Shown: piece by piece, positions 1 to 64,000 of the stretch
Layout: every line of letters starts with the position of its first letter
Position numbering within the stretch: position 1 is the first letter of the stretch
Origin: a virus
Lineage: Duplodnaviria; Caudoviricetes
Virus record (IMG/VR): IMGVR_UViG_3300038312_000327
Span: 11,782 to 75,781 of that record
Direction: 5' to 3' (one strand)
Length of the DNA stretch: 64,000 nt
Made by a program: the position numbers and the translations under genes
Notes under the pieces: model-generated
Database searches by the model: none
What the model saw: the letters and a program-made list of their open reading frames with translations, nothing else
Told to the model about the DNA's origin: nothing

Positions 1-1
1 G

Positions 2-1180
2 GGGCACTTCCCTGAACATTCAGTTATGCGCAACTGCTGTTCCGATACTTTGTACAACAAACTCTCATACGACACACGTAACATTGTTAGAGGTGTGAAA
101 TACCATGAGATTTTCCCTGATGTCAAATTAAGCGGTGATAAACAAAACGTAAAAGGATGGAATCTTCAGTCAAGTAGGCAAGTAGGTTACTTCGGTGCCG
201 GTGTTGGTGGTACCGTCATCGGTTTTGGCGCTTCCATGCTTGCCATGACAGACGACTTGTACAAATCACTTGAAGATGCTCTTTCAGATACGAACAATGA
301 AAAGGTTTGGAGCTGGAAGCAAGGTACTCACGACTCACGTATTGAGGGTAATTGCTGTTCAATAGATATTGGCACCAGATGGAGTGAAACGGACGTTCTG
401 GGACGCTTGGAATCGTCCGGGAAGTACGACGAGATTATCCGCATCGCTGCACTTGATGAAAATGATCAGTCATTCTGCGAGGATGTGCACACGACAGAAT
501 ATTATCACGAGATCCGGCAGGATCTGGATGAATCTATATGGGAAGCTGAGTACATGCAGAACCCCATCGAAGCAAAAGGATTGCTCTTCCCGAAATCGGA
601 ACTTAATCGATACAGAAGGAAAGATATCATCGATCGCAAACCTGAAGGTGTGGTCAGTGCCTGTGACGTGGCCGATGAAGGAGATGACGACTTCTCATCA
701 CCATTTGGCAGGATATTTGGTGATAAGATCTTCATAACTGACGTGGTATTCACAAAGGATCCAGTCGAGATATCAGAACCACGAATCACGCAGATGATCA
801 TAGACGAGAAATGTGACAAAATAAGGGTTGAATCAAACAATGGTGGCCGTATCTTCGGGAAGAATGTACGTACCGGCCTTGCAAAGAAGAAACATAAATG
901 CGAAGTGCAAACCAAGGCAACCACATCGAACAAGGCAACTCGTATCCTCATGCGCTCCGGATGGATTAAAAAGCATTGTGTGTTCCTGCATGATGACGAT
1001 ATCATCAAAGGATCCGATTATGACCGATTCATGAAATCACTCACCGGCTATAAAAAAGAGGGCGGGAACAAACATGATGATGCTCCAGATTCACTCACAA
1101 TCCTTGCTGAATATATTGAGGATATCGGATTGCGTAAAACGATGAATAAGAAAACGGTGGATAAGAGGGTGATTGCTTAA
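2..1180 (+). CDS. Terminase large subunit, C-terminal part (5' truncated by window)
   Basis: Frame open to window edge; ATPase C-lobe (MTDDLYKS, IGTRW, YMQNP) plus RNase H-like nuclease motifs (ACDVADEGDD, VESNNGG, KHDDAPDSL). Confidence 0.9.
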   Translation, partial: GHFPEHSVMRNCCSDTLYNKLSYDTRNIVRGVKYHEIFPDVKLSGDKQNVKGWNLQSSRQVGYFGAGVGGTVIGFGASMLAMTDDLYKSLEDALSDTNNEKVWSWKQGTHDSRIEGNCCSIDIGTRWSETDVLGRLESSGKYDEIIRIAALDENDQSFCEDVHTTEYYHEIRQDLDESIWEAEYMQNPIEAKGLLFPKSELNRYRRKDIIDRKPEGVVSACDVADEGDDDFSSPFGRIFGDKIFITDVVFTKDPVEISEPRITQMIIDEKCDKIRVESNNGGRIFGKNVRTGLAKKKHKCEVQTKATTSNKATRILMRSGWIKKHCVFLHDDDIIKGSDYDRFMKSLTGYKKEGGNKHDDAPDSLTILAEYIEDIGLRKTMNKKTVDKRVIA

Positions 1181-1968
1181 TTGGTATTTAAATCAATTGC
1201 ACCTTTTACGACAACCCCAAGGCGTTTTGAATTATAATAATCACACAGATTATTATACATTTCATTGGTAATTTTAAAATTAGGATTTGCCTCAACTTTG
1301 TAACCTTTGGATATTAAAATATTAACTAATTCGCTAATAGGTACATTGAACTGTCTAGCAGCTTTTACGATTCTCATCGAAGATGGAGAATTTGGAGAAT
1401 TTGGAGATCTTGGGGTTATTTCTTCTAATATTCGAGTCTGCGTGTTCTTAACTTCGTCTAAGACATCAATAATATATTCATTAATACCTCCAACATTGTC
1501 TTCTTTAAACTTAAAATCTCTTTGAGCCCTGTATATTGGGTTATCAAAAGCGCTTTCATTAAAATCTAATGATTTGATAGCTCCTCTAATTTCCCTTTGT
1601 AGTTTAGGGACACCTTTCATGTCATTTGTATAAAAAATTGTTCGTTCAGTCGTAATGTCAAATGGGAGCTTTGTCCCAAACTCAGCAATGGTTATGACAT
1701 GTTTAGCGGTTGAATGTCTAACAGCTAACTCATACATTACATTTGGGTTTAATTCTGTTAAATTAGCAACAACCAGATCATTATTCATAATACACTCTAA
1801 TACTTGTTTAGTAATTGAGCCTGGTGATGGCATTTTATGAGGAATATCGACTTTAAAATCAAATTCTTCAAGAATCGGCTCAATGGATTCAATAACACCT
1901 TCTGCTTTTAATCTTGTTTCAGATAACTCATCACCGATTGGTGTAATAATAAAGCACCTCTTGTCCAT
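1177..1968 (-). CDS. Nucleoside 2-deoxyribosyltransferase-like (TIR/NDT fold) protein with C-terminal IF2-N-like domain
   Basis: CFIITPIG...DLVVANLTELNPNVMYELAVRH motif; C-terminal MRIVKAARQFNV...KGYKVEANPNFKITNEMY. Confidence 0.75.
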   Translation of the reverse strand: MDKRCFIITPIGDELSETRLKAEGVIESIEPILEEFDFKVDIPHKMPSPGSITKQVLECIMNNDLVVANLTELNPNVMYELAVRHSTAKHVITIAEFGTKLPFDITTERTIFYTNDMKGVPKLQREIRGAIKSLDFNESAFDNPIYRAQRDFKFKEDNVGGINEYIIDVLDEVKNTQTRILEEITPRSPNSPNSPSSMRIVKAARQFNVPISELVNILISKGYKVEANPNFKITNEMYNNLCDYYNSKRLGVVVKGAIDLNTN

Positions 1969-2053
1969 TTCGACTTAGTTTTAAATAGTTATTAATCAAT
2001 AATGCAAATATAGCTAAAAACCTCACCCCCTTTATATTTTACAATAAAAATAT

Positions 2054-5000
2054 ATGGGAGTTATCAACAAAGACGGTGCACTATACTTCGCTACCGGCAT
2101 CGACAATTCCGGTCTGAAAAAGGATTCCGAAGAGGCGAAACGATACATTCAGGATATATCTGATTTCGCAAAGAGCACTGGTGCGGTGTTAGGAACAGCA
2201 TTCAGTGTGGGGGTGTTGAAAAATTTTAGTGATGAAATTATCAACGTCCGGGGCGAAATGCAGATGCTGGAAACGTCCTTCGAGGTGTTGCTCGGGGGAA
2301 AGGGCGTGCCGGCATTCATGTCCGAAATAAAGCAGTTCGCGGTTGACAGCCCTCTATCCCTATCCGGTGTATCGCAGGCCGCTCAAACATTGCTCGGTTT
2401 TAATGTCGAAGCCGAAAAGGTGATCCCAACCATTAAACAGTTAGGCGATATCTCGATGGGGAGCGAACAGCGTTTCCAGTCCCTCGCACTCGCTTTTGCT
2501 CAAATGTCCTCTACCGGCAAGCTGATGGGCCAGGATCTTCTGCAGATGATCAACGCCGGATTCAATCCACTTTCCGTCATGTCTGAAAAAACCGGGAAAT
2601 CTATTGCAGACCTTAAAAAAGAAATGGAGTCCGGGGCAATATCGTCTGAAATGGTTGCCGATGCCTTTGCATCCGCCACGGCCGAGGGTGGCAAATTCTA
2701 TGGAATGACGCAAAAACAAGCCGAAGGTATCAAAGGTTTACAGGCGCAACTGGAGGGTGCATGGCAGGATACATATAACGAGATGGGCCAAAAGGGTGAA
2801 AAACTCATCACGGACATGTACAAGATGGGCATTTCCGTCGCTGAGAACTATGAAAAGATTGGCCGGGTGATAACATCCCTGATTGCTACATACGGGGCGT
2901 ATAAAGCCGCTCTTGTGGTTGTAACGACTGCTGAAAGTGGTTGGACACTGGCTCAAATGACTAAATACAAATGGCTGGTGATGGTTGAGAAAGCGCAAAA
3001 GCTTCTGAATGCTACGATGCTCAAAAATCCATATGTAGCTGTTACCGTTCTTGTTGTAGGTTTGATATCCGCTATTGTTGCATTGCGTGACCGAACAACT
3101 ATGATGGAAAAAGCCCAGAAGCAATTAAATGCCGTACTCAATGAAGCAAAAGACCGGAAAGAATCATTGAAAAATAAAGGTGGTGAGTTAATTTCCGTCC
3201 TGACAAGTGAAACTGCAACAGTTTACCAGCAAATCAAAGCATATAAGGAATTGTTGACCCTGCTTCCACAATTGAAAGGCAAATCACTGGACGAAATCAA
3301 AGCCATGAAGCCGGAAGATATCGAAGCGTTGTTTGCCGAAAGGTCGGACCAAGTGGAAATCGAAACCGTCCGCAATAGGTATGAAGAACTGACTAAAAAC
3401 ATAGAGGGATATCGGAAAAAAATAAAAGAGCTTGTGAAAGATGGAGCCGATGATGCGGAGATATCATATTATCGAAAACAACTTGGTCAGACCCTTGCAG
3501 ATTCGAAGGTATTAAAGGGGCAAATCGATGAAATTGCCCGAATCCAGAAAGAAGCATTCTATCAGGAAAACCCTGAGGCAAGGAGAATGGATCTTCAAGT
3601 GCAGCGTACCAATCTCCTACAAAAGGAAAAAGAACTGACTGAAAAGATCGGTAAGGCTCAAAATGACTTTGAAAGTGCCAATGACCGGCTTCATCTTGGT
3701 GCTGTAAAGTCCCAGATCAAAGGCATCGATGAACAGATAGCCTCTTTGAACAAAACCACCGGAACAGCTGCAGTCAAGAACCATGCTTACTGGGAAAAGA
3801 TTAAGGATGATGCGGAAAAAGCAAGAAAAGCGTTGGGATCTGACAAGCAGGGCTCAGATGAATGGGATGAATTGACCAGAAAAATAAATCAGGCAAATGC
3901 TGAATTAAAAAAGTATTCCGACAAGGAAGCAGGCGCAACACAGGCAAACCAGACTGGCGACGCGAACCGTAAGCTGCTTGACATGATAAAACAGAATGCG
4001 CTTGAAGAAAAGCGGCTCAGGGAGGATCTTGACAACGAAATATCCCAGGCCGAAATAGACGCCATGGCCGATGGATTCAACAGAACGATGAAACAGCGAG
4101 AGTTGAACCATCAAATTGAAATTCAAAACCTCAAACGGCAGAAAGAGGATTATATTAACCGTATCATCCAGGCACGGAAAGAGGAGTTTGAAGCAGAAGA
4201 AGAGGTCAAATCAAAGAAAGACAAGAACTATGTAAAGAAATCATTCGACGGGAGTACTGTCAAAGTTGATGCATCCTCATACGATGATATCATATCACAA
4301 AAAAACACCCAGTACGTCAATGATACGAAGAAATCGTGGAATGACCTGGCATTGGAATTCGGTGATTACTACCAGAAGCGGCTTGCTATCGCAAAAAAAT
4401 GGGAAAGCGAGATAGCCGAATTACCCTCGCAATTTCAAGCAGGTGCAAGGATCAAGATGAATGCCGAGCTGGCCAGTCTTGACGATGAATATAAGAAAGC
4501 AACTTCCGCGATCACTGAACTTTTCAAGGACACTTCGGAAAAAACCTCGAAAGAACTACGAAAGATAGCGGACGAAGCTGAACGGATGAAGGATTTCGTA
4601 TTAGGTGGTCAGTGGGATGCCGGTAGCGGTGCAGACTTCGGTATCACAGAAGCGCAATTCAAATCTCTCAACGAGGAATGGAGTAAATCCCCAGAAAAAC
4701 TCGAAGCTATCATAAAAGCCATCAAGGAGCTTAAGCGAGAGGCCTATTTGAAGGAAAATACATTCAAAGCAATCAGTAACAGCATCGAGGCGATATTAGA
4801 CCCGAAAACGGGCGGTAAAGACAAAAAGAAAGCCTGGTCGGACCTTGCAAACGGCATTGGAGAGGTAAATGATATGGCGCAAAGCGTCGGGAATAATATC
4901 TCTTCCATCTTTTCCGCGTTTGGCAAGGATGATGGTGCCGATCTGGCCGGGAACATCACGCAGCTTGTAGGGGGCGTTGGAGAGGCGGGTATGGGTATTG

Positions 5001-5998
5001 CTCAATTGTATAGTGGGGACATTATTGGAGGTATCAAAAGCCTTGCATCAGGAATTACCAATGTCGTAACCTCTATCACACGAATGAACGATGCTGTAAA
5101 GGAGAAAAAAATACAACAGCTGCAAGCCCAAATCGACGGTCTCGAAAAATCATACGATGCTTTAGGTGATGCGATTGATAAAGCGTATTCCAAAGACGCC
5201 TCAAAACTCATCGAGCAACAGAATGTGCTTCTGAAACAACAGCAATTGCTGATAAAACAGCAGATCAAGGAAGAGGAAGCAAAGAAGAAAACCGATAAGA
5301 ATAAAATCAAGGAGTGGCAGGCCACTTATGACGAAATTGATAAACAGATATCCGAAAACAAGGTCAAAGCCGTTGACGCCATATTCGGTGAAGATATACA
5401 GTCTGCTATTGATAATTTCGCTCAGGCGTATGTGAATATGTGGGCAGCCGGGGATGATAAGGCTAAATCACGGAAAGATTTCGTGAAAAGCATGATAAAA
5501 GGCATGATTCTCGAAGCGATGAAAGCGGACGTATCGAAGCCAATGGAAGCGATCCGTAAAAAGCTTGAAGCATTTTGGTCGGATGACCGTATTACAGATC
5601 AAGAAGCCGATATCATTGACCAGATGGTCGCAGACTTGCAAAATCAACTCGACAAAAGGTATTCATGGGCAGACAAATACATTAAGGATGACATCTCATC
5701 ATCCGGCGTTACCGGCGAACTAAAAGCAGCTATGACCGAGCAAACCGGATCGCAACTCGTCGGATTATGGAATATGACGGCTATGGACATCAGGCAAATC
5801 AAAGAATTCTTCGAAAAAAACCCACCTGTGGATGTGGCAAAAGAATTGAACAGCCTTCTCAATGAATTGCAAGCAATACGACAGAACACGAGAGATGCTG
5901 CTGACAATACATCGTATCTCGAAGATGGATTGAAAAAGCTGGAAGAAAAGCTTGATGATATAAAGAAAAATACGAAACCCAATACCAGCAGGATATAA
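2054..5998 (+). CDS. Tape measure protein
   Basis: 1314 aa, helical/coiled-coil; tape_meas-type N-terminus (QMSSTGKLMGQDLLQMINAGFNPL). Confidence 0.93.
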   Translation: MGVINKDGALYFATGIDNSGLKKDSEEAKRYIQDISDFAKSTGAVLGTAFSVGVLKNFSDEIINVRGEMQMLETSFEVLLGGKGVPAFMSEIKQFAVDSPLSLSGVSQAAQTLLGFNVEAEKVIPTIKQLGDISMGSEQRFQSLALAFAQMSSTGKLMGQDLLQMINAGFNPLSVMSEKTGKSIADLKKEMESGAISSEMVADAFASATAEGGKFYGMTQKQAEGIKGLQAQLEGAWQDTYNEMGQKGEKLITDMYKMGISVAENYEKIGRVITSLIATYGAYKAALVVVTTAESGWTLAQMTKYKWLVMVEKAQKLLNATMLKNPYVAVTVLVVGLISAIVALRDRTTMMEKAQKQLNAVLNEAKDRKESLKNKGGELISVLTSETATVYQQIKAYKELLTLLPQLKGKSLDEIKAMKPEDIEALFAERSDQVEIETVRNRYEELTKNIEGYRKKIKELVKDGADDAEISYYRKQLGQTLADSKVLKGQIDEIARIQKEAFYQENPEARRMDLQVQRTNLLQKEKELTEKIGKAQNDFESANDRLHLGAVKSQIKGIDEQIASLNKTTGTAAVKNHAYWEKIKDDAEKARKALGSDKQGSDEWDELTRKINQANAELKKYSDKEAGATQANQTGDANRKLLDMIKQNALEEKRLREDLDNEISQAEIDAMADGFNRTMKQRELNHQIEIQNLKRQKEDYINRIIQARKEEFEAEEEVKSKKDKNYVKKSFDGSTVKVDASSYDDIISQKNTQYVNDTKKSWNDLALEFGDYYQKRLAIAKKWESEIAELPSQFQAGARIKMNAELASLDDEYKKATSAITELFKDTSEKTSKELRKIADEAERMKDFVLGGQWDAGSGADFGITEAQFKSLNEEWSKSPEKLEAIIKAIKELKREAYLKENTFKAISNSIEAILDPKTGGKDKKKAWSDLANGIGEVNDMAQSVGNNISSIFSAFGKDDGADLAGNITQLVGGVGEAGMGIAQLYSGDIIGGIKSLASGITNVVTSITRMNDAVKEKKIQQLQAQIDGLEKSYDALGDAIDKAYSKDASKLIEQQNVLLKQQQLLIKQQIKEEEAKKKTDKNKIKEWQATYDEIDKQISENKVKAVDAIFGEDIQSAIDNFAQAYVNMWAAGDDKAKSRKDFVKSMIKGMILEAMKADVSKPMEAIRKKLEAFWSDDRITDQEADIIDQMVADLQNQLDKRYSWADKYIKDDISSSGVTGELKAAMTEQTGSQLVGLWNMTAMDIRQIKEFFEKNPPVDVAKELNSLLNELQAIRQNTRDAADNTSYLEDGLKKLEEKLDDIKKNTKPNTSRI

Positions 5999-6498
5999 TG
6001 GAACTTACATACTTACTAACAGAAGCAGAAATAATGAAAGGTTGCGGACAAGGGTTAGACCAGTTGCGCAATTGCAAGACTATTGATGATATGATACAGT
6101 GTTACTTCGATAATATCGATTTCTGTCTTGCAAATAATTTCCCATCAAATGAATTTTTAATGCAACACCGTGACGAATTACGACAAAAGGATGTGTTTAT
6201 TGACGATGCGATGATTTGCGCAACAGAGGAAAGAGGAACGTGGGTTTTTCTCGGTAATTGCACTTGCACGATTAGTGTTGATGGGTTCTCGGTTCACAGA
6301 TTATACGTAAAACACAACTCGAAGATAAATATAAAAGCGTTTGGGAGAGCGTTTGTGATGGTTGATGCTTTGGATAACTCCGATGTAGTTGTTGATATAA
6401 ATGATGAGGCAAAAGTTATCGTGAATCTCTACTCGAAAGCAACCTGTACCGGAGCAACCAAAATCATTCAAAAAAATAAAGAAACATATGATCTATAA
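5998..6498 (+). CDS. Phage hypothetical protein following tape measure gene
   Basis: 166 aa ORF translationally coupled to TMP (TAATG overlap). Confidence 0.7.
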   Translation: MELTYLLTEAEIMKGCGQGLDQLRNCKTIDDMIQCYFDNIDFCLANNFPSNEFLMQHRDELRQKDVFIDDAMICATEERGTWVFLGNCTCTISVDGFSVHRLYVKHNSKINIKAFGRAFVMVDALDNSDVVVDINDEAKVIVNLYSKATCTGATKIIQKNKETYDL

Positions 6499-7243
6499 AC
6501 TGAACAATATTTCCATATCCTCTTTCGACGCAACCCCATCACCGGAAAACGGGCATCTTGCCCTATCTGGTATATTAGACCTACCAAAGCGTATTGGTGC
6601 GACAGAATACAACTGGGGAACATCTATTGAACCGTTCGTGGATGCGGAAGATATCGAACTGGATGGCAGGACGCTTACCCTTAATGTCGCAATCAGGAAG
6701 ATCGACCTCGATGCATTCAAATCCGCGTGTGTTGCATGTAGGGAATTGTCTTTCGACTACGATACATTCCAGGTAATTCAGAAAGACGAAATCAAAGTTG
6801 ACATTGTTGGTGATTATTGTAGAGTATCCGTTCCGTTATGGCAAAATGAGATTGTTTTGCCGGAAATCACTGTAATCCCATCCGGAACAGGCGAATACCA
6901 GATTGATAATTTTAATCTTGTGAAAGATCTCGGCATACATGTCAGCCAAAGTGGGAATCTCCTGAATATAGCCGGCCGGATCGATGTGCAAACGACAGAA
7001 TTCTATGAAAGAACGAATTTTAGGGGATTACGGAAAATAGACCTGTCGTGTTCAATAGTCGGAAACAGCTTTGCGGATGTGTACGACAAGATTAACCAAT
7101 TCAATTCATTGTTGATTTCCCCGGGAATTCATACGCTGAAATTACGGAATAATGAATACAACGTATATTTTAAAGACGGATTGACAGCGAATATAATAGC
7201 TGAAAATATCATTAATTTCACATTAAGGGCAACAGTAGCATGA
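6488..7243 (+). CDS. Probable distal tail protein
   Basis: Position between TMP and tail hub; two repeated beta-rich halves. Confidence 0.55.
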   Translation: MIYKLNNISISSFDATPSPENGHLALSGILDLPKRIGATEYNWGTSIEPFVDAEDIELDGRTLTLNVAIRKIDLDAFKSACVACRELSFDYDTFQVIQKDEIKVDIVGDYCRVSVPLWQNEIVLPEITVIPSGTGEYQIDNFNLVKDLGIHVSQSGNLLNIAGRIDVQTTEFYERTNFRGLRKIDLSCSIVGNSFADVYDKINQFNSLLISPGIHTLKLRNNEYNVYFKDGLTANIIAENIINFTLRATVA

Positions 7244-10200
7244 TATCAGTATATAGGAAAATATCAGGAGTTGAAACGGAAATTTGCACATTATCAGCAA
7301 AACAATCTGAACATAAAACAGCGATAAGGGGATTAAACGAAATTCAAATATCCATTACGGTTGATGTGATGCTGCCTATCCTGGAAGGGGATTATATCAA
7401 ACTGAATGGCGTGAATTACACCATCAATCGTGATGTAGAATATACAATTGAATCGGATGTAAAATACAGTTATGACCTTGTATTCGAACATCCGTTTTAT
7501 ATCCTGCTCAATAAACTCTATTGCAGCCGGATCACCGGCCATACGAGTTTTACACTTACCGGGAAACTCCGTGATTTTGTTGAATTACTTGTCTGGTGTG
7601 TAAACATATCACCTGAAAACCCGGATGGCGTTGATACTGGTTGGACGGTTGGTGAAATTTTCAATACGGAATATAAGACTTTGACGTTCCAGGACATGTA
7701 TTGCAATGAAGTCCTCAATAAACTATCGGATGAATTCCAGGTTGAATATTTCTTCAATAACAAGCAAGTCAATTTCGTTGAACGTATCGAGCGTTTAACT
7801 GATCACGTTTTTGAGCATGGAGCCGGTAAAGGCCTGTATAAGCTCACACAGCAAAACGTTGACAAGGAAGATACGGTTACCAGGTTATTAGTGAGGGGTG
7901 GCAATCAAAACGTACCGAATGGATATGCCGACGAAGAGGGTTATTTGAAATTACCTGAAAACTACCTTGAAGACTTTTCCGAGCACGCAAAAGTAGTTGA
8001 AAGGAAAAAGAAGTTCGAGGAGGAGTTTCCAAGATTCGTCGGTTCCATTGCAACAGTATCAGGTGAAAACAATAAGATCCTCACTTGCCCTCAAATTGAT
8101 TTTGATATAGCGGCTATCGCCGTTGGAGATAATGTGAGGATAAATTTCCTTACCGGTGATTTGATGGGGGTATCGATGAAATTTAACTGGCAAAATTCAA
8201 ACAAGCAAATTACCCTCATTGAGCAGGAAGATGAAACGGCGTTGGCGGGTGCAGATGGAACAAAACCGACAATCCCAAACACATCGAAAAAAGCGAAAGT
8301 AGGCGATGAATTCAACTTCACCGGCGTACTCATGCCTGAGTCCTATGTAACGGCTTCTATTACCCGTTTGCGTAATAAGGGGAACAAGTATCTTGGTCTG
8401 TTCTCAAAGAAAAGGGTGAAATTTACTCTCGATATCGACCATCGATATATGAGAGGCAAGCCTGAACTTATCGTCGGTGACCTGGTAGTAATTTCCATCC
8501 CGCAAAGGAATTTCAATCAAGTTATCCGGATAGCGGAACTTGGAAAAAACTTACATACCGGAGCAATATCTGCAACCGTCTCAAACTATCTTGAAGAGAA
8601 CTGGGAGAAGTATGTTGAAAGCAAGGTAGAAAACGTGAGAAACGATATACTTGCAAAACAGGCGAATGTCAGAAATACGCTTGAAACGATATTCAGGGAT
8701 GGAATAGTCACTGAGTCAGAACTAAAATCTATCGAAGCAATATTGACAAATCTGAGTGTAGAACGTGGGCAATTGAACGCCCAATACCTGGTTGTCCGTG
8801 GAAATGTTAATCTGATCAACAAAACACCTTTAGAAACAGCATGGTCGAACTATCAGACTGCATTTGTTGATGTTGAAACAGCAATTAACAATGCCATTAC
8901 CGACAAATTGATTTCTGATGCTGAAAAAGCTAATATTGACAATAAGATTTCAGTTTACTCGACACGTACAAATGAGTTTGCAACAGCCTTAGAGAATGCA
9001 AGGGTAGCGATTGAAGATAATAAGAATCAGGGAGTACTCGATGTTGTGGACCAGAACAGACAGTATTTGCAAGATCAAATTGATGGTGTGGTCGATAACT
9101 GGTTCTATCCGTATTCACCGACTTTGGCGAATTACCCCGCTTCTGACTGGACTACAAATACCATCAAAGACAGACACGTAGGCGACACTTTTACAAATAC
9201 GGCACAAGCTCCCGCAACCGATGCCGGAAAATCATGGCGTTTCGTTAAAAATGGCACAGTCTACTCATGGACACAAATTGCGGATTCCGATGCCGTCTTG
9301 GCACTTCAAAAAGCGGCACAGGCACAGAGCACAGCTGACGGAAAAAGCACCACCTATTTAATTCAGCCTTCATCTTACAAGTTTGGCGACATGTGGGTAT
9401 TGGCAGCCGACCAAACCGTTAACGGAATAGCCTACAAACAAGGGGAAATCCTAACAGCCACACAGGACAGTACAACCTACAATCAGGCGCATTGGGTTAA
9501 GAAAGTGAGGTACACGGACGATTCGGCGGTGAATAATTTGCAGATAGGTGGTAGAAACTACTTCACGTTATCAACGAATTTAACTTGCTGGAGAACTGAC
9601 ACAGGAGCTTCATTTTCGCCTACAGAAAGATTCATAGGAGGCTTTGCATTTAATTTAATTTCTGGTGTTGGTTCAAATATAAGAATCTCTAATTATTTAT
9701 TTAAAGGTTTATGGACACTAAGTTTCGACATACTTAGTAACGCAACAAATGCCACCTTTCAAATTGATTTCGGCGATACTAATATTAAAAACTTTACTAC
9801 TCATGAAACTTCAGGTATACCTAAACATATAACTTATACGGCTGATAACAATGGAGCATACGATTTCTTTGATATTGCCCTTACAGCCCCAATTAATGAT
9901 ATTCGTATAGAGAACTTAAAGATTGAAAAATATGGAAAAGAAACAGATTATTCTGAAGCACCCGAAGACGTACAAGCAGAAATAGACAACGCTAAGCAGG
10001 AAGCCTTAAACGCAGCTAATAGCGTTCAGACAAACGTAGATAACCTGAACAACTATGTTGACGGCTCTTTCAAAAATGGAATTATTGATTCCGCAGAAGC
10101 AAAGGCTATTGAAAAGTACAAGAACACGATTAACGAGACGATGGCGAAAGCGGAAGCGTCGTTTCTGAAAGTTTTTGGTAACACGTATTTAGAAGGCGCA

Positions 10201-12411
10201 GCTAAAACAGCACTCGAAAACGCTAAAATAAACCTTTGGGGACAGAGAGATACACTTCTTTCAACTATTAATACCGCTATTGCTGACGGGAAAACAACTA
10301 TTGCTGAAAAGAATGCGGTTGATAGTGCTTTCAACACATTTAACAGCCTTATGTCAGCCTTTCAAAGTGCCTTGGAAGAAGCAAATAAAACTATTCAAGC
10401 TAAATTAGATAGTTTGAGTAAGGGGTACGTGGATGAGTTGGAGATTGGGGGAGTCAATCTACTTCTTAACTCAAAAGCATACGGAGATGTAAGGGTGAAC
10501 CAGACAACCCCCAAAGCCGTAGTTCAAGGAGCTAATCTATCTAAATTAACTCTAGGTAAATGGTATATGGTTTCTTTTGATGCTAAATGGGTGAGCGGTA
10601 GCAATATCCTCCATTGCGAATTTAATGGGTCGGAAGGCGGAGATGTAACTGTAAATACCGATGGGAGTTGGAAGAGATATTCATTAAAGAGCAAACCAAA
10701 CGCAACATTCCTTTATTTTTGGAACGCTTCTGGCATAGGCGACATTTATGTAAGGAATATAAAGATTGAGGAGGGGGATAAAGCTACCCCTTGGACAGAA
10801 GCACCCGAAGATGTACAAGCCGCCATTGACACCGAAAAGACCCGTATCAACGACATCCTTTCGGACAACGTTGCAGACCCGTCGGAAAAGCAGTACCTGA
10901 GCAATCTTTGGCAAGAAATCTACGCCGAATACCCACGCATCTGGGCGCAGGCAAACGATTATTCGGTCGATAAGAGCAATTACGAAGCGAAATACACGGC
11001 ACTTAACAATCTGCTTTCTCCGGTACTTGCTAATCTTACTGTAAACACAACTGTTTCGGGTGCATCTATCAGAACAGCCTTTTCACAGTACTACGATGCG
11101 AGGATATTCTTACAAAATGCGATAACAAACAAGGTAAATCAAAATGCGGGTGATGCTGCTGCGGTTGCTGGCGATGCGCAGGCAAAGGCGAACACGGCGA
11201 AGGCTGTTACGGACAAGTTCGGTACTACTCAAGATGGCGGATTGATTAGTACCGTGATGATTCTCTTGAGGGAGCTCAACTCTATTATCGAAACTGCGGG
11301 TATTTCGGGAATTCAGGGTGCGTTGAAAAATTATCCGTCGATGTGGTCGGGAGGAACATACGCACAGGCGATGGCAGTCGTTGAATTCCTTTCTAAAATG
11401 TCTGCAGGTACAACACCCTCCAGCGGAGAATATGACAATTTAGCAAAAATAACATTTCTTCATAACGGTGCTGCGAAAGTAGGAGATTTTATCATTGAAG
11501 AAAGCGGAAGAATTGTAATGGTTCATCCTGACACCGGAAAGGAGCGGCTTGTATTTAACGTCATGGATATCCCCCTTGTTGCTGATTTAATGTTACAAAA
11601 TACGGATGGTGATTCAGTTATAAATGCGGGGAGCTTGTCATCGACAACAAGTACAACAACTCTCCCTAACACCGTCACCGTTACAAAGACCGGCTCTGAA
11701 TTAACCGTTTCGGGAACATGCCTGGTTTCTGGCAGTCTCAATATTCCATCCTATTCAGTCGGGGAGGTTGGCGTGTCAATATATCTATATAAGAATGGAG
11801 CATATTATCAGACAATTATTTCCGATGGGGACTCGCTATCCACTGAATCACCGAGCTATAGCAATACTACTGCATTTTCAAAAAAATATACTGTTGACAA
11901 AGGGACTTATTCAATTGTAATATCGAGAACATTTTTTAACTGCAAAACTTCTTCCGGTGGACTTTCCGGGAACTCAACGCTTGCATGGAGTTTTGTTCAA
12001 AGCGGTGTTAGGTATTTCCAGTTTGGATTAAATGGGTTCATGGCTTTCTTCGAAAACAACCATGCTCACTTCACAGAGCTGGAGGGTTGGGATTTACGAG
12101 GCAAAACAAATATGCCCGGAGTACTGCTTTCAGGGAGTGTAGGTTTAAATGGAGGTTTTAACACAGTTTGGGGGGCAAAAAAACATGCTTCGTCCACCGC
12201 AATTAGAAATGCTTTAGGGCAATATACGGTTTATCATAGCGTCGGACATTCCGATTATAGTGTGCAAATAACATCTGAAACGAGCGGACGTGCGTTTTAT
12301 GTGCCAACGGCTAATAAGGGAACTTCAAGTTTCGTAGTTTACTTTACTAATTTAAGTGGTGCGGCAGCGGATGCAAACTTCTCGTTTCAAATTACCGGGA
12401 GAAATTATTAA
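7240..12411 (+). CDS. Tail hub / host-specificity (tail fibre) protein
   Basis: 1723 aa; prophage-tail-type N-terminus (VTRLLVRGGNQN), helical repeats, two IGGxN...APEDVQA CBM-like modules, beta-rich C-terminus. Confidence 0.8.
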   Translation: MISVYRKISGVETEICTLSAKQSEHKTAIRGLNEIQISITVDVMLPILEGDYIKLNGVNYTINRDVEYTIESDVKYSYDLVFEHPFYILLNKLYCSRITGHTSFTLTGKLRDFVELLVWCVNISPENPDGVDTGWTVGEIFNTEYKTLTFQDMYCNEVLNKLSDEFQVEYFFNNKQVNFVERIERLTDHVFEHGAGKGLYKLTQQNVDKEDTVTRLLVRGGNQNVPNGYADEEGYLKLPENYLEDFSEHAKVVERKKKFEEEFPRFVGSIATVSGENNKILTCPQIDFDIAAIAVGDNVRINFLTGDLMGVSMKFNWQNSNKQITLIEQEDETALAGADGTKPTIPNTSKKAKVGDEFNFTGVLMPESYVTASITRLRNKGNKYLGLFSKKRVKFTLDIDHRYMRGKPELIVGDLVVISIPQRNFNQVIRIAELGKNLHTGAISATVSNYLEENWEKYVESKVENVRNDILAKQANVRNTLETIFRDGIVTESELKSIEAILTNLSVERGQLNAQYLVVRGNVNLINKTPLETAWSNYQTAFVDVETAINNAITDKLISDAEKANIDNKISVYSTRTNEFATALENARVAIEDNKNQGVLDVVDQNRQYLQDQIDGVVDNWFYPYSPTLANYPASDWTTNTIKDRHVGDTFTNTAQAPATDAGKSWRFVKNGTVYSWTQIADSDAVLALQKAAQAQSTADGKSTTYLIQPSSYKFGDMWVLAADQTVNGIAYKQGEILTATQDSTTYNQAHWVKKVRYTDDSAVNNLQIGGRNYFTLSTNLTCWRTDTGASFSPTERFIGGFAFNLISGVGSNIRISNYLFKGLWTLSFDILSNATNATFQIDFGDTNIKNFTTHETSGIPKHITYTADNNGAYDFFDIALTAPINDIRIENLKIEKYGKETDYSEAPEDVQAEIDNAKQEALNAANSVQTNVDNLNNYVDGSFKNGIIDSAEAKAIEKYKNTINETMAKAEASFLKVFGNTYLEGAAKTALENAKINLWGQRDTLLSTINTAIADGKTTIAEKNAVDSAFNTFNSLMSAFQSALEEANKTIQAKLDSLSKGYVDELEIGGVNLLLNSKAYGDVRVNQTTPKAVVQGANLSKLTLGKWYMVSFDAKWVSGSNILHCEFNGSEGGDVTVNTDGSWKRYSLKSKPNATFLYFWNASGIGDIYVRNIKIEEGDKATPWTEAPEDVQAAIDTEKTRINDILSDNVADPSEKQYLSNLWQEIYAEYPRIWAQANDYSVDKSNYEAKYTALNNLLSPVLANLTVNTTVSGASIRTAFSQYYDARIFLQNAITNKVNQNAGDAAAVAGDAQAKANTAKAVTDKFGTTQDGGLISTVMILLRELNSIIETAGISGIQGALKNYPSMWSGGTYAQAMAVVEFLSKMSAGTTPSSGEYDNLAKITFLHNGAAKVGDFIIEESGRIVMVHPDTGKERLVFNVMDIPLVADLMLQNTDGDSVINAGSLSSTTSTTTLPNTVTVTKTGSELTVSGTCLVSGSLNIPSYSVGEVGVSIYLYKNGAYYQTIISDGDSLSTESPSYSNTTAFSKKYTVDKGTYSIVISRTFFNCKTSSGGLSGNSTLAWSFVQSGVRYFQFGLNGFMAFFENNHAHFTELEGWDLRGKTNMPGVLLSGSVGLNGGFNTVWGAKKHASSTAIRNALGQYTVYHSVGHSDYSVQITSETSGRAFYVPTANKGTSSFVVYFTNLSGAAADANFSFQITGRNY

Positions 12412-12414
12412 AAA

Positions 12415-12450
12415 ATCCCGCAACGGCGGTTACGGGATTCCATATATTTT
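12415..12450 (+). terminator. Hairpin after tail gene
   Basis: AATCCCG...CGGGATT inverted repeat between convergent genes. Confidence 0.5.
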
Positions 12451-12460
12451 TTATGAAATT

Positions 12461-12985
12461 CTATTGATTGGGATAAGGCAGAAATACAAAAGCGGTGTCA
12501 AACAGCCGATAACATTCGGTGTAGTTTTCACTGTTGAACGCTGCCTCTATCAACGGGCGGGCGTTATTGATGATCTCATCAGGCACATAAGCGATTGTGT
12601 CATTATTAACGTCGGTAATTACTACATTGGTGGCATATGTCAGGTCTTTGTAGTATTCACCTTCCGAAGTGATAACGTCAATCCCAAGCATTTTAAGAGA
12701 CGGTGTATTAAAATCTCGCTGTGAGTCCATAAAAGTGCGGGCAATGTGTTTCGGAGTTTCAAAGTAGGCATTACCGGCGTAGTGTGAAGTCCACTTGATA
12801 TTGACAGCATTTTGTACAACTTCGAGAGCCGTTAATCCAGTGATAGTCGAGCGAAGCTGGACGCCCTTTGCGGGTTTTAGAATTATCATTGCATTAGGGT
12901 CAAGCTGACCTTTATCTACGATTTCTTTCGGGTCGCAATTAACAAAAAGAGCGACGGCCAATAATAAGAATAGAATTTTTTTCAT
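12461..12985 (-). CDS. Lipoprotein (cargo gene)
   Basis: Signal peptide MKKILFLLLAVALFVN-C lipobox followed by acidic DPKE. Confidence 0.75.
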   Translation of the reverse strand: MKKILFLLLAVALFVNCDPKEIVDKGQLDPNAMIILKPAKGVQLRSTITGLTALEVVQNAVNIKWTSHYAGNAYFETPKHIARTFMDSQRDFNTPSLKMLGIDVITSEGEYYKDLTYATNVVITDVNNDTIAYVPDEIINNARPLIEAAFNSENYTECYRLFDTAFVFLPYPNQ

Positions 12986-13085
12986 AGCGCTAAATTTTTA
13001 ATTGATACAAAATTAACCTTTTATCCAATAAGAACTAACTTGTCAATCTAAAATATAAAAAAATACCGCTTAGAGGGTAAGAAAA

Positions 13086-14543
13086 TCAATAGATTCCTGA
13101 TTTTATTTTCAGATAATTGCTACAAGCTTCATTTAGTATATTCCTTGTAATGTCGTGAGCATATTCAAGTATATTTTCACTTTTAAAATCAACAAAGGCA
13201 AGTAATTCTTTTGTCAATCTATATCTAATTATTATAGTACTATCTAATATGGTATATTCGTATGATGGATCCATATTATAGATTCTGAATCTGTTTTTTG
13301 AATAATCAGCTAATGCTATAAATGTTCTAATAATCTTTTCAAGGATTTCATCATTAAAATATTCTGATATGAGTTTATTCCCAAGTATCTCTATTTTTAA
13401 TTTAAGATCTTTGTCTGTGCCCATTAAATCACTCATTAAATCTAAAACGATGAAAGGAGCAAACGCTGTGTTGTAATTATAAGATTTCCAATTAATTGGA
13501 ATCATGTAATCTTTTATACTATAAGGTTTGTTTGAATACTTTAATAAAGACCGTAAATTAATTAAATTATTTTTAATGCAGAGTTTAATCAAAAATTTTA
13601 ATGCCGACGAACATGTATATAAATCATCTCTAAAATTTAAAATATCATTATAGGTCGAATCAAATCGAATTGATTTAAATATTCTGTCAACAGACTCTTC
13701 AACCAGAAGATGATTATCAAAGAAAAAAATATCTCTATCATAGAATTTATCAATGTAACCAGCAAAATCAACATCTAAACCATATTTTGAGTGGAATATT
13801 TTTCGAACATTATTAATATCACACACTAACATTATTTTATCAAAGCCGTATTTTATTTCATTTTGCTGATAGTAATCCGAATGTGCTGCAAAGATATTGA
13901 AAATCCTAAAAATATGTTCAGGGTCTAATCTATCCAAATCGTCAATTATTAAGACTGTTTTTTTATTTGTATTCTCGGCTTTGTTTTTCCAATCATCAAT
14001 TAACGAATCTAACAACTCTGTTATTAAATTTGATTCATAGATTGAGCCGTTCTTATTTTTTTGTGTATGCAAATAATCTAACAAAATATCATAATCAGTT
14101 TTTTGAACTCTTTCTTTATACTCTTCAAATGATTTATTCAGTTTTAAGATTTGGGGAAGCAATTTTAAAGCTTTGCCAATTTTCCCTGAAAATTCAGCAA
14201 CGAGAGATATTAGCTCATTGATATTGTTCTGAATAAAAAAAGGCAGTAAAAGGTTATTTGAAAAATCAATTTTCTCTGACTCGTCTATAATTTCTAACAG
14301 CTTAAAAATTACATCGAATTTAATATATTCAAAAATATCATCATTGGATGAAACCACGTAGTGAACAGGGTATATGAAAAAAGGTTGATATTCTCCATTA
14401 CCATCAAAAAAATTATTTAAAAAGTATGTTTTCCCATTTCCAAAAGGAGCTGAAAATATAATTTTTTTGTTCTCTTCTAACAATAAGAATTTTTGGAAAC
14501 GTTGAATTTCAGAATCAATACTAATTATTATTTTGTCATTCAT
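13086..14543 (-). CDS. KAP-family P-loop NTPase (cargo gene)
   Basis: Walker A APFGNGKT, Walker B LIIDDLDRLDP; very AT-rich; TATGTTTG promoter at 14568-14575. Confidence 0.8.
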   Translation of the reverse strand: MNDKIIISIDSEIQRFQKFLLLEENKKIIFSAPFGNGKTYFLNNFFDGNGEYQPFFIYPVHYVVSSNDDIFEYIKFDVIFKLLEIIDESEKIDFSNNLLLPFFIQNNINELISLVAEFSGKIGKALKLLPQILKLNKSFEEYKERVQKTDYDILLDYLHTQKNKNGSIYESNLITELLDSLIDDWKNKAENTNKKTVLIIDDLDRLDPEHIFRIFNIFAAHSDYYQQNEIKYGFDKIMLVCDINNVRKIFHSKYGLDVDFAGYIDKFYDRDIFFFDNHLLVEESVDRIFKSIRFDSTYNDILNFRDDLYTCSSALKFLIKLCIKNNLINLRSLLKYSNKPYSIKDYMIPINWKSYNYNTAFAPFIVLDLMSDLMGTDKDLKLKIEILGNKLISEYFNDEILEKIIRTFIALADYSKNRFRIYNMDPSYEYTILDSTIIIRYRLTKELLAFVDFKSENILEYAHDITRNILNEACSNYLKIKSGIY

Positions 14544-14620
14544 GAAAGTATATAGTTAAGAATAATACAAACATACTAAATAAAAAGATACCTCCTTTTA
14601 TATTTTACCATAAAAAGGCC

Positions 14621-16087
14621 ATGACCATTGATGAAATATTAGCATTACAGGACTTTAAACAAGCTATCGATATTTTAACAAAAGACTCGAAGGAGGATCG
14701 AAATCGTGAAGAATATCTTAAAGAATTTAAAGGCGAAAGAAGCCGTCGTCCAGGAAGTGTTGACAAGCGAGAAGACAAGTCGGTCGAAATGTATTCTGAA
14801 ACCGAAACGGAGATTGATAAAAACGGAGAAGAAGTTCCTAAAAGTCTTGGAAAAAAGTCTGTACCGGTTGCACGTGTAAAAACCAATACACCAAAACGCA
14901 TTGTCCGTATTGCAGCTGCTTTCCTGTTTGGAGGAGAGATGAATATTTCCTTTGCCGAGGATAGTGAGGGATCACAATTTTTCAAGGAAGTATTCGAGGA
15001 TAAATTGAAAATGAAATCATTTTTCAATCAATTTGCTCGAGTTGTTAAAACTGAGACAAAAGGCGCTATCGTGTTTTATCCCCGTCCAGGCGTTGATGTT
15101 GATGGAAAGCAAATTTTGGAGGTAAAAGCAAAGATCCTGTCTTCAAAAAATGGCGACTTCTTCCCGCACTTCGACGATTTCGGTGACATGGATGCTTTCA
15201 CCAGGAAGTATAAATCTATCTACTCAGAGGACGGAAAAGAGCATGATTTTATTTGGATTCAAACAGCTGCGCAGGAATTTCTATATGTCGACGTATCCGG
15301 AACCTGGCAACTTGTAGAAAAGTATCCTCAAAAAAACCTTGCAGGCAAGATAACAGTAGTATATGCAGAACAGGACCAGCCGGAATGGGAGGATGTAACC
15401 ACTTTGATGGATTACTACGAAAACAGGTTGAGCCGCATGGTTGATACCAACGACTACTTTGGCGACCCTATTTTAAAAAATTACGGTGAAAGCTCGTTGC
15501 CGTCGAAAAACACTGTAGGTAAACAGATTTCATATCCTGTCAAAATAGATCCCGATACTGGGAAAGAGTATCATGGTGATGCTGATTACCTCGTTTGGCA
15601 GCAATCAATCGACAGCATCAAGCTGGAATTGGAGACTTTAAGAAATGAAATATATGCCGGATCTTCGACGCCGGATTTGAGCTTTGAAAACATGAAAAGT
15701 ATCGGAGCATTATCCGGTACCGCAATTGAATTAATGTTTATTGAGGCGTTCATCAAGGCCGCTGAAGGGATGGAGATATTCGGGCCTGTTGTGCAAAGAT
15801 CTGTATCTGTTGTTCGCGCATTGATTTCTAATGTGACCAACACCAAGTACAAAAACGACCTGATCAAAGCTAATCCGAAAGTAACATTTGGCTCAGTACT
15901 TCCAGATGATTTGAAAGAAATTGTTGAAGTCCTTACCAAAGCAAATGGAGATAAGCCAATCAATAGTCAAGAAACAATTGTTGGCCGATCACCTTTCACT
16001 AAAGATGTGGGAGAAGAAGTTAAGCGCCTAAAAGCAGAGGCGGATGAGGATAGTCAACGTAATGTTATAACCGGATTTTCAGTATAA
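14621..16087 (+). CDS. Portal protein (SPP1 gp6-like)
   Basis: 488 aa; GSSTPDLSFENMKSIGALSGTAIELMF motif; precedes head morphogenesis gene. Confidence 0.9.
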   Translation: MTIDEILALQDFKQAIDILTKDSKEDRNREEYLKEFKGERSRRPGSVDKREDKSVEMYSETETEIDKNGEEVPKSLGKKSVPVARVKTNTPKRIVRIAAAFLFGGEMNISFAEDSEGSQFFKEVFEDKLKMKSFFNQFARVVKTETKGAIVFYPRPGVDVDGKQILEVKAKILSSKNGDFFPHFDDFGDMDAFTRKYKSIYSEDGKEHDFIWIQTAAQEFLYVDVSGTWQLVEKYPQKNLAGKITVVYAEQDQPEWEDVTTLMDYYENRLSRMVDTNDYFGDPILKNYGESSLPSKNTVGKQISYPVKIDPDTGKEYHGDADYLVWQQSIDSIKLELETLRNEIYAGSSTPDLSFENMKSIGALSGTAIELMFIEAFIKAAEGMEIFGPVVQRSVSVVRALISNVTNTKYKNDLIKANPKVTFGSVLPDDLKEIVEVLTKANGDKPINSQETIVGRSPFTKDVGEEVKRLKAEADEDSQRNVITGFSV

Positions 16088-16089
16088 TA

Positions 16090-17760
16090 ATGCCGTCCTT
16101 ATTATCATTTCACGACCAGCAGCATATTACCCGTATGTTTGTCCAGGAACAGCGGGTAAATATGATATTTAACCAGTTCGTTTCTTCCATTGCACCCGAA
16201 ATGCGAAAATGGAAAGATGCCGGCAATAAAAACAGCGTGTGGGTTCGCAATCCGGGCATTGAAAAAGCTATCGATAAATACCTGGTCCAGCTGCAATCCA
16301 ATCTCGAAAAAGAAATCAAATCCGGGCAAACGAAAGCCTGGAATGAGGCGGTCCTGAAGAATGATAAAATGGTAGAGAGCTATATCAAAGGAATGTCACT
16401 TTCTACTATTGTCAAGGAAGGGTTGTTCAGACGCAACCTTGATGCTCTCGAATTGCTTCAAAACAGGACCGAAAACGGGTTAAATATTTCGCAGCGTGTA
16501 TGGAATATTGCAGACCAGACAAAAGGCCATGTGGAACTATTCCTTGAAGGTGGTATTTCTACCGGTAGGAGCGCAGACCAGATCAGCCGGGATTTCAGGC
16601 AACTGTTACAAAATCCAGAGAAGCGTTTCCGACGAGTACGCAATAAAGAGGGCAAGCTTGTAATGTCCAAGCCGATGAAAGACTATCATCCCGGCCCGGG
16701 AGTCTACAGAAGTTCAAAGATGAACGCCATCCGTGTATCGGCTACCGAAACAAATATGGGATACCGGTTGAGTGATTCGGAGCGATGGAAGCAGCTTGAT
16801 TTCGTGTTAGGATTTGAGGTAAAGCGTTCCCGGAATGGTCATCCGTGCGCAATATGTGATGCGTTGGTGGGTAAATATCCGAAAGATTTTGTTTTCCCCG
16901 GATGGCACCCTTTCTGCATATGTATTGCTGTTCCAATTGTGATGGAGCATGAAGATTTTGCGGATTTTCTTTTGACTGATCAAATTCCTGAAAATAAATA
17001 TGTAAAAGATATACCAGGTAAAGCACGGGAATGGATGGATGGCTATATCAAAAAGACCGGAAGTGTGCCATATTTCGTGAAACTAAATGCAAAGTGGCCT
17101 CATGATAAAAACAATCCATCGATTTTATCGAAAGTGCAGAAAGGACAAGAAGCAAATAAAATAGCAGATTTTGGAATAACATCAATAATAAAACCAGAAA
17201 ATGAAAGGACGCTAATTCAAGCAAAATGGGATGAGCAAAAATTATATAACGAAATAAGGAAAACAGAAGACGAAATCAGGATGAATAAAAAATTTGAAAC
17301 TGCGGTAGCTTTTGATACATCAGGGAATATCGTTTTGGATAAGCGAGGAGAAGCTTCTTTCGTACAATTAAACGGCACCGACATGGATAGGCTAAAAGAT
17401 ACAGTATTTACTCATAATCACCCGAGAGGATGGGGTTATCCTGAAAAATCGTTGGGTAGAATAGGAAATTCGTTTAGCTCCCAAGATATATATACTGCAA
17501 TAAAGGCAAATGTTCAGGAAATGCGAGCCGTAACTCCACATTATACATTCTCGATGAAAAGACCGGAGAGCGGATGGGGCGATATTAACAGCGTTAGGAA
17601 TATTATCGAAAGTGAAAATAATAAACTAAGCAATGAAATGTGGAAAGGAATAAATAGTGGCATATTTAAACCGGAAAGGGCCTCTGCTATTCATTTTCAT
17701 ATACTCTGGAAGCGGGTAAGCAAAAAAATGAATTGGAATTATTCAAAATCGAAAACTTGA
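16090..17760 (+). CDS. Head morphogenesis (MuF/gp7) protein with C-terminal JAB/MPN-like toxin domain
   Basis: MuF motif CAICD...GWHPFCICI; C-terminal E...THNHP...SFSSQD JAMM-type motif. Confidence 0.8.
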   Translation: MPSLLSFHDQQHITRMFVQEQRVNMIFNQFVSSIAPEMRKWKDAGNKNSVWVRNPGIEKAIDKYLVQLQSNLEKEIKSGQTKAWNEAVLKNDKMVESYIKGMSLSTIVKEGLFRRNLDALELLQNRTENGLNISQRVWNIADQTKGHVELFLEGGISTGRSADQISRDFRQLLQNPEKRFRRVRNKEGKLVMSKPMKDYHPGPGVYRSSKMNAIRVSATETNMGYRLSDSERWKQLDFVLGFEVKRSRNGHPCAICDALVGKYPKDFVFPGWHPFCICIAVPIVMEHEDFADFLLTDQIPENKYVKDIPGKAREWMDGYIKKTGSVPYFVKLNAKWPHDKNNPSILSKVQKGQEANKIADFGITSIIKPENERTLIQAKWDEQKLYNEIRKTEDEIRMNKKFETAVAFDTSGNIVLDKRGEASFVQLNGTDMDRLKDTVFTHNHPRGWGYPEKSLGRIGNSFSSQDIYTAIKANVQEMRAVTPHYTFSMKRPESGWGDINSVRNIIESENNKLSNEMWKGINSGIFKPERASAIHFHILWKRVSKKMNWNYSKSKT

Positions 17761-17768
17761 CAATTCGA

Positions 17769-18011
17769 TTAATCAATTTCTTCAAAGGCAATATCCCCCA
17801 CTTGTCCATCAACCGGGTTATCGTGCATTTTTTCACCCGATAAATACTCATCGGGTATTCCACCTGGAAACGCGGCACAAAAATAATCCCACTCTTTAAA
17901 GTGCTTGCATCTGCAGCACTTGGAGACATACAAGTTAAGCAATTCATGCCTGTCATCAAGAATCATGTGCTTGTCTTTTTCTTCCTCGTTTTTATAAAGT
18001 CTTTTTGTCAT
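17769..18011 (-). CDS. Small Cys-rich protein, candidate toxin immunity factor
   Basis: CxxCKH...CAAFPGGIP motif; acidic; convergent with MuF-toxin. Confidence 0.6.
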   Translation of the reverse strand: MTKRLYKNEEEKDKHMILDDRHELLNLYVSKCCRCKHFKEWDYFCAAFPGGIPDEYLSGEKMHDNPVDGQVGDIAFEEID

Positions 18012-18063
18012 TTGTTTTTATTTAAAATATAAATAAAAGTAGTGATTATTTTCCGTTTAAAGA

Positions 18064-18091
18064 AAAGCGGGCGGATTTACCCGCTTTTCAG
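18064..18091. terminator. Bidirectional intrinsic terminator
   Basis: AAAAGCGGG-loop-CCCGCTTTT. Confidence 0.75.
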
Positions 18092-18101
18092 ATAACACAA
18101 A

Positions 18102-18293
18102 TCATTTATCTTCTTCAAAATTCAGCGTGAGTTTTACATTATCATGAATGATTATCAATCGGGCGGATATACTCGTCTCAGTAGTGTGGCAAAGCACTTT
18201 TTGGCCATCCATTATCCAATTGTCAATAAGTCTATTGAGTCCGTTTTTGAGTTTGTTCTTCGAAACCCGGCCGTGAATGGTTTTTACTGTCAT
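18102..18293 (-). CDS. Hypothetical protein, antirepressor operon
   Basis: 63 aa; overlaps stop of upstream gene. Confidence 0.55.
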   Translation of the reverse strand: MTVKTIHGRVSKNKLKNGLNRLIDNWIMDGQKVLCHTTETSISARLIIIHDNVKLTLNFEEDK

Positions 18294-18526
18294 TTTGAGC
18301 CTCCTTCCATCTTTGGGAGTGGTGAATCGAAATATAACTCGTTCCAGTGTTCATTACCTATTAATGCTGAAATATGTCCCGCCGTATCATCAAGATTGGT
18401 CTCAATTTCATCAACATGCTTTTCCAGTGAAACATCCGACAATTTTATAGATGATGCATATTTCAAGTAGCAAGCCTTTATCGCTTTCAATTGCTTAAGG
18501 TGCTCAATCATTGCCTCAGTATTCAT
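18290..18526 (-). CDS. Hypothetical protein, antirepressor operon (probable start MNTEAM)
   Basis: Coupled ORF, helical. Confidence 0.55.
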   Translation of the reverse strand: MNTEAMIEHLKQLKAIKACYLKYASSIKLSDVSLEKHVDEIETNLDDTAGHISALIGNEHWNELYFDSPLPKMEGGSK

Positions 18527-18684
18527 AATTTGCCTCCTTTCGCATTTACCATTTCCATGCACATGTTGCGGAAAAAAGAATCTAGTGAGCTGATGAATCT
18601 GTCAGGATCTGCGATATGACGTCCGGCAAGTTCAAAAATCCCTTTGGCGTCACTGACCATGGTTATCTTGGTTTTGCTTTTCAT
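18523..18684 (-). CDS. Hypothetical protein, antirepressor operon (probable start MKSKTK)
   Basis: ATGA-type overlap with antirepressor stop. Confidence 0.5.
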   Translation of the reverse strand: MKSKTKITMVSDAKGIFELAGRHIADPDRFISSLDSFFRNMCMEMVNAKGGKL

Positions 18685-19523
18685 ATCCGGCCCCCTTTCC
18701 GCAATTGGTGAAGAAAAGCTCGACCTTTCTCGGTCCAAACCATCGATTGTTGCGTTTCAACATTACCTGTATGACGATTAACATATCTTGAAACACGCAT
18801 ATCTGTATAGTCCTTATCCTGATATTTTGAATAAAGAAACCACTGACCAGATTGAAAAAATTGAATCCCCGCTTCTTTAAGTTTCTTGTTTAAGGTTTTT
18901 GCACTCAAACCAAAATCTTTTGCTATTTGTGTTGTAGTGAATGTAGATGTTGATTGCAAAACCTCGTCAGTATATTCAGCTTTTGGAACTAAAACTTTGA
19001 TTTCTTCTTTCTGAATTTCATTTTCTCCCTGAAGTATCTGGATTGCTTGTTTGTGTCTCTCCAAAGTTCTTTGAGCAACTTGTAATGCACGAGCCATTAT
19101 TAAATCTGAAGATTCAAAATCAAGAGCAACATTACCGGTTGTCATTAATATTTTTATCTGGTCATTTGTCCAGATAGCGAATGCCGGGGATAGCCAGCGA
19201 GCAAACTCGATGGCAACGTCTTCATGGAACCATGTACCTGGATTTGCACCACCTGCCTGAGTTTTAACTAATTTCTCAAAGTGTGATTTTCTCACTTTGC
19301 TTAATTCTTCAAGAAATGTTTTAGATGTGGGCAATCTTAACCAGTCAACTGGTCGTTTCCCAAATGTTTTTGCCATCTGTGTGGCATTTACCATAACATC
19401 GTCACCTTTAGAAAAAGTAACTTTTGAGCCTTCATAGGTTAAAACAATGCTCGTTTCGTGAGCGGACGTACTTCGACTGTTACTATTGTTCGCAATCGTC
19501 GCAATGTTTGTGTTGTTAAGCAT
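18681..19523 (-). CDS. Phage antirepressor (KilA-N + ANT/KilAC)
   Basis: VMVNATQMAK...GTWFHEDVAIEFARWLSP (KilA-N); STFTTTQIAK...WTEKGRAFL (ANT). Confidence 0.9.
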   Translation of the reverse strand: MLNNTNIATIANNSNSRSTSAHETSIVLTYEGSKVTFSKGDDVMVNATQMAKTFGKRPVDWLRLPTSKTFLEELSKVRKSHFEKLVKTQAGGANPGTWFHEDVAIEFARWLSPAFAIWTNDQIKILMTTGNVALDFESSDLIMARALQVAQRTLERHKQAIQILQGENEIQKEEIKVLVPKAEYTDEVLQSTSTFTTTQIAKDFGLSAKTLNKKLKEAGIQFFQSGQWFLYSKYQDKDYTDMRVSRYVNRHTGNVETQQSMVWTEKGRAFLHQLRKGGRI

Positions 19524-19565
19524 TTACACAAAATTTTAATAAGTAACGATTTTGAGAAGTGTGGA

Positions 19566-19653
19566 AATAAAAAGAGCGATCCTGCACTTCCCGTTGCTTA
19601 ACACCTCAAGGGCTGCGGGGCCATTAAGCCTCCACACGGGGTTACAGAATCGC
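19566..19653 (-). ncRNA. Putative structured RNA in antirepressor leader (P4 CI/P1 C4-like architecture)
   Basis: Outer stem GCGATTCTGTA/TGCAGGATCGC, CCCGT/ACGGG stem, inner hairpin, exposed loop CCCTTGAGGTGTTAAGCA, then U-tract. Confidence 0.6.
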
Positions 19654-19761
19654 AATTAAATTTTGACGTAATAACTATTTAAAACAAAAACAGCCCGCCA
19701 ATATGGTGAGCCGAACGCCTTGCAATTCTAATATTCTCACCCTTGAGTATGTTAAGCGTTA

Positions 19762-19792
19762 CAAATATCAGAATATTTTTTTAATCTACAAA
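19762..19792 (-). promoter_or_regulatory. Bacteroidota-type promoter of antirepressor leader
   Basis: TTTG-N19-GATATTTG (consensus TTTG-N19-21-TAnnTTTG, one mismatch). Confidence 0.6.
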
Positions 19793-19827
19793 ATAAAAAT
19801 GACTATTTTTGCGAAAAACATAATATC

Positions 19828-20280
19828 ATGGGATTATTTTTCAATAACTACGAAAAAAAGCGGAAGCAGGCTATCGCGAAAGTGGAATTTCCGAGACATA
19901 AAAGGATTTTAGAGGATAGTATCAGTCTGATCAAATCAACCCAGAATTTAAGCACATTGATAAACCGGCATGAAATAGCACAAGAGGAATATTCGTGGAT
20001 AAAAAGCCAAATGAATGCCGGTGTCCCGATTTACTTCAAATCTAACGGGTATTTTCCTGCCGAATTGAAGGAGTACGCAAATGTAAATATAGTCCGGATC
20101 GCAGATGCCGAATACGCAAAGTATGCAGCGAAAAAGGGAACATTGAAAACCGATAAAGCGAAAGAAAATCTACACGATAAATATACGAATGTTTTAAATG
20201 ATTGCTTATTTGCTTTACTTACCGCTAAAAACCAAAAAGAATGTATCTCTGAAATTGCAGGGCTAATTACTAAACTATAA
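19828..20280 (+). CDS. Hypothetical protein (cargo gene)
   Basis: 150 aa; own TATTTTTG promoter at 19804-19811 and terminator at 20303-20332. Confidence 0.7.
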   Translation: MGLFFNNYEKKRKQAIAKVEFPRHKRILEDSISLIKSTQNLSTLINRHEIAQEEYSWIKSQMNAGVPIYFKSNGYFPAELKEYANVNIVRIADAEYAKYAAKKGTLKTDKAKENLHDKYTNVLNDCLFALLTAKNQKECISEIAGLITKL

Positions 20281-20302
20281 AAAAATAGCCGAAAAATTAC
20301 GT

Positions 20303-20332
20303 AGAGCCGGATCATTATGATCCGGCTCTTTT
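20303..20332 (+). terminator. Intrinsic terminator
   Basis: AGAGCCGGATCAT/ATGATCCGGCTCT hairpin + T-tract. Confidence 0.8.
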
Positions 20333-20483
20333 ATGGGCGTGCAGGGAAACCTGAAAACTTCGAAAAAAGAGATTAAGCGATGATGTGCTTTCAAAGCACC
20401 CCATATAGATCACGAACCCTTACTGCTAATAACCCATCAAAAGAACAACCGCGTAACTCTAAGTTACCCCCTTCCGCAGGCAA

Positions 20484-22405
20484 ATCGAGTAGGAGGAAAA
20501 CGAAGTAGTTTTCTTCCTACTTTCGTTTTCCGACCTCTCACACCACCGTACGTACGGTTCTCGTATACGGCGGTTCCTTAACATTTCACTCTAACCGTTT
20601 TATAATAATCCGAGAAGAAAACGTAACCGGCTTTTCTTAAACGCTCGTCAGTAACTGTTCGGCTAAGGATAAAACTATTGGCTACATGCCAATAGCCCTT
20701 TCTGGTATTTGCCCACTCATATGCCTTGTATCTGTTGATACCCAGCTTAACAAGATTAGCTACCTTGGTTCTGATCCGTTTCCATTGTTTCCATATCACC
20801 ATACGTAGCCTTCGACGCAACCAGGCATCCGTTGTTGTGAGTAACGTTTTAATGTCTGCCAGTTTGAAGTACTGCACCCAACCTGTTATATACTGGTTTA
20901 GTGCTGTCTTCCTGCACTCATTCCCCCATCCGTTGCTTCGGGATGTAAGTTCTCTAATTCGAGCTTTCATCTTTTCCACACTTTTGGAGTGAACCCTCAG
21001 CCTGCATTCTCCCTTGTATCGGTAAAAACTATAGCCAAGGAATTGGATATCCCTGATGTAGGCAACTTTCGTTTTGTTACGATTGACTTTCAGGAAGAGT
21101 TTCTTCTCAATGAACGAGATAATGCTCTCCATCACTCTTTCGGCACTTCGCCTACTCTTGCACAGTATTACCAGATCATCCGCATAGCGAACGAACTTGT
21201 GTCCCCGTTTTTCGAGTTCCCTGTCCAGCTCACCCAGAAGGATATTTCCCAAAAGAGGACTTAATGGTCCTCCTTGCGGAACTCCCTCATGGCTCTCTTC
21301 GAAACAGACTCCATCTTTCACTCCTGCATTGAGATACTTATGTATAAGTGAAACCACTCTCCCGTCCTTGATAGTACGGGATAAGACCTCTATCAGTTTG
21401 TTATGATGTACGGTATCGAAGAAACGCTCCAGATCCATATCTACGGCGTAGATGTAACCCTCGTTGATATACTGTTGACATTTTCTGAGGGCTCCGTGTG
21501 TTGAGCGTCTGGGACGGAACCCATAGCTATGGTCACTGAATTCAGGTTCATAGACCTGAGACAGCTTCTGTGCAATGCCCTGCTGGATAACCCGATCTAC
21601 TACTGTGGGGATACCCAGCTGGCGCTGCTTCCCGTCTTCTTTGGGGATGTATACCCTTCGTGTCGGATTGGGGCGATACTTGCCCCCCAGAATGGACCCG
21701 ATCAATACATCCTTGTTCCCGACAAGATAATCTTTCAATGATTCAACCTCCATCTTGTCTATACCTGCTGCGCCATGGTTGCTCTTTACCCGTTTGTAGG
21801 CAGCGTTAAGGTTGGAAGGTGAAAGGATGTCTTCCAGCAATCCATTCTCTTTACGGTGTTCATGTCCGGTGAGGTTGTTTTCAGTTATCCATAGGAAAGT
21901 CTGCCCTGTCGCATGGCTTTCGGATGCCGTCCTATTATTCTGCGCTACAGGTCTCTGATATATAGAGATTTTCTGCTTTCGTCCTTTCATAACGGTAACT
22001 TTCATTGACTGCTCGACCATTAAGGTTCAGCCCTTCCCATATCCGGTCGTGATGTGGTACTATGGCTTCTGCTGACTTCTCACGATGAACTTGTTTTGAC
22101 CATGCTTCATACTCCGTTTCCGCATGTTCGTGAGACCTCCCGCGGTAAGGCAGTTAACTTTCATTCCATGTCCCCGCCATATTTACACCCCGACGTCCGT
22201 GTAATCTTTGGACTTTGACTTGTTTTGCAGTCTCGTCCCGACGGGTATGCCTGATATGATTCGTGTCCCTCGGGGCGGAACTTTGCCTTAAGCTTCCTTC
22301 AGATTCCGCTTCGCAACGGACACCCTTGCCCTCGGCTAATGGTTGGCGATCACAAACCCCCATAGTGGACTTTCACCACCAAGTTAACTGCCATGCACGG
22401 CACAC
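20484..22405 (-). mobile_element. Group II intron, bacterial class C (IIC)
   Basis: 5' GTGTGCCG at 22405; domain V GAACCGCCGTATACG...CGTACGTACGGTGGTGTGAGAGG with CGC triad; 3' end CCTACTCGAT at 20484; inserted just after a hairpin + T-tract. Confidence 0.93.
20578..22020 (-). CDS. ltrA: Group II intron reverse transcriptase/maturase (no En domain; real start probably MKGRKQK at 21990)
   Basis: RQLGIPTVVDR, GVPQGGPLSPLL, FVRYADD motifs; maturase X domain. Confidence 0.95.
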   Translation of the reverse strand: MVEQSMKVTVMKGRKQKISIYQRPVAQNNRTASESHATGQTFLWITENNLTGHEHRKENGLLEDILSPSNLNAAYKRVKSNHGAAGIDKMEVESLKDYLVGNKDVLIGSILGGKYRPNPTRRVYIPKEDGKQRQLGIPTVVDRVIQQGIAQKLSQVYEPEFSDHSYGFRPRRSTHGALRKCQQYINEGYIYAVDMDLERFFDTVHHNKLIEVLSRTIKDGRVVSLIHKYLNAGVKDGVCFEESHEGVPQGGPLSPLLGNILLGELDRELEKRGHKFVRYADDLVILCKSRRSAERVMESIISFIEKKLFLKVNRNKTKVAYIRDIQFLGYSFYRYKGECRLRVHSKSVEKMKARIRELTSRSNGWGNECRKTALNQYITGWVQYFKLADIKTLLTTTDAWLRRRLRMVIWKQWKRIRTKVANLVKLGINRYKAYEWANTRKGYWHVANSFILSRTVTDERLRKAGYVFFSDYYKTVRVKC

Positions 22406-22411
22406 AAAAAT

Positions 22412-22440
22412 AAGCGATGTAACGAAACGTTACACCGCTC
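22412..22440 (-). terminator. Hairpin used as IIC intron target
   Basis: AGCGGTGTAACG-TTT-CGTTACATCGCT followed by TATTTTT then intron 5' end. Confidence 0.75.
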
Positions 22441-22496
22441 TTCCGGCTCTGTATGGTCGGATATCGCCTTTCTTGAATTTGAATTGACAAACTAAA

Positions 22497-22685
22497 ATGA
22501 AAACAGAAGAGATTATTTCAAAACTTAGTGCAGAAAACAAAAAAATGAAAGAATTGATTGAGTTTGCTAATTCTAATCTGAGCGGATTATTTAATTCAAT
22601 GGACAGAATGGATAAAAATGAGGTGAAAGATGCAATTAGGTTTATTGGAATCGAAATCGAAAATTTTATAAATAAAAGGATGTGA
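22497..22685 (+). CDS. Hypothetical 62-aa protein
   Basis: ORF with A-rich initiation region and downstream terminator. Confidence 0.55.
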   Translation: MKTEEIISKLSAENKKMKELIEFANSNLSGLFNSMDRMDKNEVKDAIRFIGIEIENFINKRM

Positions 22686-22711
22686 TTTTTTAATTGACAA
22701 AGATTGTAGAC

Positions 22712-22740
22712 AGCCGGATCATAACGATTCGGCTTTTTTT
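22712..22740 (+). terminator. Intrinsic terminator
   Basis: AGCCGGATC...GATTCGGCT + T-tract. Confidence 0.75.
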
Positions 22741-22792
22741 ATGTATTTCCGAAAAACACACTTCTCTTATATTTTAAATCAAAAACATTTTT

Positions 22793-23470
22793 ATGACAAT
22801 CCTAGAATTAATCAAAGCACAATGTAAAGTTCAGGGTGTGCCTGAAAATCATGCTGAACGTATCGAGAAGATCACGGGCATCACGGAAGAAAAAGACGGC
22901 AATATCATTGCTGCCGTTAAGAACTTCAAGGAAAATATTCTCCCGGCCATTCAGGAAGCGGAAAATTCCGGTAAAACGGCTATTTCGGAATATGAGAAAA
23001 AACATAATCTGAAAGACGGCAAGCCGGTTGAAGCGAAAAAAAATGATGAGCCGGGAAAGGTTGAATTGCCAAAGGATCTTGACCCGTCGGTAAAGGCTAT
23101 GATCGAAGCGCAAAACAAATCTATCGAGACGCTTACCGGACTTGTATCAGGTATGGTTAAGTCCCAGAAGAGTATATCGGTCCTCGAAACCGTAAAAACA
23201 AAGCTGAAAGGCAAGGTGGATGATAAATTCATCGAAAAGGTAGCCGCAAAAGTGAATGTTGATGCTGAGGACATTGATAAAGAGATCGAGACCCAGATTA
23301 CTGAATTCAATGATTTGAGACAATCTCTAATCGATGAATATGTAGGTAAGGATTATATTCCCGCAGGTGGCTCAGCAGCCGGTGACCGCTCCGTTTCAGA
23401 TTGGGCGAAACTGATGGATAACAACGATGCTTCCGAAACCGGAGTAGTAGACTTAGGATTAGGTAAATAA
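22793..23470 (+). CDS. Capsid scaffolding protein
   Basis: Acidic/Lys-rich coiled coil directly upstream of capsid genes. Confidence 0.7.
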   Translation: MTILELIKAQCKVQGVPENHAERIEKITGITEEKDGNIIAAVKNFKENILPAIQEAENSGKTAISEYEKKHNLKDGKPVEAKKNDEPGKVELPKDLDPSVKAMIEAQNKSIETLTGLVSGMVKSQKSISVLETVKTKLKGKVDDKFIEKVAAKVNVDAEDIDKEIETQITEFNDLRQSLIDEYVGKDYIPAGGSAAGDRSVSDWAKLMDNNDASETGVVDLGLGK

Positions 23471-23488
23471 CCATTAATATTTTAAAGT

Positions 23489-24391
23489 ATGTTTAGGAAA
23501 AAAGAAAATGAATTTCAATACGCCCCGGTGATCGTCAAGATCATAGAGGACGTTACTGGTGGTGGTACAATCGCCAGGGCTGAACTGAAAGGTGTGATTG
23601 ACGAGTTGCCTCCCGGGGTTATCGTAGGAGTGGATTCGAACGGTTTGTATCATGTTTTGAAAACTGCAAAAGTGATAGGTGGTACTGTATCTGCGCCAAG
23701 GATTGCAAAAAACCACTTGTTGGTTGTTGGCGAGATCATCTCGGATGGTACGGATACGCTTAAAATTGCAAGTATCACGAAAGGTGAGGAATACGATACG
23801 TTAACTTTCGTTGACGGCCAATTGACCGCAGTTGGAGGGTTGATTTATCTTGCAATTGGAATTAATGCCGCTGCATCGGTAACCCTTACAGGCGATGTTG
23901 GAGACACGTTGACGATTTCGTGCCCGTCAGCTGCAGGAGTTGAAGAATTTAACGGAAAGACCGTTGAGCTGGTACAGGCGGAAAACGATACGCTTGCCGT
24001 TTCTTATGCAAACGGGAAGATTACCATTGCGCTTGCAGACACAACCGCTTCAAAAAACAATGCTGCCGCCATTCAAGCTGCTATTCGCGCACTTGTCGCT
24101 GCCGGACTTGATTTTACGGGAATAACCGTAACAGGTGGTGCAGGATGGGATGGCGGGCAGACCGGAGCTGTTCTGACTACACCGTCAGGTAATCTTTTGG
24201 GAGGTAGTTATACCGCCAATGAAACAGGCTATAAATATGCTCCAGAAGCAATCACGATGAACAAGATCGATACGACCGTTGCGAATCAGCAGTCCGGTCT
24301 GCTTGTTCGTGGTACTGTCAATGAGGCTGTCATGCCTTATCCTGTGGATAGTGAAATCAAGGCATTAATGTCGTTAATCCGTTTTGTGTAA
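23489..24391 (+). CDS. Probable head decoration/cement protein with inserted domain
   Basis: Position between scaffold and MCP; beta-rich; central Ala/Thr/Gly-rich segment. Confidence 0.55.
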   Translation: MFRKKENEFQYAPVIVKIIEDVTGGGTIARAELKGVIDELPPGVIVGVDSNGLYHVLKTAKVIGGTVSAPRIAKNHLLVVGEIISDGTDTLKIASITKGEEYDTLTFVDGQLTAVGGLIYLAIGINAAASVTLTGDVGDTLTISCPSAAGVEEFNGKTVELVQAENDTLAVSYANGKITIALADTTASKNNAAAIQAAIRALVAAGLDFTGITVTGGAGWDGGQTGAVLTTPSGNLLGGSYTANETGYKYAPEAITMNKIDTTVANQQSGLLVRGTVNEAVMPYPVDSEIKALMSLIRFV

Positions 24392-24410
24392 CCCATTAAA
24401 ATTTATATAG

Positions 24411-25523
24411 ATGGAAAGAAGTCTAATTAAACAAGTGAACCGGAAAAATATGGAAGCGCGCCTGAACACCCGTAAGGTGAAGCCGGTGTATTTCCCCAAT
24501 TTTTTCGGAATTAAAGCTAAAACATCCCTGAAGTGGGAAACCCTGACGGGTGAGAAGGGGGCGCCGGTAATTGCTGATGTTATCAGCTACGATGCAAGCG
24601 CACCTATTAAAAAGCGTGAGGTGGTTGGGAAAATGTCCGGTGACATTCCTAAAACTGCTATCAAGCGTGGTATGAACGAAAGTGACTGGAACGAGTACAA
24701 TCAATTAGCACGTGATGCTTCTGGTGATGCAAATCAGATGGCTATTCTGGACTTGGCGTTCAAAGATCAGGACTTCGTGTACAATGGTGTTCGTGGTCGC
24801 TTCGAGTGGTGGGCTATGCAGCTTATGTCGAATGCTGGTTTCGTGCTTAATGCAACCAACAACAACGGTGTTGTAACTGAAGAGTTCGTTGGGTGCGGAA
24901 TGCCTAACGTTAACAAGAAGAAAGCTGCAACCAATTGGGCTACTGCTGCAACAGCTGACGGGTTGCAGGATATTGAGGACGTGATTGTAGCAGCTGCCGC
25001 CGATGGCGTGAGCATCAAGTATGTTATCATGAGGTCCGATACTTTCTCTTTGCTGAAGAAGCAAAAAGCAACTGTTGACAAGCTGAAAGGCTGGGTGAAC
25101 AACACGACGAAGCTGACTGTGACCAAGCAAGTAATCAACGATTATCTTGCAGCTCAGGAAAAACCAGTTCAGATAGTCATTGTTGATCCTGCAGTACGTA
25201 TCGAGGATAAAGCTCACAAGCGCACTACCGTGAACCCCTGGGAAGCTAATCGTGTGACATTTGTGGAAGACCTGCAGGTTGGAGATATCCAACATGGACC
25301 TATCGCAGCAGAAAGCTCTCCGGAATACAAAAAGCTGGCCACGACCGTGAAGAAAGACTTCGTTTTTATCTCAAAATGGTCAGAGCTGGAACCTTTCGGC
25401 GAATGGACTAAAGCTGAAGCAAATGCCATTCCCGTGATCAATGATCCGGACGCTATGTATATTCTGAAAACGGATGCTCTTGATTGGCCGGAAGGTAATA
25501 CGGAAGCAACTGACGAAGAATAA
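24411..25523 (+). CDS. Major capsid protein
   Basis: 370 aa, phage cap E-like (ADVISYDASAPIK; KAEANAIPVINDP). Confidence 0.88.
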   Translation: MERSLIKQVNRKNMEARLNTRKVKPVYFPNFFGIKAKTSLKWETLTGEKGAPVIADVISYDASAPIKKREVVGKMSGDIPKTAIKRGMNESDWNEYNQLARDASGDANQMAILDLAFKDQDFVYNGVRGRFEWWAMQLMSNAGFVLNATNNNGVVTEEFVGCGMPNVNKKKAATNWATAATADGLQDIEDVIVAAAADGVSIKYVIMRSDTFSLLKKQKATVDKLKGWVNNTTKLTVTKQVINDYLAAQEKPVQIVIVDPAVRIEDKAHKRTTVNPWEANRVTFVEDLQVGDIQHGPIAAESSPEYKKLATTVKKDFVFISKWSELEPFGEWTKAEANAIPVINDPDAMYILKTDALDWPEGNTEATDEE

Positions 25524-25528
25524 TCCCG

Positions 25529-25861
25529 ATGACAGTTAAAGATGCAATATTGTCTTATCCAGGCCTTGCGGATTTTCCGGAAGGGTATCTGACCGTGATA
25601 CTGGCCAGCCGCTCATTAAATGTGGCGGCTGAGCTGGAGACGGTTGAGATTAAGACTGTCAGCCTTGCTATCGCTGACGCGCTGGCTGCTTTCGTCAATA
25701 CTCCCAATTTCACCGAGAACAAGCTGTCTGTAAGCTATCCGAGGGAATACTTCCTCAATACTGCAAGGCAGCTGTATCGGGAGAATGGGGAACCTGCAAA
25801 AGCAAGTAACCTGGGAAAGAAGATTTCAGTTCCAATTGGTAAGGCAAACAACAGATGGTGA
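25529..25861 (+). CDS. Head-tail adaptor
   Basis: Size, helical character and position after MCP. Confidence 0.6.
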   Translation: MTVKDAILSYPGLADFPEGYLTVILASRSLNVAAELETVEIKTVSLAIADALAAFVNTPNFTENKLSVSYPREYFLNTARQLYRENGEPAKASNLGKKISVPIGKANNRW

Positions 25862-26157
25862 AGAGATACCCTCATATCGCAACAATAACCGGTGAAACGG
25901 GTGGTAGCCTGGTTAACGGTGAATGGGTAGAGGGTGCTCCATTTTCTGTTGAGATCATAGGCCGTTTTGATCCTGTCGATACAAACGACGTCATACGCAC
26001 CAATACCGCCGGGGACGAGATTACTGTTCGGGGCGAATTCTATACTCCTGTAAAGAAGATAGAGGGAGCCACAATCCTGGAAGTGCCGGAATTGGGGATA
26101 AAACGTAATATCATTTGCTGGTATCCTTGGCAATCGCATAATGTAATTTCAGTATGA
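25855..26157 (+). CDS. Head closure/stopper protein
   Basis: Position, beta-rich 100 aa. Confidence 0.5.
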   Translation: MVKRYPHIATITGETGGSLVNGEWVEGAPFSVEIIGRFDPVDTNDVIRTNTAGDEITVRGEFYTPVKKIEGATILEVPELGIKRNIICWYPWQSHNVISV

Positions 26158-26636
26158 GTAAGAAAGCAGGTATTACACCAGTATTCACGAAGTCTGATTT
26201 GAACAAATGGTTCAAAATCTTTGAGAATGATGTTCATGCAAAAACATATACGTTATTGCAGGCAGCCGGGGAGATGTTTGTCAAATATGCCCGTGAAAGC
26301 GGAAGGTACATCGACCATACCGGCAATCTTCGTTCATCGATCGGCTACGTGATAATCGAAAATGGAAGCATTGAAAGCGATAATTTCAAGATTGTTCATG
26401 CCGGAACAGATGGAAAAAAGGGTGTGGAAAAGGCGAAAAAACTCGCACGTCAACTCGCCAATACTTACAACACGGGTATGGTCCTTATCGGTGTTGCCGG
26501 AATGGAATATGCTGTTTATGTTGAAGCGATGGAAAGCAAGGATGTAATTACGGCAGCCAATATCAAAACGGAAGAATGGATGCGGAAGTCGATCAAAGCG
26601 GTATTCGAAAAAGCAGGGATATATGGACGAATTTGA
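26154..26636 (+). CDS. Neck/tail completion protein (HK97 gp10-like)
   Basis: DHTGNLRSSIG and YAVYVE motifs. Confidence 0.7.
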   Translation: MSKKAGITPVFTKSDLNKWFKIFENDVHAKTYTLLQAAGEMFVKYARESGRYIDHTGNLRSSIGYVIIENGSIESDNFKIVHAGTDGKKGVEKAKKLARQLANTYNTGMVLIGVAGMEYAVYVEAMESKDVITAANIKTEEWMRKSIKAVFEKAGIYGRI

Positions 26637-27024
26637 TATAATAGACCTGGTATACACCCACGTTGCGGCAGCCAATACCGGTCTGCCAATTTACAAGGAT
26701 AGATCTGCTACAGGTGTGGATGAAAACCACATTGTTATTTCCGGGATGGAGTTTCATGAATTTGACTGGCAAAACAAAATGCCCGTGAACGTGAATATCT
26801 TCATCAAGTTATCCGCTCAATCAGGAATGCCGAACCGTACGCTTATGCGAGACGCGAAAAAAAAGATCCGAGCGGAGCTAAAGAAAATCAAGCCCGAAAA
26901 TGGACAATATCGTGACGTTGAATTATCAGGTTCAGTAAGATTAACCGGTGCGAAAGAGAATTTCGATTGCACAAATATTAAAGTAATTATTAACACTCAA
27001 AAAAATATAGAAGATTATGAGTAG
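26623..27024 (+). CDS. Tail terminator protein
   Basis: Position before tail tube. Confidence 0.5.
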   Translation: MDEFDIIDLVYTHVAAANTGLPIYKDRSATGVDENHIVISGMEFHEFDWQNKMPVNVNIFIKLSAQSGMPNRTLMRDAKKKIRAELKKIKPENGQYRDVELSGSVRLTGAKENFDCTNIKVIINTQKNIEDYE

Positions 27025-27562
27025 ACCTATTGCAATGGGCGTAAAGGAAGTACGCCATTTTGACGTTGGTGACGGCGTTCCCGGCACCGCAAATCCAAAG
27101 ACAATGCCGAATCCGTCGGAAAATGCGGTTGCATTCAATTTTTCTGATCCGGAAGAGGTCCGTATCCCGATTGAAGGTACGGACGAACCATTGTATTCTC
27201 ACTTCAAGAAAGGATCAACGGATTACGTTGAGGTATCCTACCCCACACCCTCCAATGATATAATCAAAGAGGTCATGGGTGGCGTGCATAACGAAGGTAC
27301 CGAGGCCGCCCCTCTCGATGAATGGCAGGAAGCTGTCAGCATTCCTTCGATCAACAAGACAATCGAGATCGAATCAATGCCGATCAACGGCAAAAAGGTT
27401 ATCTACACGATCGTGAATGCGAAAATTGTGGCTAAATTTTCACAGGCTCCCACGAAAGATAACGTCGAGCTGCTGATGGTAAGGTATTATAAGCAGGCTG
27501 CCATATCTGCAGCCGGTGTGCAAGGGTACGCTTTCTCCAGGAAGGTTGTAGCCGTTCCTTAA
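27017..27562 (+). CDS. Major tail (tube) protein
   Basis: 181 aa beta-rich; followed by terminator and chaperone genes. Confidence 0.7.
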   Translation: MSRPIAMGVKEVRHFDVGDGVPGTANPKTMPNPSENAVAFNFSDPEEVRIPIEGTDEPLYSHFKKGSTDYVEVSYPTPSNDIIKEVMGGVHNEGTEAAPLDEWQEAVSIPSINKTIEIESMPINGKKVIYTIVNAKIVAKFSQAPTKDNVELLMVRYYKQAAISAAGVQGYAFSRKVVAVP

Positions 27563-27586
27563 TTCTCTCTTTGTCATTTTTGATTG

Positions 27587-27612
27587 GGCCGGGCGTTATT
27601 GTCCGGCCTTTT
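27587..27612 (+). terminator. Intrinsic terminator
   Basis: GGCCGGGC-loop-GTCCGGCC + TTTT. Confidence 0.75.
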
Positions 27613-27630
27613 ATATTTTAAAAGAAAAGT

Positions 27631-28158
27631 ATGATTAAAGAATTTGTACAACTCGAAACGAACACAATAACTGAACAGCCGCTAAAAATACCATTCGATT
27701 TCAGTAACAGGGAAAGCCTGCCGTCGGGCAAGGATCCAGGAGATTGTATTGTGATTTCACCGATAACGGTACGTACGTGGTTTAAACTGAAACCTCTTTT
27801 GCTGTCGATCAACAAATCTGATTTTGATAAGATCGTAGCTAAAGAAGATCCACTTCCGGAAGCTGAGTTAACCGGGATCATTTCAAAGTATGATGATCTT
27901 CTAATTGATATTCTCTGTATCGGTATCCATAACAAAAAGAGTGATCCCCCGGCATGGTTTAGGGAAGTACTGAAAGACAATTGCACCTGGAAAGACATCT
28001 ACATCCTGTTGAATGCGATTCTCTTTCGTATAGGTTATAACCCTTTTTGCAAATCTATCACGACCGTTCAGAGCGTGAGCCCGATGGACGAAGCGGAGAT
28101 AATAGCCGCTCGAAGAAATCTCGAAAGCTGGATGAAGACAGACCAGTCAGCGGAGTAA
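27631..28158 (+). CDS. Tail assembly chaperone (G)
   Basis: Position after tube; in-frame slippery heptamer C CCT TTT at 28041-28047. Confidence 0.65.
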   Translation: MIKEFVQLETNTITEQPLKIPFDFSNRESLPSGKDPGDCIVISPITVRTWFKLKPLLLSINKSDFDKIVAKEDPLPEAELTGIISKYDDLLIDILCIGIHNKKSDPPAWFREVLKDNCTWKDIYILLNAILFRIGYNPFCKSITTVQSVSPMDEAEIIAARRNLESWMKTDQSAE

Positions 28159-28418
28159 TGTTCCTTGTGAATGCCCAGGAGGCGCTTGGTTTAACATACG
28201 GACAAACTCTCGACAGTAGCCTTACCCTTATCCGGGCGATGCTGTCAGAATATTCTTACATGTGGAATGAGCGCAATAAAGAAGAAAAGACCGGGGAAGA
28301 TGAGGGCGGTGAATTTGAATGGATAGAACTTCCCGATTGGGATGATCCATCAAAAACCAACCGGGTGAAGAAATACAAGGACGTTGGGAAATTCATACGG
28401 GCAGAAAAGAATATATAA
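28158..28418 (+). CDS. Tail assembly chaperone T segment (-1 frame open from 28041)
   Basis: TAATG overlap with G; reading frame is -1 relative to G. Confidence 0.6.
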   Translation: MFLVNAQEALGLTYGQTLDSSLTLIRAMLSEYSYMWNERNKEEKTGEDEGGEFEWIELPDWDDPSKTNRVKKYKDVGKFIRAEKNI

Positions 28419-28481
28419 GTTATATTTTAAATTGTCCCATTTCAAACTGTGATTCATATTGGTTTTATTTAGTTATTGTCA

Positions 28482-28514
28482 GGCCGGTTGTTCGTGAGAA
28501 TAGCCGGCTTTTTT
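28482..28514 (+). terminator. Intrinsic terminator
   Basis: GCCGGTTGTTC...GAATAGCCGGC + T-tract. Confidence 0.7.
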
Positions 28515-28561
28515 ATCCCGAAAATAACGATCGGGTATATTTTAATAGAAACAAATTAAGC

Positions 28562-29035
28562 ATGGAAAAAATTTTCACACAATTAGGGAGTGCACTGCAT
28601 ACCGCTTATGGTTGGTTTATTGCATTAATGGTATCCGCTTTTACATTCATTCAGCCTGAGATTTGGAGTTTTGTTGTTGTAGGATGCGCAATCTTATCCG
28701 ATTTGGGCTGGGGTATTGCCGCAGCAATAAAATTGAAGAAATTCATCCTTTCAAAAGCTCTTCGAGAGACATTCAAGAAAATCGGGATCTATGCCTTTGC
28801 GCTTGTGGGAACATTTGCAATCGAAAGGATAACACATGATCAAGGGAGTTTTATCGCGGTAAAAACGATAGCACTGTTCGCGGCTGTGTGTGAGTTCTGG
28901 AGTATGTCTGCAAGTATGTTGATAGTAAAGCCGGATATGCCATTCCTTAAGCTATTTCGTGGCCAGCTAAAGGGCGAAATTCAATCAAAAGTGAGTAAGA
29001 ATGTGAATCTGGATGAAATTCTTAAGGACGAATGA
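28562..29035 (+). CDS. Holin
   Basis: Several TM segments, charged C-terminus, directly upstream of lysin. Confidence 0.8.
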   Translation: MEKIFTQLGSALHTAYGWFIALMVSAFTFIQPEIWSFVVVGCAILSDLGWGIAAAIKLKKFILSKALRETFKKIGIYAFALVGTFAIERITHDQGSFIAVKTIALFAAVCEFWSMSASMLIVKPDMPFLKLFRGQLKGEIQSKVSKNVNLDEILKDE

Positions 29036-29616
29036 ATTGCAGTAGATTTTATAAGGCAGTACAGGCCGAGTTCTTCAATGGCCGGTTAAGTCAGCAACAG
29101 ACTGATGGGATGGCCGCCATCCTTGAAAGATGGAATTGGAGCAGTTTTACGGACCTCAGGTGGCTTGCCTATATATTTGGCACTGTTTACCATGAAACAG
29201 CCCGCACGATGGCGCCTATCGAAGAATACGGCAAAGGAAAAGGTCGGAGATACGGAAAGAAGATCAAGCAATCTGGCCAACCATATACGACACCAGATCA
29301 TATCTACTATGGCCGGGGATATGTGCAGCTTACCTGGTTCGAAAACTACGACAGGATGGGCCGGATACTGGGTATCCCATTGCTTCAGCATCCTGAGCTC
29401 GCTCTGGTGCCTGAGCATGCGGCAGATATCATGTTTGAAGGCATGACAAAGAGCGTGTCGTTTAAAGGTGATTTTACTGGACACTACCTTGAACAGTATT
29501 TTAATGATACAATGGAAGATTGGATCAATGCCCGCCGGATCATTAATGGCCTTGATCGGGCCGAACTGATTGCTGGATATGCTAAAAGGTTTCACGAAAT
29601 ACTTAAATCATCATGA
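29032..29616 (+). CDS. Endolysin, glycoside hydrolase family 19
   Basis: HETA...IEEYG and YYGRGYVQLTWFENY motifs. Confidence 0.9.
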   Translation: MNCSRFYKAVQAEFFNGRLSQQQTDGMAAILERWNWSSFTDLRWLAYIFGTVYHETARTMAPIEEYGKGKGRRYGKKIKQSGQPYTTPDHIYYGRGYVQLTWFENYDRMGRILGIPLLQHPELALVPEHAADIMFEGMTKSVSFKGDFTGHYLEQYFNDTMEDWINARRIINGLDRAELIAGYAKRFHEILKSS

Positions 29617-30119
29617 AGAAATATATACTCATAACACTTGCCTTCATCTTGCTTGCCTGTGGTTCAAAGAAGATATCCACGAACTCGAATATCAAGGAAA
29701 AAACTGAATTCGATTTGAAAAATAACAGTGTTTCCAGTTCAAAGGTGGATTTGGAAAAGCAATATACTAATGCTACAACGAACGAGAGGATTGTGACTAT
29801 GTACGGAGTCCGATTTGACACGATCCAAGTGGCCGGTAAGCCCTATATCATCCCGATATCTTTCCCCACTCAGAAAGAGGAAAACAGGGATATTAACGTT
29901 GAAAATTACTTGTGGCGTATGAATACACGGGATAGCATTCAAAATGCTGTTCAATTAGAGTTTAAGGGTATACTCGAGGAAAAGGAGAAGAAAATTACTG
30001 AGCTAAAAGAATCCACAATAATTTATCAAATAGCGTTACTTATCCTCTCAATTTTAGGAATTGTAATGCTTGTTTTATATTTTATAGCAAAGATTAAAGC
30101 CAAAAGAATATTGTTCTGA
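29613..30119 (+). CDS. Probable unimolecular spanin
   Basis: N-terminal lipobox LLA-CGS and C-terminal TM helix; follows lysin. Confidence 0.7.
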   Translation: MKKYILITLAFILLACGSKKISTNSNIKEKTEFDLKNNSVSSSKVDLEKQYTNATTNERIVTMYGVRFDTIQVAGKPYIIPISFPTQKEENRDINVENYLWRMNTRDSIQNAVQLEFKGILEEKEKKITELKESTIIYQIALLILSILGIVMLVLYFIAKIKAKRILF

Positions 30120-30141
30120 TTTGCTCATGTTGTTGTTTGTT

Positions 30142-30172
30142 GCCCCTCGTTCGTGTAGCGAGGGGTTTTCTA
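30142..30172 (+). terminator. Terminator ending lysis cassette
   Basis: CCCCTCG-loop-CGAGGGG + TTTT. Confidence 0.7.
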
Positions 30173-30175
30173 TTG

Positions 30176-31456
30176 TTACTCGTCCATTTCCTGTGTTAAT
30201 CTTTGAGCAACAGCTTTATCTAATAGATTTTTCACTAATCCCTCTAGATTTTTATTTTTTACTATAGCCGAAAAAGTCATTGCTCCCATTTCAATGAACA
30301 GTTTTCCCATTAATTCATCAGCGAAACTACTTGATACAACTGGAACTCCGTCCCAATCAACAACAATTGGGAGTCCTTTCTTTGCTGTTAACAAATTTAA
30401 AATTTTATTCCTAATTTGTAGTCCTGATTTTCTGGATCCAAACCCTGTTGACTCTTCTTTCATTCTAAGTAAAAGGCAATTGGATTCAGGAACTTCATAT
30501 TTAAGATCAATTATATCCAGAGGATAATAATTTTCAAAATTATCAAAGCTTAAAGCTTCCGAAATTGAAAAATCATCAACAATATTTATTTCACCACTAA
30601 CTAAAGTTCCATCGTATCCAGCAGGACTTAAACGTTTTCTAGTTGTTTTATTATCTGTGATAGTCAGCCTTCCATTTCCACTAAGAATTTCAAGGGAGCC
30701 CCCAGTCATAGTCGTAATTCTTAAGGATCCTGCAAGTCCATTTCCTTGCCCAATTTTGGAATTTCTTGTAACACCCGCTTTGATTGCCTCTCCTATTGCG
30801 TCTAACTCTGTTCTAAGCTCCGGGTATCCTTCTTGCATAGATTTCAGTATACCTATCCCTGAATCTGATACAGCGAATAAAATCTTATTTTCTTTATAGT
30901 GAGTGCTTGCTTGAATAATTCCTCCGTGTTTAGATTCAGAATGATTCAATACATTATCTGTTATTTCATTTATAGACCATTCAAGACCAGATGTGATATC
31001 TTTAGGAATTCTCATCGTCCTTAACACAACATCCATAAAGTCATTCACTGATTTTTGCTGTTCTTCTGCATTCTCGAAACGTCTAGTAACTAGATGTCTG
31101 TCATAAATTGAATCTGACTTTTCGAACTGATCGGGAGATAAATAGTGAGCCCAGTTAACTGATCTGAATAACTTTCTCGTTTCATAATCTAGAGGAAGAC
31201 GAACTTCAACTTTAACACCCGTCTCTCTTAAATCATCGATAATACAAATTACCGGTAACATTCCGTCTGCAAATACTTTTTTAACATACATGAAATCTAC
31301 TACTACTGAATCAAACTTCAGTTGTTTGAAATAATTAACTGCAGAGCTAAATTGCAAGACTGAATACGTATTTATTTTATTAGTGAAAAAGACGATGCTA
31401 TTATGTTTTCTGATATAACGACAATTCGAATATCTTTGAAATGAAGTGTTTCGCAT
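30176..31456 (-). CDS. STAS-like + HATPase + DUF4325-like fusion (cargo gene)
   Basis: EITDNVLNHS (N box), DSGIGI (G1), GQGNGL (G2); C-terminal DWDGVPVVSSSFADEL; TATTTTTG promoter at 31486-31493. Confidence 0.75.
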   Translation of the reverse strand: MRNTSFQRYSNCRYIRKHNSIVFFTNKINTYSVLQFSSAVNYFKQLKFDSVVVDFMYVKKVFADGMLPVICIIDDLRETGVKVEVRLPLDYETRKLFRSVNWAHYLSPDQFEKSDSIYDRHLVTRRFENAEEQQKSVNDFMDVVLRTMRIPKDITSGLEWSINEITDNVLNHSESKHGGIIQASTHYKENKILFAVSDSGIGILKSMQEGYPELRTELDAIGEAIKAGVTRNSKIGQGNGLAGSLRITTMTGGSLEILSGNGRLTITDNKTTRKRLSPAGYDGTLVSGEINIVDDFSISEALSFDNFENYYPLDIIDLKYEVPESNCLLLRMKEESTGFGSRKSGLQIRNKILNLLTAKKGLPIVVDWDGVPVVSSSFADELMGKLFIEMGAMTFSAIVKNKNLEGLVKNLLDKAVAQRLTQEMDE

Positions 31457-31497
31457 ACTGAAAGAGTGTATTAATAGTTAATTCACAAAAATACACA

Positions 31498-31980
31498 TTA
31501 TTTTAAATAAATCTTCATTTCATCAATCGCTTCTTTCACACTTCGGACGACTATGTATTTGCTCCCGCAATTCTCAGCTTGTTTCTGGAACTCTTTCTGT
31601 TCCGGAGATTGCTTACCTGTCTTTGTCTTGAACTCGAGGCAAAGGCTCGCAAAACCGCCTTTTGGCACTAGTAGAATGACGTCGGCTACACCACTCTTCA
31701 CGCCTTGTCGTTTCAGGTTTGCAGCTTCGATTTTATTCCGGGAGCCGCCATTAGGTACGCTGAATAAAAGTTTATCCGGAATTTGCGGAAAAAACAGTTT
31801 CACTCGATTGAAAAACTCGCTTTGAATATCAGCTTCCTCGCTTGAGTTTCTTCGTTTCTTCTTCTCCGCTGCATCCTTTTTATCCATGTAGCATTGATAA
31901 CATATATAGCCGGTATCGGCAGAAATAACCGAAACTGTTTCTTTTTTACAGGATATACAGGTTTGTTTATTCGGGGACAT
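31498..31980 (-). CDS. VRR-NUC domain nuclease
   Basis: VPNGG...GVKSGVADVIL...LEFKTKTGKQSPEQKEF. Confidence 0.88.
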   Translation of the reverse strand: MSPNKQTCISCKKETVSVISADTGYICYQCYMDKKDAAEKKKRRNSSEEADIQSEFFNRVKLFFPQIPDKLLFSVPNGGSRNKIEAANLKRQGVKSGVADVILLVPKGGFASLCLEFKTKTGKQSPEQKEFQKQAENCGSKYIVVRSVKEAIDEMKIYLK

Positions 31981-32018
31981 TTATTTACTTTTGGGGTAAA
32001 ATATAAATTATATTTACC

Positions 32019-32615
32019 ATGAAAAAAGGATGGATTATTCTTATCATATTTTCAATCTTATTGACTGTTTGTTTGTATTTCTATCAATTTAACAAAGGGC
32101 TATCAATCAATTCCAGTGATTGGGGAAGCTTCGGAGACTACGTGAACGGGGTTTTATCACCAATTCTCACGATTGTTAATATTTGGGTTTTTGTGAGATT
32201 GACTCAAGTAATTAATTCAAGTGATAAGAAACAAAAAGAGAATGAATTGTTACATCAAAAGAAGCTTGTATTTATACAAATACTTCAAAATGAATTAGAT
32301 AAATTTTCCTCGATTATAAATGTAAAAATAATATATCATCCTGATGATAAAACTGGGTATCTTGTTTATCAAGCAAAATCATTCCTGACGTCGTTTGTTG
32401 AAACAAAAAGTAAACTATTTCCTATTATTGATAGTGTCAAATTTGAAAAAGTATATAATGATTTATCAATAGCATTAACAAAATATCAGGAAACATATAG
32501 CCCGGCCACATTAGCTGGAAGAGAAGAAGTTGTCAGCCTAATACAAGAGCTAACAGAAAATATAAATGCTATCAATTCAATGTTACAAGAATTTGTACTA
32601 TCCGAAATTCAATAA
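32019..32615 (+). CDS. Membrane protein (cargo gene, Abi-like N-terminus)
   Basis: Two TM segments flanking DWGSFGDY; AT-rich; opposite strand to operon. Confidence 0.6.
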   Translation: MKKGWIILIIFSILLTVCLYFYQFNKGLSINSSDWGSFGDYVNGVLSPILTIVNIWVFVRLTQVINSSDKKQKENELLHQKKLVFIQILQNELDKFSSIINVKIIYHPDDKTGYLVYQAKSFLTSFVETKSKLFPIIDSVKFEKVYNDLSIALTKYQETYSPATLAGREEVVSLIQELTENINAINSMLQEFVLSEIQ

Positions 32616-32620
32616 AATGC

Positions 32621-32914
32621 TCACCTTACTTGTTCAATTACATCATAACCTAATGCAACAGCGATATCCCTTTCAATTCTGGCCCCTCTGGAATCTTTCC
32701 AATTACTCAATAGGTAGATAGTATTACATTCCATCAGAAGCTTGATATCAGCCTTCATGTGATGTTCCCATTTGTCATTTTGTGACAAACCGTTATTTAA
32801 AGGGTTAACAACTTTAAACCCTTTCTCTTCAAGTCTGTTTTGAGCATTGTAGAAATTGTCCTCTACTTCCTCAAATGGCAGTCCTGTGATCTTACCTGAT
32901 ATATAGATTTTCAT
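32621..32914 (-). CDS. DUF4406/NDT-like phage protein
   Basis: IYISGKITG...VVNP...SRGARIE motif. Confidence 0.8.
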   Translation of the reverse strand: MKIYISGKITGLPFEEVEDNFYNAQNRLEEKGFKVVNPLNNGLSQNDKWEHHMKADIKLLMECNTIYLLSNWKDSRGARIERDIAVALGYDVIEQVR

Positions 32915-33480
32915 TTCACTCTGTCCCATTCACTTTCCATGATCGTATATCCGCACTTATCGCACTCATGAATATATGTCATAAATGGAGAAGTATTCTT
33001 TACTTTTGCACACTGAATCTGTCCACATTCAGGGCATATAATTTCCTCATAATTTTTATTCCAAAACCTCAATTTACCTTTCACTTTCAGTAATGGTTTA
33101 TCAAATAAAATAGGATCTGCAACGACCCAGTTCCAAACGCATTTGTCATCAAGCTGATCTGGCAAAGATGTCTCTTCCGCCCAAATACTCGGATGATTGA
33201 CTACACAATCCACAAATCGAACTGAGCCGATAATGGCAGAAATAATTGGCAACTCATCAATTATTTTTCTTGCTTGTTTTTCAGGAATAGCCATCCATTG
33301 CTCTTTTGTAAACAAATCATCAGATAATGGGTGTAGTTTAAATGCAGGTTTCGCACTCGCATGAATCAACACCCTTTTTCCTCTGTATTTTTCTGGTAGC
33401 TTCCACGTTCTGTTCTCTATGTCTTTAATCCCGGCACACAAAAGGTATGCCCAAGGCTGTTTTACTGTTATTACTTTCAT
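32911..33480 (-). CDS. ASCH domain protein
   Basis: TVKQPWA...KDIENRTW...LIHAS. Confidence 0.85.
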   Translation of the reverse strand: MKVITVKQPWAYLLCAGIKDIENRTWKLPEKYRGKRVLIHASAKPAFKLHPLSDDLFTKEQWMAIPEKQARKIIDELPIISAIIGSVRFVDCVVNHPSIWAEETSLPDQLDDKCVWNWVVADPILFDKPLLKVKGKLRFWNKNYEEIICPECGQIQCAKVKNTSPFMTYIHECDKCGYTIMESEWDRVK

Positions 33481-33571
33481 TTCTTTATCTATTAAATTAC
33501 AACATCATCACTCAGGCTGTAAACGATATGCCGCTTGACAAACAGCCTCCATCTTGCTTTTAGTCGTGGTT

Positions 33572-33811
33572 TCATTGCTTTACCTCCTCCCATCGATAAA
33601 TCGAATTACATGTCTTAAATGTATTTTCGTCGATTATTTCCTTTACGAAACTTGTGCGGAACCATCCGCCAACCCAAAAGCATTTACCGACTTCCGGTTT
33701 GCCGTAAAAAGGACCTGTTACTGTATATCCAGTTTCTATATTATTCTGGTGGATTGCGTCGGGCAATTCGTCTAATTTTGTCAATTTGATTTGAATTTCG
33801 TTCATTATCAC
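33572..33811 (-). CDS. Phage hypothetical protein
   Basis: Coupled ORF in early operon. Confidence 0.6.
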   Translation of the reverse strand: MIMNEIQIKLTKLDELPDAIHQNNIETGYTVTGPFYGKPEVGKCFWVGGWFRTSFVKEIIDENTFKTCNSIYRWEEVKQ

Positions 33812-34110
33812 TTATTTAATTCACTCAATACATTCATCCAAAACTCTTCTATATCTTCAATATTCCATGAGCCAGGGTGTCTTTTGTATTCTTCCATATC
33901 AACCCATAGAGTACGATTAAGCATCAACTTTACGGCGATTTCGGCACATTGCACAGCACGACCAATTTTCATTAATTCACCCTCATATTGAGCAGACGGG
34001 CATTCATCCGTTCTGTTCGTTGAAGTCCATCCAGAAACAAAGTTGTAATACTCTTTTATGAGTTCTTTTGCTTTCTCTTTAGCGGCTTCTTTTATTTCTT
34101 CCTGTGTCAT
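33808..34110 (-). CDS. Phage hypothetical protein
   Basis: Coupled ORF in early operon. Confidence 0.6.
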   Translation of the reverse strand: MTQEEIKEAAKEKAKELIKEYYNFVSGWTSTNRTDECPSAQYEGELMKIGRAVQCAEIAVKLMLNRTLWVDMEEYKRHPGSWNIEDIEEFWMNVLSELNK

Positions 34111-34123
34111 AGCCTTTGTATTT

Positions 34124-34357
34124 CTATCTTGTCAATGGAAATTCATATTTCTCATAAAATATACTGTCCGCCTCTCTGAACTGATCCGTGAAACGGTTTG
34201 GCTCATTCCTGTCCCGGTAGTCGGTAATCGACATACTACGGATGCCGTAACCTGGAAGAATGAAGCTAAATCTGTTTGTCTTGTAGATGAAAATAATCAG
34301 TCCGGTAGATATGATCAATAAAATGATGATCAGTATTGTTTTGAATTTTTCCTTCAT
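34124..34357 (-). CDS. Small membrane-anchored phage protein
   Basis: N-terminal hydrophobic helix. Confidence 0.55.
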   Translation of the reverse strand: MKEKFKTILIIILLIISTGLIIFIYKTNRFSFILPGYGIRSMSITDYRDRNEPNRFTDQFREADSIFYEKYEFPLTR

Positions 34358-34587
34358 AATTGTTTTATTTGCTTTAATTCGTTTAATTCTCTTTCAACTA
34401 CTACTAACCGTTTCAGTATCGGCTTCAGTTTTCTGTGCTCAGCTTCGTACATGAATTTATAATAATCACACTCAGACCGGATACGCTCATTTTCGGATTG
34501 TTCTTTTGTGGCAAATCTTCCGTTCGAAATACGGTTGTAGACACGTTTTGATGTCTTGTTTTCAAAAAATGATAGTTGTAAGTCCAT
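34354..34587 (-). CDS. Phage hypothetical protein
   Basis: Coupled ORF. Confidence 0.55.
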   Translation of the reverse strand: MDLQLSFFENKTSKRVYNRISNGRFATKEQSENERIRSECDYYKFMYEAEHRKLKPILKRLVVVERELNELKQIKQL

Positions 34588-34588
34588 T

Positions 34589-35053
34589 TTAATAATTTTT
34601 CAATCTCAACTTCGTTTCAGGCTGTAACCCTACTCTCAGCCTGAATTTCTCATTCTTAATTGTTTCATTCCGCTTCCGGTGTACACGCTCGATTAATTCA
34701 GGATTATTCTTCATTGCTGGTACATGCCCTGGCTTGAACTGGTACATTTCACCCCCGGGAACACTCCATCCTTTTTGTCCTTTCGTCGGATTTGGACTAC
34801 GGGCATCCCTTGCCATTTGTGAGATTTTCTTCCTGTTTTTATCCAGGAACGCAGGTTCTTTCTCTAATCCGAGTTCCCGGGCTTTGCGGATCATAGTCCT
34901 CATACTAACCCCAAGTTCATAAGCTAAATCACGGTTAAACGAAGTAGCAAATTTTGAAGTTATGATATCTACCATTTCATCGGTCCACTCAATACCAGTT
35001 ATCCTTCTTTTTGACGGAATAATTGTAGGAATATAGAGTTCGTAGTAGTGCAT
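34589..35053 (-). CDS. Phage protein, HTH-like with FKPGH motif
   Basis: ELGVSMRTMIRKARELGL; resembles N-terminal part of phage HNH proteins, no HNH motif seen. Confidence 0.55.
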   Translation of the reverse strand: MHYYELYIPTIIPSKRRITGIEWTDEMVDIITSKFATSFNRDLAYELGVSMRTMIRKARELGLEKEPAFLDKNRKKISQMARDARSPNPTKGQKGWSVPGGEMYQFKPGHVPAMKNNPELIERVHRKRNETIKNEKFRLRVGLQPETKLRLKNY

Positions 35054-35063
35054 GACAAATAAA

Positions 35064-35319
35064 TTATTTTATGTTTTTTAATTTATCCCAGTAGTCACAG
35101 GCCATAGAATCGTTAATTTCTAATTTGGTCATGAATTCATGAATTCCGTGGTGAACACTTGCAGCTGAATAGCCAAACATTTTACCTATTTTAGGCTCTG
35201 AAAAACGCTTTCTTCTGCTCAAATAATAATATGCAGCAAAACGTGCCCAGGCATATTCTGGCTGCCGTGTCCTTATCGACACATCAATGCCGAGTAATTC
35301 AGAAAGTTTCTTTATCATC
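35064..35319 (-). CDS. HTH protein (DnaA C-terminal-like)
   Basis: ARFAAYYYL...FSEPKIGKMFGYSAASVHHG. Confidence 0.55.
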
Positions 35320-36987
35320 GTTATTATCTTTTTGATTGAATAAATTGGCCACAAGATCAACTATGTTTTCAGGAATTTCTTCAGTGCTTCCAGTAACGGC
35401 GTTGGCAATTCCTTTTTTCATCTGAATGATCTGATACACCTTTTCATCGATTGTATTGCGACCGAGAAAATAATAGCACGTAACGCTGTCTTTTTGACCG
35501 ATACGGTGCGCTCTGTCCTCGCATTGCACGCAATCCGCATAAGTCCATGGGAATTCTATAAATGCCACGTTCGAAGCTGCTGTGAGCGTTAAACCCACGC
35601 CTGCAGCTTTGATGGAACAGATGATTATATCCGTTTCCGGATTGTTCTGAAAACTATCGACTGCAGCTTGCTTTTCATTTTGATTCTCGCGACCGGTTAC
35701 CGATACTGCTTTCGGAAATGCTTTTTTAAGTCCGTCCACTACTTCATGAAGTGAGCAAAACAAAATGATTTTTTGATTGTTTTCCCGGAAGTCCTGAACG
35801 AATTCAACTACTTCCTTAATCTTTCCACGTGCCGAGATCTGACGCAAAATATTGATGCGAACCATTACTTCACCCCTGAGCGCTCTCTGTATCTTTTCAT
35901 CCGTTGCATCCTTGTATTTGATAAGGTATGAAATCAAATCCTTTTCGGCATCCTGATATTCCTTTCTGTTCGTTATTTCACAAATCATTGTTTGGCGAAC
36001 CTTGTCGGGCAAATCCTTCAATACTTCATGCTTTTCACGACGGAACATGGATTTATGCCATAGATTGTAGTTTAATTCTTTCAGGTTGCTTGCCTCATTG
36101 GGTCCGGAGCAATAGCGCTGAACGAAATGCTTGTAACCGCCAAAGTCTTCCATTCGTCCGAGAATAGACAATTGAGCGACTAAATCTTTCGGCTTATTTA
36201 CTACCGGTGTACCTGTGAGTTGAACAACATACTCCTTGCCGGCGCTGATTCCTTTTGTGAATTTGGCCTGCTGTGTGGCTGAACTTTTGCATTTATGGCT
36301 TTCGTCAATAATTACAGATTTGAAAAGATTTATCGTTTGCCTGAATTCCACATCACGTAATGTCCACCGTTCGGCTTTTTTAATGCGCAGAACGAAGTAT
36401 TTTTTCAGTGATTCATAGTTGACGATGAAAACCTGATACAATCCGGTTTGCCAAAAAAAAGGCCAACTTTCTTTCACGCTATCGGTGAGAATCATCGCTT
36501 TTTTATCAGTAAATTTGTGCCACTCCCGCTCCCAGTTGATTTTGAGAGCAGATGGACAAATAACAAGGCATGGAAAAGCATCAGCGAGATTGATCGTTGC
36601 GATTGATTGTAATGTTTTGCCCAACCCAGGGGCATCGGCATTTATAAACCGCTTTAACTCCAACCCGCGACTAATACCTTCCAACTGATATGGATAGGGT
36701 TGTATTTTCAATCCGTGTGGAATTTCAAGCTGCTTTAGCTTTGGTAAATCATAAACAACATCCTCGACGGTTTTCGGCGTATTGCCATTCATCCATTCAA
36801 CCGGTCCGAAATACTTTGCGTAACCGGCAAAACGGTTCAATTGCTCATGGGAAGATTTTGGGACAGTCCATTCTTTTGTTCTGCCATCAAACCTTCTGCC
36901 ATCGATTCTTTTAATCTGATCGATTAGTTTGGGATGATATTTTACCGCAATACGATAAAAACCGCGAGGATCTTCTGTGATTGTCAT
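35299..36987 (-). CDS. SNF2/HARP-family helicase
   Basis: ADAPGLGKT, IIDESH, LTGTP, GVGLTLTAA, QCEDRAHRIGQ. Confidence 0.92.
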   Translation of the reverse strand: MTITEDPRGFYRIAVKYHPKLIDQIKRIDGRRFDGRTKEWTVPKSSHEQLNRFAGYAKYFGPVEWMNGNTPKTVEDVVYDLPKLKQLEIPHGLKIQPYPYQLEGISRGLELKRFINADAPGLGKTLQSIATINLADAFPCLVICPSALKINWEREWHKFTDKKAMILTDSVKESWPFFWQTGLYQVFIVNYESLKKYFVLRIKKAERWTLRDVEFRQTINLFKSVIIDESHKCKSSATQQAKFTKGISAGKEYVVQLTGTPVVNKPKDLVAQLSILGRMEDFGGYKHFVQRYCSGPNEASNLKELNYNLWHKSMFRREKHEVLKDLPDKVRQTMICEITNRKEYQDAEKDLISYLIKYKDATDEKIQRALRGEVMVRINILRQISARGKIKEVVEFVQDFRENNQKIILFCSLHEVVDGLKKAFPKAVSVTGRENQNEKQAAVDSFQNNPETDIIICSIKAAGVGLTLTAASNVAFIEFPWTYADCVQCEDRAHRIGQKDSVTCYYFLGRNTIDEKVYQIIQMKKGIANAVTGSTEEIPENIVDLVANLFNQKDNNDDKETF

Positions 36988-36998
36988 AAGGAGTCGAG

Positions 36999-37613
36999 TT
37001 ATGCTGTTTCGTCAAATGCTTTGTTCTCTATTTCGGCTTTCTTCTTTCTGCCGCGTTTCTTGGGCTTTTCAGCAGTCGAAAATTCAACCGACACATCTAC
37101 TCCATCCGGGGCATCAAAATCAAGTGAGAGCTGTTTAACACCCCACTTCTCGTTGAATAGATATTCGGTAGTTTCATAATCACATGCTTCAATATCTGCA
37201 GCCAGTTCACCTGCATAATCGTAAGCGTCGGAATCCGCAAACTGAATGAACGGTGAAATCAAATTGAGAACTTTACCCGATTTGAGCAGCTTTTGTCCGA
37301 TGATGGTAACGCCTGCCGATTCTTCGGAACCACCGTGCGTGTAGCCGGTTATTACATAGCTATTCAAAATTTCGGGGTCGAAATCGTAAATACCTTCGCT
37401 TTTGATACGTTCAGATTCAGGCATTTCGCAAAAGCAAACCAGGTGTAGTTTTAGTTTATCCAATGCCTGGCGAAAATCGGTATGAATCATTTGTGCGCAC
37501 TTCTTGTCGATGGTGTTTGAGTAGTTTTCTTGTGGAAAATACTCATCGTATGTTACTTCGAGTTTCCCATCTTTAATTTTCACTTTTTGGATGGTGTTTT
37601 TTGCTGTTTCCAT
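36999..37613 (-). CDS. Phage hypothetical protein
   Basis: 204 aa coupled ORF. Confidence 0.7.
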   Translation of the reverse strand: METAKNTIQKVKIKDGKLEVTYDEYFPQENYSNTIDKKCAQMIHTDFRQALDKLKLHLVCFCEMPESERIKSEGIYDFDPEILNSYVITGYTHGGSEESAGVTIIGQKLLKSGKVLNLISPFIQFADSDAYDYAGELAADIEACDYETTEYLFNEKWGVKQLSLDFDAPDGVDVSVEFSTAEKPKKRGRKKKAEIENKAFDETA

Positions 37614-37816
37614 TAAATTGCCTCCCTTTTTACGAACCGTCCTCTTTCATCTCTCTCCGGTACCATTTGCTGATACATCTCGACTGCTTTGCGCAGTGAA
37701 TCAGCCTGAAGCTTTGCATCGTTTGCCAGTACTTGTAATTGCAGGTTTTCATCTGCTAATCCCCTAACTTGTGCTTCCAGGGATTGAATTCTTCTTTTTA
37801 GTTTTTTTGCGAACAT
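37613..37816 (-). CDS. Small coiled-coil phage protein
   Basis: 67 aa, RDERGRFVK tail. Confidence 0.6.
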   Translation of the reverse strand: MFAKKLKRRIQSLEAQVRGLADENLQLQVLANDAKLQADSLRKAVEMYQQMVPERDERGRFVKREAI

Positions 37817-37960
37817 AATTTTGAAATTTTAAATTGTGAAACTTATGATCATTTGTCTTTTTGAAAGCCTTCGACGACCATTGAAATAAATATTCCAATA
37901 GCGAGGATAAACCCGATAGTTTTCCAGAAATTATCGAACAGGAACTGTACAATTTCCATA

Positions 37961-38377
37961 TTAAAAACCTTGATTTTGATAATTTGAAGTATATTTCATT
38001 TCTTCCTTTGCTTTGCTGATTAAGGTCCTACACCAGTCTAATTGATGCGTTGCAGATCTGTTTACTCTCTCACACCAGTCGACCAGATATTGCTGTTCCT
38101 TGCAAAGTGATTTGATGATCTGATTAACCGCAGTAGAAGTTGCTTTAGCTTGTTTGCCGGCCTCCCTGATTGTCTCAAATACTTCATCTTTCATTTTCTC
38201 GTTCAGGTAATACTTTGCGTCGGCTAAAAGCTTCCCGGAACGAGCGATAAATACTGCTAAGTCATTTCCACGTTCGGCTACTTCTTCGATTTGTTCACTG
38301 CAAGTGATATTAAGGTAAGCATCGATCATTCTCAGCTCGTCCAAGATCTGCTCTTGTGGTGTGATGTTTAGGTTCAT
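37961..38377 (-). CDS. Phage helical hypothetical protein
   Basis: 138 aa ORF in recombination module. Confidence 0.65.
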   Translation of the reverse strand: MNLNITPQEQILDELRMIDAYLNITCSEQIEEVAERGNDLAVFIARSGKLLADAKYYLNEKMKDEVFETIREAGKQAKATSTAVNQIIKSLCKEQQYLVDWCERVNRSATHQLDWCRTLISKAKEEMKYTSNYQNQGF

Positions 38378-38381
38378 TTTC

Positions 38382-39041
38382 TTATACTATTAATTGCCAA
38401 TACTTGAATGCGAGATCGAGGTATTTCTCTTTACCACGTTCATACGTTGCATCCCCCCGCTGAATAAAATATTTGAATACCTTGCAATTCTTCTTCGAAA
38501 TGGCATAGATAAAATCCCGGTCACTATCTATTATATCCATGTACCACGCCCTCGACCTATCCCAGTCGAAGAAATCAATCGCTTCTTCAAATTGCTTTTG
38601 TGATTCAGCAGCCGTACTTTTCAGATCGCCACCGAAGTGCATCACGTTAAGGTACCAGTCCCACTTGCATCTCGTATCAAGTGTGAATTCAAACCCGCAA
38701 TAATCAAATGTTTGCCCCTGCCGGATGCTGACCTTCTGCGTATCGGAAAGCTTGAGAACATTCGCCAAGAACGGATCCTTTCTTGATTCAACAAGTAGCG
38801 ATTTTCTCATCTCTTCCGCAAGCCTGAAATCATCTTCCAGGTATTGAACATCGTCAACTTTCAGGTTGTAAAAATCAACTCTGTGAGGTTCTGTGATCAT
38901 CGCATCGATAAGTGATCCGAACTTGAAAGCTTTCTCCTTATCCCCGTACTGAGTACGAGGATAAAGGAGATTTTTCAGCTCTGTCAAGTCGGAATTGCTG
39001 ACTTCTTTACGTCGATAGTATGTATCTGGATTTCCTGACAT
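38382..39041 (-). CDS. PD-(D/E)XK exonuclease-like protein (RecE/DUF3799-like)
   Basis: VSNSDL, FGSLIDAMITEP, RCKWDW...DLKST. Confidence 0.75.
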   Translation of the reverse strand: MSGNPDTYYRRKEVSNSDLTELKNLLYPRTQYGDKEKAFKFGSLIDAMITEPHRVDFYNLKVDDVQYLEDDFRLAEEMRKSLLVESRKDPFLANVLKLSDTQKVSIRQGQTFDYCGFEFTLDTRCKWDWYLNVMHFGGDLKSTAAESQKQFEEAIDFFDWDRSRAWYMDIIDSDRDFIYAISKKNCKVFKYFIQRGDATYERGKEKYLDLAFKYWQLIV

Positions 39042-39044
39042 GGT

Positions 39045-40274
39045 TTATTTTGCCTTTACATCGTCCACATATTCCACGAAAGCCGACTGGATGAATTCGC
39101 TATCCTTGTTCGCTTTCTTTTCACAGAAGGTGATCATCTTCTTGTGTATCTTTTCTAGTTCATCAATTGGCAATTTTGCTCCTTCGCCTAAAAACCACAT
39201 CTGATATATGTCAAGAAAGCCTTTGGCGTTATTCACGATGATTTTCTTCGTAACCTTTGCTTCCGGAATAGATGTCGGGATTGCAGCTGCAGTTGCACCG
39301 AATGATGCAAAGATGCCCGCTTGGGCCGCCTGCGCTTCAAGTCGTAATTTCTCTTCTGCCTCGCGTTTTTTCTGCTCTTCTTCGCGTTTTTTCTTTTCTT
39401 CTTCCTCGCGAAGTTTTGCAACTTCTTGTGCACGTGCGGCAGCTTCAGAATCTTGCTTTCTAAGCTCTTCAATACGTTCCAGTTCCTTTTTCTTCGAAGC
39501 AAGACGGATAACAAAATCATCTTTCATCGACTGGATATCATTGCGGAATTTTGTTTGATATTCTATGATGAGGCCCGGGACCACTTCTCGCTTTATAGCG
39601 GTGATCGCTTTTTCATCGAGATAAACGAATCGGAATTCATCCTTGAATCCTTTAAAATGTTCAGTTGCATCGTAAACTGTTGAGAATTCCGCAATCTTTT
39701 TTGAATCGTTTTCGAAGTTTTCAAGTGTTAATCCTGAAAACAGATCAGAGAGTTCAACAGCTTTACCTTCAAAATGCTTTGAGTAGTATTTCTGTAGCGA
39801 AAGAGAAAGGTCGGCCCGATACTCGCTTTTTTCGTTTTCTTCAGCCTGGCGTTTGCGTTCCGCTTCCTCGCGTGCTTTCTGCTCTGCGAGTTTCTTTGCA
39901 GCATAATTGTTCCGGAAAACTTGCAGTCGTGCAGGTATGGAACTTGCATTCGTGGGGTTTATTTCATTTTCCAACGTGGTGAACTCTTTGGCCACACGTG
40001 TAAGCAATTGCGTTAGCGGAGAGCGACGTTCATTCATCTTCTTGACAGTAACCTTGGCCTTATCTATGAAGTCCGATACCTTCGCATCCAGATCATCACT
40101 AGTAATAATACCTCCTGCACCCTCAATCGTGTCAAGGAGTGTTTTTCCGGCATCGTTGCAACGTACAACTGAATTTTGATTTTTTGACAGCATGTCCGGA
40201 GCTGTCTGAATGATGCTTGTAAATTCTTCTACCTTAATGGGAAGATTTGCTGTTTGTGTTGTTTCTATTGTCAT
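39045..40274 (-). CDS. Coiled-coil phage protein
   Basis: 409 aa helical, EK-rich. Confidence 0.75.
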   Translation of the reverse strand: MTIETTQTANLPIKVEEFTSIIQTAPDMLSKNQNSVVRCNDAGKTLLDTIEGAGGIITSDDLDAKVSDFIDKAKVTVKKMNERRSPLTQLLTRVAKEFTTLENEINPTNASSIPARLQVFRNNYAAKKLAEQKAREEAERKRQAEENEKSEYRADLSLSLQKYYSKHFEGKAVELSDLFSGLTLENFENDSKKIAEFSTVYDATEHFKGFKDEFRFVYLDEKAITAIKREVVPGLIIEYQTKFRNDIQSMKDDFVIRLASKKKELERIEELRKQDSEAAARAQEVAKLREEEEKKKREEEQKKREAEEKLRLEAQAAQAGIFASFGATAAAIPTSIPEAKVTKKIIVNNAKGFLDIYQMWFLGEGAKLPIDELEKIHKKMITFCEKKANKDSEFIQSAFVEYVDDVKAK

Positions 40275-40294
40275 TTTATGAAAGTTTTAAATAG

Positions 40295-40576
40295 TTATTT
40301 TCTTAATGCTTCGTCTATAACTTTTTCTGCCAAATTGAGGCTATGATTGATGTGATCGTTAATACTGCCGCGTTGTGTCGTATTCCAATAATCAACGATA
40401 GATATTAATGCTTCGAGCATTCTGGGTGCTGTTGCTATGAGTTGAGCATTTGCTTTTGCTTCATCGTAACTCCACCCTGATACACTGTTAGTTATTTTAC
40501 ATTGATACGGCATTGAAACTATTGAAGTTCCACCTGAAACAACCCATTCACCTTTTGTTCCTTTAAATCTTTCCAT
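40295..40576 (-). CDS. Phage protein with ANAxLIAxAP motif
   Basis: MERFKGTKGEW...ANAQLIATAPRMLEAL. Confidence 0.65.
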   Translation of the reverse strand: MERFKGTKGEWVVSGGTSIVSMPYQCKITNSVSGWSYDEAKANAQLIATAPRMLEALISIVDYWNTTQRGSINDHINHSLNLAEKVIDEALRK

Positions 40577-40577
40577 C

Positions 40578-41522
40578 TCAAAATCCCTCCTCTTCGTCTG
40601 ATTGAGAAACCATAACAGGAGTTGCTTCCTGAACTTCTTCGGGTTCATCAAAACCGTTTTCAACAACTTCAGCTTCAGCATCAACCACACCATAATCGAT
40701 TTCAGGTTCAAGCTCTTCTATTGATTGCATGTTCGTAAACTTGCCGACACGTACTTTAGGATAGGCATCGAAAGCATGCTTGATCATCTTATTTTCGAGG
40801 AAACCAGGATCGATCTGCCCGTCATTCGATGAATAGAGCTCATTTGCTTTGCCTTCTACACGTTTTCTTGCATTGTTGTCCCAATAGCTGTTTGATCGTG
40901 ATGAAAACCCTTTCAGGCGCTCAATATCACCTTCAAGAAGCCACTGATAGTCCTCTGATCCATCATTGCGGACAATGCGGATGAAAGCACCTATGATCTT
41001 GTTTGATTTACGGGGGATGGCAGCTGAGTATGTGATTTTCTTCACACCTCTGTCAAGGTCAATCGAGAAAGTGTCACCTTCATACACGACAACTGGATTA
41101 TCAGCGTACTTGATTTGGCCGGCCCTCATTCTCATTACTAATTCACCGTAACCGGTAACCGAAACAGATGCTCTCTTTTCATAGATATCCTTTCCGTATT
41201 GGTCCTTGTGGCCAGTTTTCGAATTGCGGGGGATCATGTAGCAGTGTGGTCTGCCGGTAGGGTCCAATGAGAGGCCATTGACAGCCATATCAAGGAAGCA
41301 ACCATAAAGGCTCATCTTGCTACATTCCTGGAGTGTTGGGTTATCCTGCAATACTTTCTGGAAGTTAAATACTTCCTTGTGGTACATTTGTGTACCCTTG
41401 TCGGTACCATGAATCGAATTGTACATCTGGATGAACTTCTGTTCAACCATTTTACTTTCCACAATTTGAGTTGCTTCAAGCTTGTTTAATTCGTCGACTT
41501 TGATTTGAATTGCTGTGCTCAT
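40578..41522 (-). CDS. recT: RecT-family single-strand annealing protein
   Basis: LQECSKMSLYGC...GLSL...YMIPR...GYGELVM; MIKHAF; acidic tail. Confidence 0.85.
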   Translation of the reverse strand: MSTAIQIKVDELNKLEATQIVESKMVEQKFIQMYNSIHGTDKGTQMYHKEVFNFQKVLQDNPTLQECSKMSLYGCFLDMAVNGLSLDPTGRPHCYMIPRNSKTGHKDQYGKDIYEKRASVSVTGYGELVMRMRAGQIKYADNPVVVYEGDTFSIDLDRGVKKITYSAAIPRKSNKIIGAFIRIVRNDGSEDYQWLLEGDIERLKGFSSRSNSYWDNNARKRVEGKANELYSSNDGQIDPGFLENKMIKHAFDAYPKVRVGKFTNMQSIEELEPEIDYGVVDAEAEVVENGFDEPEEVQEATPVMVSQSDEEEGF

Positions 41523-41534
41523 TTTGATTTGTCT

Positions 41535-41837
41535 TTAAATAGTTATAAGTGATTCTTTAAGTTGCTCTAGTTTCGTTTCAGCGGTTTTTAATTCCGCATT
41601 TACTTCTGTGTAGTATTCTTCAGTTTCGTAAGGCCTTGTTAATTTGTAATTCAAGATCCACAACTGACGTAATAACTCCACGATTTCATTATCATCAATT
41701 TTGCTGAGTACTATGCGGAATTGATTTTTTTGAGATTCTGCTTTTTTTTGATTCTGCTTGTATCCATAATCATCCATCTGCCAATACCAGTCGAAAGAGG
41801 AGATTATAGTTAGTGCTTCTTTAATTAATTCCTCCAT
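41535..41837 (-). CDS. Phage hypothetical protein
   Basis: 100 aa; FDWYWQMDD. Confidence 0.6.
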   Translation of the reverse strand: MEELIKEALTIISSFDWYWQMDDYGYKQNQKKAESQKNQFRIVLSKIDDNEIVELLRQLWILNYKLTRPYETEEYYTEVNAELKTAETKLEQLKESLITI

Positions 41838-41850
41838 ATAATTCCAATAT

Positions 41851-41967
41851 TTACCTGAATATCAAAGCTATAATTACAAGCGACACTACATATATTGCAG
41901 CTGCAATGGCGATCACATTTGTGACGATGTTTGATGTCTTCCCGAAAAGAATATCCTCAAGTTTCAT
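41851..41967 (-). CDS. 38-aa single-pass membrane peptide
   Basis: MKLEDILFGK...IAIAAAIYVVSLVIIALIFR; ATAACTATTTAAAA motif 9 nt upstream of the ATG. Confidence 0.55.
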   Translation of the reverse strand: MKLEDILFGKTSNIVTNVIAIAAAIYVVSLVIIALIFR

Positions 41968-41986
41968 TTTGCCGTCTTTTAAATAG

Positions 41987-42274
41987 TTATCTGAAAATCT
42001 TGTTTGCCGGAATGATATTCTGAATATCGAGCATCCGGCTTGCAGTCTCGAGTTCAGTACGTTTGAAATATACTTTGCCACGTTCTTTATTTCCTGTCGG
42101 GTAACCTACGATCCAGCGTTTGTGTCTCCAGTCTTTGATTAATCTGCTGCCGTATTGTTTTTTGGCTTGTGATTCTGTTACAATTTCGTGGGTGATTCCT
42201 AAATCGTTAAGAGTGTTGTGCACTCCGATCTCTATTGCTTTACTGATAATTGTTTCGATTACTCTGTCTTCCAT
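41987..42274 (-). CDS. Excisionase-like winged-helix protein
   Basis: TESQAKKQYG...KVYFKRTEL. Confidence 0.5.
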   Translation of the reverse strand: MEDRVIETIISKAIEIGVHNTLNDLGITHEIVTESQAKKQYGSRLIKDWRHKRWIVGYPTGNKERGKVYFKRTELETASRMLDIQNIIPANKIFR

Positions 42275-42378
42275 AATTATACAACTGTTAAAATTGAGTT
42301 ATAAAGCGAGTTGGATTTTGTATGCTTAACACCTCGACAACGCTTTGCCGGGCTGTTGTTTAATTATTGAATTTTAAG

Positions 42379-42546
42379 CTAATCGGGTAATTCTTCGTAA
42401 GTGAAACGAACAGATTTGCAGTTGAGTGTAGATTTGTAAATTTGCACTCTCATTGCTTCCAAGTCGGTTGTTGTACGCCTGTCGTTACTAACTTTACGAT
42501 CTCCGTTTATCAGTTCGCAGATGATTTTTGTAATTACTAATTTCAT
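42379..42546 (-). CDS. Small hypothetical protein
   Basis: 55 aa from MKLVITK. Confidence 0.45.
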   Translation of the reverse strand: MKLVITKIICELINGDRKVSNDRRTTTDLEAMRVQIYKSTLNCKSVRFTYEELPD

Positions 42547-42550
42547 TCTG

Positions 42551-43102
42551 TCAATGGTTGAAAAGGTTATTGTTCTTTGCGTATAAGTAAAATTCAGCGA
42601 GAGAATGTGTTCCGGTACGCTTGAAAGCATTGCGCTTGTGTGTACGTACAGTTTCGGTAGACAAGCACATATCATCGGCGATTTGCACTGTAGATTTATT
42701 CTTGTAGTAATTGCTCATCACCTCAATTTCACGTTCCGAAAGATTCGAGTTGAATCTAGGTCTACAGATAATTCCTTCATGTGGGCACTCTCCACGTAAC
42801 GGGCATTCAACTTCTTCAAAATTGAAATATCCGAATTGATCGATATCAACTACACTGTCAAAGCGGCCCCAGTTGCAGCGGATAAACCGGCTCACGATTG
42901 AATATTCGAAGTGTGGAATGTTAAAGCGTTTTTTATCGAAATGCTGTGATAGCCTTGCAAGTGTATCGGGATGGAAATCACCGATTTTTTGCATCATTGC
43001 GGAAATGAAATTACGGTCGTTCTCCTTTAGTTCCCGAACACCTTTTTCATCATGAATCATAATCCCTCCATTCGGGGTACGGTAGAATTCGATGTTTTTC
43101 AT
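42551..43102 (-). CDS. Regulator with C-terminal LuxR-type HTH
   Basis: LSEREIEV...STVQIADDMCLSTETVRTHKRN; CPLRGEC motif. Confidence 0.8.
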   Translation of the reverse strand: MKNIEFYRTPNGGIMIHDEKGVRELKENDRNFISAMMQKIGDFHPDTLARLSQHFDKKRFNIPHFEYSIVSRFIRCNWGRFDSVVDIDQFGYFNFEEVECPLRGECPHEGIICRPRFNSNLSEREIEVMSNYYKNKSTVQIADDMCLSTETVRTHKRNAFKRTGTHSLAEFYLYAKNNNLFNH

Positions 43103-43374
43103 ACGGCGTCAGGAAAAAGGATTTCAGGTGATGAATTCAAGTGTTTTGCGATCTTTTCCTGGACGTGAAACGGAGGTGTGTTTTGTCCCAAACACCAGGT
43201 CCTTACAGTTTCCGGAGTACGGCCAGTGAGTTCAGATATCGCCTCCAATAATTCATCTTTGGGTTTTGCTGCTATTACGCGTGTCGCATTGGGTAGTTTG
43301 GCATAATACTCTGTAAGAGGTAAATTTTTAAAATCAGAGTTGTTAATCTTGATTTTTTCGGTTTTTTTATCCAT
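43099..43374 (-). CDS. Cro-like HTH protein
   Basis: AISELTGRTPETVRTWC; divergent from repressor. Confidence 0.7.
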   Translation of the reverse strand: MDKKTEKIKINNSDFKNLPLTEYYAKLPNATRVIAAKPKDELLEAISELTGRTPETVRTWCLGQNTPPFHVQEKIAKHLNSSPEILFPDAV

Positions 43375-43540
43375 CTTTGTAATGTTTAAAATAGTTATAC
43401 TTCGTGTTCCCTGTTTTAAATAGTTATTGAAAATGAGGGTGGAAATTCATAGATTGGCGTCGCTGAAGCCACCCTCAATTTTAAGTTTGCATTGTCGTCA
43501 TTTAATCACTCGATTTCAGAGTTATTAAACTTAGATGTTG

Positions 43541-43572
43541 CAAAAATATGAACTTATTTCATATTATGCAAA
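43541..43572 (-). promoter_or_regulatory. Early leftward promoter
   Basis: TTTG-N20-TATTTTTG. Confidence 0.7.
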
Positions 43573-43597
43573 TATTTATAAGAATAAATTTCATATT
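43545..43597. promoter_or_regulatory. Two tandem operator-like palindromes
   Basis: AATATGAA-N5-TTCATATT (43545-43565) and TATAAGAA-N5-TTCATATT (43577-43597). Confidence 0.65.
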
Positions 43598-43615
43598 TCC
43601 TGAAATAATTTTTAT

Positions 43616-44335
43616 ATGTCTATAAATCAAGAACTAAAAAAGATCATATCTGAAATAAAATACAATTTCGAGATAAATCAAGCTGAGATAGCTGATAAAC
43701 TAGAGGTTACGCCTACTTATTTATCAGATATGATTAACGGTAGAGTTCCCTTTTCAGACAGTATAAAGATCAAAATATATGAAGTTTTCAAAATAGATAT
43801 CAGAGAAAATACGAACAATCTTCTTATTGACGAATTAAACTACGATTTGATCGATACCGAAGAAAAATACAAAAAAGCTATTGCGGCTGGTTTAAAGATG
43901 TTACCTGAAGTAGATTTTATATTTTCAGCTGGTCAAAAGGCATTGACAGCTAATACAGATACAACGGTTAGATTTTGGCACTTGCCAGATTGTGAGGATT
44001 GTGAAGCAATTGCAAGAATGGCTGGAAATTCAATGATGCCGACCTTACCTCCTGGATGTCAGTTGGCATTAAAAAGATATGGATATGACATTACCAGGCC
44101 AAACACTATCGCATTTGGTAATATGTACGGAATAGTTGTAGAGGACCCATCGACGGGCCTATGGCATGGACATATTAAAGTGTTGAGACGTCATAGAGAT
44201 CCTGAATTGGCAAAGAAGTACTGGATTGCTCATTCGATAAATACAGCTGAGTATGATGATTTCGATATTGATTTAACCTTGGTGCGCGGATTGTGGGTTG
44301 TAAAACAGCATGTGGTTACAAACGTATTATTATAG
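43616..44335 (+). CDS. CI-like repressor (HTH + S24 peptidase)
   Basis: NQAEIADKLEVTPTYLSDMING; GNSMMP catalytic Ser region. Confidence 0.88.
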   Translation: MSINQELKKIISEIKYNFEINQAEIADKLEVTPTYLSDMINGRVPFSDSIKIKIYEVFKIDIRENTNNLLIDELNYDLIDTEEKYKKAIAAGLKMLPEVDFIFSAGQKALTANTDTTVRFWHLPDCEDCEAIARMAGNSMMPTLPPGCQLALKRYGYDITRPNTIAFGNMYGIVVEDPSTGLWHGHIKVLRRHRDPELAKKYWIAHSINTAEYDDFDIDLTLVRGLWVVKQHVVTNVLL

Positions 44336-44356
44336 ACAAATATAAGAGTAATAAAC

Positions 44357-44902
44357 ATGTTTACTCTCAAGTTCAAAAGATCTAAATCGAAAAACTATCC
44401 GCTTGTCAAAAAGCTAGCAAATAATTTTATTGAACATACCTTTGAGAATGATCTACATGTAATACATTTATCTATCAAAGAATTATTTGAGAAATGGGAT
44501 TACTTCAATCTCATGTTCTGGAAATCGGTAGATTGGGTAGGATCGACATTTGGGTATGATGGTTTTGATTTGCATGGACATGAAGACAAGACGAGGATAT
44601 TCTATGCATTGCAGACAGCCCATGTGAAATGGATATGTTTATCTGAAGGATATTTATCGCAAATCGCACCGGCATACTTCGACGAATCACTTATTGAAAG
44701 AATTAAAGGGGAGACATTTAATAGTGAAGATACCGACAGAATTTTGGACTATATACTCGCGGAATCAAACCGGAAAGAGTATGAAAAGGAATATGGATAT
44801 TTGGAATTTAGAACACCACTCCGAAATAGTGATTTTTTCGGGAGATATCTTTTGAGAGAGGAAAAGAAATTACTTGAAAAAAATAAAGATGGATCAGATT
44901 GA
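44357..44902 (+). CDS. Hypothetical protein downstream of repressor
   Basis: 181 aa, co-oriented with cI. Confidence 0.7.
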   Translation: MFTLKFKRSKSKNYPLVKKLANNFIEHTFENDLHVIHLSIKELFEKWDYFNLMFWKSVDWVGSTFGYDGFDLHGHEDKTRIFYALQTAHVKWICLSEGYLSQIAPAYFDESLIERIKGETFNSEDTDRILDYILAESNRKEYEKEYGYLEFRTPLRNSDFFGRYLLREEKKLLEKNKDGSD

Positions 44903-45114
44903 TAAGGATAAGATCATCGCATTACAGCGCCAAAAGATTGAGGATTTAAGTATAAAAGTGAACGCTTTGGAACAGGAGGTCGCCCTACTCCATCATGAAA
45001 TAAAACAGCAAAAAAAGGCGAAAAAATCGCCCACTCTTTGAAATATCTTATAAATAAAAAACCAATATCGCATAAATGGCTATAATGCAACTTGTTGCAA
45101 GGAAACAAAACACT

Positions 45115-45182
45115 CCTTACAAGCAGAGGGTCGGCGGTTCGAATCCGTCAACGCCCACACCAAATGATCAAGCACTTATCGA
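45115..45182 (+). repeat. att site: 3' fragment of tRNA-Val(TAC), prophage attR / element junction
   Basis: CCTTACAAGCAGAGGGTCGGCGGTTCGAATCCGTCAACGCCCACACC; 68-bp repeat of 63913-63980 with one mismatch. Confidence 0.92.
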
Positions 45183-45208
45183 AATTTCGATAGGTGCTTT
45201 TTTATTTC

Positions 45209-45229
45209 TCGCACATAATTCGCACATAA
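45209..45229 (+). repeat. Candidate integrase arm-type sites
   Basis: TCGCACATAA x2 at 11-bp period; similar TTGCCCACAA x2 at 63769-63789. Confidence 0.6.
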
Positions 45230-45317
45230 CTTTCCCGCACGCCTCATATACTTTTCTTACTCTCATTAGCTTTGTTTTAATAAAAACAATAGACCCTTCC
45301 TCTTTTTTACGTCTTAC

Positions 45318-46574
45318 AAGTCGCATTATGAGAACTTTTTCGAAGTTCCTGACAGTTGGACATGGGTGAAGTTAGGCGAAATTGGTGATTGGCAATCAGG
45401 TTCAACACCTAGTCGTTCGAATAAAGATTATTTTAATGGAAATATTTTATGGCTTAAAACAGGTGATTTGAAAGATAATTATATTTATGAGATTCCTGAA
45501 AAAATAACAGAGAAGGCTTTAATTGAAACATCACTTAAGGTAAATCCTATCGGCAGTGTATTGATTGCAATGTATGGGGCAACCATAGGGAAAGTGGGTA
45601 TTCTAACACAACCGGCAACCACTAATCAAGCATGCTGTGCTTGTTCAAATTTTAAGGGAATAAGCAACTTATACCTTTTTTATCTATTGATTGCATATAG
45701 AGATTACTTCATTCAGTTGGGAGAAGGAGGTGCTCAACCAAACATCTCAAAGATAAAAATAACGTCAACTTATATTCCACTTCCTCCTCTCGCAGAACAA
45801 CACAGAATAGTTTATGAAATTGAAAGATTATTTGAACTTGTCGATACTGTCGAAGAAAATAAACTTTCCTTAGAGCAATTCATCGCACAAACCAAATCCA
45901 AAGTTTTAGACCTTGCCATTCGAGGTAAACTTGTACCGCAAGACTCTAGCGATGAACCTGCTTCGGTACTTTTAGAGCGAATAAGAAATGAGCAAAAGTT
46001 TAAGAAAACGACTTCTGATAAATTTCCTTATCCGTTTGAGATACCTAAAAATTGGGAATGGTGTAGGTTACACGACATTGCAGATGTTTCTTTAGGAAAA
46101 ACATTAGATCGGCTAAAAAACACAGGAGTGTTTAAGTGCTATCTAAGAAGTATCAATGTTAAATGGGGAATTATAGATTTATCTGATGTGAAAGAAATGA
46201 AATTTGAAGAAGAGGAGGAAGAACGATATAGTCTTAAATATGGGGATTTATTGATTTGTGAAGGCGGGGAAGCTGGTAGAGCTGCTGTTTGGAAATACAA
46301 GGACAAATCAATGCGGTACCAAAATGCGATTCATAGAGTTCGTTTTAATTTTGATTTTGAAGCCGATTTTTATATGTATGTCTTTTGGCATTATCACAAC
46401 TCAAAGATTTTAGATAAATACAGTAAAGGTGTTACAATAAAGCATTTAACAGGACAGGCTTTGAAGCAAATGAGATTCCCTTTACCGCCTATAGCAGAGC
46501 AAAAACGCATAGTTTCTCAAATTGAAAATATGTTTTTTCAATTGGATATTATTGAAGAAGCTTTAAAAGCGTAG
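45318..46574 (+). CDS. hsdS: Silent hsdS cassette (two TRDs, lacks own N-terminus)
   Basis: In frame from AAG TCG CAT TAT GAG at 45318 (KSHYE...FEVPDSW); no ATG start. Confidence 0.88.
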   Translation, partial: KSHYENFFEVPDSWTWVKLGEIGDWQSGSTPSRSNKDYFNGNILWLKTGDLKDNYIYEIPEKITEKALIETSLKVNPIGSVLIAMYGATIGKVGILTQPATTNQACCACSNFKGISNLYLFYLLIAYRDYFIQLGEGGAQPNISKIKITSTYIPLPPLAEQHRIVYEIERLFELVDTVEENKLSLEQFIAQTKSKVLDLAIRGKLVPQDSSDEPASVLLERIRNEQKFKKTTSDKFPYPFEIPKNWEWCRLHDIADVSLGKTLDRLKNTGVFKCYLRSINVKWGIIDLSDVKEMKFEEEEEERYSLKYGDLLICEGGEAGRAAVWKYKDKSMRYQNAIHRVRFNFDFEADFYMYVFWHYHNSKILDKYSKGVTIKHLTGQALKQMRFPLPPIAEQKRIVSQIENMFFQLDIIEEALKA

Positions 46575-48138
46575 AATTCTACTTTCTACGCTTTTAGTTG
46601 GTTTACCATGTAACTATTTTATCAACAATACTTTGTTGTTCACTTGCGGTTCTACGCAAATAAATGCGAGTGGTTTCGATGCTTTCATGACCCATTAAAT
46701 CGGCTAATAACGAAATATCATTAAACTTTTCAAGGAAATTTTTGGCAAACCGATGCCGAAATGAATGCGGATAAATAACTTTTTTATTGAGACCGTATTT
46801 TTCTGCAAAATATTTGAGTTGTTGAGCAATTCCTCTTGCTGAAATCCTATCACCAAAGCGATTTTTGAAAATATAACCTGAGCTTATTTCTTTGTTTTTT
46901 AGCCAAATAGTAGCCTCATCTCTAAGTTTCTTGGGTATGTAAAGACGCCTAATTTTACCGCCTTTGGTGTACAAATCCAAATAGCCTACTTCTATATGTT
47001 CAACTTTTATTTGAAGCAGTTCGCTTATACGAGCACCGGTCGCGGCAAGAAACCATATAACAAAATACCATTCGGTATATCCGTCATTTTTTAGTTTGGT
47101 TTTCAGAAACTTATAGTCCGCATCGCTGACCACGTTTTCAAGAAAATTCTTCTGCTGAACTTTTACGAATTTAAGTTTCAAACGCTCTTTGTTGGTAAAT
47201 TCAAGAAACTTGTTTAGTGCCTGCAATCTTAAATTCACAGTTTGAGGTTTGAAGTGTTCGATTAAGAAACCCTTGTAAGCCAATAGGTTTTCTTTGTCAA
47301 TCTTTTCGTATTGGGCAATAAAATGATTGACAGTCCATACATAAGACCTAATCGTGCTTGCGGAAAGGTCGTTCTTTTCAAGAAATTTTTGAAATTTTGT
47401 TACCATATTTTTTGTTGTTTAAAAATTTACGGTAACAAAACGTTTTTTTTAAGTATTCGCCTGTAAGTTTACTTGCATTTTATCCAACATCTTGAAAATC
47501 TCCTCGATTTTTTCAACTATTCGTAGTTGTTCGGATAGCGGGGGAATTGGGTATAAAAAAGTAGTGATATTGGTGTTGTTTATCGAAGGAGAATTATCTC
47601 CTTTCATAAATGAATTCAAGCCGTTTATTACATAGTTAGATAGCATTAGAAAATATAAATACCTTGGATATAGCAATTTGTTTGGTTTGCATACGTAAAA
47701 ACCCGTTGATGCTATACACTTATCATGTTTTCTGTCAACATAAGCAATGTTTTCAAGGTACGGTCTTACCATTGAGAATAATGTATCGCCCTTATTTATC
47801 AATCTACTAGCTCTGCTTGGAGCCTCAGAGACTTTTAACTTCCTACTTTCTTTGATTACATGTTTTTCATTGTCAATGGCTTCAATATCTATGTAATTAA
47901 AGTAATCTCCGACTGGTTTCTTGTTTTCCATTGGATTAAAACAGGTGAACCCATTAGCCCAAATCCAACCACTCGGCACTTCAAACGGATAAGGAAATTT
48001 ATCGGAAGTTGTTTTTGATAATTTCAGCTCCTTCCGTATTCGCTCTAAAAGTACCGAAGCTGGCTCATCGCTAGAGTCTTGCGGTACAAGTTTACCTCGA
48101 ATGGCGAGGTCTAAAACTTTGGATTTAGTTTGTGCGAT
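45883..48138. repeat. ~158-bp imperfect inverted repeat in hsdS central conserved regions (45883-46040 / 47981-48138)
   Basis: 41-bp perfect core GCCATTCGAGGTAAACTTGTACCGCAAGACTCTAGCGATGA. Confidence 0.9.
46603..47406 (-). CDS. Tyrosine recombinase/invertase of hsdS shufflon
   Basis: TGARISEL, HSFRH, LMGHESIETTRIY; lies between inverted hsdS copies. Confidence 0.9.
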   Translation of the reverse strand: MVTKFQKFLEKNDLSASTIRSYVWTVNHFIAQYEKIDKENLLAYKGFLIEHFKPQTVNLRLQALNKFLEFTNKERLKLKFVKVQQKNFLENVVSDADYKFLKTKLKNDGYTEWYFVIWFLAATGARISELLQIKVEHIEVGYLDLYTKGGKIRRLYIPKKLRDEATIWLKNKEISSGYIFKNRFGDRISARGIAQQLKYFAEKYGLNKKVIYPHSFRHRFAKNFLEKFNDISLLADLMGHESIETTRIYLRRTASEQQSIVDKIVTW

Positions 48139-48879
48139 ATATTGCACCAAAGAGAGAGAGCTATCTTCAATTTCATCGATTACTTCGATAACAGAATCTG
48201 CAATACGAACTATTCGTTTTTGTTCTTCTATGGGAGGTAAAGGAAAAAGTGCATTTTCTCCATCATGAGTACCCAATCTGGGCATTTTAACTCCATAGCA
48301 ACATTCTGCAGTATATTCCAAAAAATAACTAGACATTAATACATGTCTTGCAAACTTAGGAACAACAAATCCATTAAAATCCAAAGGCAGAATTTCGGTA
48401 GTACAGTATCCTTCGACGTCGGCAACTAAAACTTTATTCAAATAGGTCCTTAGTTTGCTGTATAAAACATCTCCTTTTTTGAATTTATTTCTTACACTTT
48501 TGGTCTCTTTTTCGTTTTTATGAACTCGTTTTAGCAGTTTTCCCGTATCTTTCTCAATATCTTCCAAATCCAAAATCCATGCATTCTCGTTTATTTCTGA
48601 TGGACTAGCCTTTTCATTTTTCCCATAATCGCAGAGATTACCTAATTTCACCCACTCCCAGCTCTCAGGCACCTCAAACGGCACTTCCTTCTCATAATGC
48701 GACTTAGCACCACTTTTTTTCTTATCCGCCTTAATCTTTTTTTCTTTGATTAGACGTTCTTTCTCAGCTCGTATTCTTTCGAGCAATACAGATGCAGGTT
48801 CGTCATTTGGGTCTTGTGGAACGAGTTTACCACGAATGGCAAGGTCTAATATTTTTTGTCGTAATTGTTTCGTGTTCAT
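47449..48879 (-). CDS. hsdS: Type I R-M specificity subunit (expressed copy)
   Basis: LDLAIRGKLVPQD repeats, two TRDs, PLPPxxEQ motifs. Confidence 0.93.
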   Translation of the reverse strand: MNTKQLRQKILDLAIRGKLVPQDPNDEPASVLLERIRAEKERLIKEKKIKADKKKSGAKSHYEKEVPFEVPESWEWVKLGNLCDYGKNEKASPSEINENAWILDLEDIEKDTGKLLKRVHKNEKETKSVRNKFKKGDVLYSKLRTYLNKVLVADVEGYCTTEILPLDFNGFVVPKFARHVLMSSYFLEYTAECCYGVKMPRLGTHDGENALFPLPPIEEQKRIVRIADSVIEVIDEIEDSSLSLVQYIAQTKSKVLDLAIRGKLVPQDSSDEPASVLLERIRKELKLSKTTSDKFPYPFEVPSGWIWANGFTCFNPMENKKPVGDYFNYIDIEAIDNEKHVIKESRKLKVSEAPSRASRLINKGDTLFSMVRPYLENIAYVDRKHDKCIASTGFYVCKPNKLLYPRYLYFLMLSNYVINGLNSFMKGDNSPSINNTNITTFLYPIPPLSEQLRIVEKIEEIFKMLDKMQVNLQANT

Positions 48880-48983
48880 ATTTTATCATTAGCAAGTTAC
48901 AAGCAAGTTAAAAACCCAACTTTAACATCTCATAATCAACACATTAATGGTTTAAGTTGATGTAAAAGCAAGTTGCAGGCATG

Positions 48984-52732
<3,749 letters not shown>

Positions 52733-52753
52733 TCTTATTGACTTATTATTTCT

Positions 52754-55459
52754 TTATCCCACTTTTAACATCCACCCACTTAAACTTCCCAGCACTTCAT
52801 TTACCACATCGGCAGAGCCAAAACTCTGTACCATTTGGGCAAAAACGGTAAGGTTTTCTTCCCGCAATTCGTTATTAGTATATGTTCCGTTGGCTACGAT
52901 ATACCCTACAATTTGGCGCATGATTTCTTTTTGCTTTTCGGTAAGCGGGCGTTGTGCCTGTCCGCACCAAAGCTCGAAACGTTGTGCCGAAAACGAAGCC
53001 AGCGATTTAAGCTCGGGGATTAACTTAAAAGCGTACCGCACCAGTTGGATAAGATTAGTTAGGCTTTCACGTTCGGTTTGAGTTTGCAGTTTGATAACTT
53101 TATTCGTTTCTATAACCGAATAAGAATTCCATAAGCGTAGTGGTGCAAAACGAACATCTGCCGACAATAGTTTCCGTCTTAAATCGGCAAGCAAAGCATA
53201 CGTAATCGGTTCGTTTTGGTTGTTGTAAATAATGCGCAACGCTTCAATTTCATCGCGGCGCTCATTTACATAGTTTTCAAATGCTTGAGTAGTCGAAACG
53301 GCTTCTTCTCGCGAAAATCCTGTGAAAATGGTTTCATCTTCACCGGGAATTAAAATGGTGAGAAATCCGGCATTTAATGTGAGCAAGAGCTTGCGGGCTT
53401 CGGGATTGTTTGCCAATAATGCAACCAACGCTTTCCGTTCGCTGTTGGGTTGGTTCGTATTGTGAAATGTGGGTAGCAAATTATTTTCCAACGCGTTGAA
53501 GATGGACATGGCAAGGTCGTACATTGAAACTGTTGCCATTTCGATAAACTCGGTTCTGTGTTTGTCCTTGCTTTTTGCATTTATCCTCGAAATTCGGCTT
53601 GCAAGCAAATTCAGATAATCATCGGAGAGAAATCCGTGCGTAATCCGCTCTAACAGTTGTTCCAATGTAGGATTTACCGGAACAGAAATCGTTCCCTCTT
53701 GGGGTTTTGGCAGGTATTTCTCACTCTCGGTAACGCCAACGGCATCTACCAAATAAAACAGGTCTTTACTAATGGCGTTCGGCGTTACGTTGCGAAGTTG
53801 CTCATCGCCAATTATCCGAACACCACGCCCTTTCATCTGCGTGTAAAGGATTGCCGACCGAACATCTCGCATAAAGAGTAAAACTTCCAACGGACGAATA
53901 TCGGTTCCGGTTGCCACCAAATTGACTGTAACTGCTATACGGAATGTTTTATCGTTTCGGAAACGACGTATCAATTCGGAACTATCGCCCGCCGAATAAG
54001 TAATTTTTTGCACAAAATCAACGGTTTGGTTTTCGAAAACTTCGCGGGCAATATCCACAATTCGGGTAGCGTGTGCATCATCTTTTGCAAAAATCAAGGT
54101 TTTGGGAGTATATCGAAAATCGGCATCACGTTCGGGAAACAAATCTTTGTAAAGGGCATTCCGAAACTCTTGCAACACCAAGCGGATTTGTTCCGGGTTA
54201 ACCACCGAGCGGTCTAATTCTGTTTTGAGATATTCGGCTTCCTCTTCGGCAACTAAATTTCGTTGTTCGCCTGTGTACTTCGTTATTTCTCTAACTTTCT
54301 CTGTTTGCTGAATGATTCCACCTTCTTCACTTACTTTTGTTTTGATACGATAAATGCGATAATTCACGTTGATTCCATCGGCAATGGATTTCTCCAACGT
54401 GTAATCGATTACTAAGTTATTATTGAAATAAGCAAGTGTTTCTGCCGTGGGTGTGGCGGTAAGACCTATTGTGCGGGCGGTATTGAAGTAATTCAGCACC
54501 TGTTGCCATTTTCCGTAAATAGAACGGTGGCACTCATCTATGATAATTAAGTCGAAAAAGTCAGCCGGTAGTTTTAAATCCTCATTGAGGATAATTTCTT
54601 TTTCGTCGTCCTGAAAGTCTTCGTATTCATCGTCATCATCAATTTCGTCACCGGTCAGCATTGCAAACAGTCGCTGAATGGTAGTAATAACAACGTTGCT
54701 TTCAGGAGCAATAGTTGGCGATTTGAGTCTTTCAACAGCAAAAATGGTATTAAATGGTTCTCCTGTTTCTGTTAAACGAAACGTCCCAAACTCTCCTTCT
54801 GCTTGCTTGCCCAAATTATTTCTATCCACCAAAAACAACACTCGTCTGATTGGCGTATAGCTCAACAGTCGATAGGCAGACATACACGCAGTAAAGGTTT
54901 TTCCGGCACCCGTTGCTAATACCATCAACGCACGTTTTTGTCCGTTTCGGAAACTGTTTTCCAATGCCGTTATTGCGTCAAACTGGCAGTTGCGCAATCC
55001 TTTGGGGGAAAGATAAGGTAAGCCGGCTAAAGGATTCTCGATACCTGCCAATATAGCCAGTTCTTTGGGCGTGTGCATCTGTTGTAGGGGTTCATATTCG
55101 CTTTCACCGCTTCGTATATCCCTAAACAGCAATTCTTTCCCGTTTGAAAGATAAATGAACGGCAATGGATTTTGCCAATGTTGATACCACTTCAACAGTT
55201 TGCAGGCATATTTTTCAGCCTGCTTGGCAACCGCATCTGTCAGCGGTACGCCTTCTTTTTTTGCTTCAATTACTCCGATTGCTTTCCCCTCAATAAAAAG
55301 CAGGTAGTCAGCTTCGAGATGCCCTTTCAAAATTCCTTCGGTTACAGCTACCGCCGACATGGCGGGCGAGAAGTTGGCTCTATCAACCACATTCCAACCA
55401 GCAAATTGCAGTTTGTTGTCTATTTCTATTCTTGCTTTCTCTTCGGGGTGCATATTCAT
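52754..55459 (-). CDS. hsdR: Type I restriction subunit R
   Basis: ADYLL...IEAKK nuclease; ATGAGKT, DECHRS, GLTATP; TACATTTG promoter at 55510-55517. Confidence 0.95.
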   Translation of the reverse strand: MNMHPEEKARIEIDNKLQFAGWNVVDRANFSPAMSAVAVTEGILKGHLEADYLLFIEGKAIGVIEAKKEGVPLTDAVAKQAEKYACKLLKWYQHWQNPLPFIYLSNGKELLFRDIRSGESEYEPLQQMHTPKELAILAGIENPLAGLPYLSPKGLRNCQFDAITALENSFRNGQKRALMVLATGAGKTFTACMSAYRLLSYTPIRRVLFLVDRNNLGKQAEGEFGTFRLTETGEPFNTIFAVERLKSPTIAPESNVVITTIQRLFAMLTGDEIDDDDEYEDFQDDEKEIILNEDLKLPADFFDLIIIDECHRSIYGKWQQVLNYFNTARTIGLTATPTAETLAYFNNNLVIDYTLEKSIADGINVNYRIYRIKTKVSEEGGIIQQTEKVREITKYTGEQRNLVAEEEAEYLKTELDRSVVNPEQIRLVLQEFRNALYKDLFPERDADFRYTPKTLIFAKDDAHATRIVDIAREVFENQTVDFVQKITYSAGDSSELIRRFRNDKTFRIAVTVNLVATGTDIRPLEVLLFMRDVRSAILYTQMKGRGVRIIGDEQLRNVTPNAISKDLFYLVDAVGVTESEKYLPKPQEGTISVPVNPTLEQLLERITHGFLSDDYLNLLASRISRINAKSKDKHRTEFIEMATVSMYDLAMSIFNALENNLLPTFHNTNQPNSERKALVALLANNPEARKLLLTLNAGFLTILIPGEDETIFTGFSREEAVSTTQAFENYVNERRDEIEALRIIYNNQNEPITYALLADLRRKLLSADVRFAPLRLWNSYSVIETNKVIKLQTQTERESLTNLIQLVRYAFKLIPELKSLASFSAQRFELWCGQAQRPLTEKQKEIMRQIVGYIVANGTYTNNELREENLTVFAQMVQSFGSADVVNEVLGSLSGWMLKVG

Positions 55460-55638
55460 TCGTATTAAATGAAAACTTCCGATAATGAGAAATTATCAGA
55501 AGTTATATGCAAATGTAAGGAAAATTATCGGGTTTTAGATTTTTTTAGTTGATGAAATACAAATACAATGATCAGGTTTGATAATTTCTGCTATTATTTT
55601 GTGTTTTTATTATCAGAAATTTGAAGTTGCTAACAAAA

Positions 55639-56616
55639 TCACATTCTCCGTCCCTTTCTCTTCTTCTGTTGCGCCCTCAGTCTCCGTTGAAAAGCCGTTT
55701 CCTCATAATCCTCACCGTGAACATTCAGCAGACTGCCGATGCCGGATGAAATTTCGCCTGCGATATTTGCCGTAGTCTCCATCGCGGATAGCCCGAGGTT
55801 TTTTTCTTGCTCCACCGACGGTTCGTAAATCGGTACAACCGTCTGTCCGATTTGTGGTTTCACGTCTTCCAACCCGAATTGGCGAAACAGCGAACGATAC
55901 CCAAATTCTCGCCCGATTTCCGATGCTTTGAACGTTTCACCTTCGTACAAAAATCGAAAACCGTAGGCTTTGTCTTGTTTGTTTCGCATGGTTTGGATGG
56001 TTATGCCCTGTTTTTGAAGTTCTCCGGCGAAAGAAAGAAAACCCTCTTTTCCGGTACCGACTTTCTCGCCCAAGAGTTTGTAAGCGATTTTTCGCACTTC
56101 GTCTTTCTTTGTTTCCCGCGTTTTATCCGCTTTCGGGTTTTGGTATCGTTTTTTCCCCACCACCTGGTTGGCGATGGTCAGTCCCATTTCTCCGGCAATT
56201 TCCTCGGCAGCTCTTGCCGATCGGTTGCTTACAAAATCCGTCTGATACACCTTGCCGTCTATCCCGACTCGATTGGCAATCAGATGGATGTGCCTGTTTT
56301 TAGTATCTTTGTGCGATACGGCAAACCATTGGTGGTTTTCCAATCCCATTTTTCTGGCAAATGAGGTGGCGATTTTGTTTAAATCTCCGCTTTTCAGTTT
56401 CGTAATATCATCGGGCGCGATGCCGATTTCGAAGCGAAGAAACTTGTTTTTGCACCGATTGCCGTATTGATTCACAAGCTGCATATCCCGAAGAATTTCG
56501 CCGGCAGTGTAACCTGCAATCATATTTCGGGCAACAAATCCGTTTAGTTTGTTCTCCTTCAATACGTAATTTATCACGTTGCGTCCGTGCGAAACGGCTT
56601 TGCCTTTTGCTATCAT
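55639..56616 (-). CDS. Relaxase (MOBP-like)
   Basis: N-terminal Tyr (INYV), HKDTKNRHIHLIANR His triad. Confidence 0.88.
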   Translation of the reverse strand: MIAKGKAVSHGRNVINYVLKENKLNGFVARNMIAGYTAGEILRDMQLVNQYGNRCKNKFLRFEIGIAPDDITKLKSGDLNKIATSFARKMGLENHQWFAVSHKDTKNRHIHLIANRVGIDGKVYQTDFVSNRSARAAEEIAGEMGLTIANQVVGKKRYQNPKADKTRETKKDEVRKIAYKLLGEKVGTGKEGFLSFAGELQKQGITIQTMRNKQDKAYGFRFLYEGETFKASEIGREFGYRSLFRQFGLEDVKPQIGQTVVPIYEPSVEQEKNLGLSAMETTANIAGEISSGIGSLLNVHGEDYEETAFQRRLRAQQKKRKGRRM

Positions 56617-56627
56617 TTTCGCCCGAA

Positions 56628-56942
56628 TTAAGCCTTAAAAAACTGCTCGATAACCTCTCTAATTTCCTTTACAAGCGATTGCGTTTCGGCGTACAATTTG
56701 CTGTCTCTACTTTTCATAAAATTACCGATATAGGTAAATCGGTTGGCATATTGGTAGAGTAGTTTAATCCCGATTTGCTGCATTTTCGAGAACTGCGGAG
56801 CTGCCACAACTTTTCCTTTCAGGAGCATTTCGCGGGTAAATTCCGAGAGGGATTTCCCTGCCGATTTCGCCTTTTCGGCGATGCGTTTTTTATCGGCTTG
56901 CGTGCAGCGGATTTTCAATTCGCTGTCTTTATTGTTTGTCAT
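56628..56942 (-). CDS. mobC: MobC ribbon-helix-helix accessory protein
   Basis: LKIRCTQADKKRIAEKAKSAGKSLSEFTREML; start reassigned to ATG 56942. Confidence 0.78.
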   Translation of the reverse strand: MTNNKDSELKIRCTQADKKRIAEKAKSAGKSLSEFTREMLLKGKVVAAPQFSKMQQIGIKLLYQYANRFTYIGNFMKSRDSKLYAETQSLVKEIREVIEQFFKA

Positions 56943-57009
56943 ATAGTTGAAATTTAGGTTGAAAAACCGTGTTTTTCGGCTGACGAGAACGCAGTGATTG
57001 CAGCCAAAT

Positions 57010-57070
57010 CCTCCCCGCCCGAAGCGGGGACAAGATTCAGTTTGTGGGAACAAACTGACGTCTTGCACGC
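57010..57070. other. Candidate oriT
   Basis: CCCCGC/GCGGGG hairpin plus CAAGA..CAGTTTG/CAAACTG..TCTTG inverted repeat directly upstream of mobC. Confidence 0.6.
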
Positions 57071-57139
57071 TAATTCGAAAAGTTTGCCGGGCATCGGAAA
57101 TTCTGCTTGCTCGGTGTGCTTGTCGTTCTCCTTTATTTT

Positions 57140-58030
57140 TTAAAATTTTAGTCGTTTTGGTTTCTGTTTTGTTTGCGGGATTTCCATCTTTTTCCCACAC
57201 AAATAATCGTTCACGTCTTTGAATCCTGCGTATCTTTTTGAAATATCCGCGACGGGTAAATTCAGTTTTTGCAGTTTTTTCAACGCCTGTTTTTCGGCTT
57301 CGTCGTTATCCAAAAAAGCGTTGATTTTTTCGTGTTTCGAGAGAAACGGAACGGCTTTTTCAAGGTTGGTAATTGAGTTCAACACGACGGCTGAAACATC
57401 GGCTTGCCGTGCCTGCATGGTGAGCAAAGAGAGATAGTCCATAAATCCTTCGAAAAGATGAACGATAGGCGTTTTCTTATCGAAAGTGGTGATTTCTTTG
57501 GGCGGAAGGCAACCTTTGAAATAAGGATTTAAGGTTTCGAATCCACCCATATCGTTGGGGAAAGCGATACCGAAATAGGATTTTCCTTTCAACGTGTAAT
57601 GTACTTCTTTGCAATATTGCCGTGCCAATTCGACAGCGATTTTTCGCTTTGTAAGTAGTTGGATAAGTGCCGGATGGGTAAGCGGTTTTATCTCGATGTT
57701 CGATATTTCATCTGAAATCTCTTGCCGTCGAAAAGGAAAAGACGATTGATGTGTTTGGGGATTGGGGACGGCTTGTTCAATGGCTCGCAACACTTCCGAA
57801 ACGCTGTCGGTTTGGTGCAGTTTCATCGCCAAATCAATAATACTGCCCTTGTCGCCACTTCCGAAATCGTGCCATTGGTTGATGCCGAGGTTTACTTTGA
57901 ACGACGGCTCTTTTTCGTCTCTGAACGGCGATTTGTACCAAAGGTTGTTTCCGTTTTGCTTCGTCGGATATATTCCGATACGTCCGAGATATTCTTCAAT
58001 TTTGATTTGTTTGGCTTGTTCCGAATTCAT
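57140..58030 (-). CDS. Primase-like protein (zf-CHC2 + Toprim)
   Basis: SPFRDEKEPSFKV; LFEGFMDYLS; FLDNDEA. Confidence 0.88.
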   Translation of the reverse strand: MNSEQAKQIKIEEYLGRIGIYPTKQNGNNLWYKSPFRDEKEPSFKVNLGINQWHDFGSGDKGSIIDLAMKLHQTDSVSEVLRAIEQAVPNPQTHQSSFPFRRQEISDEISNIEIKPLTHPALIQLLTKRKIAVELARQYCKEVHYTLKGKSYFGIAFPNDMGGFETLNPYFKGCLPPKEITTFDKKTPIVHLFEGFMDYLSLLTMQARQADVSAVVLNSITNLEKAVPFLSKHEKINAFLDNDEAEKQALKKLQKLNLPVADISKRYAGFKDVNDYLCGKKMEIPQTKQKPKRLKF

Positions 58031-58145
58031 TTTTTTAAGGTTTTTGTTGGTTGATATTTTTTCTTTTCGTCAGCAAAACGTTTTTTTGCCGAAAAGCTTT
58101 GTAGTAAACGGTTTGATTAAAATTTGCCCCCAAACCGAAAATAAG

Positions 58146-58373
58146 TGATGAATTTGATGAATTGAAGAAAACGGGGATAATACTCTGATTATCAACATTA
58201 GTTTTACTCATCAACCGCTCATCATTTTATCACCCGGGTATATCCCGATGAAAGAGAAACAATCGCTTTTTTCTTTCATCGTCCTTTTGTTTGATGAGTA
58301 TTTGATGAAGGTTTGATGAGTACATATATTCTTTATTATTAAATAGATAAATAGCAAATTCATCAATTCATCA
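58146..58373. repeat. TGATGA iteron-like cluster
   Basis: Nine copies on both strands; three at 11-bp spacing (58292, 58303, 58314); AT-rich spacer. Confidence 0.6.
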
Positions 58374-59571
58374 AAAAATAAGCGTTCAAAAACTCCCGCG
58401 ACACGGTATAAAACCTTCCGGTCTTTTTGGTTTCGCAAAATGAAATATTTCGAGAAAGGTCGCCCACCGGATTGTAAGTGGTGTACGTGAGCGTGTTCGG
58501 ACTGGGAGATAATTCCCAATGGTTTTTCACGATTTTCCGCAAACGGGAAATATCGGTATCGATACCTTGAAAAATCAACAACGACCGCAAATCTGTCAGG
58601 CAGAAACTTACGCCCTCAACTTGCTGAACATCCATTATTTCCAAAAACAGCTCTTTCATCTCCACTTCCAAAGAATTGCGATTGTAGTCGATGATGCGTT
58701 GCAGGGCATCGGTGTGTAAAAGCGAATGCTCAAACCACATTCGCGATTTCTTTTCGGTAGAAAGTTTCCGATTGGAAAGGAAGTGCAGAAATGCCGGAAT
58801 TTCTTCTCGTAATTTGTGCCTGATTTCCGTGTCGGTTTTGTCCAAAACAGGTAGTTTTCGTACCCAATAACGCGTTTCGCCGGGTTGAATCATGATCGGA
58901 TTGAGCTCATTATTGGAGCAAAGCAAGAATTTGCCGAAAAACACAGTTTCTACACGGTCTTTTCCTTTGGCTTCGCTCTTGAACTGAAAGGCGGTACTCA
59001 AATTCTTTAATCGTTCGCTGTCTTGCTGTTTGTCAAATAACACTTCTTCGATGCCGATTAGCAGTTTGTTAGCCCAGTCGGAATTGAACTGGCTCCGAAA
59101 ATCTTCGTTGGTGTTGAAGGTCATATTTTTTCCAAAAATATCTTTCAGCAAATTCAGAAAAGTAGATTTTCCGGTGTTTCGTTCTTTGGATAAAAGCAGG
59201 ATGATAGGAAGTTTTTCAACCGGATGCAAGTACAGTAGCTGAATGTAGTCCAATCCCATTTCGTACTGTTCGCCAAAAACGTGTCGAATGACAGACAGAA
59301 CGGTTTGGCATTCGCCCGGCTTAGGCGAATGCTCAAACGGTTCGTACAGGTTGAAACAGTTGCCCACTCTCTCCCGGTACCGGGTGTGAGAGGGCACGAT
59401 ACAGAAATCGTCGTATTTAGGAATTTGGCTGATGAAATCCTTTCCGTGGTCTTGACGGATGGTTTCGATGCTCCACGCCACACGTACTTTTGCCGTTTCT
59501 CCCGAAAGAATGGGTTTTTCCACTATTTTATAATAGGTGGTGCCCACTCGGATGTAAGATTCGGTTTTCAT
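58363..59571 (-). CDS. P-loop helicase (DUF5906/primase-associated type)
   Basis: RNTGKST Walker A, IGIEE Walker B. Confidence 0.8.
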   Translation of the reverse strand: MKTESYIRVGTTYYKIVEKPILSGETAKVRVAWSIETIRQDHGKDFISQIPKYDDFCIVPSHTRYRERVGNCFNLYEPFEHSPKPGECQTVLSVIRHVFGEQYEMGLDYIQLLYLHPVEKLPIILLLSKERNTGKSTFLNLLKDIFGKNMTFNTNEDFRSQFNSDWANKLLIGIEEVLFDKQQDSERLKNLSTAFQFKSEAKGKDRVETVFFGKFLLCSNNELNPIMIQPGETRYWVRKLPVLDKTDTEIRHKLREEIPAFLHFLSNRKLSTEKKSRMWFEHSLLHTDALQRIIDYNRNSLEVEMKELFLEIMDVQQVEGVSFCLTDLRSLLIFQGIDTDISRLRKIVKNHWELSPSPNTLTYTTYNPVGDLSRNISFCETKKTGRFYTVSREFLNAYFLMN

Positions 59572-59575
59572 GGCA

Positions 59576-59920
59576 TCAACGCATTTTTCGACGTGCGCTT
59601 TGTGCTACGGTGCGAATGGTTTCTGTGGCGTCGTGTTTGGGTTTGGCTTGACTTTCAGCCCATTCCAGTATCTCTTTTCGAGAAAAAACGAGCTTGTTGT
59701 TATACATTTTGTGGGGAATTTTTCCTTCGGAAGTGAGTTTGTACATTTTTCCTTTGGACGTTGGATAGCCGTTTTCGGTTAAAACCTGCAAGGCAGTTTC
59801 AAGATTTACGGTGTCAAATTCAGGCTTTTGTTCTTCTCGCTGAGTGGTCAGTCCAACGACGGCTTCTTTCACGATAAGGCGAAGTTCGTCGGGAGTAGTT
59901 ACGATAATTTTATTCATCAT
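59576..59920 (-). CDS. Excisionase/AlpA-like HTH protein
   Basis: GKMYKLTSEGKIPH...VFSRKEILEW. Confidence 0.8.
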   Translation of the reverse strand: MMNKIIVTTPDELRLIVKEAVVGLTTQREEQKPEFDTVNLETALQVLTENGYPTSKGKMYKLTSEGKIPHKMYNNKLVFSRKEILEWAESQAKPKHDATETIRTVAQSARRKMR

Positions 59921-60235
59921 TAGTTGGTTTTAATTTGTGAAACATTCAATTTGATGTCACAAAGTAAAATCATAAATAACTGAATATCAAATCGTATAAA
60001 TGGTTTACACAAATCCACTTAAAGGAATTACAGGGAATTATAAGGAAGTTTGAGGAATAAATGTAAACTAATAAAGACCAAAATCACTTTACGCTTTAAC
60101 ACTTTTGGACGCCAATCACAGCCAATCGACGCCAAACGTAAAGCAGTAAAGTTTTTTCGTTAATAATTCAAAAAACATGGTGGGATATAAGCCAAAACTA
60201 ATCGATAAAATACTGTATAAAAGGGTATAACGAGC

Positions 60236-60640
60236 TTAATTTTGTCTTAATTTTTCCAAGCTGTTCAAAACCGATGTTGCCGTGAAAGTTTTGATTTCAA
60301 TATCATGACAAAAGCCAATGGTAGCTCTGTCTATGATTTCCGCCTCAATCCACCGGTCTAATGTAGGGCGGGAAATACCTAAAAGTGCGCTCATTTCTTG
60401 TTTGGTTAGCTCTGTAAATTTGTCGGTACCCTGTTTTTCAATGTGTTTCTTCAAATTTTTGATGGCAGTCTCTATATTTTCGGACTTGGCAGTATATTTG
60501 GGCTTGCATTGTTTTATACTGACAATGGCATTCCCGATGTCAAAATCTTCAAATTCGGGCATAGATTGCAGTTCTGCCAAAATGGTGTCAAAACATTTCA
60601 AGTCTGAAAGAGGAAAAGTCTTTTTGCGGGGACGGGGCAT
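60236..60640 (-). CDS. HTH DNA-binding protein
   Basis: TKQEMSALLGISRPTLDRW. Confidence 0.65.
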   Translation of the reverse strand: MPRPRKKTFPLSDLKCFDTILAELQSMPEFEDFDIGNAIVSIKQCKPKYTAKSENIETAIKNLKKHIEKQGTDKFTELTKQEMSALLGISRPTLDRWIEAEIIDRATIGFCHDIEIKTFTATSVLNSLEKLRQN

Positions 60641-60653
60641 AACAATCTTTGTT

Positions 60654-61643
60654 TTACGGTTTTATACTCCAGTTTATGGCTGTCATTCTTTCGCGGATTT
60701 TATCCAACGTGTGCAGGACGGCATCGCTGCTTGGAAAATTGCCATAAACCAAATCTCTAAAACTACCGTTATAGGTCGTTTCCAATTGTGACCATACGTT
60801 GGCTAAATCTTTAAACATCAGTGATTGGTTTGGATGATGAACCAACCACTGGTTATTATTTCTAAAACTTTTCACATCATCGTTGGCAACTTTAAGCAAC
60901 ATAGTTTCAAAGTTGGATGAGTGAAGAAAATCGGCAAATTCTTTCTGTTGCAACAGTTGATGCAGGTCGTAAGTGTGGCGAATTTTATTTCTCAAATCAT
61001 CCATTGGTCTATCGCCATACGAAAAACGTACTAAACTCATTATCTTTTCGCAGATTGTCCTTATCGGTTCAAGAACTTGAACAGTAAATGCCTGCATATC
61101 GTACTTTTCAATAAGCTCCGGCTGTTCTGCATCGAGCATCATTTCACCTACAAAAGAATTAATGTTTTGCTTTGTAAATGGTTCGTAATAGCCAAGCCAA
61201 GTGGCTTCTAACACTATTGCATCTCGCACTTGTCCATAAGTACCCACAAATTCTTTGCTGTAGCTGTGAGCGGTTTTTCGGCTCATACCCACTTTGTGCG
61301 TCAATCCTTGTATTTCGATTTCCGGAAGCGTATCGTTTATCGCCTTTTCAACGTCTTTTAGCTTGCGTTTCAGCTTATTGTCTGTTTCTCCTTCACGCCT
61401 AATCACTACCAAATCAATGTCTTCCGAAAATCGGTTAATCATTTTGAAACACTTAGCCAGCGAAGTTCCGCCCTTGAAAATAATGTCAGCTCCAACTTCT
61501 TTGCTAAAAATTGATTTCAATGCAAATGTAACCCAATAATCTTTTTCAACATAGATTGTGGGGATATTCATTTGCTGTGCTGTGATACTGACAGCATCTC
61601 GAAACAGTTTTTTATCCGTGTGAAGTTTCATACAATATTCCAT
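60654..61643 (-). CDS. abiEii: AbiEii-type nucleotidyltransferase toxin (type IV TA)
   Basis: EKDY, FKGGTSL, RFSEDIDL, EK...RHxYD. Confidence 0.9.
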   Translation of the reverse strand: MEYCMKLHTDKKLFRDAVSITAQQMNIPTIYVEKDYWVTFALKSIFSKEVGADIIFKGGTSLAKCFKMINRFSEDIDLVVIRREGETDNKLKRKLKDVEKAINDTLPEIEIQGLTHKVGMSRKTAHSYSKEFVGTYGQVRDAIVLEATWLGYYEPFTKQNINSFVGEMMLDAEQPELIEKYDMQAFTVQVLEPIRTICEKIMSLVRFSYGDRPMDDLRNKIRHTYDLHQLLQQKEFADFLHSSNFETMLLKVANDDVKSFRNNNQWLVHHPNQSLMFKDLANVWSQLETTYNGSFRDLVYGNFPSSDAVLHTLDKIRERMTAINWSIKP

Positions 61644-62356
61644 TTTTCAACTGTTGGTAAATCTTCTTCATTTAAGCCTAAATCTATTTTTGTCAACGGG
61701 TTTATGCTATTTAATAATGGCGTGGTAATGTTTTCGGGTTTGCCCAAATTATCGAGAATTGCTCCCAGCAGTGCACGTACTCTTGGCGGATACATAAGAG
61801 CGTATTTAATCATTCGAGCTATCTCTTTTTCATCCATTTCAGCGATTTTTGCCGAAAGAATTCTTACCGAATTTTGAACGGTTGTATCCGGTATTTTCCG
61901 AATGTCTTTGAGTGCATCTAAAAAGCCCAAAACAGTATAATTGCTTTGCGTTACTTCCGCGTAACTCTTTACGGCATCGGCTTTCAACGCTTCTCGGTTT
62001 ATGCTTATCCGCTTGCTTCGGGATGCAATTTTTACGCGAACAGCCAATTGTGTGGTCAATCCCAATTGATTATACAAATAAGTTCCTGTAACGTAGGCAA
62101 TCCGCTTTCCGTTTTCAAACAAAAACGGGCGCAGTTGCTCGTTATAATCGGGTTTCAGCTCGCCAAAAGCAGTTTTTATTGGCTTATAAAATACCCCGTT
62201 GGACATTTTTTTGATTAGACCTTTGTTTTGCAGACGCTCCATTATCTTAGTAACTGACTGATAATCTTCTCTATAAATATCCAAATCGGAATAACCGAAT
62301 ATCTTACCTTCGGGAAACAACCCTATTTGTTTTTGTATTTGCGTGGATAAATTCAT
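61628..62356 (-). CDS. abiEi: AbiEi-type antitoxin/regulator
   Basis: Winged-helix N-terminus (GVFYKP), YNQLGLTTQ; overlaps toxin start. Confidence 0.82.
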   Translation of the reverse strand: MNLSTQIQKQIGLFPEGKIFGYSDLDIYREDYQSVTKIMERLQNKGLIKKMSNGVFYKPIKTAFGELKPDYNEQLRPFLFENGKRIAYVTGTYLYNQLGLTTQLAVRVKIASRSKRISINREALKADAVKSYAEVTQSNYTVLGFLDALKDIRKIPDTTVQNSVRILSAKIAEMDEKEIARMIKYALMYPPRVRALLGAILDNLGKPENITTPLLNSINPLTKIDLGLNEEDLPTVEKWNIV

Positions 62357-62360
62357 GACA

Positions 62361-62414
62361 CAAAGATAATGATTATTTTTAGACTGTCAAGTATTTTGCT
62401 CGGTTTACTTGACA
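62361..62414 (-). promoter_or_regulatory. abiE promoter (TATCTTTG, near-leaderless) and operator inverted repeat
   Basis: TGTCAAGTA-N12-TACTTGACA at 62385-62414. Confidence 0.65.
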
Positions 62415-62494
62415 ATTATTTATTTTGTAAAAATCGACTTCGAATTTAAATAGAAACTTTGTCCAGTTTTTAATGCAATAAACTGGACATTTCA

Positions 62495-63751
62495 TCACAC
62501 GCCACCCTCCATTTTTCCTGAATTGGATGGAAGTAGCAAGCTATTGAAACTCACCCGTTCCTCTTTGGTGTAACTATCAAAATAGTTTTGCGTTACTGTA
62601 CGTTTTGAGTGTCCCAATTGTTCCGCAATAAAACTTTCCGGTACTCTGAGTTTAGCCAAAATGGTAGCGTAAGAGTGGCGTGCCGTGTAGGTGCTAATGC
62701 CGTCCATCAAACCAATCTTTTTTGCAATAAGTTTGATTTTTTTATTCGTTAGACGTATCAGATTTTGAGTTTTGAGAAATCGTTCTTGTTCCGTGTAAGT
62801 ATCATTAAGAAAGGGAAATATGTAATTTTCCTTGTTGGTATTTTCATTTCCGTGTTTATCAATAATCCTCTGCATCGGCTCTAAAATTGGCACTACAATA
62901 TCCTTTTGGTCTTGAGTGGTGCTTTTCGTTTTTTGCCGGATAAAATAGATTTCGCCGTTCATAATATTTTTGTACTTAAACTTGCAAATATCATTAAAAT
63001 TCGCTCCACTGCAATAGAACGAGAACAGCCACATATCACGACATTGTTCGGCTACAACATCTTCACATTCATAAGCTTCAAGCAAATGAATATCGGACAG
63101 TTGCAAAGCCATTTCCCTACCGGAACCTGTAGGGACAATGTACTTTCCTTTGCCGAAAGGATAATTGGCATCCGTTAGATAAGGCTCTCCGTTATTGTTG
63201 ATTATTGCTCTCAAACACCTAACATACATCCCAATGGTACTTTTTCGGATTTCATTCTTTTCCATATCTTGCTGATATTCTTTCAGAAACTTAGGCGTAA
63301 TTTTTGAAAATGAGATTTTTTCTCCTGCAAACTTCTCCAAACTATTCAGCGAACATTGATAAATGATGGAGTTTGAGATTTTATCGTTTTCTTGCAACGC
63401 TTTGATTTTTGCATTGAAAGCATCATTGACGGTAAGAATGTCGGATTTGCCTAAATTATGATTGAATTGCTCAATAGAGAAATTATTATTACGCAAAAGT
63501 TCATTAATATTTTTGACCAACACGTTGTTGAAGTAAGGGATTAGCTCTTTACGCAGATCTGCCAACTTTTTGAGTTTTGAGGTAGGTAACACTTCCCATT
63601 CTTCGTCCGTTAGAAAAACACGGATTGGATAATCTGTTCTTTTGCGTTTATAATAAACTCGCCATTTCAAAGGATAAGCATTTTCTTTATTTGCCCGACG
63701 CTTGTCAATAAACAAGGAGACACTACCGTTTGTAAACTCGTATTTCAGCAT
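62495..63751 (-). CDS. Tyrosine integrase of the element (probable start MLKYEF)
   Basis: Arm-binding N-terminus, SAM-like domain, ARHSYAT, LGHS...TQNY; adjacent to att. Confidence 0.92.
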   Translation of the reverse strand: MLKYEFTNGSVSLFIDKRRANKENAYPLKWRVYYKRKRTDYPIRVFLTDEEWEVLPTSKLKKLADLRKELIPYFNNVLVKNINELLRNNNFSIEQFNHNLGKSDILTVNDAFNAKIKALQENDKISNSIIYQCSLNSLEKFAGEKISFSKITPKFLKEYQQDMEKNEIRKSTIGMYVRCLRAIINNNGEPYLTDANYPFGKGKYIVPTGSGREMALQLSDIHLLEAYECEDVVAEQCRDMWLFSFYCSGANFNDICKFKYKNIMNGEIYFIRQKTKSTTQDQKDIVVPILEPMQRIIDKHGNENTNKENYIFPFLNDTYTEQERFLKTQNLIRLTNKKIKLIAKKIGLMDGISTYTARHSYATILAKLRVPESFIAEQLGHSKRTVTQNYFDSYTKEERVSFNSLLLPSNSGKMEGGV

Positions 63752-63908
63752 ATTATTGTATTTAAAATTTGCCCACAATTTGCCCACAAAGATAACAAAC
63801 TTATTAAAATGAATACAAATAAAAACAGCAGTAATTTACTTTAACTGCTATTTATCAAGACTTTATAAATATTTAAAAAACAATAAAAACAAAAGAAACA
63901 GATAACTT

Positions 63909-63980
63909 TCTGCCTTACAAGCAGAGGGTCGGCGGTTCGAATCCGTCAACGCCCACACCTAATGATCAAGCACTTATCGA
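63909..63980 (+). repeat. attR of the element: 3' fragment of tRNA-Val(TAC)
   Basis: Anticodon arm TCTGC-CTTACAA-GCAGA, T-arm and acceptor 3' strand; D-arm and 5' strand absent. Confidence 0.92.
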
Positions 63981-64000
63981 TAATTTTCGGTGAGTGCTTT

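Follow-up and report, generated by a model that had tools for sequence, protein, structure and literature searches.

A phage-borne gene joining an N-glycosidase-fold head to a domain homologous to the N-terminus of Bacteroidota IF2: a candidate anti-phage effector

Why should a phage carry, amid its structural genes, a gene for an enzyme-like protein that ends in a piece of a translation initiation factor? The gene in question, P0001, lies at 1177..1968 (-) of a 64,000-nucleotide stretch of viral DNA (the window, i.e. the whole stretch that was analysed), between the terminase and tape-measure genes and on the strand opposite to both. Its ORF is convergent with the terminase gene and shares a 4-nt overlap with the terminase stop codon; its start codon is supported by homologues, which open with MKKKCFIITPIG. 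The GC content of P0001 is 32.6% (GC3 23%), whereas the flanking terL and tape-measure genes have 44-45% (GC3 47-48%). Because of this difference a foreign origin is assigned to the gene, which is a horizontally acquired, opposite-strand insertion in the phage structural module. 

P0001 encodes a two-module protein, in which an N-glycosidase-fold head is followed by a helical stalk, a flexible linker and an IF2N-homologous domain. An enzyme joined to an IF2_N-like domain by an SPN linker had been proposed in an earlier, sequence-only reading of the window, and this architecture was recovered in the sequence, in the AF2 model (pLDDT 85.9 overall) and in homology searches. The features are as follows:

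1177..1968 (-), whole ORF P0001, 263 aa plus stop
1540..1968 (-), NDT/DNPH1/MilB-TIR-fold N-glycosidase-like domain, residues 1-143 (AF2, Foldseek, VIA, PHROGs)
1714..1749 (-), invariant motif NPNVMYELAVRH, residues 74-85 (alignment of 88 sequences)
1729-1731 (-), putative catalytic Glu80 codon, within NPNVMYELAVRH
1417..1539 (-), two-helix stalk, residues 144-157 and 162-184 (family alignment and AF2 model)
1378..1416 (-), low-complexity (SPN)n linker, residues 185-197 (sequence; pLDDT about 67-70; 21% identity to orthologues)
1222..1377 (-), IF2 N-terminal-like domain of the Bacteroidota type, residues 198-249 (profile, BLASTP, hhalign, fold)
1180..1221 (-), unstructured C-terminal tail, residues 250-263 (pLDDT below 50 at 254-263; unconserved)
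2005..2012 (-), candidate promoter motif TATATTTG, fitting the Bacteroidota -7 consensus TAnnTTTG, 37 nt upstream of the ATG

The linker reads PRSPNSPNSPSS (residues 186-197). The motif MRIVKAARQFNV...ITNEMY, quoted earlier for the C-terminal part, is present at residues 198-238, but it occupies 1255-1377 and not 1240-1377.

The head, mostly above pLDDT 85 over residues 1-143, was modelled as a flavodoxin-like three-layer alpha/beta fold with a parallel sheet, in agreement with the solved NDT, DNPH1 and MilB members. Foldseek returned nucleoside 2'-deoxyribosyltransferases as best matches (8pqr, E 4.3e-6, probability 1.0), followed by DNPH1, by BcmB/MilB and then by TIR structures at about 5e-4. 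With VIA, the head matched MilB at Z 15.2 (139 aligned, rmsd 3.0) and DNPH1 at Z 14.8 (124 aligned, rmsd 2.4); TIR structures scored under both, at Z 13.0-13.5. DNPH1 (Rcl), MilB/BcmB and NDT share the fold of the head (VIA Z 14-15 over 115-140 aligned residues, Foldseek 4e-6 to 1e-4). The N-terminal NDT/TIR-like fold that had been expected was found on the model, which places the head at least as close to the nucleotide N-glycosidases MilB and DNPH1 as to TIR.

Unlike these enzymes, P0001 showed no sequence-level match to solved structures: PDB sequence searches with the full-length profiles (A2, A3) and with the C-domain profile (A4) yielded no relative. Pfam Nuc_deoxyrib_tr (PF05014) did not match P0001 even at E<=10 and matched only 5 of 25 homologues (best E 3.3e-4), and neither Pfam TIR (PF01582) nor TIR_2 (PF13676) matched P0001. 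A weak match was obtained with the PADLOC 'Effector' TIR model PDLC00733 (E 3.7e-5). Matches were also found in PHROGs (phrog_10872 at 4e-52, phrog_3634 at 6e-45), where the function of the family is listed as unknown. P0001 further differs from DNPH1, MilB and NDT in its extra stalk and C-terminal module, and in being a mobile-element cassette, not a metabolic gene. The stalk helices are conserved across the enzyme family (NPIYR...YILDxLDxI).

Residues N74, N76, M78, Y79, E80, L81, A82, R84 and H85 were invariant among 88 family sequences. E80, the glutamate of 'MYEL' that had been singled out as the catalytic candidate, lies in the AF2 model within helix 75-87, after strand 65-69 (strand 3). 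A comparable place, where the helix following strand 3 begins, would be taken in DNPH1, MilB and NDT by a glutamate of a hydrophobic-YEL-type motif, and TIR effectors have a glutamate at the same topological position. E80 may be the counterpart of the DNPH1/NDT nucleophile, judging from the DNPH1 'GYELG' motif. When P0001 was predicted as a homodimer, the median ipSAE of three runs was 0.49, and the best of three controls gave 0.00. Of the proteins with solved structures, 20 of 30 that form pairs and 1 of 23 that are single chains reached the mark. The runs shared at least 67% of their contacts, with a partner pLDDT of at least 70. The core of the predicted interface is formed by the invariant residues 73-86, i.e. 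by the NPNVMYELAVRH region and the putative catalytic helix, through which dimers of the NDT/DNPH1/MilB superfamily are expected to form. These predictions indicate that the head is probably dimeric, although solved NDT and DNPH1 dimers exist and the pass may therefore reflect model memory.

The C-terminal domain is homologous to the N-terminal domain of Bacteroidota IF2 (IF2N/N1; PF04760). BLASTP of the domain against the genuine IF2 N-terminus P0207, whose cluster includes the NCBI record 'translation initiation factor IF-2 [Bacteroidales bacterium]', gave E 7e-12 with 43% identity over 51 aa, and hhalign against six GHVDHGKT-bearing IF2 proteins gave a probability of 99.1% (E 1.6e-18). In the model of this domain pLDDT exceeds 90 across its residues 1-50. 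In the wide VIA search T. thermophilus IF2 (4b3x_A, residues 3-69) came first, at Z 9.3 and rmsd 3.0 over 66 aligned residues, and the runner-up after IF2 scored Z 6.6; the top Foldseek match, 4kjz_B, had a TMq of 0.69 but an E of 1.4. The Pfam model IF2_N itself, the yardstick suggested earlier, stayed below threshold on P0001 (14.6 bits, where 25.3 are required; E 0.029; residues 196-246, profile positions 2-51 of 53). The proposed IF2_N likeness, though weak by Pfam, goes far beyond what chance would give.

A profile built from seven C-termini retrieved 3,212 proteins at E<=1e-3 among 1.84e9 representatives. On the 150 best hits of this subtype profile, genuine IF2 proteins included, PF04760 reached E<=1e-3 in only 34, and the Pfam model therefore under-detects the Bacteroidota subtype. 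In all five named Bacteroidota genomes (Prevotella, Odoribacter, Dysgonomonas, Draconibacterium and Flagellimonas) the profile had a single match, located in the first residues of an IF2 frame of 912-987 aa, while there were zero matches in five non-Bacteroidota genomes. The domain of P0001 is thus of the subtype that opens Bacteroidota IF2, from which it differs in standing at the C-terminus of an enzyme, in evolving faster (38% identity among orthologues, against 75% for the head) and in falling below the Pfam threshold. Longer proteins searched with the C-domain by word indexing had given no match, and the exhaustive profile search was required to find the relatives. The TPR-rich proteins P0128, P0137, P0143 and P0166 were set aside as spurious repeat matches, being partial and repeated at profile positions 7-30. 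A second IF2_N candidate in the window, the ORF at 34589..35053 (-) with a Pfam E of 0.015, was dismissed at 2.2 bits with the subtype profile. In a domain tree of 55 columns the NDT-fused copies fell into three groups interleaved with IF2 and other proteins; because support of the deep branches is low (0.09-0.85), no conclusion is drawn on single versus repeated capture.

The same NDT-IF2N fusion is kept in about 20 protein clusters, whose genes either follow cI-like repressors in temperate phages or belong to defence islands of mobile elements. P0003 and P0011 come immediately after a cI-like HTH_3 gene and in the same orientation, with an integrase nearby; P0004, P0009 and P0014 are mobile-element cargo together with Schlafen-like ATPase, type III R-M, HEPN_AbiU2, KAP NTPase and Eco57I genes. 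The P0004 cluster has a member in the isolate Porphyromonadaceae bacterium KH3R12. Another IF2N-bearing homologue adjoins DUF4411 and Peptidase_M78. The best 80 loci among 185,579 species genomes contained no fusion. The wider enzyme family comprises 3,179 homologues with a conserved head and very variable tails, among them P0098 and P0100, which end in sigma70_r4 or GerE helix-turn-helix domains. It occurs in 47 phage records, nearly all with Firmicutes hosts, and in S. pyogenes prophage 315.2 one member sits between repressor and cro, within the lysogeny module. The literature library that was searched contained no paper on the enzyme family or on the fusion.

These observations are accounted for, with a chance slightly better than even, by a single-gene anti-phage effector that cleaves N-glycosidic bonds upon infection. 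The lysogen or carrier cell would make an effector of the superinfection or abortive-infection type, and on infection the head would cleave the N-glycosidic bond of an essential nucleotide, with Glu80 as catalytic residue and the active sites at the dimer interface. Candidate substrates would be NAD(P)+, as for the retron-Eco1 effector, or (d)NMP, as for DNPH1 and MilB. A prophage defence effector had been suggested in the sequence-only reading, and the contexts of the homologues, in lysogeny modules and defence islands, fit this suggestion. Genomic context of this kind is guilt by association. PADLOC v2 matched P0001 to no system beyond the weak TIR-effector hit, the neighbours being terminase and tape-measure genes.

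Among known systems, the effector of retron-Eco1 (Ec86) is an NDT-like, anti-phage N-glycosidase that is reported to hydrolyse NAD(P)+ (PMC12673091). P0001 differs from it in that no reverse transcriptase or msDNA partner adjoins the gene (the only reverse transcriptase in the window, at 20578..22020, is of the group II intron type with a GIIM maturase domain and lies 18 kb from P0001), and regulation would be in cis, via a protein domain. TIR effectors (ThsB, SPARTA TIR-APAZ, TIR-STING, CBASS TIR) have a related fold and share with P0001 the PADLOC TIR-effector match; P0001 differs in lacking a Pfam TIR/TIR_2 match, in its greater nearness to MilB/DNPH1 and in having no partner sensor or signalling gene.

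What the C-terminal domain contributes is less certain. Within the effector reading, the variable C-terminal module may decide when and where the enzyme acts. In the fusion clade it would have retained the binding surface of IF2's own N-domain and would therefore bind the partner of IF2N where transcription and translation meet, or else a phage factor directed against IF2N; such binding would release or position the enzyme. We offer this form of control tentatively and consider it rather doubtful. Docking on ribosomes through IF2_N, proposed in the sequence-only reading beside an integrated decoy, would like the decoy be a guess. The account as a whole, comprising architecture, acquisition and an anti-phage effector under control of its C-module, is the best explanation that we have, with about an even chance of being right. 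The N1 domain of E. coli IF2 has NusA as a partner, at the KH2/AR1 region, and the authors state that neither this region of NusA nor the IF2 N-terminus is conserved (PMC12297416); published work on E. coli IF2 also describes 30S contacts besides NusA. The idea of a homotypic adaptor, with the same domain on a neighbouring protein, was dropped, as neither the window nor the loci of the fusion homologues contain a further IF2N-like domain.

The domain was also found on other defence proteins. By PADLOC these are a TmtA-like (Tiamat) protein (E 2.6e-146), a ThsB-type TIR (ROCO-TIR) protein (E 8e-38), a type IV restriction enzyme-like protein (E 7e-33), a McrB-like AAA_5 (Pfam) protein matching a type II restriction-enzyme model (E 2e-20), QatA and PDC-S20 KAP NTPases, and mad3, AbiLi and AriA matches. 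Judged by these sequence matches, the IF2N-like domain recurs as an appendage on many Bacteroidota defence proteins that are otherwise unrelated.

In a variant of the effector reading, the effector is the same but the IF2N-like domain is a small winged-helix-like DNA/RNA module without a link to IF2. The domain would then recognise the nucleic acid of the phage or anchor the enzyme on DNA or RNA. In the McrB-like AAA_5 and type IV restriction-like proteins the domain stands where the DNA-reader domain usually stands in McrB, and the helix-turn-helix tails of P0098 and P0100 point the same way. The fold matches next after IF2 are DNA-binding domains (pSK1 Par Z 6.6, RacA Z 6.2, MerR-type Z 4-5; PheRS B5 domains reached Z 3.5-3.6), and from the resemblance to Par, RacA and MerR (Z 4-6.6) nucleic-acid binding would explain the fusions about as well. 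Compared with the IF2 copies of the domain, those fused to NDT are slightly more basic (net charge +1.3 versus -0.5, p 0.002, calculated from sequences that are not independent). Against this variant, the closest relatives in both sequence and fold are IF2 N-domains, and we know of no demonstrated nucleic-acid binding by these; moreover, the net charge of the domain is near neutral, unlike that of typical DNA-binding domains. We regard the variant as unlikely. The near-neutral charge as such does not decide between protein and nucleic-acid binding.

Distinctly unlikely, in our view, is that the IF2N-like domain serves as an integrated decoy or as a shared sensing or docking module of Bacteroidota immunity. 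Bacteroidota phages would then attack or exploit the N-terminal domain of IF2, and unrelated immune proteins (N-glycosidase, TmtA-like, ROCO-TIR, KAP, McrB-like, AriA/AbiL-like and type IV restriction-like) would have captured copies of IF2N as bait, the binding of a phage factor switching them on. In the integrated decoys of plant NLRs, an immune protein has incorporated a copy of the domain that is targeted in the host, and CapRel-SJ46 is reportedly a fused sensor-effector Abi protein of a prophage. P0001 has no homology to either; the logic that would be shared is that of a conserved toxic enzyme with a variable specificity domain, of which the decoy part is speculative.

Less probable still is an enzyme in the service of the phage, either a nucleotide-salvage or modification N-glycosidase/transferase or a counter-defence enzyme destroying the immune signalling nucleotides of the host or NAD-derived signals, which the IF2N-like domain would place at the translation machinery. 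P0001 is carried by a phage, its nearest solved folds are metabolic (NDT, DNPH1, MilB/BcmB), and several relatives are called 'nucleoside 2-deoxyribosyltransferase' in databases and in the Atlas, where the names are automatic with scores below 0.8. These points are opposed by the opposite strand and foreign composition of P0001, its location outside replication and nucleotide-metabolism modules, the failure to reach the Pfam NDT threshold, and the very variable C-termini, which would be unusual in a housekeeping enzyme; the homologues, too, lie by repressors or in bacterial defence islands and adjoin no phage replication genes there.

The least probable explanation is a fused toxin-antitoxin or addiction module that stabilises the prophage or mobile element, the C-domain inhibiting a toxic N-glycosidase in cis without an IF2-related trigger: a single-gene cassette with a conserved head and a replaceable tail does move through unrelated mobile elements, and the PsyrTA toxin-antitoxin pair contains an NDT-like domain, but P0001 has no separate antitoxin gene, no neighbour conserved across the different contexts and none with an IF2N-like domain. 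This explanation overlaps with the effector reading, as addiction and phage defence are not mutually exclusive.

The anti-phage effector reading is of wider interest in that NDT- and TIR-fold enzymes are established anti-phage effectors, and this family, which exceeds 3,000 members and is widespread among the temperate phages that infect Firmicutes and Bacteroidota, is without annotation. The fusion suggests that a piece of a core translation factor was recruited into immune proteins, the IF2N-like domain being present in no fewer than six further types of defence protein, and raises for gut and digester Bacteroidota the question of which partners the IF2 N-domain has and whether phages target it. 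P0001 offers a simple single-gene system for the control of an N-glycosidase by a variable terminal domain, and the decoy reading, if true, would give bacteria an equivalent of the NLR integrated decoys of plants, with a translation factor as its basis. The thousands-strong family with interchangeable C-termini, the recurrence of the IF2N-like appendage and the closeness to MilB/DNPH1 had been missed in the sequence-only reading.

Expression of P0001 had been expected from a canonical promoter of its own. The motif TATATTTG does lie at the claimed position 37 nt ahead of the ATG, but it is one match to a consensus that occurs at chance frequency in the window (TAnnTTTG found 71 times, 71.3 expected); by our estimate a single match in the 85-nt upstream gap has a chance expectation of about 5%. 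RNA-type libraries of three studies contain contigs that match the window at 99% identity or more and lie on P0001 and its 5' region. In four such libraries the contigs were confined to 1205-2049, and none lay on the flanking terminase and tape-measure genes (window 1-8000). The runs had been chosen with the window stretch, contig depth was 2-3 and the gene moves between elements, so that the uncovered flanks prove nothing, and the contigs on P0001 do not prove transcription. Expression in the lysogen may be supposed from the homologues beside repressors and from these few low-depth contigs. At one locus with the fusion (L010), the end of the fusion gene adjoins a stretch of 58 aa, on the opposite strand, that is 65% identical to the C-terminus of the window terminase.

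P0001, the product of a clean 263-aa open frame, is encoded between the large terminase and tape-measure genes, on the strand opposite to both. The IMG/VR virus record from which the window is taken has 75.8 kb and is rated complete by CheckV.

26..1180, + strand, large terminase gene, with the P0001 gene at its 3' end
1177..1968, - strand, P0001 gene
2054..5998, + strand, tape-measure gene, on the other flank of the P0001 gene

The 3' ends of the P0001 and terminase genes share 4 nt, which include the terminase stop codon. Since its GC content (32.6%; GC3 23%) lies below that of the flanking genes (44-45%; GC3 47-48%), it forms a compositional island typical of an acquired 'moron', and it is of foreign origin. 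The AF2 model of P0001, computed from 88 homologues (mean pLDDT 85.9), showed the following parts.

Residues 1-143, flavodoxin-like domain (head)
Residues 144-184, two helices before the linker
PRSPNSPNSPSS, linker between the helices and the C-domain
Residues 198-249, C-domain of 52 residues, modelled at pLDDT >90

Nucleoside 2'-deoxyribosyltransferases (NDT; E 4e-6), DNPH1 and the CMP/hmCMP N-glycosidases BcmB and MilB were the top PDB matches of the head in Foldseek, with TIR domains ranking after them at about 5e-4. VIA re-alignment gave Z scores of 15.2 for MilB, 14.8 for DNPH1 and 13.0-13.5 for TIR domains (SPARTA, TIR-STING, SARM1). At the sequence level the head matched only the PADLOC TIR-effector profile (E 3.7e-5); the Pfam NDT model was not reached by P0001 and was matched by just 5 of 25 relatives (best E 3.3e-4), and no sequence relative was found among solved structures. 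In NDT-fold and TIR enzymes the catalytic glutamate stands at the start of the helix after strand 3. In the model this helix is opened by NPNVMYELAVRH (residues 74-85), a motif invariant in 88 sequences, which by topology would occupy the catalytic-glutamate position of these enzymes. A homodimer prediction passed its controls (median score 0.49 against 0.00 for the best control), with contact agreement between runs of at least 67% and pLDDT of at least 70, and the predicted interface passes through residues 73-86. Of 30 proteins with solved pair structures 20 attained the mark applied, and of 23 with single-chain structures 1 did. Because the solved dimers of NDT and DNPH1 resemble the predicted one, the pass may reflect likeness to these dimers only.

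The sequence-only reading had described the C-domain as a Bacteroidota-type IF2_N domain. The Pfam IF2_N model stayed under its threshold here (14.6 vs 25.3 bits). A profile, A4, was built from seven C-termini and matched 3,212 proteins at E<=1e-3, 974 of them at E<=1e-10, among 1.84 billion representatives. At least 49 of the best 150 matches are IF2 onward past the domain, and the IF2 G-domain motif GHVDHGKT was present in 6 of these 150. Aligned with six IF2 proteins, A4 gave a probability of 99.1% (hhalign, E 1.6e-18), and residues 199-249 of P0001 were 43% identical (BLASTP, E 7e-12) to residues 9-59 of P0207, whose cluster includes the NCBI record 'translation initiation factor IF-2 [Bacteroidales bacterium]'. 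Taken alone, the C-domain matched residues 3-69 of T. thermophilus IF2 best by fold (Z 9.3, rmsd 3.0, 66 aligned), well ahead of the next in rank, Par (Z 6.6) and RacA (Z 6.2); IF2 was also the top row in Foldseek, yet at E 1.4. In the genomes of Prevotella, Odoribacter, Dysgonomonas, Draconibacterium and Flagellimonas, A4 had a single match per genome, at the very start of IF2, and it found nothing in Cohnella, Pseudomonas, Pantoea, Bacillus and one Acidobacteriota genome. The C-domain is, as in that reading, of the Bacteroidota type of IF2 N-domain, which suggests that the host belongs to Bacteroidota. The fusion is real and well supported, and the two-domain architecture claimed earlier is right. 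Members of the fusion clade share 75% identity with the window protein in the head and just 38% in the C-domain, against 43-51% between the window's C-domain and IF2 N-domains; these identities fit a branch that evolves quickly, split off from a parent that evolves slowly. The domain tree was too weak to separate single from repeated capture of the domain.

Both domains are kept in about 20 protein clusters (53-65% identity). One cluster, that of P0004, appears in 76 blocks of the collection and contains a protein from the isolate Porphyromonadaceae bacterium KH3R12. Fourteen studies supplied the metagenomes (fermentation, wastewater, sludge, digester) in which the window's own stretch was present. 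In temperate phages (P0003, P0011) the fusion gene lies directly 3' of a cI-like HTH gene, co-oriented and with an integrase nearby. As integrative-element cargo (P0004, P0009, P0014) it lies near genes for a Schlafen-like ATPase, type III R-M, HEPN_AbiU2, a KAP NTPase and Eco57I-type proteins, and another such homologue adjoins DUF4411 and Peptidase_M78. In the third context, that of the window, it stands beside the terminase gene end; at one homologous locus all that adjoins it is a stretch of 58 aa, on the opposite strand, with a match to the C-terminus of the terminase. The fusion is conserved, mobile and found in defence-type neighbourhoods. No neighbour shared by the three contexts was found, nor an IF2N-like domain in any neighbour of the fusion genes, which argues that the fusion gene works alone.

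Over the length range searched, 3,179 homologues of the head were found; the head corresponds to two PHROGs listed as of unknown function, and occurs in 47 phage records with hosts almost all from Firmicutes. In S. pyogenes prophage 315.2 a homologue lies in the lysogeny module, between repressor and cro. Past the conserved head and its two-helix stalk, members have wholly different C-termini; P0098 and P0100 end in a sigma-70 region 4 (PF04545) or GerE/LuxR (PF00196) helix-turn-helix, not in IF2N. Many other members carry an unannotated C-terminal domain of about 90 aa. Among the best A4 matches the IF2N-like domain was found, often in two or more copies, on defence-type proteins.

P0126, LRR-Roc-COR-TIR protein (ThsB-type TIR, 8e-38)
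P0152, Tiamat TmtA-like protein (2.6e-146)
P0148 and P0138, KAP NTPases (QatA, PDC-S20)
P0123, McrB-like AAA_5 protein
P0122, SMC_N/ABC ATPase resembling mad3, AbiLi and AriA
P0142, type IV restriction-like helicase, with the domain C-terminal

A literature search found no paper tying IF2_N to defence. P0121, P0125 and P0160 are built largely from tandem IF2N-like domains (three copies or more); P0121 (333 aa, three copies) also gave sub-threshold matches to the phage antirepressor KilAC domain, and of all non-fusion proteins in the domain tree, itself weak, it lies closest to the window's C-domain.

P0001 would act as a single-gene anti-phage effector expressed in the lysogen. Its dimeric head would cut the N-glycosidic bond of NAD(P)+, for which the NDT-like effector of retron-Eco1 is a precedent (PMC12673091), or that of a nucleotide, as in DNPH1/MilB, and the variable C-terminal module would set trigger or location. 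The defence role already proposed from the sequence is plausible; for P0001 itself its chances are about even or slightly better, and the family, uncharacterised and widespread, probably consists of prophage defence effectors. The IF2N-like module could bind a partner of IF2N itself: the N1 domain of E. coli IF2, with the residues following it, binds NusA KH2/AR1 (PMC12297416), and the N-terminal domains of IF2 add stability to the 30S pre-initiation complex (bioRxiv 10.64898/2026.06.26.734871). It could also be bait for a phage factor targeting IF2N. Use of the native IF2N binding surface in either way, as docking site or decoy, is possible but doubtful. Binding of nucleic acid by the module is improbable.

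The candidate promoter of the gene, TATATTTG (2005-2012, - strand, 37 nt 5' of the ATG), matches the Bacteroidota -7 consensus, but the motif occurs at only chance frequency across the window. Three studies gave RNA-type library contigs, identical at 99% or more, that map to 1205-2049; this is compatible with transcription of the P0001 gene, short of showing it.

The record has two tyrosine recombinases. For the stretch as a whole the best reading is a prophage with adjoining mobile DNA of a bacterial chromosome.

46603..63787, non-phage right third, reading as an integrative mobilisable element or defence island: a tyrosine recombinase adjoining a type I R-M system (HsdS, HsdM, an unannotated 772-aa protein at 50414..52732, HsdR), MobA/VirD2 relaxase, DUF5906 primase-like protein, AbiEii toxin with DUF6088 partner, Bacteroides-type integrase
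12461..14543, - strand, two further opposite-strand genes between tail and portal genes: KAP-family P-loop NTPase (13086..14543, 485 aa, Pfam E 2e-8) and a 174-aa protein without family
20578..22020, - strand, group II intron-type reverse transcriptase/maturase inside the phage region (RVT_1 5e-42, GIIM 5e-19)
16090..17760, + strand, minor head (morphogenesis) protein, also matching phrog_16625 'Bxa ADP-ribosyl transferase' (1e-52)
30176..31456, - strand, 426-aa protein with histidine-kinase-like ATPase and STAS-like DUF4325

The KAP NTPase gene and that of the 174-aa protein may be a second defence insertion. TAnnTTTG matches lie 20-30 nt 5' of these two genes (13008-13015 and 14568-14575) and immediately 5' of the ATPase/DUF4325 gene (31486-31493).

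Follow-up and report, generated by a model that had tools for sequence, protein, structure and literature searches.

The antirepressor gene ant of a temperate gut-Bacteroidales phage is preceded by a folded RNA leader carrying three matched boxes, A, B and C, and this leader belongs to a family of related units spread through the Bacteroidales. Our data suggest that it is a three-box antisense-RNA cassette resembling P4 CI and P1 c4, which would keep Ant off at the level of the sense-strand RNA. From the sequence comparisons and the analogy with P4 and P1, we give this reading a probability of roughly two in three. The anatomy of the leader, its conservation, the covariation among its relatives and a strand-specific wobble are observed directly.

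The phage and the surroundings of ant

The window analyzed here is a stretch of 64,000 nucleotides, corresponding to bases 11782-75781 of a 75.8-kb IMG/VR phage that is complete according to CheckV. The phage is temperate. Its tyrosine integrase, of the Bacteroidetes type, is encoded at L082 285-1508, and a CI-like HTH repressor, which an antirepressor could target, at 43616-44335 on the plus strand. The repressor gene faces a divergent early operon on the minus strand, which contains a Cro-like gene, a GerE-type regulator and RecT. The ant gene (18681-19523, minus strand) encodes a 280-aa antirepressor with KilA-N and ANT domains (Pfam KilA-N, 2.2e-21; ANT, 2.3e-25), which falls into PHROG 63 (anti-repressor Ant).

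The ant cassette sits in a minus-strand insert, with portal and MuF head genes (14621-17760) on one side and capsid genes (from 22793) on the other. The insert contains ant, its 270-nt leader, a divergent 150-aa gene without a family match and a group II intron. The divergent open reading frame (19828-20280, plus strand) lies upstream of the ant promoter, with its start 35 nt from the -33 box, and neither Pfam nor PHROG gave a match for it. The prophage encoding the closest Ant homologue (L002) likewise has a divergent open reading frame at this position, of unrelated sequence. The group II intron (20484-22020, minus strand) lies just upstream of the cassette, within the structural-gene region, and consists of an RT/maturase open reading frame (RVT_1 and GIIM domains) and domains V/VI (Rfam Intron_gpII, 43 bits).

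Anatomy of the ant leader

All elements of the leader lie on the minus strand. Upon re-reading the sequence, we confirmed the positions that an earlier note on this DNA had given for the promoter, A, a hairpin with a U-tract, the core, B and C. The Bacteroidetes-type promoter (19762-19792) is composed of a -33 TTTG (19792-19789), a 19-nt spacer and a -7 box (19769-19762). Box A (19740-19757) lies at, or immediately beside, the 5' end predicted for the transcript; in all 20 representative homologues an xAnnTTTG box was found 3-4 nt upstream of it. The minimum-energy fold of the free leader contains a hairpin, H1 (19705-19741), which shares bases with its neighbours on both sides: the 3' end of A extends into its 5' arm (19741-19736), and the 5' arm of a second hairpin, T1, runs into its 3' arm (19710-19705). 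An equivalent of H1 adjoins A in nearly all homologues. T1 (19681-19713) is a terminator-like attenuator between A and the core RNA, with a 9-bp stem (one mismatch) followed by U5GU4.

The core RNA (19565-19653, about 90 nt) consists of three helices and a final U-run. The RNAalifold consensus places the closing stem P1 at 19653-19643 with 19586-19576, the 4-bp helix P2 at 19640-19637 with 19593-19590, and the hairpin P3 at 19635-19615 with a UAAU loop. The U-run, T2 (19575-19565), was read from the sequence. Box B, an 18-nt variable "address" (19595-19612), occupies the unpaired stretch that separates P3 from the 3' strand of P2, and box C (19514-19523) comprises the ant start codon and 7 nt. 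The predicted core fold (-36.8 kcal/mol, z = -3.9) and the fold of the whole leader (-81.7 kcal/mol, z = -4.6) each beat every shuffle, and the minimum-energy structure of the whole leader contains an A:B helix.

The complementarity of B to both A and C in the window was also borne out. A and B form 8 + 7 Watson-Crick pairs flanking a small internal loop, or about 17 pairs overall, while 9 nt of C are exactly complementary to the 3' half of B. A search of the window with the 18-mer complement of B returned no other match at up to three mismatches; A itself was missed by this search because of its bulge. A scan for consensus promoters and terminators flagged neither T1 nor T2, and no conserved internal promoter for the core RNA was visible. 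Any B RNA must therefore derive from transcripts that read through T1.

A family of related leaders in Bacteroidales

The closest Ant homologue (53% identity) is encoded by the Proteiniphilum prophage L002, whose leader is laid out alike, although the letters of A, B and C differ. Conservation between the two phages extends to the promoter region, and Proteiniphilum acetatigenes DSM 18083 (L039) carries a core identical to that of L002. By BLAST, L002 was alone among 19 Ant-homologue loci in IMG/VR in sharing the leader; what lies upstream of most Ant genes is different. The phage collection contained no BLASTN match to the leader.

The window (19669-19686, minus strand) and L002 (approximately 2866-2883) share an identical run of 18 nt, located between T1 and the core and missing from the other relatives. 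This run might be bound by a protein or might signal processing.

We recovered further relatives with a pattern search built on the conserved hairpin, such that P2 and parts of P3 were fixed by the pattern in the first 20 units. Core pattern matches came from 4 viral and 28 metagenome contigs and from 10 species genomes, the latter all Bacteroidales, yielding 20 distinct cores, that of the window included. A covariance model built from these 20 cores, R1, scored the window core at 85.4 bits and recovered more diverged copies, including second and third copies within single loci. The total rose to 33 distinct units from Bacteroidales phages, prophages and metagenomes. Looser DNA patterns matched by chance only, in high-GC phages (L025-L033).

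Host genomes with the cassette include Bacteroides, Parabacteroides, Tannerella, Prevotellaceae, Rikenellaceae, Odoribacter, Proteiniphilum and Prolixibacteraceae. In samples of species genomes, R1 matched 4 of 150 other Bacteroidales and 0 of 150 genomes from the rest of the phylum; as these are samples, they do not prove absence. A diverged version with a weak R1 score (15.6 bits) is present in the group L010-L016. Here (L010 2470-3000, and L011-L016) the closing stem, the U-run and matched A, B and C boxes are kept and the inner hairpin differs.

Covariation within the core RNA

RNAalifold recovered P1, P2 and P3, with B unpaired, from a plain MAFFT alignment. For the 20 units aligned by MAFFT, 97.6% of cells were paired, with compensatory changes at 12 of 21 pairs. 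Once all 33 units had been fitted to the covariance model, 97.1% of cells were paired and compensatory changes were seen at 17 of the 21 pairs. None of 500 shuffles matched the covariation of the 33 units, and sliding the partner columns reduced pairing to 37-49%. P1, which was unconstrained by the search pattern, varies at all nine of its pairs. As judged from these alignments, the core fold is under selection. Since its helices covary, it must exist at times when A is absent, occupied or as yet unpaired.

B is the most variable segment of the alignment, yet it is complementary to its own A in every unit examined. A small open reading frame starting from an AUG in the P3 loop was also considered and dropped, as it has 8 codons in the window and the differences in length between B boxes are not multiples of three.

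Matched boxes pair as sense-strand RNA

To each B belongs its own A. For all 20 units, the predicted energy of pairing between B and its own upstream region was -28 to -38 kcal/mol, and in every row the cognate A:B combination was the best of the 20 (mean -33.2 kcal/mol for cognate versus -18.4 for non-cognate combinations). The window B gave -28.1 kcal/mol against its own upstream region and -19 at best against the 19 foreign ones. In 11 further units, A and B paired likewise. Addresses differ in nearly all units and range from 18 to 25 nt in length.

Box C follows the same rule less strictly. An exact C complement of B (≥8 nt) was present in 15 of 20 units, compared with 6% of non-cognate pairs, and in these 15 it was located on the ATG or 3-4 nt before it. 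The B:C match was weak or absent in the other 5; it is 9 nt in the window. The leaders thus contain a regulator box complementary to both an upstream and a downstream site, the latter on the translation start.

Four near-identical scaffolds (L021, L035, L043 and L060) were found to carry different addresses, and in all of them B and C had changed jointly. A had changed as well, except in L035, where A retains the L021 sequence and its pairing with B is maintained by a G.U. The boxes therefore covary between relatives, as expected of heteroimmune specificities. Covariation of A, B and C in homologues had been named by the earlier note as a test of its RNA-switch proposal, and this test came out in favor of the proposal. 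Relatives do keep the arrangement, with the boxes covarying, and it exceeds chance.

The mismatches between A and B revealed the strand on which they meet. Comparison of A with the reverse complement of B gave 371 matches. Among the mismatches, 33 would be G.U wobbles on the sense RNA, and not one would be a wobble on the other strand. This split assigns the A:B pairing to the RNA level and the sense strand, and rules out a DNA-level repeat. It also argues against reading A, B and C as DNA operators of a phage-specific DNA-binding protein, with incidental RNA folds. Three related sequences near a promoter and a start codon, together with the promoter region conserved between the window and L002, are what such operators might look like. 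However, the tolerated bulges and the position of B inside an RNA fold with 17 covarying pairs do not suit operators. The sites are furthermore non-palindromic and change in nearly every unit without a linked DNA-binding gene, and we consider this explanation extremely improbable.

Two mutually exclusive folds

In 19 of 20 units, the minimum-energy fold of the full leader contains the A:B helix, with P1 and P2 wholly absent. The core fold is less stable than the A:B fold by 0-15 kcal/mol. As the two folds cross, they are mutually exclusive in a nested structure, and a 20-bp helix within the closed junction would be sterically implausible.

Both U-runs also have alternative surroundings. The 3' strands of P2 and P1 can re-pair just downstream in 18 of 20 units, which places the T2 U-run in a loop, with energy z-scores that are mostly weak. 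T1 is flanked by an arrangement similar to this alternative hairpin, such that both U-runs can fall in loops. To see whether binding of B to A might trigger T1, nascent RNAs up to the U-run were folded with A either free or masked. A hairpin ending ≤2 nt from the first U-run was predicted for 13 of 19 members when A was free, and masking A raised this number to 16. In many members, the window included, T1 was predicted in either state.

Such paired alternatives could also belong to a purely cis-acting switch. The A:B fold would permit read-through with the start free, the core fold would end transcription at T2 with B masking C, and the signal might be a protein, an RNase, temperature or transcription speed; neither a trans-acting RNA nor immunity would be involved. 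The exclusive folds of 19 out of 20 leaders and the alternative hairpins that put both U-runs in loops agree with this scheme, as does the lack of a visible separate promoter for the core. Against this, the core pairs a covarying closing stem with a U-run, which is the build of a stand-alone small RNA like c4 or CI. Considering also the genomic evidence described below, we judge a switch confined to cis to be unlikely.

Genes behind the cassette

Ant lies directly behind the cassette in the window and in L002. In the L010 group, a 79-aa open reading frame intervenes between the RNA and the Ant homologue. Elsewhere the downstream gene is of another kind. Rha follows the cassette in L040, and SymE_toxin-domain proteins of 105-109 aa are encoded by the first open reading frame after the RNA in L034, L038, L064, L077 and L093, with C on the start codon. 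Many other units precede small open reading frames of unknown function. One unit (L041 4178-7850, minus strand) leads an operon with an ISL3-type transposase fragment and a Mu-type transposase (rve, Mu-transpos_C_2), and may front the early operon of a transposable prophage.

These varied downstream genes show that the cassette is not Ant-specific; it is a general front-end for phage genes that need silence. The earlier proposal that it gates an antirepressor is consistent with its position before ant in the window and is too narrow for the family, whose members also precede Rha, SymE-like genes, small unknown genes and a Mu-type transposase operon. That genes outside immunity occur behind the cassette speaks for the cis-acting switch.

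The SymE loci look like a sense-strand version of type I toxin control. The target of the antisense RNA SymR covers the symE start codon, and C occupies the same place here. By extension, the cassette could be a module of the type I toxin-antitoxin sort, in which B RNA is the antitoxin that blocks a harmful product (Ant or a SymE-like protein) and stabilizes the element, rather than conferring lysis-lysogeny immunity. SymE_toxin-domain genes after the RNA in at least five loci speak for this idea. However, the window gene codes for a canonical KilA-N/ANT antirepressor and its phage has a CI-like repressor, and other units precede Rha or early operons. Moreover, the RNA is upstream on the same strand and is not a cis-antisense transcript, and the AbrB-fold SymE-like proteins may themselves be regulators. 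We therefore regard a toxin-antitoxin function as improbable.

The address elsewhere in the phage and in co-resident units

The address recurs in the phage beyond the ant leader. A 13-nt exact copy of the B complement (42323-42335, plus strand) is located in an intergenic gap of the minus-strand early operon and is a candidate trans partner. As the B complement is on the plus strand here, the early mRNA bears a second B-sense seed. A near-copy of the B complement with one extra C is found at genome positions 1690-1702 (L082), in the leader of a gene for an 869-aa DNA methylase.

A 17-mer beside the address copy is common to both sites (window 42302-42335, plus strand; L082 1616-1702, plus strand). 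In the methylase leader, this 17-mer is the 5' arm of a 15-bp terminator hairpin.

Recurrence of the address at two distant sites, as read from the sequence, fits action in trans. One of these sites is on the other strand, where cis pairing is impossible, which argues against the purely cis-acting switch. Two other phages were searched for extra address sites, with results that count against action in trans. The L002 phage (G006) has none, as the cis-acting switch would predict, and G007 contained one 13/14 address match inside a coding region, possibly by chance.

Several units may reside together. Three are clustered in L065 (1695-3722, minus strand), while two each are found in L024 (5603-6028, minus strand), L035 (4140-6234, plus strand) and L042 (17-5634, minus strand). 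Every unit examined in L024, L035 and L042 has its own promoter and a different address. Genomes hold up to 4 units, and co-resident addresses were distinct wherever read. Such distinctness matters mainly if the RNAs meet in trans, and it too is at odds with regulation restricted to cis.

The early-operon and methylase-leader sites could be linked by an RNA-RNA network with a single address. In its widest form, a trans-pairing RNA code would comprise the 13-nt seed in the ant leader and early mRNA and its complement in the methylase leader. Such a code would coordinate the antirepressor operon with the early and rightward ones, and proteins would have little or no part in it. The family as a whole would then be a programmable, rapidly re-addressed immunity or exclusion system that decides which co-resident prophages induce. 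We offer this extension tentatively and consider it rather unlikely.

Proposed mechanism and its implications

Our preferred model, an antisense-RNA cassette resembling P4 CI and P1 c4, could operate as follows. Transcription would begin at box A. Once past the attenuator hairpin T1, the core of about 90 nt would fold into P1, P2 and P3, end in T2 and display the 18-nt B. Two partners would then be open to B: A, through about 17 pairs, and C on the ant start codon. If P4 CI and P1 c4 are a guide, transcripts terminated or processed at T2 would supply a stable B RNA.

In a lysogen, this B RNA would bind A and C of new transcripts. With A occupied, the nascent core would be able to fold, and T2 (perhaps also T1) would halt transcription. 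Any ant mRNA that was read through would have its start codon masked by B RNA, such that Ant would remain off and leave the CI-like repressor unharmed. Where no B RNA is present beforehand, A would pair with B in cis, which is thermodynamically preferred and excludes P1 and P2. The A:B helix in cis would thus be the "on" fold, in which the terminator fold is lost, C is free and Ant is made. A phage-specific address would give each phage its own specificity. The ends of the RNA, its processing, its action in trans, the direction of regulation and the immunity phenotype are all modeled here on the better-known phages, and the same goes for the processed small RNA and the second immunity layer proposed by the earlier note.

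Almost nothing is known about lysogeny, immunity and induction in the temperate phages of the dominant gut Bacteroidales. The cassette is a compact, sequence-programmable RNA lock, and genomes often carry more than one orthogonal copy of it. Should it act as P4 CI or P1 c4 do, RNA-based immunity would have arisen or persisted far outside the Proteobacteria, in a structurally different RNA, and the address would explain heteroimmunity among gut prophages. It would also provide an orthogonal, re-addressable repressor part for Bacteroides genetics. As the closest Ant-linked relative has a cultured host (Proteiniphilum acetatigenes DSM 18083), the idea is directly testable.

Comparison with known systems

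The control logic of the cassette is known, while an RNA family with a single long address is uncatalogued. An Rfam search had also been proposed by the earlier note as a test, and no family in Rfam 15 matched the core, be it that of the window or those of 14 homologous loci (E ≤ 1). Neither C4 (RF01695) nor c4-a1b1 matched the minus strand at 19500-19800 when 18500-21000 was scanned with cmscan (E ≤ 10). Literature searches, including those for a Bacteroidales equivalent, found no description of this RNA family.

A catalogued motif for comparison is c4-2 (RF02944; Weinberg et al. 2017), which the paper introducing it regards as probably related, distantly, to an RNA described earlier (PMC5737381). 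It occurs in Bacteroidales, has a closing stem and a U-run, and is related to c4 by name. In contrast to the new core, its interior has two small hairpins rather than P2 and P3 with a long unpaired address. RF02944 (gathering score 41 bits) had no match in the whole phage (E ≤ 10) and none at the R1 sites of G001-G005. The remark in the earlier note that it knew of no described Bacteroidota equivalent needs qualification in that c4-2, albeit a different family, is present in Bacteroidales. A true c4-2 copy (58.4 bits) was identified at L094 1501-1577 in a Tannerella MAG (G004). This MAG also holds two units of the new family, such that both RNA families coexist in it.

FopS and GibS, small RNAs of Bacteroides, are 65-70 nt long with a 5' seed and target susC-like mRNAs (PMC11697453). 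This type was ruled out for the core RNA, as size, seed position, targets and genomic context all differ.

SymR/SymE and P22 sar/ant resemble the cassette in the use of an antisense RNA that covers the start of translation, of symE in one case and ant in the other. In those systems the RNA comes from the strand opposite its target, whereas here regulator and targets share one strand.

A P4-like leader is also found in the Salmonella phage Gifsy-1 (IsrK / STnc1160 / orf45-anrP), where a short terminated 5' RNA coexists with a read-through form and alternative pairings expose or hide a start site (PMC4825925). By analogy, a T1-terminated "A RNA" could play an IsrK-like role in the ant leader. 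The Gifsy-1 system differs in that its short RNA activates translation, and it is proteobacterial and unrelated in sequence.

Another related system is the immI region of P1 and P7 (a1b1 - c4 - a2b2 - icd - ant). The work of Citron and Schuster (1990) and Biere et al. (1992) is said to have established c4 as a guard of the antirepressor, forming a second immunity layer and co-transcribed with its targets. The same studies reportedly found that specificity differs between heteroimmune phages. The regulator RNAs of P1 and P4 are processed from the leader by RNase P. The small open reading frame before ant in L010-L016 recalls icd. Unlike c4, which has two short boxes (a' and b'), the new RNA presents one contiguous address of 18-25 nt in a single-stranded joint.

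The P4 leader carries seqA, the CI RNA (seqB) and seqC, and the outcome is premature termination (PMC4825925). There is no similarity to the new family in sequence or by covariance model, and the hosts belong to another phylum. Here the promoters are of the Bacteroidetes type and Shine-Dalgarno logic is lacking; a terminator-like hairpin separates A from B, and the core itself ends in a U-run. Even so, the parallel that the earlier note had drawn holds, as the order of elements agrees with both seqA-CI(seqB)-seqC of P4 and a1b1-c4-a2b2 of P1. As in P4 immunity, one promoter serves boxes arranged target-regulator-target on the same transcript, the regulator is part of a folded leader RNA, and the downstream target overlaps the start region of the first gene.
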